This document shows, piece by piece, positions 1 to 39,149 of a DNA stretch of 39,149 bases. How positions within the stretch are numbered: position 1 is the first letter of the stretch; every line of letters starts with the position of its first letter. This DNA comes from a bacterium. Lineage in GTDB: Bacteria > Babelota > Babeliae > Babelales > JABCYS01. Both the position numbers and the translations under genes were made by a program. The notes beneath the pieces were generated by a model. That model was not told where the DNA came from, searched no databases, and worked only from the letters and a program-made list of their open reading frames with translations. The stretch spans positions 1 to 39,149 of the forward strand of contig DAIDHG010000002.1 in the NCBI GenBank assembly GCA_027452085.1. Reading direction: 5' to 3'.

Positions 1-22
1 GCAATGAAACCATTCCCTGATT

Positions 23-454
23 TTATTTCTTTAGCTGCCCGCGGGGCTCATACACCTGCGTTGCAGATTTCACTTTGATATCCTCTTGACGCACATTCCC
101 TTCGATAGGCCGTGTCAAAAATGTTTGCGGCTCTATCTTGTATGCACCTCGCGATATGACGATGCGTATATCAAGTTTGTTTCGGCCCCATGTTTTAAAC
201 TGATAGACAAAGGCAGCTTCGGGGTGATTCTCTTGAAACAAAATGAGTTGCGGATTAACAGGCACACGCATTTCCACCTCTGCTTTTGGTTTTATGGTGT
301 AGCTGGTCGTTATAATCGGCTTTTCTTGCTGCTCTGGGGCAATGACGAAGGAAAAGGTGTCGCTTGTTTTATTTAAAAATTTCATGGGAATTGTGCCAGC
401 GTTGCACTGCATGAATGCTAATGCGGCTGGCATAATGATCAATATTTTTTTCAT
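23..454 (-). CDS. Secreted hypothetical protein, member A of the NKT/LEPQT-domain paralog family
   Basis: 143-aa ORF with an N-terminal signal-like segment (MKKILIIMPAALAFMQCNA). Shares the motifs FLNKT, SYTIKP, RVP, IRIV and IEPQT (encoded at 122..133) with ORFs 1186..2091 and 13749..14696. I recognise no known family. Confidence 0.6.
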   Translation of the reverse strand: MKKILIIMPAALAFMQCNAGTIPMKFLNKTSDTFSFVIAPEQQEKPIITTSYTIKPKAEVEMRVPVNPQLILFQENHPEAAFVYQFKTWGRNKLDIRIVISRGAYKIEPQTFLTRPIEGNVRQEDIKVKSATQVYEPRGQLKK

Positions 455-494
455 GGTAGTGCCTTGAAATTGTTTTGTTACTCATCATAAAGAA

Positions 495-512
495 GGGCGG
501 CGCATGCCGCCC
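495..512 (-). terminator. Putative rho-independent terminator downstream of ORF 663..1103
   Basis: GC-rich hairpin gggcggc-gcat-gccgccc (7-bp stem, 4-nt loop). On the minus strand it is followed by TTCTTTAT. It lies about 150 nt after the stop, so the assignment is tentative. Confidence 0.4.
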
Positions 513-662
513 CTGGTTCAATCCGACCCGCTTATGTAGCGAGACCTCGATAATTTATGACTAAGTATCGTGCTTCTCAAGCTTGATCCAACAACCGTTC
601 GTCCTGAGCTTGTCGAAGGGCGATATAATTTTCGCATGTTGCGAAATACTGTATCTCGTGGT

Positions 663-1103
663 TTACTCGGTTTCTTCTTTAATCGTCACTTTGCCTGAGC
701 TATCTGAGCTTACAACCATACGGCCACCGCGTTTACGTTCGGTGTCGATCTCTTTTCGCACTACTTTGCCATTTTCACATACGTAATATCGAACTGTAAG
801 GCCATCATACAAATGCTCCATTGAATAAGATTCATTTGGCTGAAGCATGGTATAGGTGTGTTTAACCAGACCGCCGGCCTTGCTTACAGACTGTGCCGCT
901 TTGCCAAATATTGAGGATGCCTTCCAAGTGACCCAAATGTCACGATCAGTTTTATTGTCTACCTTAGTACGAATGCCGCGCACAACGCGTTTGCCCACTT
1001 CTTGCGCAAGCTCGCTTGAGCTTAATTCTGAGGCTGCCTTTTTAGCGCTGATCGTTGACGCGGTAATGGCAACGAGTGCCATGGTAATGAGTTGTTTCTT
1101 CAT
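663..1103 (-). CDS. Secreted hypothetical protein, possible distant member of the NKT-domain family
   Basis: 146-aa ORF with signal peptide MKKQLITMALVAITASTISA. It has VDNKTDRDIWVTW (compare FINKTNTDYKFII) and HTYTMLQPNESYSM (compare TSYTIKPKAEVEM), but no EPQT motif. Confidence 0.55.
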   Translation of the reverse strand: MKKQLITMALVAITASTISAKKAASELSSSELAQEVGKRVVRGIRTKVDNKTDRDIWVTWKASSIFGKAAQSVSKAGGLVKHTYTMLQPNESYSMEHLYDGLTVRYYVCENGKVVRKEIDTERKRGGRMVVSSDSSGKVTIKEETE

Positions 1104-1185
1104 CTACTTCCTTGTTGTTTAACGTTGTTGTTTTTACCCTTTGAGGATAGCTGATGTGTAAAGCTGAAAACAAGGGTTTTTTGCT

Positions 1186-2091
1186 TTACTTACACAGTTT
1201 TTCTTTAATTTCATGGTTTGTTGCATAATCGCAAGCAGTTTTATTGTTATCAAGTTGATTTTCAATCGCGGAGTCTGCGTGAGCTTGCAATAAAAGTTCC
1301 ACCGCAAATGGCTTGTTGAGTTGGGCGGCCCGCATTAAAGGGGTGAAGCCGTAGCCATCAACACTGTTTATATTGGCACCATGATCGATCAAGATGCCCA
1401 CGGTGCGAGCACCGGCATCCTGCTGGCCGCGCAGCGCATGATAAAATACTGAATGCCCTTGGGCATCTAATGAGTTTGGGTCAGCGCCATCCATGATAAG
1501 ATTTAATACGAGGTTTGGTTTGCCATATTTTGCCGCAAAAATGAGGGCATTATTTTTATTGTTTGGGTTAACCTGCGGCCGCGGCAACCGTGAAAAAAGA
1601 TCTTCAATGCCATGTATATCCTGAGCATCAAGATAGGTTAATAGCTCATAGTCATCAGATTCTGAGTGTGCAATAAGGTCGAGCAGGGGTCCTGATTTTA
1701 CTAAACTAATGTCATGAGCCGTTATATTTTCAGGTATTTTTCGCCAAAAATGAGTTTGCGGTTCTAAAATAGGGGGATGGTTTGGTGCAACCAACCGAAT
1801 TGCAGCTAATGATTGCTTGCCCGTCAATACCCTGAAAATATATCCCTGTGGCTTTGGCTTGTCTTCATACAAAAGAATTCTAAACATCGGAGCAGGAACC
1901 TGTAGAACCTGTCGGCTGTTTTTTGGCAACCTATAATGAGTTCCTACAAATCGGGGTGGCCGTTCGGGTGTGCCAATGATAAATTTGTAGTCGGTATTTG
2001 TTTTGTTGATGAAATCCAGTTTGGTTTCGTGAGGCTGAGCAATAATCGCCAACGGGAGTACCGTGAGCGCTCGCCATATATTTTTGTTCAT
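1186..2091 (-). CDS. Secreted ankyrin-repeat protein with an N-terminal NKT/LEPQT domain
   Basis: I prefer the start at ATG 2091 (MNKNIWRALTVLPLAIIAQP, preceded by aaaaaggatgcaga) over the track start at 2142. The N-terminal roughly 110 aa are paralogous to ORF 23..454, with ILEPQT encoded at 1753..1764. The C-terminal half has about 3 ANK repeats (NALIFAAKYGKPNLVLNLIMDGADPN; GHSVFYHAL...ILIDHGANIN; GFTPLMRAAQLNKPFAVELLLQAHAD). Confidence 0.8.
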   Translation of the reverse strand: MNKNIWRALTVLPLAIIAQPHETKLDFINKTNTDYKFIIGTPERPPRFVGTHYRLPKNSRQVLQVPAPMFRILLYEDKPKPQGYIFRVLTGKQSLAAIRLVAPNHPPILEPQTHFWRKIPENITAHDISLVKSGPLLDLIAHSESDDYELLTYLDAQDIHGIEDLFSRLPRPQVNPNNKNNALIFAAKYGKPNLVLNLIMDGADPNSLDAQGHSVFYHALRGQQDAGARTVGILIDHGANINSVDGYGFTPLMRAAQLNKPFAVELLLQAHADSAIENQLDNNKTACDYATNHEIKEKLCK

Positions 2092-2196
2092 TCTGCATCC
2101 TTTTTTAGCACTCTTGGTTAAGATACCCAAAGTAGAGTTCAAAAAACTAGAGTTTTTGGCATACTGATCGCCTATTCAACTCATAAAGGAAATATT

Positions 2197-2805
2197 ATGG
2201 CAAACAATGGCAAAATTAGCTTGGAACTTATCCAACAACTGCGTGAACGCACTGGCCTTGGCATGCTAGATTGCCGAAAGGCATTGGAAGAAACTGCTGG
2301 CGACGTAGAACAGGCGATTGAAAATCTGCGCAAAAAGGGCGCGGCTAAAGCAGCAAAACGTGCCGGAAATGTGGCAGCTGAAGGCCTGGTGCATGCCTAT
2401 ATTCACCCAGGTTCTCGCATTGGGGTGTTGGTAGAAATCAACTGCGAAACAGATTTTGTGGCCCGCACGGAGGACATTCGTCAATTTGCCCAAGATTTGT
2501 GCCTGCACATTACGGCAATGAAGCCAATGTATATTGAGCCAGCAGACGTTGATGAAAAATTCATCGTGCATGAGCGTGAAATTTTTAAAGCCCAACTTGC
2601 AGACTCTGGAAAGCCAGAAAAAATCATTGATCAAATCGTGAACGGTAAGATCGAAAAAATGTATGACGAAGTTTGCTTGAGCCGTCAGCCATTTGTTAAA
2701 AATGATCAGATGACGGTAAATGATGTGCTCGATGGCTTGAAGATGAAGATGGGTGAGAAGATCATCATTAAGCGTTTTGCCCGTTATGAAATCGGCGTTT
2801 ACTAG
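2197..2805 (+). CDS. tsf: Translation elongation factor Ts (short form)
   Basis: Contains the N-terminal UBA-like segment LIQQLRERTGLGMLDCRKALEETAGDVEQAIENLRKKG and the core VLVEINCETDFVART. An RBS (aaaggaaatatt) lies upstream. Confidence 0.95.
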   Translation: MANNGKISLELIQQLRERTGLGMLDCRKALEETAGDVEQAIENLRKKGAAKAAKRAGNVAAEGLVHAYIHPGSRIGVLVEINCETDFVARTEDIRQFAQDLCLHITAMKPMYIEPADVDEKFIVHEREIFKAQLADSGKPEKIIDQIVNGKIEKMYDEVCLSRQPFVKNDQMTVNDVLDGLKMKMGEKIIIKRFARYEIGVY

Positions 2806-2845
2806 CTACGAGTTAAAATAACAACGTTTTTGTGGGATTAAATTC

Positions 2846-3433
2846 ATGCTAACTCTCAATCTAAAGAACATGTACACCAACGACTTTGAGAAGTTGGTTG
2901 AAAAAGAGATGGATGCACCCATTAAGCATTTTGAGCGTGAGCTGGTTACTATTAGAACCGGCCGTGCCCACCCAGCTTTGGTAGAAGATATCAAGGTTAT
3001 CGTGTATGGTGGCACGCAAATGGCAATCCGCGAGCTTGCTTCAATCACAACACCTGAAGCACGCGTGCTCTTCATCCAACCATGGGATAAATCAATTATA
3101 GCTGATATTGAAAAGGCGATCATGGCATCATCGGTTGGGCTTACGCCAGCAAATGATGGCAATGTTATTCGCATTACTTTGCCTGAGATTAGTAGCCAGC
3201 GTCGCGAAGAACTTATCAAGGTTTTGGGCAAAAAACTTGAAGAAACACGTGAGCGTATCCGTGATGTGCGCGCTACTTTCAGAACTGCCGCTAAAGAAGC
3301 TGAGCGGAAAAAGGAAATCGAGGAAGATTTCTCTCTACGCTTGCAAGATTTGTTGCAAAAGATTCATGATAAATTTATCGCGCTCGCTCAGCAGATGAGT
3401 GATAAGAAAGAAAAAGAGATTAGGTCGGTTTAA
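2846..3433 (+). CDS. frr: Ribosome recycling factor
   Basis: 195 aa. LVTIRTGRAHPALVEDIKV, FIQPWDKS and GLTPANDGNVIRITLPEISSQRREEL are typical RRF blocks. Confidence 0.95.
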   Translation: MLTLNLKNMYTNDFEKLVEKEMDAPIKHFERELVTIRTGRAHPALVEDIKVIVYGGTQMAIRELASITTPEARVLFIQPWDKSIIADIEKAIMASSVGLTPANDGNVIRITLPEISSQRREELIKVLGKKLEETRERIRDVRATFRTAAKEAERKKEIEEDFSLRLQDLLQKIHDKFIALAQQMSDKKEKEIRSV

Positions 3434-3512
3434 AGGGCTTGCGCTAGCAAAGTTTACCGAACGATGCTAGAATGCCCATTATTGAATTTGACTTAATCGT
3501 CTCTGAAATTTT

Positions 3513-3588
3513 GAGCCGCTAGCTCAATCGGTAGAGCAACAGACTCTTAATCTGTGGGTTGTTGGTTCGATTCCAACGCGGCTCACCA
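3513..3588 (+). tRNA. tRNA-Lys (anticodon CUU), CCA encoded
   Basis: Hand-folded cloverleaf. Acceptor gagccgc/gcggctc, D-arm gctc..gagc, anticodon stem acaga/tctgt with loop cTCTTAa, T-arm gttgg-ttcgatt-ccaac, discriminator A, then CCA. Confidence 0.9.
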
Positions 3589-3643
3589 CTAGAGCTCGCC
3601 ATGGGGCGATAAGCTGAATGGGCAGTGGTTTTTGAAAATATTT

Positions 3644-3728
3644 GCACGAGTGGCGAAATCGGCAGACGCACTGGATTTAGGTTCCAGCGCCGCAAGGCAT
3701 GGGGGTTCAAGTCCCTCCTCGTGCACCA
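3644..3728 (+). tRNA. tRNA-Leu (anticodon UAG), class II with long variable arm, CCA encoded
   Basis: Acceptor gcacgag/ctcgtgc, anticodon stem ctgga/tccag with loop ttTAGgt, long variable arm cgccgcaaggcat, T-loop ttcaagt, then A-CCA. Confidence 0.9.
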
Positions 3729-3826
3729 AAATGGTGGTTTAAAAAAAGGAAATCTCCGCTTAACAATGACCTTGATGGGTGTTGCCAAGGTTGATCGTAA
3801 GCGGCAAAAAAAAGAGAGGGTGAGTA

Positions 3827-5173
3827 ATGGATTCTAAGAATTTCGAATTCAACGAACTTCCAGCACAAGAGCAGCCAAGTTCTTTGCGTTTGCAAATTGA
3901 GCAGGCGCATCCACAATTGCTAACGGCTATCATGCATGTGCCGCATGGCATCATTAACCAGCTATATAACGAAGCTTCCGTTGTTCAAAAACGGCAATCC
4001 CATATCTTTGGATTTGCCCGGGGGCATACCCCACTTGGCTATGTTACCGAAGCATTTCGTTCGCACTTAGTTCAACATTTGCATGAGCTTTTGCTCAAAC
4101 ACGTGGTGCTCGATAACTTGTATCAGCAACTTCGTAGCCAGCGCATTGTTGTCAGCGGTGACCCACGGCTTTCTTCGTACGATATCTCCCTTTCATCAGA
4201 ATCTGCGCCTGGCGCCCGCTTTACCTTTGAATGTACGTTAACTGATAACTTTGCATTGCATGGATGGAAATATTTTCCATTTAAAGCGCCAAAACGAAAA
4301 AATTATCGCGATCTTGATCGTGCTGTCGAGCTCTTTATAAAGGGAGTTGAGGATGAGCAGAAGGAGCAAATCCCATCGCAGGCTCAGGTCAATGACTGGG
4401 TTAAGTTTGAACTGTGCATCGTTTCACAGGTGACGAAAGAGCAGATAAGCTCTTGGCAGCCATACTGGATTGTGATTGGCGGCGAAGAAATTGATACGCC
4501 GTTTCGCGAACTCTTTGAAGGCCGAGCCGTAGGTGAGCAATGGTACACAGATTCGCCGGTATTGCAGGAGTTTTTAAGCTCAAAGATGGATACAAATTAT
4601 TTGTTCCAGGTGCGCATTGCTGATTTAGCGCCACATTCACACTTTTCTCTTGAAGATTTTAAAACGCAATTTAGGTTGCGTACGCACAAAGATCTGCATA
4701 AAAAATTGATCGAGGTGTTTTCTTTGCGTAATGACCTCACCCAACGCAGAGAAACTATTGATGCTGTCTTTAAACTGTTGCTCACCAAAAATCCGGTCAC
4801 GCCACCATCGCACATTGTGTTGCGTCGGCAGGAATCACTCTTGATGCACGTGCAAGAAAATCCTGATTATCAAGTGTATCGCATGCAGCGTGGCTTTGAA
4901 AAAAACATCGAAGAACTGGCTGAAAAGCAAGTGAAAGAGCTGATGATTATCGATTATTTAGCCGCTCGAGAAAATATCACGGCATCATCCCAAGATGTGA
5001 GGCAATATCTAAACTTACTCAAGCGTGCTCGTACAAAAGAGTTTGTTTATTTTGATCTTCCCACAACGCGCATATTTGGGCAAGAAATGCCAATTTCTGA
5101 TGAATTGCTCAAGCGGTATTGTATTCGCGAAAAAACATTGAACTATGTGATCCATCATCTGACGAGAAATTGA
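3827..5173 (+). CDS. tig: Trigger factor-like chaperone (divergent)
   Basis: 448 aa. The N-terminal FGFARGHTPLGYV matches the GFRxGxxP ribosome-binding signature. The central segment (IVIGGEEIDTPFRELFEGRAVGEQW) resembles a degenerate FKBP domain. Size and architecture fit TF, and the RBS gagggtgag is present. The sequence is divergent, so this is an inference. Confidence 0.6.
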   Translation: MDSKNFEFNELPAQEQPSSLRLQIEQAHPQLLTAIMHVPHGIINQLYNEASVVQKRQSHIFGFARGHTPLGYVTEAFRSHLVQHLHELLLKHVVLDNLYQQLRSQRIVVSGDPRLSSYDISLSSESAPGARFTFECTLTDNFALHGWKYFPFKAPKRKNYRDLDRAVELFIKGVEDEQKEQIPSQAQVNDWVKFELCIVSQVTKEQISSWQPYWIVIGGEEIDTPFRELFEGRAVGEQWYTDSPVLQEFLSSKMDTNYLFQVRIADLAPHSHFSLEDFKTQFRLRTHKDLHKKLIEVFSLRNDLTQRRETIDAVFKLLLTKNPVTPPSHIVLRRQESLLMHVQENPDYQVYRMQRGFEKNIEELAEKQVKELMIIDYLAARENITASSQDVRQYLNLLKRARTKEFVYFDLPTTRIFGQEMPISDELLKRYCIREKTLNYVIHHLTRN

Positions 5174-5174
5174 G

Positions 5175-6131
5175 ATGCATAAGCTCATTATCATCGGTTC
5201 TGGCCCCGCTGGGTTGACTGCAGCCATATATTCCGGTCGAGCAAACCTTCAGCCGCTTGTTATTGAAGGGCGTGCGCCTGGAGGCCAGCTGATGGGCACC
5301 ACCTTGGTAGAAAATTGGCCTGGTGATAAACGTATCATGGGCCCCCAGTTAATGAGTGAAATGCGCGCGCATGCCGTGGCGTGCGGTGCTCAGTTTGTGA
5401 GCGATGAAGTAGTTGAGATTGTGCCACTCCCCTCGGCCCATAATGGCTGCTCAATGTTTAATATAAAAACGAGCTCATCAGGTGATTTTGAGGCGCATGC
5501 TCTTATCGTAGCCTCAGGTGCCTCACCTAAAAAACTGCATGTGCCTGGCGAGGATACCTATTGGGGCAAAGGAGTGACCACCTGTGCCGTATGCGATGGT
5601 GCCTTGTTTGCTAATAAGCCAGTAGTAGTGGTTGGCGGTGGCGATACGGCCATGGAAGATGCCCTATTTTTGACCAAATACACCGATGATATAACGATTA
5701 TACAGCTTTTTGATAAGCTCACCGCCTCCTATGCCATGCAACAGCCGGTCCTTGCCAATACGAAGATAAAGATTCTGTATCATCAAGCGGTGAAAGAGAT
5801 CATTGGGGAGTCTGGCCATGCGCGCCAACTTGTGGTCACGGATCAGAGAAATGGCGAGCAAACCACCGTGGAAGCTGAAGGCATTTTTATTGCTATTGGC
5901 CAGGTCCCGAATACCAAATTTCTCAAGGGGCTGATCAATCTTGATGAGTATGGGTATGTGCGTCTGCATGAAGCAAAATCGGATAGGTTTAGCATGCTGA
6001 CTGCTACCTCAGTGCCTGGCATATTTGCGGCTGGCGATGTGGCCGATCAGCGTTACCGGCAAGCGATCAGTTCAGCAGGCAGTGGCTGTATGGCAGCGCT
6101 GGACGTTGAGCGTTATCTGAAAAAATATTGA
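5175..6131 (+). CDS. trxB: Thioredoxin-disulfide reductase (low-Mr type)
   Basis: Contains IIIGSGPAGLTAAIY (FAD GxGxxG), the CAVC redox pair (5583..5594), VVVVGGGDTAMEDALFL, GIFAAGDV and YRQAISSAGSGCMAALD. It starts 1 nt after the tig stop. Confidence 0.9.
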   Translation: MHKLIIIGSGPAGLTAAIYSGRANLQPLVIEGRAPGGQLMGTTLVENWPGDKRIMGPQLMSEMRAHAVACGAQFVSDEVVEIVPLPSAHNGCSMFNIKTSSSGDFEAHALIVASGASPKKLHVPGEDTYWGKGVTTCAVCDGALFANKPVVVVGGGDTAMEDALFLTKYTDDITIIQLFDKLTASYAMQQPVLANTKIKILYHQAVKEIIGESGHARQLVVTDQRNGEQTTVEAEGIFIAIGQVPNTKFLKGLINLDEYGYVRLHEAKSDRFSMLTATSVPGIFAAGDVADQRYRQAISSAGSGCMAALDVERYLKKY

Positions 6132-6159
6132 TTCGGCCTGCATTGGCCAAAAGAGCTAT

Positions 6160-6188
6160 TTGAAAAATTACTCATTTTTGCGTATATT
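6160..6188 (+). promoter_or_regulatory. Sigma70-like promoter candidate for rpmH
   Basis: TTGAAA, a 17-nt spacer, then TATATT, about 54 nt upstream of the rpmH ATG. This is a sequence match only. Confidence 0.45.
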
Positions 6189-6241
6189 CTGAGCACTAAT
6201 TTCTCGTAAAAAATACTCGTCTTAATATTTCAGGATAGAAG

Positions 6242-6397
6242 ATGTCAGTTACTTTCAAGCTAAAACGTAAGAAACGCAATAAGAAACATGGCTTTCGCAT
6301 GCGCATGAAATCCAAGGATGGCCGCACCATTATTAACCGCCGCCGTTCTAAGAGCAGAAAGCGTCTAGCGGTTCGCGCACGAAAATCGAAAACATAA
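6242..6397 (+). CDS. rpmH: 50S ribosomal protein L34
   Basis: 51-aa ORF absent from the supplied track because it is under 60 aa: MSVTFKLKRKKRNKKHGFRMRMKSKDGRTIINRRRSKSRKRLAVRARKSKT. It matches the L34 pattern (KR..SHGFR.RM.T..GR.v...RR.KGRKRL). The RBS agga lies in caggatagaag. Confidence 0.85.
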   Translation: MSVTFKLKRKKRNKKHGFRMRMKSKDGRTIINRRRSKSRKRLAVRARKSKT

Positions 6398-6463
6398 GAT
6401 TGCTACTGTTGAGCCATCAATAGTAATCAGGCAGTCTTCAGCATATAATTAATTGAATTATTA

Positions 6464-6494
6464 GAGCGCCCGGCTAAGATAGGTTGTGGCGCTC
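6464..6494 (+). terminator. Possible terminator/attenuator hairpin between rpmH and tolQ
   Basis: gagcgcc / 17-nt loop / ggcgctc, followed by GTTTAATGTT. The loop is long and the T-tract weak. Confidence 0.3.
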
Positions 6495-6520
6495 GTTTAA
6501 TGTTAAAAAGGGTGAATCCT

Positions 6521-7222
6521 ATGTTTGGTAATGCGTTATGGCAGCTCGTGATGTCTGCCGATACCATCAGTAAGTTGGTATTGTTTGTATTGCTCGTAAT
6601 GTCGGTTGTGTGTTGGACAATCTTTTTCTATAAATTCATTCTACTTCGGCTCAAGAAGCAGCAGGTGCGCGATGCCTTACATAAAGTTCGATCGGCCCAT
6701 ACGCTGCCTGATCTGGTTAACTACGCAAATGCCACCTCAAAAACCTTGCCCGGGTATTTTTTAACCCAAAATTTAGCACTCTTGCGACGCGTGCTTGAAA
6801 AGCATACCGGCCCAGCGGGCGAGACACCGGCGCAGATAGGTAAATCATTAACGCAACGTGACTGGGACACCTTAGAGCTTGGTATCCAACATTCATTTGG
6901 CGATATCATGTTTCAAGAAGAATCATATCTTTCAGTCCTCTTTATATCTTCTGGTGTGGCCACCTTAGTAGGTCTATTCGGTACGGTTTGGGGGCTGATC
7001 CATGCATTTACGCGCATTGCTGAAAAGCAATCAGCAGATATTGCCACCGTCGCACCGGGGATTGCTGAAGCATTGATTACCACTATGGCTGGTTTGATCG
7101 TAGCAATTCCTGCTTACGTGATGTATCACTACTTGGTCGCAGAAAATAGACGTCTTGAACACGAGTTTTCTCAGCTCGCTGAGCGGTATGAATTAATCAT
7201 CAAACGTCTCGTGGCTTCATAA
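6521..7222 (+). CDS. tolQ: Tol-Pal system protein TolQ (MotA/TolQ/ExbB proton channel)
   Basis: Three TM segments. GTVWGLIHAF and TVAPGIAEALITTMAGLIVAIP are the family signature. I prefer the start at ATG 6521 (RBS aagggtga); the track start at 6500 is also possible. Confidence 0.85.
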   Translation: MFGNALWQLVMSADTISKLVLFVLLVMSVVCWTIFFYKFILLRLKKQQVRDALHKVRSAHTLPDLVNYANATSKTLPGYFLTQNLALLRRVLEKHTGPAGETPAQIGKSLTQRDWDTLELGIQHSFGDIMFQEESYLSVLFISSGVATLVGLFGTVWGLIHAFTRIAEKQSADIATVAPGIAEALITTMAGLIVAIPAYVMYHYLVAENRRLEHEFSQLAERYELIIKRLVAS

Positions 7223-7234
7223 TTGAGGTTTGCC

Positions 7235-7639
7235 ATGCAACTGAAAAGAAGATCGCGCACCGAACACCAGCCGGAAGTAAACGTTATTCCATTAATCGAT
7301 GTATCACTGATGCTGCTGTTGGTATTCATGGTGACCACGCCAATGCTTCATCATGGCATAAAGGTTGAGCTGCCAAAAGGTAAGGCGCAAGAAACAAGAT
7401 CATTGGAAGAGGATTTGGTGGTGCATATCGATAAAAATAATAATCTTTTCCTCTCTGGCCAACCAACGACATCTACAAAGCTCGAGTCTCAGTTGAAGTC
7501 TACCGTGAAAAAAGATCAAACCGTTTTTGTTAAAGCAGATCGTGGCATTTCATACGGCACAGTCATTGAGCTCGTTGACCGCATCAAGCAGATTGAGGGC
7601 ATCAAATATGTTGCACTTGCCACTGAGCGGAAAGCATAA
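7235..7639 (+). CDS. tolR: Tol-Pal system protein TolR (ExbD/TolR family)
   Basis: EVNVIPLIDVSLMLLLVFMV (the conserved Asp-containing TM) followed by a periplasmic domain, VFVKADRGISYGTVIELVDRIKQ. ATG 7235 is preceded by gagg; the track uses TTG 7223. Confidence 0.85.
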   Translation: MQLKRRSRTEHQPEVNVIPLIDVSLMLLLVFMVTTPMLHHGIKVELPKGKAQETRSLEEDLVVHIDKNNNLFLSGQPTTSTKLESQLKSTVKKDQTVFVKADRGISYGTVIELVDRIKQIEGIKYVALATERKA

Positions 7640-8624
7640 ATATCTTGCCCAACTTTTGTGTTGCGTAGCTGCAGGGCATTTAATTGCGCTATTTCTTATC
7701 TTCTTCGTATATCGCGGCGATTTATATGAGCGCCATCTCACCATAAACCTTCCCTTAGATGCTCATATTGTTTTAATGCCGTTTCAAAAATCGCTCTTAG
7801 GCTCGGGCGGCGGTAAACCCGGCCGGCCAAAAAAACAAAAAACAACAGAGACAAAGCAAGACGATTCATTTTTAGATGATGGCCCAGATAACGATGACTC
7901 TGGGGTTGATTCCTTGCCGAGCAAAATTCAACCCTCCTCTACGCTGAGTGGGCAAATTACCACCTTGGATAATGGCGACTTTGAACGCAAAAGAAAAGCT
8001 CGAGAACGTGAAAAAAAGCGCCGAAAGAAATTAGCACGTGAAAAGCGGGAAAAGGCATTGCGAGAAAAGAAGAAGAAAGATCTTGCAAAAAAGAAGGCGG
8101 CAGAGGAAAAAATGAGGCTTGAGCAAAAATCAGCTGAAGATAAAAAGAGAGCTGAGAAAAAGAAATCAGATGCAGCATTGGCTCAAGAAGCGGAAAAGAG
8201 ACAAAAAGAAGAACAAAAAAAAGTTGAAGAGCAAAAAAAACAGGCAGAGTTGAAAAAAACGCCAGCGGTAGATATTGATCTATTGAATGATGTTTCAGGT
8301 GCTGATCAGGTCGAAGGTGGTGATGGCGGTTTTGGTGATGGCGATCAGCCATTTTATGTTGGCCAATATGATTTAGAAACCATACAATTAGCTCAACAAG
8401 TAGCTGCAGAGGTTGCCACGGTCTGGCGCCCACCAGCAGGATTTAGAAATCGTAGTTGTACGGTGCGTTGTATTTTAGATTGGCAGGGCGGTATTACATC
8501 ACTTGCTTTTGAACAGCCGTCAGGTAGCCCGGTGTTTGATGTATCAGTCAAACAAGCAATGCACAAAATGAAATTTCCTAAGGAATTGTATGGTAAAGAA
8601 ATTATTTTGCCGTTTACTGCATAA
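7608..8624 (+). CDS. tolA: TolA-like protein (TM anchor, Lys/Glu-rich helical domain, TolA/TonB C-terminal domain)
   Basis: The first in-frame ATG (7608) that leaves the TM segment LLCCVAAGHLIALFLIFFVY N-terminal. A K/E/R/A-rich tract spans 7983..8258. The C-terminus VWRPPAGF..CTVRCILDWQGGITSLAFEQPSGSPVFDVSVKQAMHKMKFP fits the TolA domain III pattern. It sits between tolR and tolB. Confidence 0.72.
   Translation: MLHLPLSGKHKYLAQLLCCVAAGHLIALFLIFFVYRGDLYERHLTINLPLDAHIVLMPFQKSLLGSGGGKPGRPKKQKTTETKQDDSFLDDGPDNDDSGVDSLPSKIQPSSTLSGQITTLDNGDFERKRKAREREKKRRKKLAREKREKALREKKKKDLAKKKAAEEKMRLEQKSAEDKKRAEKKKSDAALAQEAEKRQKEEQKKVEEQKKQAELKKTPAVDIDLLNDVSGADQVEGGDGGFGDGDQPFYVGQYDLETIQLAQQVAAEVATVWRPPAGFRNRSCTVRCILDWQGGITSLAFEQPSGSPVFDVSVKQAMHKMKFPKELYGKEIILPFTA
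7983..8258 (+). repeat. Low-complexity Lys/Glu/Arg/Ala-rich coding tract inside tolA
   Basis: ERKRKAREREKKRRKKLAREKREKALREKKKKDLAKKKAAEEK...KKVEEQKKQAELKK, with purine-rich aaa/gaa repeats at the DNA level. Confidence 0.8.
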
Positions 8625-10062
8625 CCGTAGTGCTCAACATGATGAAAACGCGCGGCTCGGAGAAAGGGGGCCAACTCACCGGCCGCCTTCACCGTTTGTT
8701 CGACTGTATCTTTTGCTTATAACTATTTTGTTTTTGTTGTTTGGTTTTGAGCGAGAGTCAATCTGCAGTTCGCAACCATTGGCTCAGCCTGAGCAGCTTC
8801 AGATGGCCACCGTTACGGCGCAATTATTTGCCAAAATGCCGCTCCTTATAGTAACGCAATCGCAGAAGAATCTGAAAAAAATATTGCCACTATTTCAACA
8901 TGATCTTGAATTTACCAATCAGTTTGTGGTGAAAATTGCTCCTTCTCAGAATGAGTTTGAAATAAAGAAAAGCAGTTTTGCAAAATGGGCTGAAGAGGGC
9001 TATCCATTGGTGCTGTTGTTGGAAGATAAAAAAGATCAGATCATCTGGAGATTATACGACACCGCATCGATCTCAATGATCAAAGGGCAACAGTTGAGCG
9101 TTTCAAGCAAGCCAAATGTAACAGCCCATGCGCTTGCCGACCAAGTATGGCCGGCGCTCACGGGATCATCTGGATTTTTCTCTTCAAAAATTGCTTATAG
9201 CAAAATGGCGCACCGAAGAGGCCGCAATATTAAACGCCATCTCATGATGCGAGATGCCACTGACATGACGGGGCATAGTGAGGAATTACTGGTCAACTCA
9301 CCAACCATCAGTGTTTCCCCGCGGTGGAACAAAGATCTCAATTCACCAATCATTCTCTATTCTGAATATACCAAATCAAATGTGCGCTTAGTTGCGGTGA
9401 ATATGGAAGGAAAACGATCCATCGTCTCTAACTTTGATGGGGTGAATATGCAGGTTGCTTATAGCCATGATGGCAAGGAGGTGGTCTATTGTCTTTCACG
9501 GCCGCCGTTGCCGCATTTACCTTCGCACACCACCACCCAACTATACCATTACGCGGTTGATGACGATGGAAGACCGGCAGTCAAGCGATTAACGCCATTG
9601 CCGGGCAATAACTTTGCGCCATGCTGGGGGCCCGGTAATACCATTTTTTATGCAACTGACCTTGGTTCGTTGGGCAATCCAAAAATACATTGGCATTGCC
9701 TCAAGAGTGGAACGATCACTCCAATCACCGCCACCGGCTTTGCCGTAAGCCCTACCTACAGCCCATCTGCGCATCGCTTGGCATATGCCAAGATGGTGAA
9801 AGGGCGTATGCAGCTATTTTTATATGATCTAGATACCAAGAAAGAAGAGCAAATTACCTTTGATAACGCAAGCAAAGATGAATGTTGTTGGTCACCATGC
9901 GGTAATCTGTTGGCATTTGTTGCCGAGCAACCAAACGGCAAGAGCCGCATCGGATTGTTTAATGTGCAAACGGGCGAGCAAAAAATGATTACCCCGACCC
10001 ATGAAGATTGCTGCTACCCACATTGGTCGCCAATATATGCGCAGTTGCCGATGAAAAGTTAA
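8590..10062 (+). CDS. tolB: Tol-Pal system beta-propeller protein TolB
   Basis: Repeated propeller blades (SPRWNKD.., AYSHDGKEVVY, SPTYSPSAHRLAY, CCWSPCGNLLAF, YPHWSP). ATG 8590 has the RBS aagga and overlaps the tolA end. The N-terminal 35 aa before the hydrophobic leader are unusual, so the true start may be downstream. Confidence 0.85.
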   Translation: MVKKLFCRLLHNRSAQHDENARLGERGPTHRPPSPFVRLYLLLITILFLLFGFERESICSSQPLAQPEQLQMATVTAQLFAKMPLLIVTQSQKNLKKILPLFQHDLEFTNQFVVKIAPSQNEFEIKKSSFAKWAEEGYPLVLLLEDKKDQIIWRLYDTASISMIKGQQLSVSSKPNVTAHALADQVWPALTGSSGFFSSKIAYSKMAHRRGRNIKRHLMMRDATDMTGHSEELLVNSPTISVSPRWNKDLNSPIILYSEYTKSNVRLVAVNMEGKRSIVSNFDGVNMQVAYSHDGKEVVYCLSRPPLPHLPSHTTTQLYHYAVDDDGRPAVKRLTPLPGNNFAPCWGPGNTIFYATDLGSLGNPKIHWHCLKSGTITPITATGFAVSPTYSPSAHRLAYAKMVKGRMQLFLYDLDTKKEEQITFDNASKDECCWSPCGNLLAFVAEQPNGKSRIGLFNVQTGEQKMITPTHEDCCYPHWSPIYAQLPMKS

Positions 10063-11759
10063 CCTTTCTGTTTGAGAGGTAATGCAAGCGGCGGCGGGCA
10101 ACTCGTTTGTATTGAAGTGAGCATCGGTGAGATTGGGGGACTACCAATTGAGCTTGCCAGTGAGTCTGAATCCGATGTTGTTTGTGAGCTTGGAATTTCT
10201 GATGGGGGCGTTTCATAACCAGGCACGACTGTTTTCTTGGGGTCGATTTTTATAAAGCTATGATGCAAGCTTCGTGGTGGAAATAGGCTTGATTTAGACC
10301 CATTTTGTGCTGGTTCAGTACCCAATTCGGGTTTTGGCTGAGAGGATATTTGCTGTAGGTTCATTGGCGGCAACGATGCCAGAACTTTGATAGCGGGAAT
10401 GCTTGGTCTCCTAGGCGTTACATTACTAAATGGCAGCGGCATTGGCTGTTCGGCAGTATCTGCCATCGGCACATCTACATTTGTTGGCGAGGATAACGGC
10501 GTATGTTCGATGAAAGTTAATTCAGGATCAACAGCTGAATCTTCCCTCTGAGTATCTGGAGGTAGGGGGGATGATCGTGGTGTACCTTCTCCATATATTT
10601 CACTCAACTTATCGCTCAGAATCTTTTGACGATTTGAGAACATTTTCTGGCGCTCTGCTTGCATGTTTTTGTCAACTTTCGATTTTTGTGCATTGTCAAA
10701 AATCTCTTTTACCGGACCAACATGAGCTTTACACGTCTCTAAAACATCTATCAAAATTTTGTGGGTTTCAGCGGCTAAATCAAACAATTTATTATTTTTT
10801 AAACAGCCACGATGAGTTTTGAGTATACTTATGACGGCATCTTCAAGCATCATCTTTTTTGTCCAATCTTCCATAAGGGTCTTTAAATCAGATGTGGCTT
10901 GAATTGGAAAATCATGGATTAATTCAGATAGCCGACCATCAAGTGAGGGGATTGGGAGTCCTTCAGTGCTTGAATTTTCATATATTTCATAGGCCTTTTG
11001 GATAAATTGCAACTTCTCGAAAACCAAAGCAAAGCAGTCTCGTTGCCTCTTGGCCCATAAGGTAGTGAGCTCTTTTGTTGTGAGTGTTGCATCGTCGCAC
11101 GCTATGTTTCTGTTCGACCAAAGGCAATTGCCTAATACTAATGCAATGGCATATGGCCGAAATTCCTCAACGCTGGGCATTATCGTATCATCTAATTCTT
11201 GCGCGAATTCACGTCTTCGAGCACTGAAGGGGCTGTGTACTTCCTTTTTTCTTTTATCGTTTTTAGGGCTTGATCTGAGCGCGTCGTCTCGTTCGGTGGT
11301 ATTACAATCAAAATGATGCGTTTTGATTGGTGTTGAAACGAGGCTTCGCTCTTGTAACGTTCTATAAAGAGCACCTGGTACAATCTGTCCATTTACTTCT
11401 GAGTAGAGCCGCCTATGCTGAGCGACCTTTTGAAAATATAACATGCCAGTTTTCTGCAGCTGTTGTAAGGGGAATTCCCATTGTTTATATTCTTGCATAA
11501 TGCGGAAAAGCAAGTTTTCCCCTGCAGATGCATTCACCCATTGTGCCCATTCCATACCTTCGGGCGTTAAGACTTTGACCTGAGTATACAGTGATATTTT
11601 CTTGGCCAGCTTGTCCTCAGTGGAGCCGTCAATTTTTCGTTTTGCCTTTGATGAGTTGGTAATTCCCCGATCCTCCGGCGAAAGTGATGTGGCACCAATA
11701 GTATTGCACAAGCCCAGTAGGGTGAAAAGCAATAAATGGGGTATGCGCAATTGAATCAT
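10059..11759 (-). CDS. Large secreted hypothetical protein with a Pro/Ser-rich disordered C-terminal tail
   Basis: 566 aa with signal peptide MIQLRIPHLLLFTLLGLCNTIGA. I recognise no domain. The last 175 or so aa (10062..10586) are P/S/T-rich. It overlaps the tolB end by 4 nt in convergent orientation. Confidence 0.6.
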   Translation of the reverse strand: MIQLRIPHLLLFTLLGLCNTIGATSLSPEDRGITNSSKAKRKIDGSTEDKLAKKISLYTQVKVLTPEGMEWAQWVNASAGENLLFRIMQEYKQWEFPLQQLQKTGMLYFQKVAQHRRLYSEVNGQIVPGALYRTLQERSLVSTPIKTHHFDCNTTERDDALRSSPKNDKRKKEVHSPFSARRREFAQELDDTIMPSVEEFRPYAIALVLGNCLWSNRNIACDDATLTTKELTTLWAKRQRDCFALVFEKLQFIQKAYEIYENSSTEGLPIPSLDGRLSELIHDFPIQATSDLKTLMEDWTKKMMLEDAVISILKTHRGCLKNNKLFDLAAETHKILIDVLETCKAHVGPVKEIFDNAQKSKVDKNMQAERQKMFSNRQKILSDKLSEIYGEGTPRSSPLPPDTQREDSAVDPELTFIEHTPLSSPTNVDVPMADTAEQPMPLPFSNVTPRRPSIPAIKVLASLPPMNLQQISSQPKPELGTEPAQNGSKSSLFPPRSLHHSFIKIDPKKTVVPGYETPPSEIPSSQTTSDSDSLASSIGSPPISPMLTSIQTSCPPPLALPLKQKG

Positions 11760-12090
11760 GTCATTCCAGTATTATGTATATGCAACGACTTTTGGGCGAG
11801 GAATGACAACATACCATATGGCTATGAGCTTGCCAATTTTATTGCTGTTCCGTCAAAAACTCTAATGCTGTGTATCGCCAAAACCTCTATTCAAAAAGCA
11901 AAAAATTAATCTCGAGAAGAGAGTCTATGACGTATAAATGGCAATGACTTTGGCTCTACCAGGGTCCACGTTTGTTGGCATGCCGGTAGCGAGAGCTTGG
12001 ATTTGCTTGAGGAATGAAAATGGGCGGAGCGATGGCATCAACACCTGATGGTTCACCGCTCACACCCAAAGTTATGAGGCGAGAAAAAGA

Positions 12091-13083
12091 TTATTTTGTC
12101 TCTTCAAATACCTTTTTCATGGTAGCCAATGAGCTCATTAATGAGCTTGCCTCATATGGCATAAGTACCAGTTTGCCCTCTTTATCCTTCACCATGTCAG
12201 GCAATGTTTTAATGTATTGTTGCGCTATCAGGTATGGCAATGGATCCTGATTACCGACGGCACCTTTGATGAGTTCAATCGCTTTTGCTTCAGCTTCTTG
12301 AACCTTCAATCGAGCTTCGGCCTCGCCTTGCGCGGCGATAATTTTTCCTTCAGCAACTCCTTGTGATCGCAGAATTTCAGATTCGCGCTCACCCTGTGCC
12401 CGAAGAATTGCCGCACTCTTTTCACCTTCGGCGTCTAGAATGGTAGCGCGACGATTACGCTCAGCTCGCATTTGTTGCTCCATGGCTCGACGAATATCTT
12501 CCGGAGGGTTTACTTCCTGGAGTTCAACGCGATTTACCTTGACGCCCCATTTATCAGATGCCTCATCCAAAATAATGCGCAATTTCTCATTGATACGATC
12601 GCGCGAAATGAGTGTTTCATCCAAATCCATAGAGCCGATAACATTACGCAACGTCGTCTGCGCAAGTTTTTCAATTGCTTCGGGAAGATTTGCAATTTCA
12701 TACACGGCAGCTTTGGGATCGGTAATCTGAGCATAGAGCAACGCATTAATTTCAAGCATCACGTTATCTTTCGTGATAACTTTTTGCTTGGGAAAATCAT
12801 ACACCGCTTCTCGTAGGTCAATACGATTCATCGAACGCATTGTTTTAAGATAGCGTTTATCATCTATTACCTGAATTTCGGTCCATGCCACATGTCGCGG
12901 GGTATCCATAAATGGCATAATGAAATGCAGACCAGGAGTGAGAATGCGATCAAAGCGCCCAAATCGCTCGATGATGATTGCTTCTGCCTGGCGAACTAAA
13001 TAGATTGCATTGATGATAAATACAATAAATGCCACGAAAGCTATGGCAAAAAAGACGATGAAACCAATTGCGATGTCATTCAT
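12091..13083 (-). CDS. SPFH/band-7 (stomatin/QmcA-like) membrane protein
   Basis: N-terminal TM (IAIGFIVFFAIAFVAFIVFII), then the SPFH core (IIERFGRFDRILTPGLHFIMPF, VITKDNVMLEINALLYAQI, TLRNVIGSMDLDETLISRD, VNRVELQEVNPPEDI) and an Ala/Glu-rich coiled coil. I prefer ATG 13083; the track begins at TTG 13122. Confidence 0.85.
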   Translation of the reverse strand: MNDIAIGFIVFFAIAFVAFIVFIINAIYLVRQAEAIIIERFGRFDRILTPGLHFIMPFMDTPRHVAWTEIQVIDDKRYLKTMRSMNRIDLREAVYDFPKQKVITKDNVMLEINALLYAQITDPKAAVYEIANLPEAIEKLAQTTLRNVIGSMDLDETLISRDRINEKLRIILDEASDKWGVKVNRVELQEVNPPEDIRRAMEQQMRAERNRRATILDAEGEKSAAILRAQGERESEILRSQGVAEGKIIAAQGEAEARLKVQEAEAKAIELIKGAVGNQDPLPYLIAQQYIKTLPDMVKDKEGKLVLMPYEASSLMSSLATMKKVFEETK

Positions 13084-13183
13084 AGAAAGAGCCCTTTCGA
13101 TTTTATAATTCACGACCTCCAAACGTTTTCGTGCGACGAAACGTATCTCAGGAATACGAGCGTGAATTATATTGCTCGTATTG

Positions 13184-13615
13184 TTATTCTGCTTTTACGA
13201 TAAGAGATGCGCCGGCAACGTGTACGACAACTACCTTGGTGCCTTGATGTAATATTTCATTATGCAGCTCACGAGCGAGCCATCGTTCAGTGCCAACCAA
13301 CACATAGCCCGGTTGAAATGGTGAAATCGTTTCAACCACCATGCCATGCTTACCAACCAATGCATATATATTGGTGTGATGATGCGATGTTGATTGTGCT
13401 TTGGATAATGCCATTCGGGCAATGATGAAAGAGACAATACTGGTGATCAAGAAAACCGATGCTTGATAGACCAAAGCCTCGGGGTAATACCACGCAGCAA
13501 CGGCGGCCAGGGCACCACCAGCGGCAAATGATAAAAATAGAAATAGTCCGGGGTGCCCAATTTCTAAAATAATAGAGATGAGTGCAGCGGAAAGCCAGAA
13601 GTAAAAAAGGGTCAT
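13184..13615 (-). CDS. NfeD-family membrane protein (short YbbJ-like form)
   Basis: Three or four TM helices followed by a C-terminal OB-like domain (GKHGMVVETISPFQPGYVLVGTERWLAR...GTKVVVVHVAGASLIV). It sits immediately upstream of the SPFH gene, the classic NfeD-stomatin operon arrangement. Confidence 0.8.
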   Translation of the reverse strand: MTLFYFWLSAALISIILEIGHPGLFLFLSFAAGGALAAVAAWYYPEALVYQASVFLITSIVSFIIARMALSKAQSTSHHHTNIYALVGKHGMVVETISPFQPGYVLVGTERWLARELHNEILHQGTKVVVVHVAGASLIVKAE

Positions 13616-13675
13616 GTTGACCTCCTGATCGGCGCTAGATGCTGCTTTGGTCAGCTGAAGATGCGCGAGTTATAC

Positions 13676-13711
13676 AAAAGTGCAAGCATGATATCAGATG
13701 CATGCACTTTT
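13676..13711. terminator. Rho-independent terminator (bidirectional shape) after ORF 13749..14696
   Basis: aaaagtgcaagcat-gatatcag-atgcatgcactttt. The stem is 14 bp with one mismatch and is flanked by A-run and T-run. It lies about 40 nt downstream of the minus-strand stop. Confidence 0.6.
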
Positions 13712-13748
13712 ACAACGTGTTTGCGCAGTAATATTGCATGCAATTTTC

Positions 13749-14696
13749 TTATCTTCCTGCAGGAAGAGTTATTTTTGGTAACTGAATTGGGCCCGCAGCA
13801 GTGCGAGTAGATGCAGCGGCGATCTTTTGCTGTAATGTTTGCAACACTTTGGGATTTTTAAAATCAACAGAAGGATAATTGAGATAGTCTGCGGCAAGCT
13901 TGCGCAATAGCTCTGGCGTCAACCGAGTATCGTTGGGAACTGCTTGCTTAATGCGTTCTGCCATTTTTTCTATTTCGAGTTCTTTGTTGGCCTCTTCACC
14001 TTCTTCTTCCATCTCTTCCTCTTCCACAACTCCTCTACGTTTGCCCATCGCGGATGCAAGGCTTGTGTATTGGTGCGCAGCGGGTGCTTTAAGGTTTTTA
14101 GGCATTGCAAGAGTTGGTCTTGCTGAGCTTTCTGGTGCGGGCTGTTTCATTTCCAATGGCGGCGCTTGAGGAACTGGTTGTCGTTTTACAAAAGTTTTTG
14201 GTGGCGTGGTAGGCAGCGGCGGCGGTGTTTTAACTGTGGCAGCAATTGGCGCGGGCTTTTTGGATTGTATACCTTCACCGACAACGCCCTTGTTGGTGAT
14301 CGAAGTTCTATCCAAATTTCCCCATACATATGTTTGTGGTTCCAAACTTGGTGTGCCATTAACGTCGATAAGCCGTACAAAAATCTTTGTTCCTTTTTTT
14401 GGATTAAATTCGTACAGCTGCCCAAACGGGGCTGGTTTTCCATCTACTTCTTGCTTGATCAATAATTGTGGGAAGTCGCTATTGTTGACTGATATGGTAT
14501 TTGATTTGCTCCATTTTTCCTTTTTCTTATTAAATGCCGGTAAAAGGCTCAACGATGAACTGTTGGAGGGCGGGTTTTGTCTGTTTCCTACGGCATAATA
14601 AACGGGAACATCAATCTTATTCCAGAACTCAAATTCTTCTGCGTGCAATAATGCCGTGCTTAAGAAAATGAAAAGTTTGGTTATATCTCTAAACAT
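13749..14696 (-). CDS. Secreted hypothetical protein: NKT/LEPQT-family domain plus proline-rich linker plus acidic tract
   Basis: I prefer the start at ATG 14696 (RBS aaggga; leader MFRDITKLFIFLSTALLHA), because the track start at 14837 would overlap the upstream gene. It has FEFWNKIDVPVYYAVG and KIFVRLIDVNGTPSLEPQTYVW (EPQT encoded at 14331..14342). These are followed by PPPLPTTPPKTFVKRQPVPQAPPLEMKQPAPE (14127..14258) and VVEEEEMEEEGEE. Confidence 0.65.
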   Translation of the reverse strand: MFRDITKLFIFLSTALLHAEEFEFWNKIDVPVYYAVGNRQNPPSNSSSLSLLPAFNKKKEKWSKSNTISVNNSDFPQLLIKQEVDGKPAPFGQLYEFNPKKGTKIFVRLIDVNGTPSLEPQTYVWGNLDRTSITNKGVVGEGIQSKKPAPIAATVKTPPPLPTTPPKTFVKRQPVPQAPPLEMKQPAPESSARPTLAMPKNLKAPAAHQYTSLASAMGKRRGVVEEEEMEEEGEEANKELEIEKMAERIKQAVPNDTRLTPELLRKLAADYLNYPSVDFKNPKVLQTLQQKIAAASTRTAAGPIQLPKITLPAGR

Positions 14697-14775
14697 ACAT
14701 GATCCCTTGTCATAGATATTGGTTATATTCTCACTATGCCAGGAATCCTTGATCTGAATCAAGAGTTGAGGCTTA

Positions 14776-15792
14776 TTACTCTTTTTCTTCTTGTGGCGCC
14801 TGAGTTGAGATGTCGATTTGTTGGGCAACCTTGGCAAAACATTTTCTTAAATCCAATGGAGCTATGTCAAAGTATGAAAGATCACACGTGGTATCTGCAT
14901 TTTTAGCGCATTCAAGTAGATGCTCGAGGAGCTTTTCGCTTGCGGTTTCATCACCAATTGGATTTTCTTGCTCAAACTGCTTATGGTAATCGCCAGTGCT
15001 CAACAAAAACTTTACCATTGCATCAATGTGCCCTGAGCCTTGGGCGATAAAGAGATGCTTGTCTTCACGATGTTGCCAAATAAAGTTGGCAGTTCTTGCA
15101 TCGACTAATTCGCGAGTAGGCATTTCGGGAGTATCTTCATCTTCATCATGTTCTTGGTTGAACCACTCGATCACCTCTGTGTTTACTTTTTGAAGGCACT
15201 CGGTCCAAAATTGTTTATAGATCTGGGGAGCTTGGTCTTGCTCCAGCTCTGCAGCAATCTCTTTTTGCAGATGATTACACTGCTCCCTGAGCTTGGAAAG
15301 AGTATGATTGCTATTGAAAAATCGGCATTCGGCATTTATGCATGGCCACTTGAGATCATAAAATCGCTGACTGATATCATGCAAAAAGGATTCGTGTCCA
15401 CCTCTAAATAACGGAAAATGCGTTACAGGGCACACTCTGGTGCTCATATCTTCATTAATCATGGTGGCATTTGAGCCGGGAAGATTGGCAATAAAGCTCT
15501 GCAAATCAGATCCCTGTTCCTTGACTGATGATACGAGTCGTTTGCGGACTGCTTCTACTACCAGATGCCTGTTTGGCAGGGGGATGCCAGATTCCTTTGC
15601 AAAACAAAATATGCTGTGTGCGTGATGCAAAGCCATTTCATCATGAACATCACCAAGAAAATGCAGATAGCGCGTTTGACCATCGCTGTGCACTGATTTT
15701 AAAACAACATATTTGTGAATAATTGCTTCCGTTGAGCATGCAGCAAAAGTTGATAGTGCAGCCAATAGAATGTTGAACTTTTTTGTGTGCAT
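14776..15792 (-). CDS. Secreted hypothetical protein, possible TIKI/TraB/ChaN-superfamily hydrolase
   Basis: 338 aa with signal peptide MHTKKFNILLAALSTFAACS. The N-terminal YLHFLGDVHD (GxxH) and C-terminal ELVDARTANFIW...HLFIAQGSGHIDAMVKFLLSTGDY (R..., GxGH...L..G-Y) resemble the motif order of the TraB/TIKI family. The family call is an inference from motifs only. Confidence 0.55.
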   Translation of the reverse strand: MHTKKFNILLAALSTFAACSTEAIIHKYVVLKSVHSDGQTRYLHFLGDVHDEMALHHAHSIFCFAKESGIPLPNRHLVVEAVRKRLVSSVKEQGSDLQSFIANLPGSNATMINEDMSTRVCPVTHFPLFRGGHESFLHDISQRFYDLKWPCINAECRFFNSNHTLSKLREQCNHLQKEIAAELEQDQAPQIYKQFWTECLQKVNTEVIEWFNQEHDEDEDTPEMPTRELVDARTANFIWQHREDKHLFIAQGSGHIDAMVKFLLSTGDYHKQFEQENPIGDETASEKLLEHLLECAKNADTTCDLSYFDIAPLDLRKCFAKVAQQIDISTQAPQEEKE

Positions 15793-15957
15793 ATTTTCTC
15801 CATTTAATTTCCATTAATATAGTGATTCTAAGGGTACCAGCTTATGGCCAGCAGTCCAATGGTTGCGGAAATGGCAATTGTTTGAAAAATGATGCATGTT
15901 TCGATCTGTTGTAACTATGCTACACTCATAGCATCGTTTTTTAATTTGGAAAAAAAT

Positions 15958-16707
15958 ATGACCCCCACAAAACTCATGTATATGGAAGATTTCAATCTTC
16001 TAAAATCTCCGGCAACTGTTGTTGATGTCGTTCAAGAAAATGGCCGAACCATTGTTATTCTTGATCAAACTATTTTTTATCCGCAGGGTGGCGGCCAACC
16101 CTATGACAAAGGTGTGATTATCGGTCCATTGGGCCGATTTTTAGTGGCCGAAGTGCGTTTTGTTGATGGCATCGTAAAGCATATCGGCTCGTTTGAGATG
16201 GGAGAGTTTAAAACGGGCGATTCGGTGCAATGCGAAATCGATGTGCCTCGCCGGTATTTGAATAGCCGGTTGCACGCTGGTGGGCATCTTGTTGATATGG
16301 CAATTCATGCCCTTGGTCTTAACTGGAAGCCTGGCAAAGCATACCATTTCCCCGATGGCCCCTATGTTGAATATTCAGGAAGCATGCAAGGCTGGGATAA
16401 GGAAGAATTAAAAAAGAAGATCCAAGAAGAAGCGCAGAAATTAATTGAGAAGGGTGCTGAAGTTAAACTGCTCTTTATGAGTAAGCAAGAGATGGCAAAT
16501 CTGTGCCATTCGGTGCCTGAAAATCTTCCTGAGGGTAAACCAGCTCGCGTTGTCATGTACGGTGATTTTGGAATTCCCTGCGGCGGCACTCATGTAAACA
16601 ATATTCGCGATATTGGCGGCATTATTGTGCGTAATATTAAGGTGAGCAAAGGCAGCCAAGATGGTGAGGAAATCATCAAAGTTGGCTACGATGTGCCGCG
16701 AGATTAG
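15958..16707 (+). CDS. alaX: Free-standing alanyl-tRNA editing protein (AlaX-M-like; ThrRS/AlaRS second additional domain)
   Basis: Contains FYPQGGGQPYDKG, the zinc motifs HAGGHLVDMAIH (HxxxH) and CGGTHVNNIRDIG (CxxxH). ATG 15958 is preferred over the track start 15889. Confidence 0.85.
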   Translation: MTPTKLMYMEDFNLLKSPATVVDVVQENGRTIVILDQTIFYPQGGGQPYDKGVIIGPLGRFLVAEVRFVDGIVKHIGSFEMGEFKTGDSVQCEIDVPRRYLNSRLHAGGHLVDMAIHALGLNWKPGKAYHFPDGPYVEYSGSMQGWDKEELKKKIQEEAQKLIEKGAEVKLLFMSKQEMANLCHSVPENLPEGKPARVVMYGDFGIPCGGTHVNNIRDIGGIIVRNIKVSKGSQDGEEIIKVGYDVPRD

Positions 16708-17258
16708 TGCAATGCAAATCGTTCAATAATCGTATGCTCAGCGCCCTGAGGATGTGTGATTGATGATTTTAATACGAATTCACTAATCCAGAATGGCAGC
16801 TGAGGTTCAATTTTGAAGTCGCGTAACAGCTGCGTAAATTTTTTCTTATCTAATACATTTTTTGCGCGCGCAATGGTGATATGGTTTGCCAATGCTTTGT
16901 TGCTTCGCGGCACTATGTCAGCCAGCGCATTTTCGATACATTGGGCAAGAGCAGATACACTAGTTTCCTCAACGGAGAGCCACATAACTGGCGTGTTGCT
17001 TCGCGGATGAAATGCGCCCAAATGTTTGAGCCGTGAGGTGAAAGCTTTGAAATCGATTTTTTTGAGTCGCTCAATAATCTGAGGAATTAATGCTTCATCG
17101 ACCGCGCCTATGAATTTTAATGTGATGTGCAGCTGTTCGGGTCGCGTGTACGAGCCCTCAATAATTTGCATGTTGGCAATCTGTTGTTGGATTTGTACAA
17201 GAGTTTTACAAACTTCAGATGGCAGATCAATGGCAATAAATAAGCGCATCATTGCCAT
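16704..17258 (-). CDS. thpR: RNA 2',3'-cyclic phosphodiesterase / 2'-5' RNA ligase (2H phosphoesterase)
   Basis: 184 aa with two HxT motifs at the expected spacing (LHITLKFIG and NHITIARA). It overlaps the alaX stop by 4 nt in convergent orientation. Confidence 0.85.
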   Translation of the reverse strand: MAMMRLFIAIDLPSEVCKTLVQIQQQIANMQIIEGSYTRPEQLHITLKFIGAVDEALIPQIIERLKKIDFKAFTSRLKHLGAFHPRSNTPVMWLSVEETSVSALAQCIENALADIVPRSNKALANHITIARAKNVLDKKKFTQLLRDFKIEPQLPFWISEFVLKSSITHPQGAEHTIIERFALH

Positions 17259-17260
17259 AC

Positions 17261-17620
17261 TTATAACTCAGTATATTTGGTTGCTCTGCTTTTTGCTTTT
17301 TCGATGGGATATTTCTCTGCGTTGTGTTTGAGTTTGTTTTCAATAACAGAAGTTAGATCAATATTGTTTTGATTGGCGAATGCGAGTGCATAGATTACCA
17401 CATCGGCCAGCTCATGCTCGATTTCAGTTCTTTTTTTCTCAAAAATCTGTTTTTCATCAGCTGGGCTTGCCCACTGAAAAATCTCCATAAGCTCAGCAGC
17501 TTCACAGGCGATACCCATGCTTAAATTCTTTGGCGTGTGGAATTGATTCCAATCACGTTCATCTACAAATTGTTTAAATCGTTCTTTGAGTTGGGCAACC
17601 GTGGTTGTTTGATCTAACAT
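17261..17620 (-). CDS. MazG-like nucleoside triphosphate pyrophosphohydrolase (small all-alpha type)
   Basis: 119 aa. FVDERDWNQFHTPKNLSMGIACEAAELMEIFQW and ELADVVIYALAFAN fit the EExxE/D metal-binding helices of the MazG/DCTPP1-like family. Confidence 0.8.
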   Translation of the reverse strand: MLDQTTTVAQLKERFKQFVDERDWNQFHTPKNLSMGIACEAAELMEIFQWASPADEKQIFEKKRTEIEHELADVVIYALAFANQNNIDLTSVIENKLKHNAEKYPIEKAKSRATKYTEL

Positions 17621-17634
17621 TCATATCCTATTTT

Positions 17635-18000
17635 TTAATATGATGGTGAAAAAGCGTTGGCAATATACTCGACCAAACTATTCCCTTCAACTATGGCAAC
17701 ATCAAACCGAATGGTATAACTACTCGCCCACGGTGTGTGCGCCTGCCAATATTTGGCCGCATTGATGATTCGTTGCTGCTTGCGCCAGGGAACCATATCG
17801 GCAATAAGCCCAGTTACTGCCCGGCGCGACTTTACCTCAATAATAGAAACTACTCCATTTTTTATAGCAACTATATCTAGCTCACCCATTCGGCATTGCA
17901 CGTTGGTATCAACTATTTTAAAGCCAGCATTCGTGAGCCAGTCAGCTATCAGTTTTTCGCCTAGGGCTCCTTTTTGGCGGGTGTTGAGTTGAGTTTTCAT
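17635..18000 (-). CDS. yraN: YraN family (UPF0102) endonuclease-like protein
   Basis: GALGEKLIADWLTNAGFKIVDTNVQCRMGELDIVAIKNGVVSIIEVKSRR is the PD-(D/E)xK-like YraN core. I prefer the start at ATG 18000 (MKTQLN); the track start at 18066 adds 22 aa. Confidence 0.85.
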   Translation of the reverse strand: MKTQLNTRQKGALGEKLIADWLTNAGFKIVDTNVQCRMGELDIVAIKNGVVSIIEVKSRRAVTGLIADMVPWRKQQRIINAAKYWQAHTPWASSYTIRFDVAIVEGNSLVEYIANAFSPSY

Positions 18001-18309
18001 AAAAGCCTTTATTTTGTGAGATGGAAATGATTTCTTGTGGTAGACGCTCCCAAGAAAATAGTACACTCTTGGCGTCGGAGAAGGAGCTTCTACTAGCCTG
18101 CGAGTGTATATTTTCTTAGTCGCTTGGCGATTTTAGAAATTCCAACCATCAATGCTCTGGCTAGTCATCGTTGATTTAAAATTATGCCTGTTTTCAGAAG
18201 AATACAAGGGAAGCGCAGGTGCGGTTCTGTCTGCCGGCATTTTTCATCATTGGCAGTTTGTACTATACTTACCAACCCCTAAGAAATATATAAATAAGGT
18301 ATTAAAAAG

Positions 18310-20955
18310 ATGAAAAAGCGAGCAAAAAGACCACCAATGTTCCAAGGTGCACCACGCAATCTCCTCTTAGTAGTCGGCCTATTAATGATTGGGTTGCTCA
18401 CCCTGGTCAAACTCAATGAATCAATCACCCAAATTAAGCAGCTGAGCTATACCAGCTTCCTCAAAAAGGTAGAGTCGCATGAGGTAAAATCTATCCGTGT
18501 GACCGGCCAGGGGATATGGGGCCAATTTACCTCGGGCGAGCAGTTTGAAACACTGCTGCCTGAAGGGTATCGCGATTGGGATTTCTTTAAAAATAATAAT
18601 GTAGATGTGCTTATTGATTCTCAGGCGGCTCAATGGAGCCTGGGGCTTGTCCTTGGCGGCCTGCTCTCACTCTTTGCCTTAGTCGGACTGGGAGTCTTTC
18701 TATATCGCCAGTCGCGCAACGGCGGCGGTGGTGGCGGCGGCACCATTTTCTCAATGGGCAAAAGCCGTGCTCGTGTATTTATGCCATCACAAATAAAAAC
18801 CAAATTCTCTGATATTGCCGGTGCATCTGAGGCTAAAGAACAGCTAAAAGATGTGGTTGATTACCTGAAATATCCTGAAAAATATCGCCGACTCGGCGCC
18901 AAGGTTACCCGCGGCGTGTTATTGGTAGGTGAGCCAGGCAATGGTAAGACCCTCATGGCCCGCGCCGTTGCTGGTGAGGCCGGTGTGCCATTTTTTAGTA
19001 TTACTGGATCAGACTTTATAGAAGTTTTCGTGGGCGTTGGTGCTTCACGAGTTCGTGATCTCTTTGCCCAAGCGCGCAAATATGCACCGGCAATCATCTT
19101 TATCGATGAAATTGATGCTATCGGCCGCATGCGCGGCAGTGGTCTTGGCGGTGGTCATGATGAGCGTGAGCAAACCCTCAATCAGTTGCTCACTGAGATG
19201 GATGGTTTTGAAACCGGCGATGCGCCACCATTAATTGTTCTTGCTGCAACCAATATGCCAGATGTACTCGATAAGGCCCTGCTTCGCCCGGGTCGATTTG
19301 ATCGTCGGGTGACGGTGCCGTTCCCTGATCTGAAAGATCGCGAACAAATTTTATGGATCCATGCCTCGTCTATTATGCTTGATCCATCAGTTGATCTTGG
19401 CAAAATGGCTGCGGTCACTGCCGGCTTTAGCGGGTCTGATCTGGCCAATTTGGTGAATATTGCTGCTATTAACGCTTCAAAAGCCAACCGATCAGCCGTG
19501 AGCCAAGAGGATTTTGAAGCCGCACATAAAAATATTTTGCAATCACATGCTACTGATGGCACAAAGACATCCGCCGAAAAGAGCGTATATACCCCCAAGA
19601 TGCTGATGCCGGCCCAGATGAAATTGAACTTTAATTCGGTGGCAGGGGCTACTGAAGCCAAAGAAGAGTTAAAAGATGTGGTCGATTTCCTGCGCAATCC
19701 TGAAAAGTACCAGCGTCTTGGTGCCCAAATGCCAAAAGGGGTATTGCTGACCGGCGAACCCGGTAACGGTAAAACCTTGTTGGCCAAGGCGGTGGCTGGA
19801 GAAGCAAATGTGCCGTTCTTTCATGCCAGCGGCTCTGAATTTGTTGAAAAATATGTCGGCGTTGGCGCTGCCCGTGTACGTGAGCTCTTTACCAATGCGC
19901 GCCGCCATGCACCCGCCATCATCTTTATGGATGAAATCGATGCCATTGGCAGTAAGCGAGTGTATGAAGGTGGCGGCTCACAAGAGCATTCCCAAACGTT
20001 AAACCAACTGCTTACTGAGCTTGATGGGTTTGATACTATGACTGGTGGCCCCGTCATTATTATGGGCGCGACCAATAGGCCAGACGTGCTTGATAAAGCT
20101 TTGCTGCGCCCGGGTAGATTTGATAAGCAGGTAGAGGTGCCATACCCAGACTTGGTAAGTCGTAAAAAGATCTTAGAGCTGCATGCCAAAGATAAGAAGA
20201 TTGATCCTTCTATTAGTTTTGATGCGCTGGCCCGCGGCACCCCTGGATTCTCGGGAGCAGAGCTTGCAAATCTTATCAATGAGGCCGTTATTCATGCTTC
20301 CAAGCTGAATAAGGAAATGGCTACATTGTCTGATTTTGAAGAAGCTCGCGATAAGATCCTATTGGGCAAAGAAAGTAAATCAAAACTTCTGACCAAGGAA
20401 GATCTTGAGGTCACGGCATACCATGAAGCTGGCCATGCCTTGGTCCGCTTGCTCTTGCCGCAGCATTCTGACCCTCTGTATAAGATAACCATTATTCCTC
20501 GGGGCCGTGCATTGGGGGTGACCCACTCATTGCCTGAGAAGGAAAGCTATACCCGTGATAAAGAGCATATGCTTGCAAGCATTGCCTCTGCCTTAGGCGG
20601 CCGGGCAGCCGAAGAGATTGTCTTTAACCGTTTAGAAACAGGGGCAGCGAGCGATTTTCAAGCCGCAACCTCTGTGGCTCGGAACATGGTGGTAAATTAC
20701 GGCATGTCGGAAAAGCTTGGCCTGGTTTCCTATGCTGATTTCCGCTATTTATCGCAGCACACGATCCAGCTTATTGACGATGAAATTCGTTCAATAACCA
20801 ATCAGTGCTATGATCGTGCAAAGCATTTGTTGAGCTCGAACCGCGACAAACTGGATCTTTTGGCCAAGAAACTCTTGGAAAAAGAGACTTTGTATGCCGG
20901 TGAGATCTATGAATTGCTTGGCATTACCCCGCGTGAGCAGTTTAAGTTGTCGTAG
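18310..20955 (+). CDS. ftsH: ATP-dependent zinc metalloprotease FtsH with a tandemly duplicated AAA+ module
   Basis: 881 aa. The order is: two TM segments flanking a periplasmic domain; a poly-Gly linker; AAA module 1 (Walker A GEPGNGKT at 18928..18951, Walker [33 protein letters not shown]); AAA module 2 (GEPGNGKT at 19753..19776, [29 protein letters not shown]); then an M41 peptidase with HEAGH (20422..20436). Confidence 0.9.
18778..19539 (+). repeat. FtsH AAA+ module, copy 1 of an intragenic tandem duplication
   Basis: Residues about 157-410 align colinearly with residues about 432-684, at a constant 275-aa offset. By eye roughly two thirds of positions are identical. Confidence 0.85.
19603..20361 (+). 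repeat. FtsH AAA+ module, copy 2 of an intragenic tandem duplication
   Basis: See copy 1. The pore-loop motif is FVGVGA in copy 1 and YVGVGA in copy 2. Confidence 0.85.
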
Positions 20956-21075
20956 AAATGAGGTTCTGCCTCGAAATAGCGAGCAAATGAATCTTATCCT
21001 GAGTGATTTTCGCGCATCCCATCCAGGGTCTGCCTAAGGAAGTTGGGGGTAAGGCGCGAAAATTGTATCAAAGGA

Positions 21076-21103
21076 TTGAAAAAAACTGATTTTTAAGTAA
21101 GAT
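21076..21103 (+). promoter_or_regulatory. Weak sigma70-like promoter candidate for rpmB-rpsT
   Basis: TTGAAA, a 16-nt spacer, then TAAGAT, about 35 nt upstream of the rpmB ATG. Sequence match only. Confidence 0.3.
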
Positions 21104-21138
21104 CTAAGCCCTTATTTTAGTAAATAACAAGGAATCTC

Positions 21139-21360
21139 ATGGCACGCATTTGTAACATCTGTGATAAAGGACCAACGGTTGGCAATTTTGTCAGCCACGC
21201 AAATAACCGCGTAAAGCGTTGGATCTATCCGAATACGCATACTATGCGCTACACCTTGCCAGGTAGGGAAAACAAAGTGCACCGTGGGGCAGTTTGCACC
21301 AAGTGCGTAAAGGCTGGCAAAGTCCAAAAAGTTCTTTCAGGTAAGACTCAAGCAGGATAA
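21139..21360 (+). CDS. rpmB: 50S ribosomal protein L28
   Basis: MARICNICDKGPTVGNFVSHANNRVKRWIYPNTH matches the L28 N-terminal signature (C..tGK.p..GN.vSHA.n.tKR.f.PNl). RBS aaggaa. Confidence 0.9.
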   Translation: MARICNICDKGPTVGNFVSHANNRVKRWIYPNTHTMRYTLPGRENKVHRGAVCTKCVKAGKVQKVLSGKTQAG

Positions 21361-21366
21361 CCGCAC

Positions 21367-21633
21367 ATGGCAAATTTAGCTTCATCAAAAAAACAAGCTC
21401 GTAAAAATATTAAGCGCCGTGGTATTAACACTGCGCGCAACTCAGCAGTAAAAACTGCATTGCGCAAAGTGAACGATGCACTGGAAAAGAAAGACGTAAA
21501 AGCAGCACAAGCATTGATGCGTGACGCTGAATCACAACTTGCTCGCGCAAAAGGTAAAGGCCTTGTGCATGCATCAAACGCAGCTCGCCGTATCGGCCGG
21601 TTGGCCCACCGCATAGCGCAAGCTGGCAAGTAA
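21367..21633 (+). CDS. rpsT: 30S ribosomal protein S20
   Basis: MANLASSKKQARKNIKRRGINTARNSAVKTALRKV plus the C-terminal NAARRI..L. Typical S20, 88 aa. Confidence 0.9.
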   Translation: MANLASSKKQARKNIKRRGINTARNSAVKTALRKVNDALEKKDVKAAQALMRDAESQLARAKGKGLVHASNAARRIGRLAHRIAQAGK

Positions 21634-21657
21634 ATCGACATCCGATTTTAAAAAATT

Positions 21658-21702
21658 AAAACCGTCCGATTCTCTAAAAAGTGAGAAAAGGACGGTTTTT
21701 TA
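21658..21702 (+). terminator. Rho-independent terminator after rpsT
   Basis: aaaccgtcc / 22-nt loop / ggacggttt followed by TTTT. It lies 25 nt after the rpsT stop. Confidence 0.6.
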
Positions 21703-21711
21703 TGGGCAAAA

Positions 21712-22758
21712 ATGAAAACGTATATTAAAAGGGTCGTTCCTCTGGCGATCTATCTCTCCTTGCCATTAATAGGTTCATCTTTTGAATCTGATACTAGTCT
21801 TAGAGATATATTCTCTCAGATAAAACCCGACATGTTTGAAATTGACCCACGCTATGGGCGACCTGACCCTGATCAGTTTTTATTTGGTCCAGAAGATAGT
21901 GTTTTCAAGCAATCATGTGTGCAAAAGGCTGAGAATTTGCGTTTGTTGAAAATCGATCAAGAAGCCATAGCAGTAGGGCAAGATGATATTGGTACCACGG
22001 GCTTAGTGATTGATAGATCTGGCAGCTATTATTTAAAGGAAGATATTAATTTTAATCCTGATCCATCAGGTAATGCTACCGCTGCCATCACCATTAACGC
22101 ATCGAAGGTGACCCTATTTCTTGATGGCCATGCTCTTATTCAGCAAGGTTTTACCGATGCCTCAGATATTCCAATCTATCGGGGAGCAAGAAAGCCATCC
22201 TCGCAAAAGCCATTTGTCACCGGCATTTTGATCTCGAATGTGATGCAAAATTCAAAAGATCCCCAAGCTGACGGGCTCCATGATATTGCCATAGTGGGTT
22301 CCGGTGCCATCATTAATGGCTTTAGCCAATATGGCATTCGCATCTCGGAAAATAGTTCTCGCATTTCCGTCATTGATATTGCAATAAAAAATTGCGGTAC
22401 GGTAGCTTCCTACTATCTACATCCTGAAAGTTACTATACACGTGAGGAGCCGTATGGGCCTGCCTTTGGTGTCGGCGGGATGTACGTTGGGGATTGCAGG
22501 GATTTAGCAGTTGGTTCAACTCATAACCGGGTAGATAATCTATTGATTGCCAATGTGGATTGCCTAAATAATTTCTTGTATGGTCTTTGCATGGTAAATG
22601 TGACTAATTGGTATCTTGGAAATAGCACATTTGATGGAACGTTTAGTGATGATCCACGGCTGTGCGATCCACGTGCAGCTTTTTGGGACGGTGATTGTTT
22701 TACCGGGCGTTACGAGATTGATGGGATTGTTTGTAGCGGTACTGTTTGTAAATGGTGA
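21712..22758 (+). CDS. Secreted hypothetical protein, probable right-handed parallel beta-helix (pectin-lyase-like fold)
   Basis: Signal peptide MKTYIKRVVPLAIYLSLPLIGSS. It has repetitive coils of about 22-25 aa rich in I/V-x-I/N/G (AAITINASKVTLFLDGHALI, TGILISNV, HDIAIVGSGAIINGFSQYGIRISENSSRISVIDIAIKNCG, NLLIANVDCLNN). The C-terminus is Cys-rich. The fold call is an inference. Confidence 0.5.
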   Translation: MKTYIKRVVPLAIYLSLPLIGSSFESDTSLRDIFSQIKPDMFEIDPRYGRPDPDQFLFGPEDSVFKQSCVQKAENLRLLKIDQEAIAVGQDDIGTTGLVIDRSGSYYLKEDINFNPDPSGNATAAITINASKVTLFLDGHALIQQGFTDASDIPIYRGARKPSSQKPFVTGILISNVMQNSKDPQADGLHDIAIVGSGAIINGFSQYGIRISENSSRISVIDIAIKNCGTVASYYLHPESYYTREEPYGPAFGVGGMYVGDCRDLAVGSTHNRVDNLLIANVDCLNNFLYGLCMVNVTNWYLGNSTFDGTFSDDPRLCDPRAAFWDGDCFTGRYEIDGIVCSGTVCKW

Positions 22759-23039
22759 TAAAGGTATGACATAAAGAGCGACTCCTGTGAAAAGAATCGG
22801 AAAATGGCTCACATAACGTAAGAGGCCATGTTTTCTCAACATGAGCTCACGGTTAGACTTCTTCTACCCTCAACGTTTAAGATGGCAAACAGAGGCCTTG
22901 TAGTGCTAGACCCAAAAATCCATCTTGATTGATCATTTCAGACATGCATATAAAACAACTCTTGTAATTAGTCCGTAGCTTCCTATATGATTATTCATGA
23001 ATGTATCACTTCATATAAATGTTATTAAAGGAGTTATCG

Positions 23040-23441
23040 ATGAAGCTTACAAAAATGATGACATTGCCAGCAGCTATTATGATTGGTCAGGTAGCTTTTG
23101 CATACCCAACCAATGACAGTCAACACCATCACCGAGCTATGGTAAAAACAGCCAGGCCAATGCAACATCAACCACAAAATAACGTAGTAAAAGCTCAGTT
23201 GCACAATCAACCAGTAAAAAGCCAAGCGCAAGCTATTCCAGCTTCTAGCCGGGGCGGTAAGAAGGTGGAAGTTATAACCGGTTCTATGATGAAATCAGTT
23301 GAACGGTCAAAGCAACCGAATTTGATCTTTAAAAATGCCACGGGTAAGCAGATAAGCGAAGCTGAATATAACAGACTGCGCACAGTGCCAGGCTCTGGCG
23401 TTCATTATGAGGTTCCTGCATCGGTTAGACAACAGGGATAA
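23040..23441 (+). CDS. Small secreted hypothetical protein, His/Gln-rich N-terminal region
   Basis: ATG 23040 has a strong RBS (aaaggag). Signal peptide MKLTKMMTLPAAIMIGQVAFA, followed by SQHHHRAM..MQHQPQNN..QLHNQP. I recognise no family. Confidence 0.5.
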   Translation: MKLTKMMTLPAAIMIGQVAFAYPTNDSQHHHRAMVKTARPMQHQPQNNVVKAQLHNQPVKSQAQAIPASSRGGKKVEVITGSMMKSVERSKQPNLIFKNATGKQISEAEYNRLRTVPGSGVHYEVPASVRQQG

Positions 23442-23449
23442 TAATACTT

Positions 23450-25168
23450 TTACTGGCACAATTCCTTGTATCCAAGTAAGAAGTTTTTGGCCACTTGAGC
23501 AGCCGCAATGGAAGTTTCAACGTGCTCCATAAGGATTACCATAACAAATGGGTCGCTGTTTGCTTGCTTGCAATAAGCAACAAACCAACCATGCTCTTTG
23601 TATCGGTCATTCTTGGTATCTTTTTCACGTAAAGCTAAACTGCTTACTTGGGCAGTTCCGGTTTTTGCATAGATCTCTATGCCATCAATGCTGCCAGTGC
23701 GTACCCCAGTACCTATTTTTACCACCGCACGCATTGAATCGCGAATGAATTCAAGCGTTGATGGTTTAATATTAACTGGTTTTGTTTGCACCGGATCATC
23801 TTGTAATAGTCTCGGCGTTACCAACTGGCCGGTGAAAATGCTGCTCACCATGCAGGCAATTTGAATCGGTGTAACCAGCGTATAGCTTTGACCAATGGCA
23901 AATGATAATGTTTCACCCGGCCACCAACGTTCTTTCTTAGCCTCTTTTTTCCAGGCGCTGGTCGGCACCAAGCCCGGTAAATTTGGAAAGAGCATATCTA
24001 CGCGTTGCCCAAGGCCAAACCGCTGCGCATAATCGGCAAGCGTATCTACATGAATATGTTTGCCGATGTGGTAAAACAAAATATTGCATGATTTTGCTAC
24101 TGCTTGTTTGATTGAGAGCTTGCCATGCCCTTGATGTTGCATACACCAGTGTCGATAGTTACCAAATTGATAATAGCCGCAGCAATTAACCACCGAATCC
24201 GGCGTAATAATTCCTTGCTCTAAGGCCGCTGCCACCGTGACTAATTTGAAAATGGAAGCAGGGGGGTAGGCTGCATTAAAGGCGCGATTTAAAAATGCCT
24301 TTTGTTGTTGAAGCTCTTTCCAGGTCTCAGGATCTAAGGTGTCTAAAAAAATGTTGGGATCGAAGTTGGGACGTGATACGAGCGCTCGCAATGCGCCACT
24401 GTTTGGATCCATAATAAGCAGGCAACCACTATTTGTTTTTGGAAAAGCTTCTTCGGCCAATTCTTGCAATGGTAGATCGAGCGTTGTTTTAATGTCGGCC
24501 CCGGCATTTGCCTGCTTGAGCTCTCGTTCAGCAATACTTTTGCCAATCGAGTTGATAATTTTTTGCACTTCCCCTTCTTCGCCACGCAGTTCATCTTCAA
24601 GTAGTTTTTCAAAGCCGCTTTTGCCATGTAGCCCCGTATCTACTTCCAAGCCTTGTCCAAGATAACCAAGCAAGTGGCTGGCAATTTCTGTGTGGGGGTA
24701 GTATCGCTGCACACCTGAGAGAAGGTGCGCTTGTGAGTTTACTGGCAGTTGTTCAACAATGCGGCTGACGATTTCCAATGAAAGATCATCGGCAAGTTCC
24801 ACGCGTCGGCCAAGGCGTTCAGCCCGTTGCAACGAATAGGTAGCTAATAGCTCAGTACCTAAAATATTTTCTAATGTTTTGATGGCATTGAGCTGAGATT
24901 CAAGCATTTTTGGCGTGCCTACCCCATGCCAGACCAATTTGATCACTGGCCGGTTGGTTGCCAATAGATTGCCATTGGCATCAAGGATATTGCCACGCGT
25001 CGCCTGCACTTTTTCTGTTCTTAAAAAATTTTTTTGACTCTGCTCAAGCATCTGTTTTGCATGACGCACTTGCAGATCAAAGAGGCGTGCAGCAATGAGG
25101 GTGAGCAGGCAGGTAAATCCAATGGTAAGGTGCGTTATTTTATGCGCTGATTTTACGTGTGGCAGCAT
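23450..25168 (-). CDS. mrdA: Class B penicillin-binding protein, PBP2 (MrdA)-like peptidoglycan D,D-transpeptidase
   Basis: N-terminal TM anchor. The transpeptidase triad is SIFKL (SxxK), SCN (SxN) and KTGTAQV (KTG). RGNILDANGNLLATN is the dimerisation-domain motif. KTGTAQ favours PBP2 over FtsI, but no rodA or ftsW context is available to confirm this. Confidence 0.75.
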   Translation of the reverse strand: MLPHVKSAHKITHLTIGFTCLLTLIAARLFDLQVRHAKQMLEQSQKNFLRTEKVQATRGNILDANGNLLATNRPVIKLVWHGVGTPKMLESQLNAIKTLENILGTELLATYSLQRAERLGRRVELADDLSLEIVSRIVEQLPVNSQAHLLSGVQRYYPHTEIASHLLGYLGQGLEVDTGLHGKSGFEKLLEDELRGEEGEVQKIINSIGKSIAERELKQANAGADIKTTLDLPLQELAEEAFPKTNSGCLLIMDPNSGALRALVSRPNFDPNIFLDTLDPETWKELQQQKAFLNRAFNAAYPPASIFKLVTVAAALEQGIITPDSVVNCCGYYQFGNYRHWCMQHQGHGKLSIKQAVAKSCNILFYHIGKHIHVDTLADYAQRFGLGQRVDMLFPNLPGLVPTSAWKKEAKKERWWPGETLSFAIGQSYTLVTPIQIACMVSSIFTGQLVTPRLLQDDPVQTKPVNIKPSTLEFIRDSMRAVVKIGTGVRTGSIDGIEIYAKTGTAQVSSLALREKDTKNDRYKEHGWFVAYCKQANSDPFVMVILMEHVETSIAAAQVAKNFLLGYKELCQ

Positions 25169-25260
25169 GGCGATTACTTCTTAACCATAGTATGTAATGG
25201 GTGAACCCTTCGATACATTTTATTCACTTCGTTCATAAAACACAGCATGAGCGGGTTAGT

Positions 25261-26184
25261 CTATTTCTTCATCATTGTATGTATCGGGTGAAGAGTGTCA
25301 CACATAGTAGCTAATTGTTGGCTGGAAACGTGGGTATATTTTTCAGTGCTGGTCAGTGAGGCATGTCCCAGCAACTCTTGCACTACGCGCAAATCAACCC
25401 CCTGATGTAACATATGGGTAGCAAATGAATGACGAATTTTGTGAGGCGAAATTGGTCGGCCGGTGTTGAGCACGTTGCGAAACATTGCAATAATGCGCTG
25501 TACTGAACGTGTAGTCAGGGGCTTGTTTTTGAAGCTATTAAAAAGCGGGTCATTGAGTGAAGTAACCGGCCCACGCTCAAGGCGAATAAAATCTTCAATG
25601 CTTTTTCGTGCTCGTTCACCAAATAACGACATACGCTCTTTGCGGCCTTTGCCAAAAATGCGCACACATTTCTGCTCTATATTGATATCACCAATTTTAA
25701 TACCGACGAGTTCCGCGCAGCGCACGCCGGTTGCATATAAAAGCTCTAATACTGCCTTATCACGCATTGGTTTTTTGGTAGGCAGATCTTCTGGTTTGAT
25801 AGAATCGAGTAGGTAAAAAATCTCATCCACGCTCAGATACACAGGCAGCTTTTTATCAAGCCGTGGTCGGGCGAGGTGAATTTTGAGTTCGATGCCCGCA
25901 ATGCGCAGATATTTCTCCAGTGATTTGAAGCATGATAATTTTCGCGCGATTGAGCTCTTATTAATTTTTTGATGGTACAGACTGACAAAGAAGCGTTCGA
26001 GCACCGTGTTCATGGGCAATGGCGCTTCTTTGGTTATGCGATCCCAAAACTCTATAAATTGCTCAAGATCGCTGGCATAAGCTCTGCGGGTGTTTGCTGC
26101 TAAATTTTTTTCAACAGCGATATGCTGTAAAAAACCTTTGACGTGTTCGGTAAATGACGCCAATTCCATGACACTAGTTCCCAT
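25261..26184 (-). CDS. Tyrosine site-specific recombinase, XerC/XerD family
   Basis: Phage-integrase SAM-like N-domain (FLQHIAVEKNLAANTRRAYASDLEQF). Catalytic residues are present: ATGVRCAEL (R), PHKIRHSFATHML (HxxR), LLGHASLTSTEKYTHV (H..Y). Confidence 0.85.
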   Translation of the reverse strand: MGTSVMELASFTEHVKGFLQHIAVEKNLAANTRRAYASDLEQFIEFWDRITKEAPLPMNTVLERFFVSLYHQKINKSSIARKLSCFKSLEKYLRIAGIELKIHLARPRLDKKLPVYLSVDEIFYLLDSIKPEDLPTKKPMRDKAVLELLYATGVRCAELVGIKIGDINIEQKCVRIFGKGRKERMSLFGERARKSIEDFIRLERGPVTSLNDPLFNSFKNKPLTTRSVQRIIAMFRNVLNTGRPISPHKIRHSFATHMLHQGVDLRVVQELLGHASLTSTEKYTHVSSQQLATMCDTLHPIHTMMKK

Positions 26185-26253
26185 CTATTAATTTGAATGA
26201 TCATAGTATACTGACTACCGCATTGTTGTACTATGTCTTAAATAATTTGGAAT

Positions 26254-26898
26254 ATGAGTAAAGATTTAACATCTCAGCGTGCCTACGCAGTTAAAATTAT
26301 TAAATTACTAGTCCTAAAAACGCGGGGCATGCCTGAGCCCATGTCGGAGCAGATCAAGGATGAGTATCATGGTGATCCATATCTCATTTTGGTGAGCTGT
26401 TTGCTCAGTTTGCGTGCCCGCGATACGGTAACCTATAAAATATCAAAAAAATTATTTGAGCGGGTGCGCACCCCACAACAAATGCTCCATGTCCCCATTG
26501 CTCAGTTAGAGCAGATAATTCGGCCTATCGGTTTTTATCACAATAAGACCAAGACGCTCAAAAGTGTGAGCAAAGAATTAATTGAACGATTTGACGGCAT
26601 GGTACCAGATACTGAAGAATCTCTCCTTTCTATTAAAGGCGTTGGCCATAAGACTGCAGCCCTGGTGCTCAGTGTCGCTTTTGGCAAACCTGCCATTTGC
26701 GTTGATACGCATGTGCATCGTTTGGCAAATCAACTCGGTCTTGTACATACCAAAACGCCTGAGCAGACAGAAAGCGCACTCAAGGAGTTGCTTCCGCGCC
26801 GTTACTGGTCATTGGTAAATAATGTTTTTGTGAAGTGGGGGCAGAATGTGCCACGCAAAGAACAGGTGGCTGACATAAAAAAATTTTTAAGGAACTAA
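26254..26898 (+). CDS. nth: Endonuclease III-family DNA glycosylase (HhH-GPD), lacking the C-terminal Fe-S cluster loop
   Basis: Contains LILVSCLLSLRARD, the HhH-GPD motif LLSIKGVGHKTAALVL (catalytic Lys) and CVDTHVHRLANQLG (catalytic Asp). The C-terminal 40 aa contain no Cys, so the Cx6Cx2Cx5C cluster is absent. Confidence 0.85.
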   Translation: MSKDLTSQRAYAVKIIKLLVLKTRGMPEPMSEQIKDEYHGDPYLILVSCLLSLRARDTVTYKISKKLFERVRTPQQMLHVPIAQLEQIIRPIGFYHNKTKTLKSVSKELIERFDGMVPDTEESLLSIKGVGHKTAALVLSVAFGKPAICVDTHVHRLANQLGLVHTKTPEQTESALKELLPRRYWSLVNNVFVKWGQNVPRKEQVADIKKFLRN

Positions 26899-26927
26899 AA
26901 AGGGCACCTTGTATAAGCGTGCCCTTT
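26899..26927. terminator. Bidirectional terminator between convergent nth and the histone-like gene
   Basis: aaagggcac / 11-nt loop / gtgcccttt. There is a T-run on the minus-strand side (ttttag) and TTTAAAGATTGTTTAT on the plus side. Confidence 0.55.
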
Positions 26928-26936
26928 AAAGATTGT

Positions 26937-27137
26937 TTATAGCTCGAAATAGCTTGTACGAGCTGAGCGAGATGCAGTCTTGCGACGTGCAGTCGTCTTC
27001 TTACGAGCTGATTTCTTAGCTGTAGTTTTACGACCAGCTGCTTTCTTTGCAGTTTTGCGAGCTGATGTACCACGACGTGCTGTTGCACGTTTTGCAGTGC
27101 TCTTACGAGCTGATGCTGCTTTACGTCTCTTTGCCAT
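26937..27137 (-). CDS. Histone H1-like / Hc-like basic nucleoid protein (Lys/Arg/Ala/Thr repeats)
   Basis: 66 aa: MAKRRKAASARKSTAKRATARRGTSARKTAKKAAGRKTTAKKSARKKTTARRKTASRSARTSYFEL. It has a strong RBS (aaaggagtccgta), a terminator downstream and internal DNA repeats (cttacgagctgat occurs twice). The composition is typical of bacterial H1-like proteins. Confidence 0.75.
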   Translation of the reverse strand: MAKRRKAASARKSTAKRATARRGTSARKTAKKAAGRKTTAKKSARKKTTARRKTASRSARTSYFEL

Positions 27138-27175
27138 TACGGACTCCTTTAAAGAGAGGTGTTTATAATACTCAT

Positions 27176-27189
27176 GTAGTAATTACTAC
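27176..27189. promoter_or_regulatory. Perfect 14-bp palindrome upstream of the histone-like gene (candidate operator)
   Basis: gtagtaattactac is its own reverse complement. It lies about 40 nt upstream of the ATG at 27137 and is followed by related actac half-sites (taatcactac). Confidence 0.3.
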
Positions 27190-27350
27190 TAATCACTACA
27201 CTTTACTTACAACATCATGATACTTGAGGTGCAATTCAAAATGCAAGAGTTTGCACAATGCACGGTGATGCAAATGCGCCAAAACATTGCTAGGTAGCTA
27301 AAATTCATGTGTGTAAAGTTGTGCAGAAAATTTACTTTTTGATGCAATTT

Positions 27351-29042
27351 TTATCGCAATGCACTAATTTTTTGTTTCACTGCTTCTACCGAAACGCCCA
27401 TCTCCTGCTTGCCGTCCAATGTTCGTACGCTAATGGTGTTGTGCTCAACTTCTTTTTTACCAAGCACAAGCATCATAGGAACTTTCTCAACTTGCGCCGT
27501 GCGAATCTTTGCAGAAATCTGATCAGATGATTGATCAAGCACTGCACGAACCTGCATAGCTTTCAATTGATTGAGAATATCTTGACCATAGGCAATTGCA
27601 TCATCGGTGATGGTAAGAATACGTACTTGCTCTGGTGCCAACCAGAATGGTAACGCACCTTTATAATGTTCTAAAAGCACCGCAAAGAACCGTTCAACAG
27701 ATCCATACAGGGCGCGGTGCACAATAACCGGACGCTCTTTTTGCCCAGACGGCGCTACATAGGTAAGGTCGAAATTCTCGGGTTGGAAAAAATCAAGTTG
27801 AACGGTGCCGCATTGCCATTCTCGTTTGAGAGAATCAGTAAATTTGAAATCAATCTTCGGGCCATAAAATGCACCACCGCCGGCATCAACTTCATACGCC
27901 ATACCAACCTTATCAAGAGCAGCCTTGAGTGCGGCTTCAGCTTTTTCCCAAATAGCGGTGCTACCCATGGCTTTTTCAGGCCGAGTTGCTAAGAATGCTT
28001 TAATATTGGTAAGGCCATATTTTGTAAGAACTCGTTTGAGCAGCGCAATGATGCCAAGCACTTCTGATTCAATCTGATCTGGCGTAATAAAAATATGTGC
28101 ATCATCCACCGTGAAGGCGCGTACTCGTAAAAGACCATGGAGCACCCCTGAAAGCTCATTGCGATGTACCATGCCGAATTCCGAAACGCGCAAAGGTAGT
28201 TCGCGATATGAGCGGGGGCGTTCGTTATAAATAAGAAATGCCCCGGGACAGTTCATAGGTTTAACGGCATAATTTTCGTGATCCATACCGCAGAAGAACA
28301 TATTGTCTTTATAAAAATTCCAGTGCCCAGATCGATGCCATAACCCTTCGCTCAGCATCATAGGGGTTTGCACTTCCTTGTAGCCCGCCAGATCTTGCTC
28401 ATGGCGCAGGTAGTTAATCATGGCATTGATGACGGCCTTGCCCTTTGGATGATAAAAGGGGAAGCCAACGCCTTCTTCATGGAATGAAAAAAGATCCAGC
28501 TGTTTGCCCAGCTTGCGGTGGTCATACAGCGCTGCCTCTTGGCGGATGCGATCAAACTCTTCAAGATCTTCACGGCTAAAAAATGCAGTGCCGCTAATGC
28601 GTTGTAAGGCTTGACCATCGCGCTTGCCGCGCCAGTAGGAGCCTGAGACGTTGAGTAATTTGAAATGTTTTATATCGCCAGTGCAGGCAACGTGGCCACC
28701 GCGGCAAAGGTCAATCCAATCGCCTTGGATGGTGATGCCCACGGTTGCCTCGGGGATTTCATTGATAAGCTCTAACTTGAATGGATTATCCTTAAAAATA
28801 ACGCGAGCTTCATCCTTTGAAATCTGCTTATGCTCGATAGGATAGTTCTTCTGCGAAAGCTCCCACATGCGGGCTTGAATATGATCAAGATCCTCTTCCT
28901 TGATCGAGCGAGGAGCTACAAAATCATAAAAAAAGCCATCCTCTGTCGCCGGCCCAATGGTTAATTGAGTGCCGGGGAAGAGTTCGACCACGGCATGAGC
29001 AAGTAAATGGGCGGTTGAATGGCGGAGAATATTGATGTCCAT
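27351..29042 (-). CDS. thrS: Threonine--tRNA ligase (no N-terminal TGS domain)
   Basis: Starts directly in the editing/SAD domain (ILRHSTAHLLAHAV, GPATEDGFFYDF). Class II motifs are present (FGMVHRNELSGVLHGLLRVRAFTVDDAHIF, GGGAFYGPKIDF), and the anticodon-binding domain is at the C-terminus. Confidence 0.95.
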   Translation of the reverse strand: MDINILRHSTAHLLAHAVVELFPGTQLTIGPATEDGFFYDFVAPRSIKEEDLDHIQARMWELSQKNYPIEHKQISKDEARVIFKDNPFKLELINEIPEATVGITIQGDWIDLCRGGHVACTGDIKHFKLLNVSGSYWRGKRDGQALQRISGTAFFSREDLEEFDRIRQEAALYDHRKLGKQLDLFSFHEEGVGFPFYHPKGKAVINAMINYLRHEQDLAGYKEVQTPMMLSEGLWHRSGHWNFYKDNMFFCGMDHENYAVKPMNCPGAFLIYNERPRSYRELPLRVSEFGMVHRNELSGVLHGLLRVRAFTVDDAHIFITPDQIESEVLGIIALLKRVLTKYGLTNIKAFLATRPEKAMGSTAIWEKAEAALKAALDKVGMAYEVDAGGGAFYGPKIDFKFTDSLKREWQCGTVQLDFFQPENFDLTYVAPSGQKERPVIVHRALYGSVERFFAVLLEHYKGALPFWLAPEQVRILTITDDAIAYGQDILNQLKAMQVRAVLDQSSDQISAKIRTAQVEKVPMMLVLGKKEVEHNTISVRTLDGKQEMGVSVEAVKQKISALR

Positions 29043-29160
29043 CGCATGTTCCTAATAAACGGATGAAATAATTTGGCCAATAATATATCAAAAAAAGTTG
29101 TAATTTGTTGATTATCAGATAGGTTGCATAAAAATATGATACTTCTCAAGGAGAGTTCAA

Positions 29161-30591
29161 ATGGCCAAAAAAATATTTTTACTTGATACCAATGTGCTCA
29201 TTTACGACGCGTCAGCGATCTATAACTTTGGTGATCATACCGTTGCGATACCGCTCGTAGCCTTAGAAGAGCTCGATGCTATAAAAGGTGAGAGTTCGGA
29301 GCGGGGGCAGGCGGCCCGGGCAATTGTGCGCGAGCTCGACTCTCTGCGAAACCAAGGTTCATTGCAAGATGGCGTGCCCTTAGAAGAGGGCGGTGTAGTA
29401 AAAATAGTCTTTTTGCCTCGAAATGAACTGCCGACCACCCCATTATTTCTCGATGTTGCCGACAATGAGATTATTCTCACCGCACTAGGGCTCATGAAAA
29501 AGGGGTTGGACGTAACCTTTATTACCAAGGATCTCAATGCCCGCGTAAAGGCTGATGCCATCGGGGTGAGCACCCAAGATTACAGCAAAGACGCGGTGCC
29601 GCGCGAGCATATTTATAAAGGTTGGCGAGCGATCGATGTATCAAGCAATGAGTTGAAAAAAGCGAAGGCTGAAAATCTGCAGGGCTTTGTAGATGATCAT
29701 ATGGAGGAAGATGATAGCAATATTCCGCCCCTGGTGCCCAATGAATTTGTCTTGCTCAAATCCCAGCACGCAGATTGGAATTCACGTCTTTTTCGCTACC
29801 AAGGTAATAAAAAATTTAAGGAAGTGCATGCGCCATCTCTGCAATGGCCAATAGCGCCAAAAAATCCGCAGCAACTCATGACGCTCGACCTTTTGTTCGA
29901 TCCCGATGTTACATTGGTGAGCCTTATCGGGCCGGCTGGTACCGGAAAAACCTTCTTAGCGTTGCTCTCTGGCCTGCAGCAGGTAATTAACGATGAATAT
30001 CGCCGAGTACTTGCAACCCGCCCGGTTGTGCCGCTTGGTCCTGATATCGGATACCTTCCTGGAGATATTCAGGAAAAGCTGCGCGGATGGATGCAGCCGA
30101 TGTATGACAATATCGATATTCTTGCCCATTCTGCTTCCATCGGTCATCATATGGAGCAGGTGCATGAAAATGCACGTGCCGGGCAACGAGAGCGTTATAA
30201 GCATCCCTTTAAAAAGGGAGCGCCGCGCACCGACAAAGAAAAAGCATCGCCATTTATCTCTTTAGATCAACTCATTACCTCTGGTAAGGTGAGCCTTGAG
30301 GCCATTACCTATATGCGCGGTCGTTCAATTCCATTCCAATACATTCTGATCGACGAGGTGCAAAACCTCACCCCACATGAAGTGAAAACCTTGGTTAGCC
30401 GGGCAGGGGAAGGAACTAAATTAATACTTGCCGGTGATCCATTCCAAATTGATTCACCATACCTTGATGTGAGCACCAATGGCTTAGTCGTGACTACCAA
30501 TAAATTTATTGGCCAGCCAGTATTTGGCGCCGTATTCCTAGAAACGAGCGAACGCAGCGAGTTGAGCAGACTTGCGGGGGAGCTTTTGTAG
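29161..30591 (+). CDS. PhoH2-type protein: N-terminal PIN domain fused to a PhoH-like ATPase
   Basis: PIN domain: IFLLDTNVLIYD, PLVALEELD, TKDLNARVKA. PhoH domain: Walker A GPAGTGKTFLAL, Walker B ILIDEVQNLTPHEVKTLVSRAGEGTKLILAGDPFQID. Confidence 0.9.
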   Translation: MAKKIFLLDTNVLIYDASAIYNFGDHTVAIPLVALEELDAIKGESSERGQAARAIVRELDSLRNQGSLQDGVPLEEGGVVKIVFLPRNELPTTPLFLDVADNEIILTALGLMKKGLDVTFITKDLNARVKADAIGVSTQDYSKDAVPREHIYKGWRAIDVSSNELKKAKAENLQGFVDDHMEEDDSNIPPLVPNEFVLLKSQHADWNSRLFRYQGNKKFKEVHAPSLQWPIAPKNPQQLMTLDLLFDPDVTLVSLIGPAGTGKTFLALLSGLQQVINDEYRRVLATRPVVPLGPDIGYLPGDIQEKLRGWMQPMYDNIDILAHSASIGHHMEQVHENARAGQRERYKHPFKKGAPRTDKEKASPFISLDQLITSGKVSLEAITYMRGRSIPFQYILIDEVQNLTPHEVKTLVSRAGEGTKLILAGDPFQIDSPYLDVSTNGLVVTTNKFIGQPVFGAVFLETSERSELSRLAGELL

Positions 30592-30592
30592 C

Positions 30593-30775
30593 TTAAATAC
30601 AACGCAAGAGACGGATGGCAATCTTGGGCAACGCTTTATGCAGGCGTTCTGTGTTAAGAAGCAGCATTGCATACTCGCCGCACGAAATTTGGAATTTGCA
30701 GGCAGCAGGCCCGAGCAATGGGCGGAAGTTGCGCAGCAGGGCGATGAGCACGTTATTGAGCGTTTTCATGAGCAA
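30593..30775 (-). CDS. yidD: Membrane protein insertion efficiency factor YidD (short, C-terminally truncated form)
   Basis: LIALLRNFRPLLGPAACKFQISCGEYA...AIRLLRC matches the YidD core (YQ..iSP.LGp.CRF.PtCS.YA....RilrC). It overlaps the rnpA 3' end by 23 nt. It ends at RC-I, before the usual HP..GG.DPVP tail. Confidence 0.7.
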   Translation of the reverse strand: MLMKTLNNVLIALLRNFRPLLGPAACKFQISCGEYAMLLLNTERLHKALPKIAIRLLRCI

Positions 30776-31094
30776 ACACGTTGGCTAATAGTTGTTGAAT
30801 ATCAATGTAGGTAAATTTGCGTGCAGGGGCACGTAAGATAATGATCGCATCTTGTTTTTTTTCATACCATCGTTGCTGGTAAAAGACCGCCTTTATCCAG
30901 CGTTTGAGTTGATTGCGCACCGGCGCTGAGCCTACCTTGCGCGATGCAATGATTAAAATATGACCATATTCATGCATGCTTGGCGCGATTCTGATTTCAA
31001 TGGCAGATGAGCGCAACACTGGCTTTGCATAAGCAAATAACTGCTTAATTTCTCGTTCAGTGAATAGAGTAATGTTGCGGGCAATCGAACTCAT
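30753..31094 (-). CDS. rnpA: Ribonuclease P protein component
   Basis: 113 aa. IIASRKVGSAPVRNQLKRWIKAVF is the RNR motif (K.vG.AV.RN..KR..R). It starts 2 nt after the ychF stop. Confidence 0.85.
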   Translation of the reverse strand: MSSIARNITLFTEREIKQLFAYAKPVLRSSAIEIRIAPSMHEYGHILIIASRKVGSAPVRNQLKRWIKAVFYQQRWYEKKQDAIIILRAPARKFTYIDIQQLLANVFAHENAQ

Positions 31095-31096
31095 GG

Positions 31097-32218
31097 CTAG
31101 ACATTAAACTTTATATTTAACACATCACCATCTTGCACAATATAATCTTGACCTTCTGTTCTTAATTTACCGGTTGCGCGCAATTTCGCTTCGCTACCAG
31201 CTTCAAATAAATCGTTGCTATTGAATACCTCAGCGCAAATAAATCCGCGTTCTAAATCCGAGTGGATTTCACCAGCAGCTGCACGCACCGAAATGCCTTT
31301 TTTAATAGGCCACGCATGCACTTCCTTCGGGCCACAGGTAAAGAAGGTGATGAGCCCAAGATATTCATAGCTTTTGCGAATAATTCCTTTAAGGCCAGCA
31401 TTGCGCTGATAATCTTCGCTCATGCCAAGCATGGTCGCAAATTCTTGTGCCTCTTCAGGTGAAAGGCGAGCAAGTTCTCCTGCGGCTTTTGCGCACACGG
31501 GAATAACCCGATCGGCGCCAAACGTTTTTACTAATTCTAGTACATTTGGGTTGTTCTTGTAGGCATCACCATCAAGTTCATTTTCAGAAACATTGGCAAT
31601 AATTAAAAATTCTTTGGCTGCCAGGAGCGGGGTAATCTTGGCCTGGGTTGGTGTCATGAGTGATTTGACAGCTCTTGCGTCACCTTGTTCTAAAGCTGCC
31701 TTGATTTTCTGCATGAGCGCTTCTTCAGTTTGGAGTTCTTTTAGCTCCGCCGGCTTCATACGAGCGGCTTTTATGAGTTGTTGGAGCTTTGCCAAGCGCT
31801 TGTCGACCACCTCAACGTCTTTCAACATGAGCTCAGCCATGATGGTCTCATAATCTTCGACTGGGCTTGAGCCAGTGCGAATAATGTTGCCATCATCAAA
31901 GCATCGCAACACATGTAATACCAAATCAACATCACGAATATGATTCAGGAACTGATTGCCGAGCCCCTCGCCAGCGGCAGCGCCTTTTACCAATCCGGCA
32001 ATATCTACAAAGGTTTGGGTGGCGGCAATGATCTTTTGGCTGCCATAGATATGCACGAGTTTTTCTATCCGATCATCCGGTACTTGGGTAATCGCCACAT
32101 GCGGCTCGATGGTGCAAAAGGGATAATTTTCCGCCGGCACACACGATTTGGTTAAGGCATTGAATAGAGTAGATTTTCCAACATTGGGAAGGCCAACAAG
32201 GCCGGCTTGGATTGACAT
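31097..32218 (-). CDS. ychF: Ribosome-binding ATPase YchF (Obg-like GTPase family)
   Basis: AGLVGLPNVGKSTLFNALT (G1), NYPFCTIEPHV, the VDIAGLVKGA..GEGLGNQFL (G3) block, and the C-terminal TGS-like domain YIVQDGDVLNIKFNV. Confidence 0.95.
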   Translation of the reverse strand: MSIQAGLVGLPNVGKSTLFNALTKSCVPAENYPFCTIEPHVAITQVPDDRIEKLVHIYGSQKIIAATQTFVDIAGLVKGAAAGEGLGNQFLNHIRDVDLVLHVLRCFDDGNIIRTGSSPVEDYETIMAELMLKDVEVVDKRLAKLQQLIKAARMKPAELKELQTEEALMQKIKAALEQGDARAVKSLMTPTQAKITPLLAAKEFLIIANVSENELDGDAYKNNPNVLELVKTFGADRVIPVCAKAAGELARLSPEEAQEFATMLGMSEDYQRNAGLKGIIRKSYEYLGLITFFTCGPKEVHAWPIKKGISVRAAAGEIHSDLERGFICAEVFNSNDLFEAGSEAKLRATGKLRTEGQDYIVQDGDVLNIKFNV

Positions 32219-32359
32219 AGGGTAACTTTTCTTTCTTTAAAAGTAGCGCAATAAAGCCATTATGTCTGAGTTTGGATAAAACTCTTGCATATAGTATGGG
32301 TTCTTCGGTAAGGTGATAATGTAATGTCTTTATAACCATTTGTACAAAGGGAGAGACCT

Positions 32360-32620
32360 ATGCACTGTGGATGTCACTTTATGGGCTGGTTTGGCAAATT
32401 GTCATGGCTCATTGTATCACTGGCAGCAATTAATATTGGCCTGATGGCTGCTGGTGTTTGGAATTTTGGCGAACTTTCATTCGTCGCGGATAACCCTCGC
32501 ATGGCTATGATAGTTGCCTATGTTGTTGGCCTCTGCGGCGCGGTTAGCCTCTTGGGCCTGATCATGGCGAGCTATCGCTGCATGTCTGGCTCAGAATGCC
32601 AAACGCCTCATAATCGCTAA
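32360..32620 (+). CDS. Small membrane protein, DUF378-like
   Basis: 86 aa with two TM helices. LSWLIVSLAAINIGLMAAGVWNF ... MIVAYVVGLCGAVSLLGL resembles the DUF378 pattern (iGalNWGlvg ... YilvGlsal). RBS gggagag. It is followed by a strong terminator. Confidence 0.6.
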   Translation: MHCGCHFMGWFGKLSWLIVSLAAINIGLMAAGVWNFGELSFVADNPRMAMIVAYVVGLCGAVSLLGLIMASYRCMSGSECQTPHNR

Positions 32621-32643
32621 TATTAAGATTATGAGCTTAATCG

Positions 32644-32677
32644 TAAAAAAGGGACTTCATGAGAAGTCCTTTTTTTT
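32644..32677. terminator. Bidirectional rho-independent terminator (DUF378 gene / DNA ligase gene)
   Basis: aaaaaag-ggacttc-atga-gaagtcc-tttttttt. The 7-bp GC-containing stem is extended by A/T pairs, with U-tracts in both orientations. Confidence 0.7.
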
Positions 32678-33590
32678 ATCTCTTTTTTTGAGCTATCTGA
32701 TCGATAGTACACTGCTTCGCTTTCTTATCGGTTCGTACGCGCAAAAAAACTGGTGCTCGCAAGATGCCATCACGCGTTACCTGTGTGTATTTAATTTCGG
32801 ACGCGGTAACAGGGGAAAGCCAATGAACTTCCTTGAGCTTTTTGGGGTAGATAAACCCCCGAGGCGGTTTTGATCGGTGTCTGCGTTGAAATCTTCTTGC
32901 CAGATCAGCCATATTTTTTTCACTAAACCCAGTGCCAACCTTGCCGATGTACACCAGCTGATTGCCATCATAGAGAGCAAGGATTAAGGCGGAAATTTCT
33001 CTTTTTTCGCTGGTATAGCCCACAATCACTGCATCGACCGAGTCATGAATCTTTATTTTAAGCCAAACCCCACTGCGCTCATTGGGGTAGTATTTACTGT
33101 CGGGAACCTTGGCCATCACCCCCTCCAACTGATGTTTAACCATTTGCTTCCAGAGTGCTTGGCCGTCAGTGGTATCAAAGATTTTCTCTATCTCTTTCCC
33201 GTTGCGAACCGTCTTTTTTAATATTTTTTTTCGCTCAGTCAATGGCAGGTTGGTTAATGTTTTCCCATTTTTTTCGATGATATCAAAAATAATATAGACC
33301 GCCGGTTCTCCTTCTTGTAAGGCTTGGAAATGTGGCATGCCATCTGGTCCATAGGCGATAATTTCGCCATCAACAATAGCATGACGAGCTTTGATAAGTT
33401 TTGGATGTTGTAATTCGGGATATTTGTCGGTGATATTTAACCCATTACGCGAATAGAATGTTAATATGCCATCTTGCTTAACACATAAAGCACGGAATCC
33501 ATCAAGTTTTGGCTCAAAAAGATAATCGGGTGAGGTGAGTATGCTTTTACGACCCCTTTGTGCAAGCATGGGTTTGATTTTTAACGCCAT
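32676..33590 (-). CDS. ATP-dependent DNA ligase, ligase-domain-only (LigD-LIG/LigC-like)
   Basis: Motif I EPKLDGFRAL (adenylated Lys), motif III VYIIFDII, motif IV EGVMAK, motif V GVWLKIK, then an OB domain. There are no polymerase or phosphoesterase domains. It starts 3 nt downstream of ku. Confidence 0.85.
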   Translation of the reverse strand: MALKIKPMLAQRGRKSILTSPDYLFEPKLDGFRALCVKQDGILTFYSRNGLNITDKYPELQHPKLIKARHAIVDGEIIAYGPDGMPHFQALQEGEPAVYIIFDIIEKNGKTLTNLPLTERKKILKKTVRNGKEIEKIFDTTDGQALWKQMVKHQLEGVMAKVPDSKYYPNERSGVWLKIKIHDSVDAVIVGYTSEKREISALILALYDGNQLVYIGKVGTGFSEKNMADLARRFQRRHRSKPPRGFIYPKKLKEVHWLSPVTASEIKYTQVTRDGILRAPVFLRVRTDKKAKQCTIDQIAQKKR

Positions 33591-33593
33591 GAT

Positions 33594-34445
33594 TTACCTT
33601 TTTGAACGTTTAATTGTTTTAGTGCGCTTGGTACTTTTAGGGATGCTCGCTTCTAGGAGCTTAAGAAGGGATGGATGGTGGGTTTCAGCTGACTTCTTTT
33701 CTTTGGGTATTCTTTTCTTTGCAACGTGTCCATGGGCCTCCTCCTTTATTTTCTCTTTGAGCTTCTCCATGAATGTATCTTTAAACTTGGAGATATCGAA
33801 CTTCTTCCCGGTCTGGAGGCTGATTAGTTTTTGTGCAACCTCCATTTCTGGTGCGGATGCCTTCATGGTTTCTACATGGTGATGTTCGTAAGCAAGTTCT
33901 TGAATGGAATTAATTGAAACAACTTCGTAGGTATAGTTTAATGTTGTTATCAATAAAATTCCTTGGTATGCCTCGATTGATACTACATATTCTTTATCTC
34001 GCATGACAAATCGGCCAATAGCAACCTTATTTGTTTTGTGTAAAGCGGCAACAAAAAGTGAGAATGCTTTTTCGCTTGCTTTGTTGCTTGGCCCTGCATA
34101 ATAATGTTGGTCATAGTAGACGGTTGGGATATCTTTGCGTTCTAAAAATTCAACCAGATTAATGGTATCGGTTTTTTCAGGCCTGAGCTTTTTTAGTGCT
34201 TCAGGCGTAATAAGAAAGTAGGTCTCTTTCCCATTGGTATTGTTGAGAGGCAATGCTTTGATTGTTTCATCCCAAGCAACCTCACGGTTACAAGTATCAC
34301 ACCATCGTTTGTTGCGAATTGGCGTTTGACATTTTTCATGCAATAATCGAAAGCCGATAGCATGTGCACGCACGGCGGTGAAAAGTTGAATAGGAATATT
34401 GACAAGGCCGAGCGAGATTGACCCTTTCCAAATGGTTCGTGCCAT
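33594..34445 (-). CDS. ku: Non-homologous end-joining protein Ku
   Basis: MARTIWKGSISLGLVNIPIQLFTAVR is the hallmark bacterial Ku N-terminus. RFVMRDKEYVVSIEAYQGILLITTLNY is the core. The C-terminal tail is basic. I prefer ATG 34445 (RBS aaaggaaaaa); the track start is 34469. Confidence 0.9.
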   Translation of the reverse strand: MARTIWKGSISLGLVNIPIQLFTAVRAHAIGFRLLHEKCQTPIRNKRWCDTCNREVAWDETIKALPLNNTNGKETYFLITPEALKKLRPEKTDTINLVEFLERKDIPTVYYDQHYYAGPSNKASEKAFSLFVAALHKTNKVAIGRFVMRDKEYVVSIEAYQGILLITTLNYTYEVVSINSIQELAYEHHHVETMKASAPEMEVAQKLISLQTGKKFDISKFKDTFMEKLKEKIKEEAHGHVAKKRIPKEKKSAETHHPSLLKLLEASIPKSTKRTKTIKRSKR

Positions 34446-34600
34446 GGTTTTTCCTTTCTTGTTTACCATGAGTATGCCTATACCCTTTTTGGCGTGACAA
34501 GAATTGGTGGCGGTACAACAATCAATCTGTTATCTATCGCCAACTCTTGCGTAAATATAGTTGTTCTTGTTACAACATACATAAGATGTTGGGAGATCCG

Positions 34601-35641
34601 ATGCGAATAAAAAGTTTATTAATCTTATTCACGTTGCCGTTGGTTGCCGATGATATTAACAATCTCATTATTATTGGTTCAGGACCTGCCGGGTTATCTG
34701 CTGCACTGTGTGCAGCTCGCATGCAGCTTTCGCCATTAGTTGTTGAGGGCGCGGATCCAGGCGGAAACTTACTGTATGCCGGCACGATCGAAAATTGGCC
34801 GGGAGAACCTACTATTACTGGCCCCGAACTTATTGGTCGTATGCGCGATCATGCGGCATCTCAAGGAGCGCGTTTTGTATCAAACACCGTGGCAAGCATG
34901 GATCTCACTCAGTGCCCCTTTACCATTTATTTTACCGATGGTTCCCAGCTTGCTACATGGTCAGTGATCATCGCGTCAGGCACATCGCCACAAAAAATTA
35001 ATTGTCCGGGTGAAGAGGAGTATTGGGGCCGAGGAATTGCCATTTGCCCCATTTGTGATGGCCCATTATTTAAAAGGAAAGCAATCGTTGTTGTTGGATC
35101 AGGCGAAGAAGCAATCACGCGCGCATTATTTATGCTGCAATATACCAGCAATATAACGATAATTAGCAATTGTAGTGACATCAATGCCTGCCCATCGCTG
35201 CGCAAAAAATTGTTGGCTGAATCGGCAATCAAAATTATTTTTAATGCACAGGTAACTGAAATTATTGGCGATGGTAATCGAGTGACTGGTGTTAGGATTG
35301 ATTCGAGCGCAGATATTATTCCAGCCGCCGGTATATTTTTAGCATTGGGCGAACAGGGTCGCACTGATTGGTGCGGTACCCAATTAGCGATTGATCAAAA
35401 GGGGTACATCATACTCGATGGCCCAGTGTACACGACAGTTCCCGGCGTTTTTGCTGCAGGTACTGTTGCCACAACGGTATATGGTAGACCATATACATTA
35501 GCACTATCGGCCGCGGGAAGTGGTTGTATGGCCGCTCTTGCGGCATGGAATTATATATGTGATGTACAAGGATCGGTTGATGCATTGCCTGCCGATCTTA
35601 ATAAAACAGTTTGTCCAGATTGTTGGAGCTCTCGATGTTAG
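34601..35641 (+). CDS. Atypical thioredoxin-reductase-like flavoprotein with a hydrophobic N-terminal leader and Cys-rich C-terminal tail
   Basis: ATG 34601 with RBS gggag. Leader MRIKSLLILFTLPLVADD, then IIIGSGPAGLSAALCAA (FAD motif), CPIC (35045..35056), VVVGSGEEAITRALF and GVFAAGTV...SAAGSGCMAAL. A 30-aa tail follows: ICDVQGSVDALPADLNKTVCPDCWSSRC (CPDC at 35612..35623). Confidence 0.8.
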   Translation: MRIKSLLILFTLPLVADDINNLIIIGSGPAGLSAALCAARMQLSPLVVEGADPGGNLLYAGTIENWPGEPTITGPELIGRMRDHAASQGARFVSNTVASMDLTQCPFTIYFTDGSQLATWSVIIASGTSPQKINCPGEEEYWGRGIAICPICDGPLFKRKAIVVVGSGEEAITRALFMLQYTSNITIISNCSDINACPSLRKKLLAESAIKIIFNAQVTEIIGDGNRVTGVRIDSSADIIPAAGIFLALGEQGRTDWCGTQLAIDQKGYIILDGPVYTTVPGVFAAGTVATTVYGRPYTLALSAAGSGCMAALAAWNYICDVQGSVDALPADLNKTVCPDCWSSRC

Positions 35642-38220
35642 CAAAATATGCTACCCAAACCATAGCTGCTGTTTTAGCTCATTTCGGCACTCAACCGGAA
35701 GGTTTAAGTGAGTATGAAGCGCGCCAGCGCTTAAGGAAAGTTGGCTACAATGAAATTTCTCAAAAAGAAGAAGCATGGTGGCATTTGGTCATTCGCCAAA
35801 TTAACTGTTCATTTACGTATCTACTACTTGGTGCCTCTGGTATAGCCTATTTTGTGACTCAAGATAGCCTTGAAGCTACCATCATTATGATTATTGTACT
35901 CATCAACACGGCGCTTGGATTTTTTCAGGAATACCGCGCATCGCGAGCCTTGCAATATCTAAAAAGTTTTATCGTAAGCAAGACGCATGTGCTCCGTGCA
36001 AATACCGTGATTACGGTGCTCACGCGTGAACTGGTGCCTGGTGACATTATTTTGCTTGAAGCGGGCGATATTATACCCGCAGACGTTCGTATTATTGAAA
36101 GCCATGGGTTTCAGGTTGATGAATCAGCATTAACGGGCGAAACGATTGCGGTAGCAAAATCAAGTGCACCTATGGCACAAGAGCCCGAGCATCCATATCA
36201 AGCGACGAACATGTGCTTTGCTTCCACCACGGTTTTGTCAGGCTCAGCACATGCAGTGATTGTAGCAACCGGTTCGGAAATGGTGGTTGGTTCAATCGCA
36301 CAACTATTGAGTGAATCCAAACGTGAAAGTTTATTTGCCAAAAATATTAATGCTTTTTCTCGCTTCATTGCTTGGATGGTGGTTATTGCCAGCATTCTTA
36401 CCATTGGTATGCATGTTATTGTTCGTGGGGCTCCACTTTTTGATCCTGAATATTGGATCTATGTGCTGGCTTTGGCAGTTATTATTGTGCCGGAGCTATT
36501 ACCAACAGTAGTTGCCTTGTCGTTGTCGCAGGGTGCCATGGAATTGGCGCGACGAAAAGTTATTGTAAAGCGACTGACTGCTATCGAAGATTTAGGCAGC
36601 ATTGATATTTTGTGCACCGATAAAACAGGAACGCTTACTGAAAACAAGCTCACGTTGGTAGAAACATATGAAATAGAAAAGCAACTGCTCAAGTATGCCT
36701 GCTTATTTGCCAACCATACGTGCGAAGGCCGCAGCGCACAAGGGCAATCGTCGAATGCTTCGCCATTTGATGATGCGATTATGGCATATACCGATGATGA
36801 TGCCCAAAAGTATGCCTGCAGCTATCGGCCATCTCTGTTTGTGCCGTTTGAGCCGGAACGACGCCGCAGTAGTGCCGTATTTCATAATCCAACAAACAAC
36901 ACCTATCTTTTGGTTGTTTGGGGAGGTCATGAGGAGTTATTAAAGCATTCAAACAATATTTCTGAATCACAAGCAGATGAGATGCAGAAATTTGTTATGC
37001 GCCAGGGCGAGCAAGGGCGCAGGGTTATTGGTATTGCAATCCGTCATTTGACGGCCGAGCCGAGTGATGTGCGTACGGCAGAAGAAAATTTAACATTTGC
37101 TGGTTTGCTTTCATTTGTAGATCCCATCAAGGCAAGCACGTATACCGCAATAAAAGGTGCACAGGAACTTGGGCTTAAGATTAAAATCTTGACCGGTGAT
37201 AGCCCTGAAGTTGCTGGCTATGTGGGCGTGCAGATTGGGCTTTGCCAGTCAATTGGGCAGGTAATGATGGGCGATGTTTTTGCCAAGCTTGGTGATACGG
37301 AAAAACTGGATGCCGTAAAACGGTTTGCCATTTTTGCGCGCGTAAGCCCGCATCAAAAATATGAGATTATAAAGCTCCTGCAAAGCCAAGGTTTTCATGT
37401 TGGCTTCATGGGCGATGGCATCAATGATGCGCCTGCCTTACACGCTGCTCATGTGGCAATGGTTGTTGACGGAGCGACTGATATTGCTCGTGAAGCAGCT
37501 GACATTGTACTGCTCAAAAAGAGTTTGTGTGTCATCATTGATGGCATTCATTATGGCAGAACAATTTTTGCAAACACGGTTAAATATATCAAAGTAAGTT
37601 TGGCGGGGAGCTTTGGTAACTTTTATGCCATGTCTATTATCTCGCTGTTTGTTGATTATTTGCCGATTTTGCCCATCCAAATTCTATTGCTCAACATTCT
37701 TTCGGATATCCCATTACTTGCACTTTCTACCGATTATGTGGAACCTGCCGAGTTGAAAGAGCCAAAGCAATATAGCTTGCGTGATATTGCGATGTTTACG
37801 ACCGGTATGGGCTTGTTTAGCTCGTTATTTGATTTTTCATTGTTCCTGTGGTTTCGCCAATTTGGCGTAGAAATATTACGTACCTGTTGGTTTGTAGGCA
37901 GTATTTTATCTGAAGCGATCTTTTTAATGGTGGTGCGTTCTCGCAAGCCGATATGGCGTGCCGTTGGCCCATCACGTGCCTTGCTCATTCCGTTGATATT
38001 GTCGCTCACATTGACCTTGGCCTTGCCCTCTATGGGCTGGGGGCAGCGCTTCTTTAAATTTGTGCCGCTAAATTGGCAACTTCTGCAATACTTTGTTATC
38101 TTCGGCGCCGTCTATTTTGTAGCAATCGAAGTAGCAAAGCGCATGTACTATCGCTTTGTGATTGGTGACGCAGCGCGCAATGATGAACATAAGAAATCTG
38201 CACAAGGAACCGATTCTTAA
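35635..38220 (+). CDS. mgtA: Magnesium-translocating P-type ATPase (MgtA-like)
   Basis: Cation-ATPase N-terminus (GLSEYEARQRLRKVGYNEI), LTGETIAV, PELLP in TM4, ICTDKTGTLTENKL and MGDGINDAPAL. There are MgtA-specific blocks KYIKVSLAGSFGNFYA and LPILPIQILLLNILSD. ATG 35635 overlaps the upstream stop (ATGTTAG). Confidence 0.8.
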   Translation: MLAKYATQTIAAVLAHFGTQPEGLSEYEARQRLRKVGYNEISQKEEAWWHLVIRQINCSFTYLLLGASGIAYFVTQDSLEATIIMIIVLINTALGFFQEYRASRALQYLKSFIVSKTHVLRANTVITVLTRELVPGDIILLEAGDIIPADVRIIESHGFQVDESALTGETIAVAKSSAPMAQEPEHPYQATNMCFASTTVLSGSAHAVIVATGSEMVVGSIAQLLSESKRESLFAKNINAFSRFIAWMVVIASILTIGMHVIVRGAPLFDPEYWIYVLALAVIIVPELLPTVVALSLSQGAMELARRKVIVKRLTAIEDLGSIDILCTDKTGTLTENKLTLVETYEIEKQLLKYACLFANHTCEGRSAQGQSSNASPFDDAIMAYTDDDAQKYACSYRPSLFVPFEPERRRSSAVFHNPTNNTYLLVVWGGHEELLKHSNNISESQADEMQKFVMRQGEQGRRVIGIAIRHLTAEPSDVRTAEENLTFAGLLSFVDPIKASTYTAIKGAQELGLKIKILTGDSPEVAGYVGVQIGLCQSIGQVMMGDVFAKLGDTEKLDAVKRFAIFARVSPHQKYEIIKLLQSQGFHVGFMGDGINDAPALHAAHVAMVVDGATDIAREAADIVLLKKSLCVIIDGIHYGRTIFANTVKYIKVSLAGSFGNFYAMSIISLFVDYLPILPIQILLLNILSDIPLLALSTDYVEPAELKEPKQYSLRDIAMFTTGMGLFSSLFDFSLFLWFRQFGVEILRTCWFVGSILSEAIFLMVVRSRKPIWRAVGPSRALLIPLILSLTLTLALPSMGWGQRFFKFVPLNWQLLQYFVIFGAVYFVAIEVAKRMYYRFVIGDAARNDEHKKSAQGTDS

Positions 38221-39133
38221 TCTTTTAGTGGTGTTCATACTCTTTTTTTTCGCGCTTAATCGTTTTATTTCTCATCAATCTGATATGTGTGAGCAGTATG
38301 CCTCATGGATCATGCAACCAATCTTATCAGCGCAGCAGAAATGGATTAACCATTGGCAACAAAAAGAGCAGGAGCGTATAAGCATTGCTCAGGCACTTGA
38401 GCAGCTGCGGTCTGTGCAACAAGAATTGGCCTGGACACAATCAGCATTGATTTCCGCCCATAATGAATTGTATACAAACACATTAACCAGCGCATTGATC
38501 AATACCAACAGTTTTTTAATGGTGGCAGAGACCGACACTCACCATGAATCACCACGATCAAGAAGAAGAAAAAAAAGAAAGCCGGCAGCTCAGCAGGAGC
38601 ACGAGGCCATACCGGAAAAGATAATGGTTGTGCAACAACAACCTATACTGCTTGCGCCGATTGTATTAAGAAATATTACTGATGAGTCACATTTCGTTTT
38701 GATTGAAGGGGGTGCCGATAAGGGAATAGCCGTTAATATGGTGTGTGTCTATCAAAATAATCTGATTGGTCGGGTAATCGAAGTGTATGATCATTTAAGT
38801 AAGGTTCTTTTGGTAACCGATCGCTCATGCAAAGTGTCGGCGGTCTGTTCTAAACAAAAAGTTCCGGGTATTTATGAAGGTGCAAATGTCTGCTCTCGCG
38901 GCAAGCTGTGCCATGTGAGTCATCTGTATGATATTCAATGTGATGATGTTGTTATTACCAGTGGTGAGGGCTTGTTGTTTCCGCGAGGCTTTATGCTCGG
39001 CCGAATAGCGCAGGCAGAACGCGTTGGCGTTCATTATGAAATTGCGGTAAAACCGCTCGTTGATATTCGTGCAATTACTGCTTTGGCAATTTTGGGAACC
39101 AAAGCATCTGGTATGGACGCTTCTTGCGTATAA
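38180..39133 (+). CDS. mreC: Rod shape-determining protein MreC
   Basis: N-terminal TM (ILNLLVVFILFFFAL), a coiled coil (LEQLRSVQQELAWTQSAL), and C-terminal beta domains ending in VITSGEGLLFPRGFMLGRI (the MreC signature TSG..g.fP.G..iG.v). The start is uncertain (38162, 38180 or 38183), and each option overlaps the mgtA end. Confidence 0.75.
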   Translation: MMNIRNLHKEPILNLLVVFILFFFALNRFISHQSDMCEQYASWIMQPILSAQQKWINHWQQKEQERISIAQALEQLRSVQQELAWTQSALISAHNELYTNTLTSALINTNSFLMVAETDTHHESPRSRRRKKRKPAAQQEHEAIPEKIMVVQQQPILLAPIVLRNITDESHFVLIEGGADKGIAVNMVCVYQNNLIGRVIEVYDHLSKVLLVTDRSCKVSAVCSKQKVPGIYEGANVCSRGKLCHVSHLYDIQCDDVVITSGEGLLFPRGFMLGRIAQAERVGVHYEIAVKPLVDIRAITALAILGTKASGMDASCV

Positions 39134-39149
39134 TAATTTGAGGCTTTAC

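Follow-up and report, generated by a model that had tools for sequence, protein, structure and literature searches.

The members of the phylum Dependentiae, widespread but almost uncultured, live as obligate parasites inside protist cells (PMC6561590, PMC4776705), and their genomes are rich in leader-bearing ORFans and ankyrin proteins. The cultured member C. destructans was reported to encode 98 ankyrin proteins, and signal peptides are present in 78% of these (PMC6561590). A type II secretion system, with gspD present twice, was reported as core to the phylum (PMC4776705). The signal-peptide-bearing ankyrin proteins and other eukaryote-like effectors known from Dependentiae (Babela, Chromulinavorax) and Legionella have not been described with a common N-terminal domain.

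In our study, the window (the whole stretch of DNA analysed, 39,149 nucleotides) was found to contain three genes, A (23..454), C (1186..2091) and D (13749..14696), that share a domain of about 115 residues directly after a Sec-type leader. This previously undescribed family was named here the NK...EPQT domain and is defined by alignment A2; the domain is probably the hallmark of a few effectors that manipulate the host. Among the close FtsH homologues, every named one was labelled Babeliaceae, Babeliales or Dependentiae, which places the window in this phylum. The protist-parasite setting is shared with the effectors of Babela, Chromulinavorax and Legionella, as are, in C, the ankyrin repeats and the Sec leader. 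Like the genes of Dependentiae ankyrin effectors, the window genes occupy variable slots between conserved housekeeping genes. The Legionella ankyrin effectors differ in carrying a C-terminal Dot/Icm signal instead of a Sec leader, and the NK...EPQT family is unlike all of these in that one predicted beta-sandwich is present across ankyrin, J-domain, WH2 and module-less proteins.

Detection and membership of the NK...EPQT family

The features of the four genes considered are as follows.

23..454, minus strand: gene A, an ORF of 143 aa with leader and domain only, without a C-terminal module
398..454, minus strand: Sec-type leader of A, residues 1-19, MKKILIIMPAALAFMQCNA, by a hydropathy and charge heuristic
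59..397, minus strand: domain in A, residues 20-132, by HMM alignment
365..373 and 122..133, minus strand: NKT and EPQT motifs of A, respectively
493..514, minus strand: G+C-rich hairpin with a 9-pair stem, located between B and A and similar to an intrinsic terminator (consensus scan only)
663..1103, minus strand: gene B, a leader-bearing ORFan of 146 aa between A and C, with no detectable family membership
1186..2091, minus strand: gene C, an ORF of 301 aa with leader, domain and ankyrin repeats
1690..2031, minus strand: domain in C, residues 21-134, by BLASTP and HMM
1999..2007 and 1753..1764, minus strand: NKT and EPQT motifs of C, respectively
1204..1575, minus strand: ankyrin-repeat module of C (Pfam Ank_2, E=1.5e-19, with Ank, Ank_3, Ank_4 and Ank_5)
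13749..14696, minus strand: gene D, an ORF of 315 aa with leader, domain, proline-rich stretch, acidic stretch and helical tail
14241..14645, minus strand: domain in D, residues 18-152, with a longer internal loop, by BLASTP and HMM
14613..14621 and 14331..14342, minus strand: NKI and EPQT motifs of D, respectively
13752..14261, minus strand: C-terminal part of D, read from the sequence as a proline-rich part (PPPLPTTPP, VPQAPPL), an acidic run (EEEEMEEEGEE) and a tail

The earlier note had described three consecutive same-strand ORFs, here A, B and C, as members of one domain family, with a further copy at the position of D. All the ORFs were present at these coordinates, on the minus strand, and the EPQT codons lay exactly where the note had placed them in A and C. 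The alignment of A with C, given there as about 105 aa, extended in BLASTP over 110 aa with 27% identity (E=6e-10), followed by C with D (E=1e-5) and A with D (E=1e-4). A leave-out HMM of 26 sequences, all from other genomes, was searched against the ORFs in all six frames of the window and of 8 loci; it recovered D (E=3.6e-31), A (5.7e-30) and C (1.8e-18), which confirms the copy in D, and matched no other ORF of the window. Against the family HMM, A gave E=1e-39. The NK and EPQT motifs start at residues 28 and 108 in A, 29 and 110 in C, and 26 and 119 in D, respectively. The ATG codons of C (2091) and D (14696), each the shorter start, were preceded by AAGGA/AAGGGA Shine-Dalgarno-like motifs; the gene before D has its stop at 14776, upstream of the D start. 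The stop codon of A is 22 nt from the contig end.

The window copies are pairwise only 20-27% identical, as might be expected if the similarity were a chance or compositional artefact and no domain existed. This explanation is vanishingly improbable and was ruled out by the BLASTP value for A and C, by leave-out HMM E-values from 1e-18 to 1e-31, by 32 independent homologues with the same position and motifs, and by a confident alignment-based AlphaFold model.

Gene B was rejected as a family member, since BLASTP, HMM, hhalign and single-sequence AlphaFold were all unsupportive. BLASTP of B gave no alignment with A and only E=6.9 with C, and the family HMM found nothing in B even at E<=10 with filters off. 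With hhalign, 11 columns only were aligned, around 'VDNKTDRDIWV', at a probability of 0.3%, and the single-sequence AlphaFold model was uninformative (pLDDT 44.5). Of the blocks attributed to B in the note, the presence of NKT (residue 50) and the absence of EPQT were correct. A phmmer search with B across all loci examined found no homologue. The start of B was preceded by a good Shine-Dalgarno motif, AAGGAAG. The claim of three consecutive members therefore fails at the middle ORF. Judged from its sequence, the array is a member, an unrelated or undetectably diverged secreted ORFan and a member, with a third member 11.6 kb away. The hairpin at 493..514 suggests that A may have a transcript separate from that of B and C.

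When homologues were sought with word-indexed methods, both A by itself and alignment A2 returned the query and two proteins only; an exhaustive HMMER search was needed. This profile search beyond the window, over 1.84 billion protein representatives, gave 34 proteins at E<=1e-3, of which 32 were genuine members. The two others, P0010 (2147 aa) and P0021 (1169 aa), are giant cadherin-like proteins; each contained ten partial matches, which span 29-50 positions of the profile and centre on a recurring '...VNE[VA]P.I.PQTF' linker. They were rejected because the matches were partial, not N-terminal and without a preceding leader. The view that the domain belongs to no known family held, as no Pfam or NCBIfam model matched it and a PDB sequence search gave nothing better than E=0.14. 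Literature searches on Dependentiae with WH2, or with type II secretion effectors, turned up no account of the domain. Pattern scans for the A subfamily found one MAG locus among genome representatives and none in JGI metagenomes, and those for the D subfamily gave no locus in either JGI metagenomes or IMG/VR. An exact search for A and C in a contig index gave no match. With about 32 clusters among the 1.84 billion representatives, the family is small; it is probably restricted to one clade, which limits its reach.

Architecture, ancestry and gene neighbourhood

The domain was N-terminal, after the leader, in every full-length member. An invariant Asn-Lys was found at residues 25-44 in all full-length members, after a basic and hydrophobic N-terminus; the family definition also places E-P-Q-T near domain residue 90. 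Sec-type leaders had been proposed for A, B and C, and leader-like N-termini were found in all four proteins by the hydropathy and charge heuristic. In A, B, C and D, a basic n-region precedes a 10-residue segment whose Kyte-Doolittle hydropathy averages 2.5-2.7; in A, two Lys precede a segment with a mean of 2.68. The heuristic was satisfied by 29 of 31 members, and the two that failed are N-terminally truncated gene calls; locus L002 gives the full start of P0005.

A Pro/Ala/Gln-rich linker and a C-terminal module usually follow the domain. What follows it may be nothing, ankyrin repeats, a J-domain, proline-rich sequence with WH2 actin-binding motifs, or unknown modules, in agreement with the proposal that the copies acquired different C-terminal modules. 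Pfam ankyrin matches were found in C, P0004, P0006, P0016, P0017, P0020 and P0026, DnaJ matches in P0005, P0014, P0018, P0020, P0023, P0029 and P0033, and WH2 matches in P0011, P0013 and P0019. The best Pfam E-values in the relatives were about 1e-11 for WH2 and 1e-12 for DnaJ. Eight members consist of the domain alone or with a short tail. Domain-only proteins are A, P0007, P0009, P0025, P0031 and P0034. One of the unknown modules, that of P0015, had no match among PDB sequences. C scored 70.8 bits against Ank_2 (gathering cut-off 27.3), and no Pfam ankyrin match was found in A, B or D.

The two parts of D have different nearest relatives: its tail shows weak similarity to the tail of P0013, a relative with WH2 (E=0.001), and its domain is nearest to that of the ankyrin protein P0016. 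Domain cluster 11 mixes J-domain, ankyrin, WH2-like and domain-only proteins. The mixed cluster and the split affinities of D show module swapping. A likeness between the tails of D and P0008, collinear by eye, was insignificant (E=10) and was discarded. No WH2 motif (PF02205) was found in D at E<=1. Its C-terminus reads ...ITLPAGR, without an acidic-Trp end, and no relic of a lost acidic-Trp tail is encoded downstream.

The domains of A, C and D were 20-21% identical to each other, whereas they were 42% (A with P0005), 46% (C with P0004) and 50% (D with P0016) identical to proteins of other genomes. P0004 is a full-length orthologue of C (44% identity, E=4e-92), and no DNA-level repeat was found between the A, C and D copies. 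The note's picture of a locally expanded, rapidly diverging family is contradicted by these values. Because the copies are far closer to foreign proteins than to each other, A, C and D are ancient paralogues of distinct subfamilies and not a recent local expansion. A second tandem pair of family members was found on an unrelated metagenome contig, L001.

Genes A to C are flanked by tsf, frr, tRNAs and trigger factor, and D by SPFH, NfeD and alaX-like genes. In the 39-kb contig, no secretion-system genes were found near A to D, which counts against the export role proposed below. A plasmid origin was rejected, as a plasmid collection contained no match to the window.

Predicted fold and proposed function

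A beta-sandwich had been expected for the domain, and one is now confidently predicted: the AlphaFold model of A residues 20-143 is all-beta with nine strands (pLDDT 90.5, pTM 0.83). Foldseek with the domain model found no significant match (best E at least 1.4e-3, TM at most 0.53). Thaumatin-like proteins recur among the top matches in both libraries (2ahn, E=5e-3; 3zs3; 7p23; two giant-virus thaumatin proteins), and the N-terminal 'FEFLNKT..P[IV].[FY]' has what we take to be a loose likeness to the thaumatin 'ATFEIVNRCSYTVW'. On this reading, the domain would be a beta-sandwich very remotely akin to thaumatins or lectins that binds carbohydrates or has antimicrobial activity, which we consider highly improbable. 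Thaumatin domains are about 200 residues long with eight disulfides (16 conserved Cys), whereas the NK...EPQT domain is about 115 residues long and almost free of Cys (4 in total across 29 sequences). The thaumatin relationship was rejected on the Pfam null result, the zero Cys in the A, C and D domains and TM values of 0.36-0.39, with rmsd up to 14.7 A.

EPQT was also considered as a sortase-type sorting signal (LPXTG / NPQTN) and rejected, as the motif lies inside a beta-strand of the confidently modelled domain. In A, C and D, between 32 and about 190 residues separate it from the C-terminus, and none of these proteins has a hydrophobic segment beyond the motif. The domain pI was at least 8.7 in 28 of 29 members (median 9.3). 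The proteins of the window have a median pI of 7.9, and 37% of them exceed 9; the basic charge is only mildly above the window background.

The note's effector reading is reasonable because the lineage, Dependentiae/Babeliales, comprises obligate intracellular parasites of protists. We hold with middling confidence that A, C and D belong to a small Babeliales family of modular proteins that are exported by Sec and target the host, with the domain as their shared trafficking or anchoring handle. A cleavable leader would direct Sec export, after which the beta-sandwich would fold and, as a common handle, either carry the protein across the outer membrane or keep it attached to the anionic outer surface. 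Of outer-membrane routes, the one reported as core to the phylum is the type II secretion system. The C-terminal module would then engage host proteins: the ankyrin repeats of C might bind a host protein, the J-domains of relatives might recruit host Hsp70, and the proline-rich and WH2 motifs with an acidic-Trp tail might act on actin and Arp2/3. We infer export beyond the periplasm from the J-domains and WH2 motifs, which would have no partner there, and the handle role of the domain is likewise a proposal.

A Sec leader proves export to the periplasm only, and the ankyrin proteins of some bacteria act there; a Bdellovibrio self-protection ankyrin protein of this kind is cited within PMC6561590. 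The proteins might thus be envelope or periplasmic proteins with no host role, their ankyrin, J-domain and WH2 modules being coincidental or acting inside the bacterium. This is improbable, because a J-domain needs Hsp70 and ATP and WH2 needs actin, partners absent from the periplasm, because the Pfam matches of the relatives are strong, and because the lineage is an obligate intracellular parasite.

A pure export tag would hardly be expected to occur by itself, as the domain does in A and similar copies, and this suggests that the domain has a binding function of its own. One reading in which it would is host-side localisation: the domain would attach to a lipid of host membranes or to the surface of an organelle, concentrating the fused ankyrin, J-domain or WH2 modules there, with copies such as A as competitors or scaffolds. 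The domain-only proteins and the family-wide basic charge are consistent with it, as are weak Foldseek neighbours that include the membrane-binding beta-sandwiches cytolysin domain 4 and actinoporins (E 0.03-0.07, TM about 0.35-0.43, insignificant). However, these structural matches are at noise level, nothing separates this reading from anchoring or trafficking, and the strict post-leader position is more typical of export or anchoring modules, since lipid-binding domains occur at varied positions. Host-side localisation is possible but rather unlikely.

Returning to the handle reading, the domain may, in a more specific and speculative form that we consider unlikely, be the recognition or retention tag of an unrecognised Dependentiae effector-delivery route, serving outer-membrane passage or surface pinning facing the host cytosol. 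We know of no type III or IV effector system described in Dependentiae. If this were true, effectors could be listed from sequence alone, and the members with WH2 and acidic-Trp tails would imply surface-driven Arp2/3 actin assembly by these bacteria. The shared N-terminal module offers a sequence handle by which one effector family can be recognised, and makes a concrete candidate for the step of export or anchoring.

Comparison with other sorting domains and actin regulators

The TPS domain of two-partner secretion (TpsA) is alike in being a conserved folded domain right after a Sec leader, with a variable passenger behind it, and is needed for outer-membrane transit. It differs in being a beta-helix of about 250 residues with NPNL and NPNGI motifs that requires an adjacent TpsB (Omp85-type), whereas the NK...EPQT domain is a predicted nine-strand sandwich of about 115 residues with its own motifs and no Pfam Haemagg_act match. 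No TpsB-like gene adjoins A to C or D among the flanking genes in the 39-kb contig. The type IX secretion CTD is likewise a small beta-sandwich sorting domain on diverse Sec-exported cargo, and it also serves surface attachment. It is, however, C-terminal, Bacteroidota-specific and cleaved by PorU, whereas the NK...EPQT domain is N-terminal in all members, occurs in Dependentiae and has no Por_Secre_tail match in Pfam or NCBIfam.

The N-terminal trafficking domains of polymorphic toxins and effectors also combine a constant N-terminal module with shuffled C-terminal modules, sometimes in tandem paralogues. The NK...EPQT family differs in containing eukaryote-targeting interaction modules, not toxins with immunity genes, and no immunity-like gene pattern was seen.

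With RickA, BimA, Sca2, VopL/VopF and TARP, the relatives P0011, P0013 and P0019 share WH2 motifs and APPM/APPL proline repeats, whereas the known WH2 or proline-rich actin factors are not known to contain the NK...EPQT N-terminal domain. Compared with these bacterial regulators, D has the proline-rich part but neither the WH2 motif nor the acidic-Trp end. P0011, P0013, P0019 and P0008 end in acidic-Trp tails (among them the sequences EEWETD, NNEEWD, NDDWET and EEEWGT); P0008 has no Pfam WH2 match, and WH2 occurs together with the tail only in P0011, P0013 and P0019. The tail of the four proteins resembles the WASP-type VCA region, and the relatives with WH2 are candidate mimics of WASP-type actin regulators.

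The domain family and its members in the window

An earlier note on this DNA had described three tandem ORFs (A, B and C) and a distant fourth copy (D) as sharing a novel domain. These features were located as follows.

A: 23..454, minus strand, 143 aa; EPQT codons at 122..133, minus strand
G+C-rich, terminator-like hairpin: 493..514, between B and A
B: 663..1103, minus strand, 146 aa
C: 1186..2091, minus strand, 301 aa from the ATG (an alternative TTG at 2142 adds 17 residues); EPQT codons at 1753..1764, minus strand
D: 13749..14696, minus strand, 315 aa from the ATG; EPQT codons at 14331..14342, minus strand

The EPQT positions reported earlier for A and C were exact. AAGGA-type Shine-Dalgarno motifs were present upstream of the ATG starts in B, C and D, and the ATG of D was downstream of the preceding gene's stop. 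In all four N-termini, one to three basic residues preceded a strongly hydrophobic 10-residue window (mean hydropathy 2.5-2.7), a heuristic leader call. No DNA repeats connecting the copies were found. The window spans a complete contig, as the cluster record of protein A lists a longest contig of 39149 bases. Only 22 nt separated the stop codon of A from the end of this contig, and the array may therefore extend past it.

The similarity claimed for A, C and D is genuine. BLASTP aligned A with C at E=6e-10 (27% identity across 110 aa), A with D at E=1e-4 and C with D at E=1e-5, and a profile from 26 non-window sequences recovered D (3.6e-31), A (5.7e-30) and C (1.8e-18); against the six-frame translation of the window, the same profile found nothing beyond them. 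A profile HMM of the three window copies, a step proposed in the earlier note, was used in HMMER to search 1.84 billion cluster representatives and matched 34 proteins at E<=1e-3 (18 at E<=1e-10), of which 32 were aligned across the whole domain. Asn9 and Gln91 were invariant, and Lys10, Arg78, Glu89, Pro90, Thr92 and Ile107 nearly so. P0010 and P0021, cadherin-like giants matching just a short repeated linker motif, were rejected as members.

For B the observation was overstated: A and C stood as members of the array, and B was not detectable as one. BLASTP gave no alignment of B with A and E=6.9 with C, the family HMM with filters off gave no match at E<=10, and hhalign against the family reached a probability of 0.3%, with 11 columns around 'VDNKTDRDIWV'; B was rejected as a family member on these results. 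Homologues of B were found in none of the loci compared, and its single-sequence AlphaFold model (pLDDT 44.5) was too poor for use. A beta-rich relative that has diverged very far is a bare possibility for B. Leader-bearing ORFans were also present beside family members on a metagenome contig (L001 2178..3173, YKVTVQNETNYTLRV) and in a MAG locus (L002 4106..4819, MRITNNTGGPITLY), and their mature start was an 'x-V-x-V-x-N-x-T'-like strand, as in B (TKVDNKTDRDIWV). The family HMM detected none of the three. They might form a very remote superfamily, or the motif may simply be a common beta-strand start.

The domain had no match in Pfam or NCBIfam, and its profile reached at best E=0.14 against PDB sequences, in agreement with the earlier view that it matches no known family. 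The AlphaFold2 model of A residues 20-143 (29-sequence alignment) contained nine beta-strands and a disordered end of ten residues; with pLDDT 90.5 and pTM 0.83, it confidently predicted the beta-sandwich that had been expected. Foldseek of this model against PDB gave no match at E<=1e-3, the best being generic sandwiches with TM 0.33-0.53 (thaumatin-like proteins, Aar2 N-domain, VHL beta-domain, transthyretin and cytolysin domain 4), and matches to viral predicted structures were equally weak (best E 1.4e-3). The domain is undescribed among the libraries compared, namely Pfam, NCBIfam, PDB sequences, and PDB and viral predicted structures. It was consistently basic, with a median pI of 9.3 (at least 8.7 in 28 of 29 members; median of the window's proteins, 7.9), and cysteine was virtually absent.

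C-terminal modules and age of the copies

In every full-length member the domain started at residues 18-39, right behind the leader-like N-terminus, and most long members contained Pro/Ala/Gln-rich linkers behind it.

C-terminal parts of the family members
Nothing or a short tail: A, P0007, P0009, P0012, P0025, P0027, P0031, P0034
Ankyrin repeats: C, P0004, P0006, P0016, P0017, P0020, P0026
DnaJ J-domain: P0005, P0014, P0018, P0020, P0023, P0029, P0033
Proline-rich repeats and Pfam WH2 motifs (E down to 1e-11): P0011, P0013, P0019
Large modules without a Pfam match: P0015, P0024, P0028, P0030

P0008 (L001 615..1928) was similar to the WH2 group, yet had no Pfam match. P0008, P0011, P0013 and P0019 contained WH2 or WH2-like motifs, APPM/APPL proline repeats and acidic-Trp C-terminal tails (EEEWGT, EEWETD, NDDWET and NNEEWD), a combination that may resemble the VCA region by which WASP-family proteins activate Arp2/3. 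The tail of D contained a proline-rich segment and an acidic run; a WH2 match and an acidic-Trp end were absent from D, and none was hidden downstream of it. Its likeness to the P0013 tail was weak (E=0.001), and that to the P0008 tail was not significant. The C-terminal 500 aa of P0015 (662 aa), which matched neither Pfam nor PDB sequences, contained 'HGHGNEG' and 'SCYSGG', which may resemble the His/Cys dyad found in peptidases of the caspase-like type (clan CD).

The local expansion with rapid divergence proposed earlier was unsupported as a recent event, since the domains of A, C and D were 20-21% identical to each other whereas their nearest foreign domains were 42% (A and P0005), 46% (C and P0004) and 50% (D and P0016) identical. 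The alignment of C and P0004 was collinear over the full 301 residues, at 44% identity (E=4e-92), and the domain-ankyrin fusion is thus conserved between genomes. The domain subfamilies did not track the C-terminal modules, and one domain cluster mixed J-domain, ankyrin, WH2-like and domain-only proteins. Together, the low identity, the closer foreign relatives and the mixed cluster point to a constant head with shuffled tails and no recent local burst; A, C and D are old paralogues with swapped modules. Tandem placement was also found on L001, where P0012 and P0008 were 34 nt apart, followed by a leader-bearing non-member.

Organism and genomic context

The flanks were chromosomal housekeeping genes (tsf, frr, two tRNAs, trigger factor, trxB, tolQRAB, ftsH, PBP2, xerC-like and thrS). 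The unusual FtsH (18310..20955, plus strand, 881 aa) contained two complete AAA modules ahead of the M41 peptidase. It had numerous homologues of about 880 aa (55-91% identity), all organism-named ones being labelled Candidatus Babeliaceae, Babeliales or Dependentiae, and versions of 1433-1484 aa also occurred (P0044-P0051). An FtsH with duplicated AAA modules seems characteristic of the phylum Dependentiae, a group of obligate intracellular parasites living in protists. Signal peptides were reported on 44% of proteins in C. destructans and on 78% of its 98 ankyrin proteins (PMC6561590), and the core genome of Dependentiae includes a type II secretion system in which gspD is present twice (PMC4776705).

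In the FtsH loci of relatives, the housekeeping backbone was kept and the content between conserved genes differed. The tolB-ftsH stretch was a variable slot (window 10059..15792; L003, L005, L007 and a JGI 3300050821 contig), in relatives either empty or containing ankyrin or Vps62-domain proteins: tolB directly adjoined ftsH in L007, and the JGI contig carried a 641-aa ORFan there together with an ankyrin protein. In L003 (91% FtsH identity), one Vps62-domain and one ankyrin protein were encoded upstream, and a tandem set of four LRR proteins followed downstream, after rpsT. The window's slot held leader-bearing ORFans of 566 aa (10059..11759) and 338 aa (14776..15792) besides D. D was absent from the compared regions around FtsH in close relatives, and those loci contained no family member, which, with the differing content, places D in a variable effector slot.

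Further features of the window were as follows.

2197..3433, plus strand: tsf followed directly by frr, with pyrH missing between them; EF-Ts short, 202 aa
5175..6131: ordinary trxB
21712..22758 and 23019..23441, plus strand: leader-bearing proteins without a Pfam match, the 348-aa one with a positionally conserved 343-aa orthologue in L003 and L004
34547..35641, plus strand: second thioredoxin-reductase-like protein with an N-terminal leader (MRIKSLLILFTLPLVADD...), 36% identical to a leader-bearing counterpart (L002 11022..12047)

The tsf-frr arrangement and short EF-Ts fit the loss of nucleotide biosynthesis expected in an energy/nucleotide parasite. An exported flavoprotein disulfide reductase is, to our knowledge, unusual.

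Proposed function of the family

We know of no partners in the bacterial periplasm for J-domains or WH2 motifs (established biochemistry), and the family's site of action would therefore be in or on the host, outside the bacterium. The earlier effector interpretation is reasonable given the parasitic life of Dependentiae, and a secreted, modular, host-targeting family is quite probable. The domain could be a common trafficking or anchoring handle, recognised for outer-membrane transit or bound to the anionic bacterial surface, with the C-terminal tails doing the host-specific work. This role is consistent with the post-leader position, the linkers, the basic charge and the exchange of C-terminal modules; we regard it as tentative, and the host-targeting family together with the handle role as an even chance. 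A domain that localises to host membranes or organelles is a less probable alternative, brought in by stand-alone copies such as A, which argue that the sandwich may also have its own binding activity.

The family is best classed with the polymorphic effectors that intracellular bacteria secrete and that share a conserved N-terminal module. Such effectors are of an already-known kind; what is new is this domain, undescribed in the libraries compared.

Follow-up and report, generated by a model that had tools for sequence, protein, structure and literature searches.

To our knowledge, no membrane-anchored AAA+ protease other than FtsH occurs in all bacteria. Single-ring FtsH is a weak unfoldase, and the usual account of its biology is that low stability decides which proteins become its substrates. 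The double ring of the Clp ATPases is a stronger unfoldase, and the double-ring proteins VAT and Cdc48 can feed the 20S proteasome. The FtsHi proteins have an inactive M41 site and serve as a motor for import rather than for proteolysis. [quoted passage not shown] Two AAA+ domains occur in some Ycf2/Orf2971 proteins of green algae, and the M41 domain has been lost from Ycf2 of the green lineage (PMC9421593). In the closest published cases, the first module is inactive or the protease is absent. A search of the literature on FtsH, on Dependentiae/TM6/Babela and on tandem AAA proteins yielded no account of a membrane FtsH in which two AAA modules are active, in keeping with the initial annotation of the locus described here, which knew of none.

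The window, which is the whole stretch of bacterial DNA that was analysed, comprises 39,149 nucleotides. The initial annotation had read one of its ORFs as an FtsH of 881 residues with two AAA+ modules in tandem, and predicted that PF00004 would match the protein twice and PF01434 once. The Pfam search returned exactly this pattern, with two AAA stretches, two AAA_lid_3 stretches and a single Peptidase_M41 domain behind both modules, in which HEAGH occurs only once (Table 1). The protein passed the curated FtsH family model TIGR01241 of NCBIfam (1109.3 bits, cutoff 600), missed the cutoff of the E. coli-type FtsH model NF008004 (883 versus 1008 bits), fell far under that of the CDC48 model TIGR01243 (430.6 versus 802.65 bits), and matched the ClpX models weakly. 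The protein is an FtsH membrane protease, and the bacterium belongs to the Dependentiae (TM6, Babeliales type).

The order along the protein is TM1, periplasmic domain, TM2, Gly-rich linker, the first AAA+ module (D1), a variable linker of ~18 residues, the second AAA+ module (D2), and M41. As in other FtsH proteins, the anchor consists of two transmembrane helices on either side of a small periplasmic domain, for which the Pfam match to FtsH_ext is weak (residues 21-89, 24.5 bits versus a cutoff of 25.5). The AAA part of FtsH is a classical-clade module in which Walker A and Walker B are accompanied by an aromatic pore loop and by a second region of homology (SRH) bearing two arginine fingers. 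It is present twice, whereas canonical FtsH has one such module per protomer. The C-terminal M41 domain contains the HEXXH zinc site and the third acidic ligand, and its residues H705, E706, H709, and D782 show no variation across 58 aligned sequences.

Table 1. Positions of the two-module FtsH gene, its domains and motifs, and its neighbours, counted from the first nucleotide of the window.
Feature	Residues	Position	Strand	Basis or remark
LigT-like, MazG-like, UPF0102/YraN-like genes, upstream, divergent		16704..18066	-	ORF listing; L082 counterparts
Two-module FtsH ORF, complete	881 aa plus stop codon	18310..20955	+	ATG start; ORF listing, Pfam, TIGR01241
Transmembrane helix 1	~15-40	18352..18429	+	hydropathy peak (window starts 13-21); AlphaFold helix 15-40
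Small periplasmic domain, FtsH_ext-like	~41-107	18430..18630	+	sub-cutoff Pfam match; beta-rich fold in AlphaFold model
Transmembrane helix 2	~108-134	18631..18711	+	hydropathy peak (window starts 106-115); AlphaFold helix 111-137
Glycine-rich flexible linker, membrane anchor to D1		18712..18756	+	sequence reading; pLDDT <50 at residues 137-148
AAA+ module D1 with lid	~150-413	18757..19548	+	module HMM envelope 150-413
D1 Walker A, GEPGNGKT	207-214	18928..18951	+	Lys213, Thr214 kept 112/112
D1 pore-1 loop, FVGVG	240-244	19027..19041	+	family: F110/Y2, V112, G112
D1 Walker B, IIFIDEID	262-269	19093..19116	+	Asp266, Glu267 kept 112/112
D1 SRH: sensor-1 Asn315, arginine fingers Arg326, Arg329	313-331	19246..19302	+	each 112/112
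D1-D2 linker, variable, predicted flexible	~414-431	19549..19602	+	pLDDT <50 at residues 416-425
AAA+ module D2 with lid	~432-687	19603..20370	+	module HMM envelope 425-687
D2 Walker A, GEPGNGKT	482-489	19753..19776	+	Lys, Thr kept 112/112
D2 pore-1 loop, YVGVG	515-519	19852..19866	+	family: Y95/F17, V112, G112
D2 Walker B, IIFMDEID	537-544	19918..19941	+	Asp, Glu kept 112/112
D2 SRH: sensor-1 Asn, both arginine fingers	587-605	20068..20124	+	each 112/112
M41 zinc metalloprotease domain	688-881	20371..20952	+	PF01434 197.6 bits, residues 694-868
HEAGH, single	705	20422-20436	+	motif position in protein
rpmB (ribosomal protein L28), directly downstream of FtsH ORF		21139..21360	+	translation
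rpsT (ribosomal protein S20)		21367..21633	+	named by synteny; L082 gene at same position matches PF01649

The motifs that the initial annotation had listed for both copies were all recovered in both: GEPGNGKT, the Walker B motif (IIFIDEIDA in D1, IIFMDEIDA in D2), the aromatic pore loop, and the arginine-finger motif LLRPGRFD (residues 324 and 598). In addition, both modules contain the DGF motif (298 and 572) and the sensor 1 motif ATN (313 and 587). The Walker A motif also departs from the usual one, as had been pointed out. It reads G[ED]PGNGKT in the Dependentiae family versus GPPGTGKT in canonical FtsH; the latter was found in 51 of 76 canonical outgroup sequences, none of which (0/76) has Asn at the position of the Asn in GEPGNGKT.

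The two copies are colinear and alike, as had been claimed, although the identity estimated by eye at about two thirds proved too high: self-BLASTP of the protein aligned D1 with D2 at 160/269 identities (59%) and 76% positives, with an E value of 3e-116. Likewise, the reported constant offset of 275 residues holds as far as Walker B and is 274 beyond it, because the alignment has a gap of one residue within the pore-2 loop.

A homologue search, a step that the initial annotation had suggested for related genomes, retrieved full-length proteins of ~846-934 aa, and exactly two modules were found in 111/111 of them. Where the source gives a name, they are called FtsH of Candidatus Dependentiae, Babeliales, Babeliaceae, or TM6. 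The two-module FtsH is thus a family trait of the Dependentiae and no peculiarity of one genome. The protein is not always the sole FtsH of its genome; there are four FtsH-family (COG0465) genes in Babela and three at the locus L081.

The query and the 111 homologues constitute a family set of 112 sequences. A quick full-length MAFFT alignment of 1620 columns misaligned the repeats, and the modules were therefore extracted by HMM. In each of D1 and D2, the Walker A Lys and Thr, the Walker B Asp-Glu, the aromatic-Val-Gly of the pore loop, and DGF are retained in 112/112 sequences. The same holds for the sensor-1 Asn and both arginine fingers, and the loss of such residues from one copy, which had been named as a possible objection, was observed in neither module. 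The columns that are at least 99% invariant number 78 of 263 in D1 and 69 of 261 in D2, and of the residues that do not vary in canonical FtsH, 78% are preserved in each of the two modules. Overall, D1 and D2 are equally conserved.

The canonical residues of the pore-2 loop, R273, G280, and E287, are kept by D1, and those of the lid and the protease junction, G643, P645, E658, D681, and G686, are kept by D2. This pattern suggests that the two modules may divide the labour by position, D1 retaining the pore-2 loop and D2 the lid/protease junction.

In the comparison with the closest orthologue (L082, 91% identical), the non-synonymous divergence (pN) was 0.042 for D1, 0.065 for D2, and 0.051 for M41, D1 having the lowest value of any region, whereas the synonymous divergence (pS) was 0.69-0.81 and hence saturated. 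Both quantities are reported because the saturation of the synonymous sites makes the dN/dS ratio not computable for most regions. Strong purifying selection maintains both modules.

The module phylogeny, envisaged from the outset as a means of dating the duplication, placed D1 and D2 in one clade each. In the neighbour-joining (NJ) tree with 200 bootstraps, the D1 clade was supported at 95.5% and the D2 clade at 79.5%, and D1 and D2 together were set apart from the other sampled FtsH modules at 100%. The outgroups were canonical FtsH loci of Proteobacteria and other phyla from a whole-protein scan of genome contigs; no Dependentiae genome was among the matches listed in that scan, which the universal IIFIDEID pattern dominated. 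This topology points to a single ancient tandem duplication of the whole AAA+ module (core and lid), which would have occurred before the sampled Dependentiae diverged. The timing and exclusivity of the duplication are less certain, since in a broader tree calculated without bootstraps several single-module proteins (P0177, P0273, P0235, P0161, P0163, and P0173) fell inside or beside the D1+D2 group; P0163, P0173, and P0273 are single-module GxPGNGKT proteins. Because D1 and D2 are mutual closest relatives within FtsH, the duplication is independent of that in Cdc48/p97. A fusion of two different FtsH paralogues was judged unlikely, given that D1 groups with D2 and that the repeated unit corresponds to exactly one AAA module.

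Taken together, the most probable account is that the AAA+ module of the Dependentiae FtsH was duplicated once, in an ancient event, and that both motors were kept, forming two stacked AAA rings on one M41 ring. A hexamer of this kind, whose geometry we infer, is the most likely mechanism. Six protomers would assemble via the M41 ring, as in canonical FtsH, so that twelve AAA modules would form two stacked hexameric rings, with the D1 ring adjoining the membrane and the D2 ring lying on the protease ring. The D1 pore loops would grip a segment of the substrate first and the D2 pore loops next, threading it into the M41 chamber. Compared with the single-ring enzyme, the additional ring would thereby bring more grip, processivity, and unfolding power.

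That the motifs are intact is no proof of comparable ATP hydrolysis by both rings. D1 of p97 keeps its motifs, yet it is a poor ATPase, and the rings of type II AAA+ proteins are often unequal in activity despite intact motifs. It is therefore conceivable, though we consider it unlikely, that the Dependentiae hexamer has two rings and one working motor, with D1 (or D2) serving mainly as a nucleotide-binding stabiliser or regulator, like D1 of p97 or D2 of NSF. The position-specific divergence of D1 and D2 in the pore-2 loop and the lid is consistent with such an arrangement. So are independent four-module FtsH proteins, in which the pore loop of the inner module M3 is lost and that of M2 is altered, with the Walker motifs kept in both, indicating that a multi-module FtsH can drift to non-threading modules. 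However, the invariance of both pore-1 loops, the Walker B Glu, the sensor-1 Asn, and the arginine fingers across the 112 sequences, as well as the low non-synonymous divergence of D1, argue for two working motors, and a substrate-gripping pore loop would not be expected to persist phylum-wide in a purely structural ring.

The structural comparisons bear on the stacking itself. Two AlphaFold monomer models, one of the full protein and one of D1-D2 alone, confirmed the folds of the domains, with a pTM of ~0.5. The best Foldseek matches of the D1-D2 model are of the Cdc48/p97, VAT, and NVL type (36-38% identity over ~550 aligned columns). Residues 164-674 can be aligned colinearly and in a single piece with VAT (5vc7, 6-516) and p97 (201-695), as is characteristic of the tandem modules of type II AAA+ proteins. 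Neither monomer model reproduces the p97-like orientation of D1 and D2: against p97/Cdc48 protomers, the D1-D2 model gave TM scores of 0.45-0.51 (normalised to the D1-D2 model) with an rmsd of 9-12 Å, and the full-length model gave TM scores below these. D2 together with M41 superimposed on AFG3L2 (6nyy_E) with a TM score of 0.88 and an rmsd of 2.8 Å, and on FtsH (3kds) with a TM score of 0.76, both scores normalised to the target. FTSHI 2 (8xku_F) was among the solved-structure matches, and the FtsH, AFG3L2, and YME1 chains among the listed matches have one AAA module each, the longest comprising 644 aa.

The orientation in the monomer models would be compatible with modules that are not stacked, in which case three protomers might form one six-membered ring with alternating D1 and D2, or D1 might lie beside D2/M41 as a recruiting or unfolding unit. 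The D1-D2 linker is variable and predicted to be disordered, with a mean top-residue frequency of 0.31 for residues 411-431 in the rough full-length alignment with misaligned repeats, and it could span to a lateral neighbour. Moreover, proteins with three or four modules exist, for which stacking that many rings on one axis would be unprecedented. Nevertheless, such an arrangement is improbable. Each protomer carries one M41 domain that superimposes closely on hexameric AFG3L2 and FtsH, and a trimer would yield half a protease ring; the spacing of D1 and D2 is colinear with that of the stacked VAT and p97; and the canonical protease junction is kept in D2, and the canonical Gly-rich linker connects the anchor to D1.

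The last reading, in which the repeat arose during assembly or is a young duplicate heading for decay, has a negligible probability and is refuted by the present data: tandem repeats are a recognised cause of assembly errors, and a single-module relative of 613 aa at L081 that is a D1/D2 chimera shows that a collapse, biological or in assembly, can occur, but D1 and D2 are only 68% identical in DNA (over 505 nt) at 59% identity in protein, form separate clades, are both under strong purifying selection, and occur together in more than 100 independently assembled clusters, some of them on contigs longer than 1 Mb. The chimera at L081 was called by profile log-odds scoring, the columns that separate D1 from D2 at the 80% level numbering only two. 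The initial annotation had likewise argued against a decaying duplicate and an assembly artefact from the conserved catalytic residues, and this argument holds.

A selective reason for two stacked rings may lie in the protease repertoire of the phylum. In the COG table for Babela massiliensis and JCVI TM6SC1, the gene counts are 0 and 0 for each of ClpX, ClpP, HslU, and HslV, 2 and 3 for Lon, and 4 and 1 for HflB (FtsH), respectively (PMC4378268 supplement). In these two tabulated Dependentiae genomes, Lon and FtsH would thus be the sole ATP-dependent proteases. The link to the loss of ClpP is plausible; it is drawn from two genomes of a supplementary table, and the sequence available for the organism analysed here is the window of 39 kb.

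Dependentiae are obligate parasites of protists, and their protein turnover may centre on the doubled FtsH, given that neither ClpXP nor HslUV is present in the two tabulated genomes. The doubled motor, with both copies intact for the whole history of the phylum, amounts to a natural experiment on what a membrane protease gains from a second ring, be it grip, processivity, or the extraction or unfolding of stable proteins. Its two rings, paralogues that are nearly identical in contrast to the rings of ClpA, ClpB, and p97, would offer a simple system for studying the communication between rings.

FtsH-like proteins with two to four modules were also found outside the Dependentiae, for instance in Thermoleophilaceae and in uncultured bacteria from gut metagenomes, and multi-module FtsH-like proteins are accordingly not unique to Dependentiae. 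Automatic annotation labels them merely 'FtsH', and the independent two-, three-, and four-module forms suggest a general phenomenon that has been overlooked. We would give about even chances to the broader proposal that the Dependentiae proteins form an undescribed class of membrane-anchored 'type II' AAA protease, with two active threading rings on one M41 ring, which became phylum-wide after a single duplication, possibly compensates for the loss of ClpXP and HslUV, and is part of a wider trend in which FtsH-like proteins with two, three, or four intact modules had independent origins.

The gene neighbourhood is conserved among relatives. The order FtsH-L28-S20 also occurs in L082 and L083, and L28-S20 also closes the FtsH gene cluster of L081. 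The orthologous locus L082 has the same three genes upstream, assigned there by Pfam as LigT, MazG-like, and UPF0102. No MoxR or vWA domain was found in the ten larger ORFs of the window that were scanned, nor among the scanned neighbours in L082. A role in defence or conflict systems was considered and rejected, as the IteA model scored 205 bits versus a cutoff of 510 and the features of the FtsH ternary systems are absent.

Among the closest known systems are canonical FtsH (E. coli, Thermotoga, Thermus, and Aquifex) and the mitochondrial m-AAA and i-AAA proteases AFG3L2 and YME1, with which the Dependentiae FtsH shares the two-helix anchor, the small periplasmic domain, and the Gly-rich linker, the classical-clade module with its FVGVG-type pore loop, DGF, and SRH, and the C-terminal M41 domain with HEXXH and the Asp ligand; it differs from them in having two AAA modules per protomer instead of one. 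The tandem protein of the FtsH ternary systems has a dead first AAA module, whereas Walker A and B of D1 are intact throughout the Dependentiae family, and its genes lie with MoxR and vWA genes, whereas those of the Dependentiae FtsH lie among housekeeping genes (YraN-like, L28, S20). Ycf2/Orf2971 and FtsHi are derived from FtsH, like the Dependentiae two-module protein, whereas their M41 domain is lost or inactive and HEAGH and D782 are invariant in the Dependentiae FtsH. Cdc48/p97, VAT, and NVL resemble it in their two classical AAA modules in tandem, between which lies a linker of ~20 residues. However, the Dependentiae FtsH does not share the Cdc48-family duplication, does not reach the cutoff of the family model, and has a membrane anchor in place of the double-psi-barrel N domain of the Cdc48/p97 type, and its protease is covalently attached, unlike in Cdc48/p97, VAT, and NVL. 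The resemblance to ClpAP and ClpCP is a functional analogy, in that two stacked AAA+ rings pass the substrate to a self-compartmentalised protease; the Clp ATPases belong to another AAA+ clade, their D1 and D2 are of different origin, and ClpAP and ClpCP are soluble with the protease as a separate serine-protease subunit, whereas FtsH is a membrane protein with M41 attached.

The 881-aa FtsH encoded in the window contains two AAA+ modules (D1 and D2) and a single protease domain, as proposed in the initial annotation. In the Pfam search that it had suggested, PF00004 (AAA) and PF17862 (AAA lid) each matched in two stretches and Peptidase_M41 matched once (197.6 bits), with an additional sub-threshold FtsH_ext match at the N-terminus. 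The FtsH equivalog model TIGR01241 (NCBIfam) matched in two stretches with 1109 bits, versus a cutoff of 600. The duplicated unit is exactly one AAA+ module: it starts at the N-terminal strand, which in normal FtsH comes after the membrane linker, and runs through the final helix of the lid. The two copies share 160 of 269 residues in BLASTP (59% identity, 76% positives, E 3e-116); the identity of about two thirds judged by eye was a slight overestimate. Likewise, the offset between the copies, described as a constant 275 residues, holds up to Walker B and becomes 274 past a one-residue gap.

All of the motifs listed in the initial annotation, namely Walker A, Walker B, the pore loop, and LLRPGRFD, were located in both copies, as were the DGF and sensor-1 motifs (see the table). 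The Walker A sequence is unusual, as had been noted: GPPGTGKT was seen in 51 of 76 canonical FtsH outgroups, none of which has Asn at the variant position. Asn in place of the usual Thr (GxPGNGKT) was also seen in seven representatives (P0134, P0152, P0163, P0173, P0231, P0273, and P0279), which are one- and two-module FtsH-like proteins with different, signal-peptide-like N-termini. They may correspond to the additional "ATP-dependent Zn protease" paralogues whose expansion is reported for Babela massiliensis.

Coordinates of the window FtsH, its downstream genes, and FtsH-family genes of other loci
Feature	Position	Remarks
FtsH ORF	18310..20955 (+)	ATG start, 881 aa
rpmB	21139-21360	downstream of the FtsH gene
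rpsT	21367-21633	after rpmB
Hydrophobic helices	residues ~15-40 and ~108-134	flank a small beta-rich periplasmic domain (hydropathy, predicted structure)
Gly-rich linker	between second helix and D1	
D1	residues 150-413
D1-D2 linker		~18 residues, poorly conserved, low pLDDT
D2	residues 432-687	M41 directly after
Walker A GEPGNGKT	residues 207 (D1) / 482 (D2)
Pore loop [FY]VGVG	residues 240 (D1) / 515 (D2)
Walker B IIF[IM]DEIDA	residues 262 (D1) / 537 (D2)
DGF motif	residues 298 (D1) / 572 (D2)
Sensor-1 ATN	residues 313 (D1) / 587 (D2)
Arginine fingers LLRPGRFD	residues 324 (D1) / 598 (D2)
HEAGH	residue 705	single copy
L081 (relative, Logan run SRR12900993), gene 1	2772-4613	613 aa, one module, family-typical N-terminus; first half D1-like, second half D2-like
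L081, gene 2 (P0177)	6001-7914	637 aa, single D2-like module, different N-terminus
L081, gene 3	8638-11898	1086 aa, three degenerate AAA modules and M41 with HESGH
Four-module FtsH (P0010-P0017, P0024, P0039; loci L084, L085)	5001-9455

The proposed homologue search, performed against 5.8 billion protein clusters, yielded among the best 120 matches 111 proteins of 846–934 aa, with 54–91% identity to the window FtsH over the full length. Those that are named are FtsH proteins of Candidatus Dependentiae, Babeliales, Babeliaceae, or candidate division TM6, and several lie on contigs of 0.9–1.35 Mb. A module HMM detected exactly two AAA modules in each of the 111. An assembly artefact or a decaying copy is rejected, as the initial annotation had argued, because two modules recur in 111 of 111 homologues, both are maintained, and the copies are only 68% identical over 505 nt of DNA, so that no assembler would make or merge them and the duplication must be old.

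From the 112 sequences (the window FtsH and its homologues), 224 modules were extracted and aligned. The Walker A Lys and Thr, the Walker B Asp-Glu, and the pore-loop aromatic, Val, and Gly residues were present in 112 of 112 sequences in both D1 and D2. The same was observed for the DGF inter-subunit signalling motif, the sensor-1 Asn, and both arginine fingers; the loss of sensor or finger residues, which would have spoken against two functional modules, was seen in neither copy. The overall conservation of D1 and D2 is at the same level, with at least 99% invariance in 78 of 263 and 69 of 261 columns, respectively, and of the 143 positions with at least 95% conservation in canonical FtsH, each module has kept 78%. 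The M41 active site (H705, E706, H709, and D782) is invariant in 58 aligned sequences. Between the window gene and its 91%-identical orthologue in the locus L082, pN was 0.042 for D1, 0.065 for D2, 0.051 for M41, and 0.127 for the N-terminal region, with a saturated pS of 0.69–0.81. These results show that both modules are under purifying selection and that, of all regions of the protein, constraint is strongest in D1, the "extra" ring.

The canonical pore-2-loop residues R273, G280, and E287 are kept in D1 and changed in D2, whereas the canonical lid/protease-junction residues G643, P645, E658, D681, and G686 are kept in D2 and changed in D1. This divergence is complementary, as would be expected if D1 is membrane-proximal and D2 is protease-proximal.

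For the origin of the duplication, the suggested module phylogeny was constructed as a neighbor-joining tree of 57 D1, 57 D2, and 38 canonical modules and 20 modules of four-module proteins (200 bootstraps). The D1 modules formed one clade (95.5%), as did the D2 modules (79.5%), and D1 and D2 together were separated from all other modules (100%, with an outgroup mostly of Proteobacteria). These results point to a single internal tandem duplication that predates the divergence of the sampled Dependentiae. On this tree, D1 and D2 underwent no concerted evolution thereafter, and the duplication is independent of those in Cdc48/p97 and in other multi-module FtsH proteins. A larger tree, built without bootstraps, placed a few single-module proteins within or adjoining the D1+D2 group (P0177 inside the D2 clade; P0273, P0235, P0161, P0163, and P0173 nearby), which makes some secondary losses or deeper paralogy likely.

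The 33-kb L081 contig carries three consecutive FtsH-family genes, followed by the L28-S20 (rpmB-rpsT) pair also seen in the window. The single module of the 613-aa protein either collapsed in register through recombination or is a chimera produced during assembly. The 1086-aa protein has lost Walker B, and its Walker A sequences read GDSGNGKE, GPKGNGKF, and GQPGNGKS.

Multi-module FtsH proteins were also found in other lineages. When 1.84 billion representative proteins were scanned without a profile, 31 of the best 150 matches (P0130–P0279) had at least two AAA modules, a count that is not a frequency, since the two-module query favours multi-module proteins in the ranking. Among the 26 multi-module proteins examined, 16 had every module intact and all but one had an HEXXH motif. 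Three-module proteins were among them; one, P0130 (1184 aa), has three intact modules, and other members of its cluster are named Thermoleophilaceae. Several of the multi-module representatives appear to lack the two-helix anchor, and P0133 (1428 aa), which has two HEXXH motifs, resembles a fusion of two complete FtsH units.

The first homologue search also returned nine four-module FtsH proteins of 1433–1484 aa, each with one M41. Their modules 1 and 4 are fully intact; the pore loop is altered in module 2 (F-M-G) and lost from module 3, where Walker A and B are kept. In the one example checked (P0017), rsfS immediately precedes the gene, whose contigs come from several metagenome samples; one record name mentions wolf. 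The modules of the four-module proteins clustered together (99%), indicating an expansion independent of that in Dependentiae. For several other multi-module proteins, the nearest modules by distance were their own; multi-module FtsH thus probably arose several times.

FtsH is a weak unfoldase. D2 with M41 superimposed on hexameric AFG3L2 with a TM-score of 0.88 (normalised to the target; rmsd 2.8 Å) and on FtsH with 0.76; with one M41 per chain, a hexamer should hold twelve AAA modules. In structure searches, the D1-D2 model came closest to the VAT/p97-type double-ring ATPases (36–38% identity, ~550 columns), and residues 164–674 are colinear with the stacked double rings of VAT and p97 in a single alignment stretch. 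Both monomer models had a pTM of ~0.5, and for the D1/D2 orientation relative to p97 protomers the TM-score was only 0.45–0.51 normalised to the D1-D2 model, and lower for the full-length model. We infer the two-ring geometry and the activity of each ring. In the simplest arrangement, two coaxial AAA rings would be formed, D1 lying beneath the membrane and D2 sitting on the protease, and substrates would pass two sets of pore loops in turn. By analogy with the double-ring Clp and Cdc48 enzymes, the second active ring should raise grip and unfolding power.

The genomic context of the window FtsH is housekeeping, with divergent YraN-like, MazG-like, and LigT-like genes upstream, and the arrangement is exactly the same at L082. 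No MoxR/vWA genes were found among the scanned neighbours (the L082 locus and the larger window ORFs). Just past rpsT lies a 348-aa ORF (21712-22758, +) that matches no Pfam family and whose N-terminus is signal-peptide-like; the closest relative, L082, has a 343-aa gene without a Pfam match at the equivalent position. Two further large ORFs, at 10059-11759 (-, 566 aa) and 3827-5173 (+, 448 aa), gave no Pfam match at E 1e-5.

The genome paper of B. massiliensis reports an "expansion of ATP-dependent Zn proteases", leaving their domain architecture undescribed (PMC4378268). Its supplementary COG table, whose column order we inferred by matching its MurC, UppS, and TrxB counts to the text, lists for B. 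massiliensis and JCVI TM6SC1, respectively, 4 and 1 HflB/FtsH, 2 and 3 Lon, and 1 and 1 ClpA/B genes, and none for ClpX, ClpP, HslU, HslV, or LpxC (PMC4378268). ClpXP, ClpAP, and HslUV are thus missing from at least these two Dependentiae, and JCVI TM6SC1 has only one FtsH-family gene. It is a plausible hypothesis that a strengthened FtsH compensates for the missing proteases.

Overall, the finding of the initial annotation is confirmed and its reading is supported, although narrowed to a conditional view of ring geometry and activity and with respect to uniqueness: a two-module FtsH characterises the Dependentiae at the level of the phylum, not a single genome, and has parallels in other lineages. 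It is clearly of interest to specialists in AAA+ proteases and directly testable. Full-text literature searches turned up no membrane FtsH described as having two active AAA modules, as the initial annotation had anticipated, and for the three TM6 genome papers listed, zero occurrences of "FtsH" were indicated. The FtsH, AFG3L2, and YME1 chains among the listed solved-structure matches have one AAA module each (longest, 644 aa). The nearest published case, the tandem FtsH-type AAA protein of the MoxR-vWA "FtsH ternary systems", differs in that its N-terminal module is inactive (PMC7159879), and the green-algal Ycf2/Orf2971, another such case, has two AAA domains; green-lineage Ycf2 has lost M41 (PMC9421593). 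By every tested feature except module number, the window protein belongs to the FtsH family; its architecture resembles that of type II AAA+ unfoldases, but it lies outside the Cdc48 family, with TIGR01243 below cutoff, an independent duplication, and no N domain. What is new here, if not categorically so, is an FtsH with a doubled, fully conserved motor.

Follow-up and report, generated by a model that had tools for sequence, protein, structure and literature searches.

The 39,149-nucleotide stretch of DNA analyzed here (the window) encodes, at 34601..35641 on the forward strand, a 346-residue thioredoxin reductase (TrxR)-like flavoprotein that combines a predicted export signal, a vestigial pyridine-nucleotide site, and a C-terminal tail with conserved cysteines. 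We put the chances at about even that this protein acts in the periplasm as a thiol:O2 oxidoreductase that does not depend on NADPH and uses its tail as a relay.

The open reading frame lies exactly as the original prediction described it, and it can be regarded as genuine in view of its TrxR fold and of purifying selection. Selection is strong, with dN/dS values of 0.08–0.10 (about 0.09) among the four orthologs at a dS above 2, that is, in the saturated range. The original prediction had allowed that orthologs might lack the leader and the tail; instead, all four, at 68–75% identity, retain both, together with the altered motifs described below. Only three close orthologs were found among 5.8 billion proteins, and a scan of GTDB genomes returned only one further locus, in the same MAG as locus L001. 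The Shine–Dalgarno (SD) sequence GGGAGAT is located at 34591..34597 on the forward strand, 4–6 nt 5′ of the ATG at 34601. Because GGAGAT immediately 5′ of this ATG is unchanged across the four orthologous loci, the start is fixed at ATG 34601 and the leader must be translated. A later start, a TTG at L14 that would remove the leader, was rejected, as the SD sequence precedes ATG 34601 in 4/4 loci and the leader changes among them in the manner of a coding sequence. Further upstream on the same strand, two promoter-like blocks (34547..34576), namely the −35 element TTGCGT (34547..34552) and the extended −10 element TGtTACAAC (34568..34576), are nearly invariant in the four loci despite saturated synonymous sites. 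These blocks may represent promoter or operator elements; this pair of elements was not listed by a promoter scan. A riboswitch or RNA leader at 34470..34600 was also considered and rejected, since this region gave no Rfam match above noise and no compensatory pairs or covariation; RNAalifold yielded −4 kcal/mol for it.

The leader, MRIKSLLILFTLPLVA (34601..34648, forward strand), was assessed by a rule-based reading of the n/h/c format of signal peptides. It has an n-region with a charge of +2 and an h-region of ~12 residues, and is followed directly by DD; with Pro at −4 and L-V-A at −3..−1, cleavage is predicted before D17. All four orthologs have the n/h/c regions, a Pro at −4, and, at −3..−1, (L/V)-x-A, with synonymous codon changes, and the format matches that of other proteins in the window for which secretion is predicted. 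The leader of the window protein contains neither a twin arginine, nor a Cys, nor a lipobox, which rules out a Tat or lipoprotein signal. It most probably constitutes a cleavable Sec-type signal peptide of 16 residues that is removed after Ala16, and the enzyme is predicted to reside outside the cytoplasm, in the periplasm of a diderm bacterium. A diderm envelope is indicated by the presence in the window of TolQ/TolR along with TonB-C- and PD40-domain (TolA/TolB-like) genes. A flavoprotein exported by the Sec route needs to take up FAD outside the cytoplasm, which is possible and uncommon, and the window protein would accordingly be loaded with FAD outside the cell. The absence of a Tat motif and the extracytoplasmic acquisition of FAD count against an exported flavoprotein.

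The leader had originally been proposed to be either a Sec signal or a membrane anchor, and the protein to be membrane-tethered. While the first option agrees with the features above, the second does not, because the hydrophobic core of only ~12 residues cannot span a bilayer and is followed by Pro and an (L/V)-x-A cleavage site. In addition, the positive charges before the core and the acidic DD after it correspond to an N-in/C-out cleavable format, and one ATPase-linked relative, L011 (41% identical), has the lipobox leader MKKLFLWILCVLSSC if read from its SD-preceded GTG. These observations weigh against a membrane-tethered cytoplasmic disulfide reductase with an uncleaved anchor, which would use NADH or another donor and employ its CxxC tail in the manner of high-Mr TrxR. 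We consider such an enzyme quite unlikely, even though many related TrxR–Trx fusions have long N-terminal transmembrane anchors together with basic residues in the NADPH site.

The mature protein (residues 17–346; 34649..35638, forward strand) matches Pfam Pyr_redox_2 with E=1.5e-34, and its closest family is that of the low-Mr TrxRs (TrxB, TIGR01292; PDB 4A5L, 1TDE), with a best PDB match of E=5.9e-60 at 36% identity. The AF2 model (pLDDT 90) has the two-domain fold of low-Mr TrxR in the FO conformation, with TM scores of 0.76–0.82 to TrxR structures in the FO state and ~0.6 to those in the FR state. It shares with this family the GxGxxG motif for FAD and a CxxC-D motif in the pyridine-nucleotide domain. 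The FAD dinucleotide-binding motif GSGPAG (G26–G31; 34676..34693, forward strand) is invariant in the alignments, as is the redox-active CPIC (C149–C152; 35045..35056, forward strand), followed by D153-G-P-L-F-K, in the four orthologs; C149-P-I-C152-D153 aligns with CATCD of Escherichia coli TrxR. The window protein departs from low-Mr TrxR in having a signal peptide, in the loss of GGGDxAxE and HRRxxxR, in its flavin-side loop, and in a 26-residue tail with conserved cysteines. It scores 273.3 bits against the TrxR equivalog TIGR01292, below the cutoff of 343.45, whereas the canonical trxB of the window (5175..6131) scores 350.4, above it. In the altered flavin-side loop, GTVATTVYGRPYTLA (35459..35503, forward strand), GD has become GT, four residues are inserted, and YRQA has become YTLA; the four orthologs share the motif G-T-V-A-T...G-R-P-Y-T-L-A without change. 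Three positions are changed that we take to be FAD contacts: Q to N, D to T, and Q to L.

The pyridine-nucleotide site (35096..35194, forward strand) appears to be vestigial. GSGEEA (35096..35113) replaces GGGDxA, or, in full, GSGEEAIT (35096..35119) replaces GGGDxAxE, which corresponds to a G[SC]G[ED]xAxT pattern. The position of HRRxxxR is occupied by SNCSDINACP (35165..35194), where the basic residues are absent, as they are in all four orthologs. Loss of GGGDxAxE and of conserved basic residues are hallmarks of the NADP+-independent, O2-using dithiol oxidases with a TrxR fold (PMC4894451). The argument from HRR is weakened because the cytoplasmic trxB of the window (IIQLFDKLTAS) and other TrxBs of Dependentiae also lack HRR. 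Of the alterations originally described in the pyridine-nucleotide motifs, the GSGEEA replacement and the disrupted YRQA are thus confirmed, while the missing HRR is not distinctive. The G-x-G-x-x-A Rossmann fingerprint of the NAD domain is intact in the clade of the window protein, so that some dinucleotide binding may persist. This, and the fact that the bona fide TrxBs of the phylum have no HRR either and may use NADH, speak for the tethered cytoplasmic reductase; the loss of GGGDxAxE speaks against it, as do related members of the clade in which even GxGxxA is broken.

The C-terminal region (35555..35638, forward strand), with the extension YICDVQGSVDALPADLNKTVCPDCWSSRC, comprises C320 (35558..35560), where the last helix ends, a linker, the C338-P-D-C341 motif (35612..35623), W342-S-S, R345, and C346. 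In the four orthologs, C320, C338, C341, and WSS are invariant, and the linker and the end are variable. The AF2 confidence is low for residues 326–346, with a pLDDT of ~50–65 for the leader and the tail and no confident position for the latter. The codons of W342-S343-S344, TGG AGC TCT, hold the conserved GGAG SD sequence and spacer of a downstream ATPase gene, and the conservation of WSS is therefore not purely at the protein level. C346 is encoded by a TGT that overlaps the ATG+T of the ATPase; it is absent in P0002 and replaced by CC... in P0003 and P0004, in both of which the frame continues. Both C346 and WSS appear largely to be by-products of the overlap with the ribosome-binding site and start codon of the ATPase gene. 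The codons of C320, C338, and C341, on the other hand, lie upstream of the ATPase SD sequence, and L011 has the C-W pair as well, at a distance of 40 nt from any SD sequence. The predicted extension with four cysteines including CPDC therefore holds for the three conserved cysteines, and the fourth is attributed to the overlap.

These data also bear on whether the protein is merely a decaying or non-enzymatic paralog, the tail of which reads through into the initiation region of the ATPase gene. Such a paralog would account for WSS and C346, and the three changed FAD-contact positions would be in keeping with it. It is nevertheless very improbable given the dN/dS of 0.08–0.10 over saturated dS, the invariance of the changed residues themselves among the orthologs, and the position of the three invariant tail cysteines and of the C-W pair of L011 relative to any SD sequence.

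For the periplasmic thiol:O2 oxidoreductase, we propose the following mechanism. The thiols of a periplasmic substrate, which could be a protein or a small molecule like glutathione, would reduce C338/C341, possibly with involvement of C320. The flexible tail would then hand the electrons to the FAD-proximal C149–C152 (CPIC) disulfide, plausibly that of a partner subunit, from where they would pass to FAD and finally to O2, yielding H2O2. The enzyme would hence be a sulfhydryl oxidase that employs a shuttle disulfide. Its gene would be transcribed from the conserved promoter-like region in front of it and is translationally coupled to the downstream gene for the MgtA-like ATPase. In this scheme, we infer O2 as the acceptor, the shuttling by the tail, and the identity of the substrate. 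The electron flow would be the reverse of that in TrxR, because the periplasm is devoid of NAD(P)H and the pocket formed by the 2′-phosphate site and GGGDxAxE has decayed. The original prediction likened the tail to the C-terminal redox tail of high-Mr TrxRs; a built-in relay tail is reasonable, but the reductive direction implied by this analogy is the wrong way round, since the predicted compartment lacks NAD(P)H. In Erv2p, Ero1, QSOX, high-Mr TrxR, and MerA, a flexible segment with a Cys pair shuttles between substrates and a flavin-proximal disulfide, a design principle that the tail of the window protein would share, although the Erv and Ero1 folds are unrelated to it and high-Mr TrxR and MerA have the class I GR fold.

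DsbB requires quinones. Members of TM6/Dependentiae have been reported to have no electron transport chain (PMC4776705). Without a respiratory chain, Dependentiae would also be without the quinones needed by DsbB and VKOR; for the present bacterium, which probably belongs to this phylum, the lack is deduced from a taxonomic assignment based on the names of best hits rather than from its genome. A DsbA-like partner, looked for across the 39 kb window, was not found, which counts against the proposal. It is a possible, if doubtful, extension of the proposed mechanism that Dependentiae make periplasmic disulfides by means of a soluble, Sec-exported, TrxR-derived flavoprotein that runs in reverse, delivers electrons to O2, and uses a Cys tail as shuttle. 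If it is indeed a disulfide generator, the protein would be a counterpart in bacteria of Ero1, Erv2, and QSOX. It would then share with DsbB, VKOR, and MauE the role, hypothetical here, of supplying oxidizing equivalents to the periplasm, but these are quinone-linked integral membrane proteins, whereas the window protein is a soluble flavoprotein that hypothetically uses O2 directly.

Oxidases with a TrxR-like fold are known, and the window protein resembles DepH, GliT, and HlmI as well as AnSOX and AoSOX1 in having this fold, a CxxC motif next to FAD, and no GGGDxAxE or basic residues. The fungal enzymes AnSOX and AoSOX1 carry signal peptides and use O2, and the fungal secreted sulfhydryl oxidases have been described as TrxR-related proteins with signal peptides and a CPWC motif (PMC2936869). 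A Pro follows the first Cys in the oxidases (CP[YF]C or CPWC) as it does in the CPIC of the window protein, where the next residue is aliphatic and not aromatic; the motif of DepH, GliT, and HlmI is C-[P/L]-[Y/F]-C, and AhpF, which is a reductase, also has the Pro (CPHC). In DepH, GliT, and HlmI, a conserved His immediately precedes CxxC and is associated with an O2 channel, together with Arg62 in DepH (PMC4894451); the equivalent residue is Ile148 in the window protein and Ile or Val in the four orthologs. The oxidases are also distant in sequence, with E=2.1e-20 for HlmI (4NTD) and ~4e-11 for DepH (4NTE/4JN9), compared to 5.9e-60 for TrxR. Moreover, DepH, GliT, HlmI, and the fungal SOXs have no redox tail and are either fungal-secreted or cytoplasmic biosynthetic enzymes.

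The same evidence for export and loss of the NADPH site would fit a periplasmic oxidase of small thiols, for example, of host glutathione leaking into the periplasm of an intracellular parasite, or a producer of H2O2. Small thiols such as GSH are substrates of the TrxR-like SOXs that fungi secrete (PMC2936869), and hallmarks of parasitism, namely ankyrin-repeat proteins and a TLC ATP/ADP translocase, are present in the window and related loci. However, DepH and GliT need no second, tail-borne Cys pair, and the conserved tail cysteines therefore argue for a relay to macromolecular partners. We regard the small-thiol oxidase as rather unlikely.

A parallel to the relay proposed for the thiol:O2 oxidoreductase is offered by AhpF, the redox center of which, CPxCDGPLFK (CPHCDGPLFK), is near-identical to that of the window protein, and which follows the same logic in that the CxxC next to its flavin exchanges with another CxxC, carried by an appended module. 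AhpF differs in being cytoplasmic and NADH-dependent and in having the second CxxC in an N-terminal double Trx-fold domain. This domain is missing from the window protein, the mature N-terminus of which lies four residues before β1, and the score against TIGR03140 is 183 bits for a cutoff of 503. The ferredoxin-dependent or NADPH-independent TrxR-like proteins FFTR, DTR, and DDOR (PDB 6GNA, 5J60, 5N0J) no longer possess an NADPH site and are extended at the C-terminus, close to the flavin. They are cytoplasmic, however, with no signal peptide and no tail Cys, and their sequence matches to the window protein (E=1e-37 to 1e-12) are weaker than those of true TrxRs.

The downstream gene (35635..38220, forward strand) encodes a P-type ATPase with the Pfam domains E1-E2_ATPase, Cation_ATPase_N/C, and Hydrolase. 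It scores 565.4 bits against TIGR01524 (magnesium-translocating P-type ATPase), below the cutoff of 610.75, and judging by its sequence is best called MgtA-like, of the Mg2+/H+ type and not a soft-metal P1B pump. The predicted stop/start overlap, ATGTTAG at 35635..35641, is present, and the ATPase start is conserved. The GGAG SD sequence of the ATPase gene (35625..35628, forward strand) is situated within the W342-S343 codons of the tail, and in the junction alignment both GGAG and the ATG 6 nt downstream are invariant in the four loci. This arrangement indicates that the two genes are translationally coupled. The pairing extends beyond the close orthologs, with a TrxR-like gene directly upstream of an orthologous ATPase gene in seven loci, at identities down to ~41% for the TrxR-like proteins and of 48–77% for the ATPases. 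The junctions overlap as ATGTTAG or TAATG, and the flanks differ among the linked loci. The expected conservation of synteny with the ATPase is thereby borne out, also where the ATPases are only 48–52% identical.

The pairing in seven loci with differing flanks and the stop/start overlap could mean that the protein is an accessory subunit or a metal or redox sensor of the MgtA-like ATPase, with the Cys tail binding metal or sensing thiols and the protein modulating or maturing the pump; in another lineage, a DsbB gene adjoins a homologous ATPase. We nevertheless find this unlikely, and the original suggestion of a metal- or thiol-sensing partner has gained no specific support. The ATPase is of the Mg2+/H+ and not the soft-metal type, and no conserved Cys was found in the extracytoplasmic parts of the TrxR-linked ATPases. 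The number of tail cysteines varies, with a single one in L011, P0122, and P0130. Adjacency to the ATPase is absent in three relatives (four loci), P0122, P0124, and P0130, the last of which is syntenic (Dus-MreC-S49 downstream) yet without the ATPase. The neighbors of these unlinked relatives are unrelated secreted proteins, and no common partner was found among them. The ATPase was also considered as a disulfide substrate and rejected, as no Cys is specifically conserved outside the cytoplasmic domains of the linked ATPases. Locus L010, where an 85% identical, truncated ATPase (P0276) has no TrxR-like gene upstream, was discarded as evidence of co-loss: the proteins to the left of ~5000 on this contig are rich in R, A, and G and have a high-GC look, unlike the ATPase side, and the locus is uninformative because the contig was judged by eye to be chimeric.

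The window protein apparently belongs to a wider, undescribed clade in Dependentiae of signal-peptide-bearing TrxR-like proteins with degenerate NAD(P)H sites and tail cysteines, and it appears to have arisen, independently of the known TrxR-fold oxidases, within the TrxB lineage of its own phylum. In a neighbor-joining clade of 17 leader-bearing short TrxR-like proteins, several members have a broken GxGxxA, and 9/17 have G[TNS] in place of GD. Loss of the basic residues goes together with short signal-like h-regions (44 vs 72 non-independent sequences, Fisher p=5e-5), and tail cysteines are enriched in the leader-bearing short forms (20/50 vs 6/112). In a second subfamily with leaders (P0083), the tail reads CEGC...C. 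Where they are named, the ~17 representative sequences of the clade are annotated as “thioredoxin reductase (NADPH)”, which is probably wrong. No exported TrxR-like oxidase from bacteria turned up in searches of the literature.

How disulfides form in bacteria that have neither DsbB nor VKOR is a recognized problem, and a 2026 preprint that adds MauE finds that ~20% of species still possess none of the three known disulfide generators and states that more pathways are to be found. If it operates as proposed, an exported NADPH-independent flavoprotein with a TrxR fold would be a concrete, testable candidate for one of these missing pathways in a phylum of obligate parasites. The TrxR scaffold would then have been repurposed from reductase to oxidase a second time, independently of the fungal SOXs and of DepH and GliT, and the protein would be an extracytoplasmic thiol oxidase of a type for which no bacterial example has so far been described.

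The gene at 34601..35641 (+) encodes a 346-residue thioredoxin reductase (TrxR)-like protein, and the peculiarities listed in the original prediction are all present: an N-terminal leader, a CPIC redox centre (C149-C152), GSGEEA in the NADPH signature, no basic residues at the HRR positions, tail cysteines, and an ATGTTAG overlap with the downstream MgtA-like P-type ATPase gene. YRQA is disrupted as described, and a 4-residue insertion accompanies the change. The protein matches Pfam Pyr_redox_2 (E=1.5e-34) and scores 273.3 bits on the NCBIfam TrxR equivalog model, under the cutoff of 343.45, which the canonical trxB of the window (5175..6131) exceeds with 350.4 bits. A set of 5.8 billion clustered proteins contains only three close relatives (P0002, P0003 and P0004, with 75%, 72% and 68% identity), which together with the TrxR-like protein make up the window clade; the remaining matches reach at most 45% identity and are largely ordinary TrxBs, the few named ones mostly labelled Candidatus Dependentiae, Babeliales or Babeliaceae. 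No additional close member came out of a profile search of 1.84 billion representatives, in which the next matches were P0122 at 309 bits and then others at ~275 bits. By descent, the protein is a divergent TrxB paralog that falls outside TrxR membership. Pairwise dN/dS among the four window-clade genes is 0.08-0.10 with dS saturated (>2), and the conserved peculiarities have therefore been kept by selection rather than by recent shared ancestry. This is a real gene under selection, and we regard a decaying paralog as highly improbable.

As to function, we infer, with about an even chance of being right, a periplasmic, NADPH-independent thiol:O2 oxidoreductase with a tail relay. The leader is translated, since GGAGAT is invariant 4-6 nt 5' of the ATG in all four window-clade loci and the leader codons differ synonymously (CGA/AGA, TTA/TTG, CCG/CCC). 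Its format is conserved, with basic R2 and K4, a hydrophobic core of ~12 residues, proline at -4, (L/V)-x-A at -3..-1 and acidic character thereafter, and recurs in other proteins of the window predicted to be secreted, for example MKKQLITMALVAITASTISA followed by KK. The leader has neither a twin arginine nor a lipobox, and its core is too short for a transmembrane anchor; a tethered cytoplasmic reductase is quite unlikely. At L011, the also ATPase-linked locus of a relative with 41% identity, the gene call started at an internal ATG, and an SD-preceded GTG 45 nt upstream (3900..3944) adds the N-terminal MKKLFLWILCVLSSC, a putative lipoprotein signal; such mis-called starts could hide export signals across the family. 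A periplasm is to be expected, as the window also encodes TolQ/TolR plus TonB-C- and PD40-domain (TolA/TolB-like) proteins. Sequence rules thus point to export of the TrxR-like protein.

The FAD motif GxGxxG is intact, and the confident AF2 model (pLDDT 90) resembles TrxR structures in the FO conformational state (TM 0.76-0.82) more than those in the FR state (~0.6). The NADPH signature GGGDxAxE has become G[SC]G[ED]xAxT in the window clade, and a basic residue in the HRRxxxR window is found in none of its four proteins; loss of both sets of residues is the structural explanation of NADP+-independence in the O2-using dithiol oxidases DepH, GliT and HlmI (PMC4894451). On the flavin side, GD to GT, an insertion containing GRP, and YRQA to YTLA are invariant throughout the window clade. 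Loss of the NADPH site is qualified by the G-x-G-x-x-A still intact in the window clade, and the argument from HRR by trxB, which also lacks the HRRxxxR arginines (IIQLFDKLTAS), as do most retrieved Dependentiae TrxBs. The trxB motif resembles that of Thermosipho TrxR 7JYP (VQNLPYLTAA), and NADH or some other donor may serve this cytoplasmic enzyme.

In an NJ tree, the window clade joins P0122 and next P0124, P0130 and P0152, and all of these fall within a clade of 17 short TrxR-likes with signal-peptide-like leaders and no HRR. Several of the 17 have a broken GxGxxA (GGDERA, GGKFPA, GSNNIA), and 9 carry G[TNS] in place of GD. A distinct, much larger group combines long TM-anchor-like leaders with a C-terminal thioredoxin domain and keeps the basic NADPH-site residues; short signal-like leaders go with loss of these residues (Fisher p=5e-5, the sequences not being independent). 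A large family of this build (P0126, P0127, P0156, P0164, P0239 and ~60 others), with an N-terminal TM-anchor-like segment, a TrxR module whose basic NADPH-site residues are kept and a C-terminal thioredoxin domain, looks like a membrane-anchored NTRC; some of its members, P0129 and P0203, carry two TrxR modules. P0121 (1427 aa), eukaryotic-looking by eye, has N-terminal repeat regions before two TrxR modules, and owes its second rank in the profile search solely to these two domains.

Of the four tail cysteines originally pointed out, protein-level conservation covers only C320, C338 and C341; the TGT codon of C346 overlaps ATG+T of the ATPase start. P0002 ends earlier, with TAATG, and the P0003 and P0004 frames continue 10 codons over the ATPase N-terminus, giving 'CC...'. 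The four-locus junction alignment (...TGT TGG AG(C/T) TC(T/G) nnA TG...) shows two invariant elements, the ATPase start codon ATG at 35635 and, 6 nt before it, GGAG (35625..35628), so that W342-S343-S344 also serve as the ribosome-binding site of the ATPase gene. The linker between the conserved cysteines is variable, and the AF2 model does not place the tail. Relatives' tails have one Cys beside an aromatic residue (MYC, VYC, YFCC, SYCYC, ECW), and tail cysteines are more frequent in short TrxR-likes that bear a leader (20/50) than in leaderless ones (6/112; the sequences are not independent). P0083 represents a separate leader-bearing subfamily with its own Cys-rich tail (...LSCEGCSIHGRCDAA), which suggests that tail CxxC motifs may have more than one origin.

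Gene order in all four close loci is YchF-LigD-Ku <-> TrxR-like -> ATPase -> MreC. Three divergent loci whose flanks differ carry more weight, since there too a TrxR-like gene lies directly upstream of the orthologous ATPase: L011 (ATPase 52% identical), the P0279 locus (48%) and L012 (50%, with a TAATG overlap). The P0122 and P0124 genes are not ATPase-linked, and the P0130 locus keeps the downstream Dus-MreC-S49 neighbourhood with the ATPase absent. The pairing is an operon conserved in part of the clade; no conserved extracytoplasmic Cys occurs in the TrxR-linked ATPases, and a role as ATPase accessory or sensor is unlikely. The L010 contig was set aside as chimeric by eye (~position 5000), with high-GC-looking (R, A, G rich) Era-/RNase III-type proteins beside a truncated Dependentiae-type ATPase (513 aa) and MreC. 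In another lineage, L013 (GCA_964474775.1) has a DsbB-family gene (3371..3811, -) divergent from an adjoining MgtA-like ATPase (4001..6505, +; 45% identical), in the position that the TrxR-like gene takes in the window, a single observation that may be coincidence.

Immediately upstream of the TrxR-like gene, a divergent Ku and ATP-dependent DNA ligase (NHEJ) pair (32676..34469, -) adjoins it in all four close loci. The intergenic region 34470..34600 holds long near-invariant blocks (CAAGAATTGGTG; CAAnTCTTGC; TTCTTGTTACAACA) despite saturated synonymous sites, with inverted repeats CAAGA / TCTTG; it has no Rfam match and no covariation across the four loci, so we take the blocks as probable divergent promoters or a probable operator. 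Elsewhere in the window, an FtsH-like protease (18310..20955; FtsH_ext and Peptidase_M41) carries two AAA stretches and two AAA-lid stretches, not one of each.

In the proposed oxidoreductase, substrate thiols would reduce the tail Cys pair, and electrons would pass from tail to CPIC, FAD and O2. This reading rests on export combined with a decayed NADPH site, and on the precedent of fungal secreted sulfhydryl oxidases (SOX), which are TrxR-related and have signal peptides and CPWC (PMC2936869). It also draws on AhpF, which has the CPxCDGPLFK centre in common with the TrxR-like protein and exchanges with an appended CxxC via that centre. In predicted function the TrxR-like protein resembles DepH/GliT and fungal SOX, but it belongs to neither family, being distant in sequence and lacking the His before CxxC; that it is a small-thiol oxidase is a minor possibility. 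No account of an exported bacterial TrxR-like oxidase turned up in literature searches, and according to a 2026 preprint, DsbB, VKOR and MauE are all absent from ~20% of bacterial species, with further pathways remaining to be found. The thiol:O2 reading is further favored because TM6/Dependentiae, the lineage suggested by the names of the best hits, are reported to have no electron transport chain (PMC4776705), so that DsbB or VKOR would be left without quinones.
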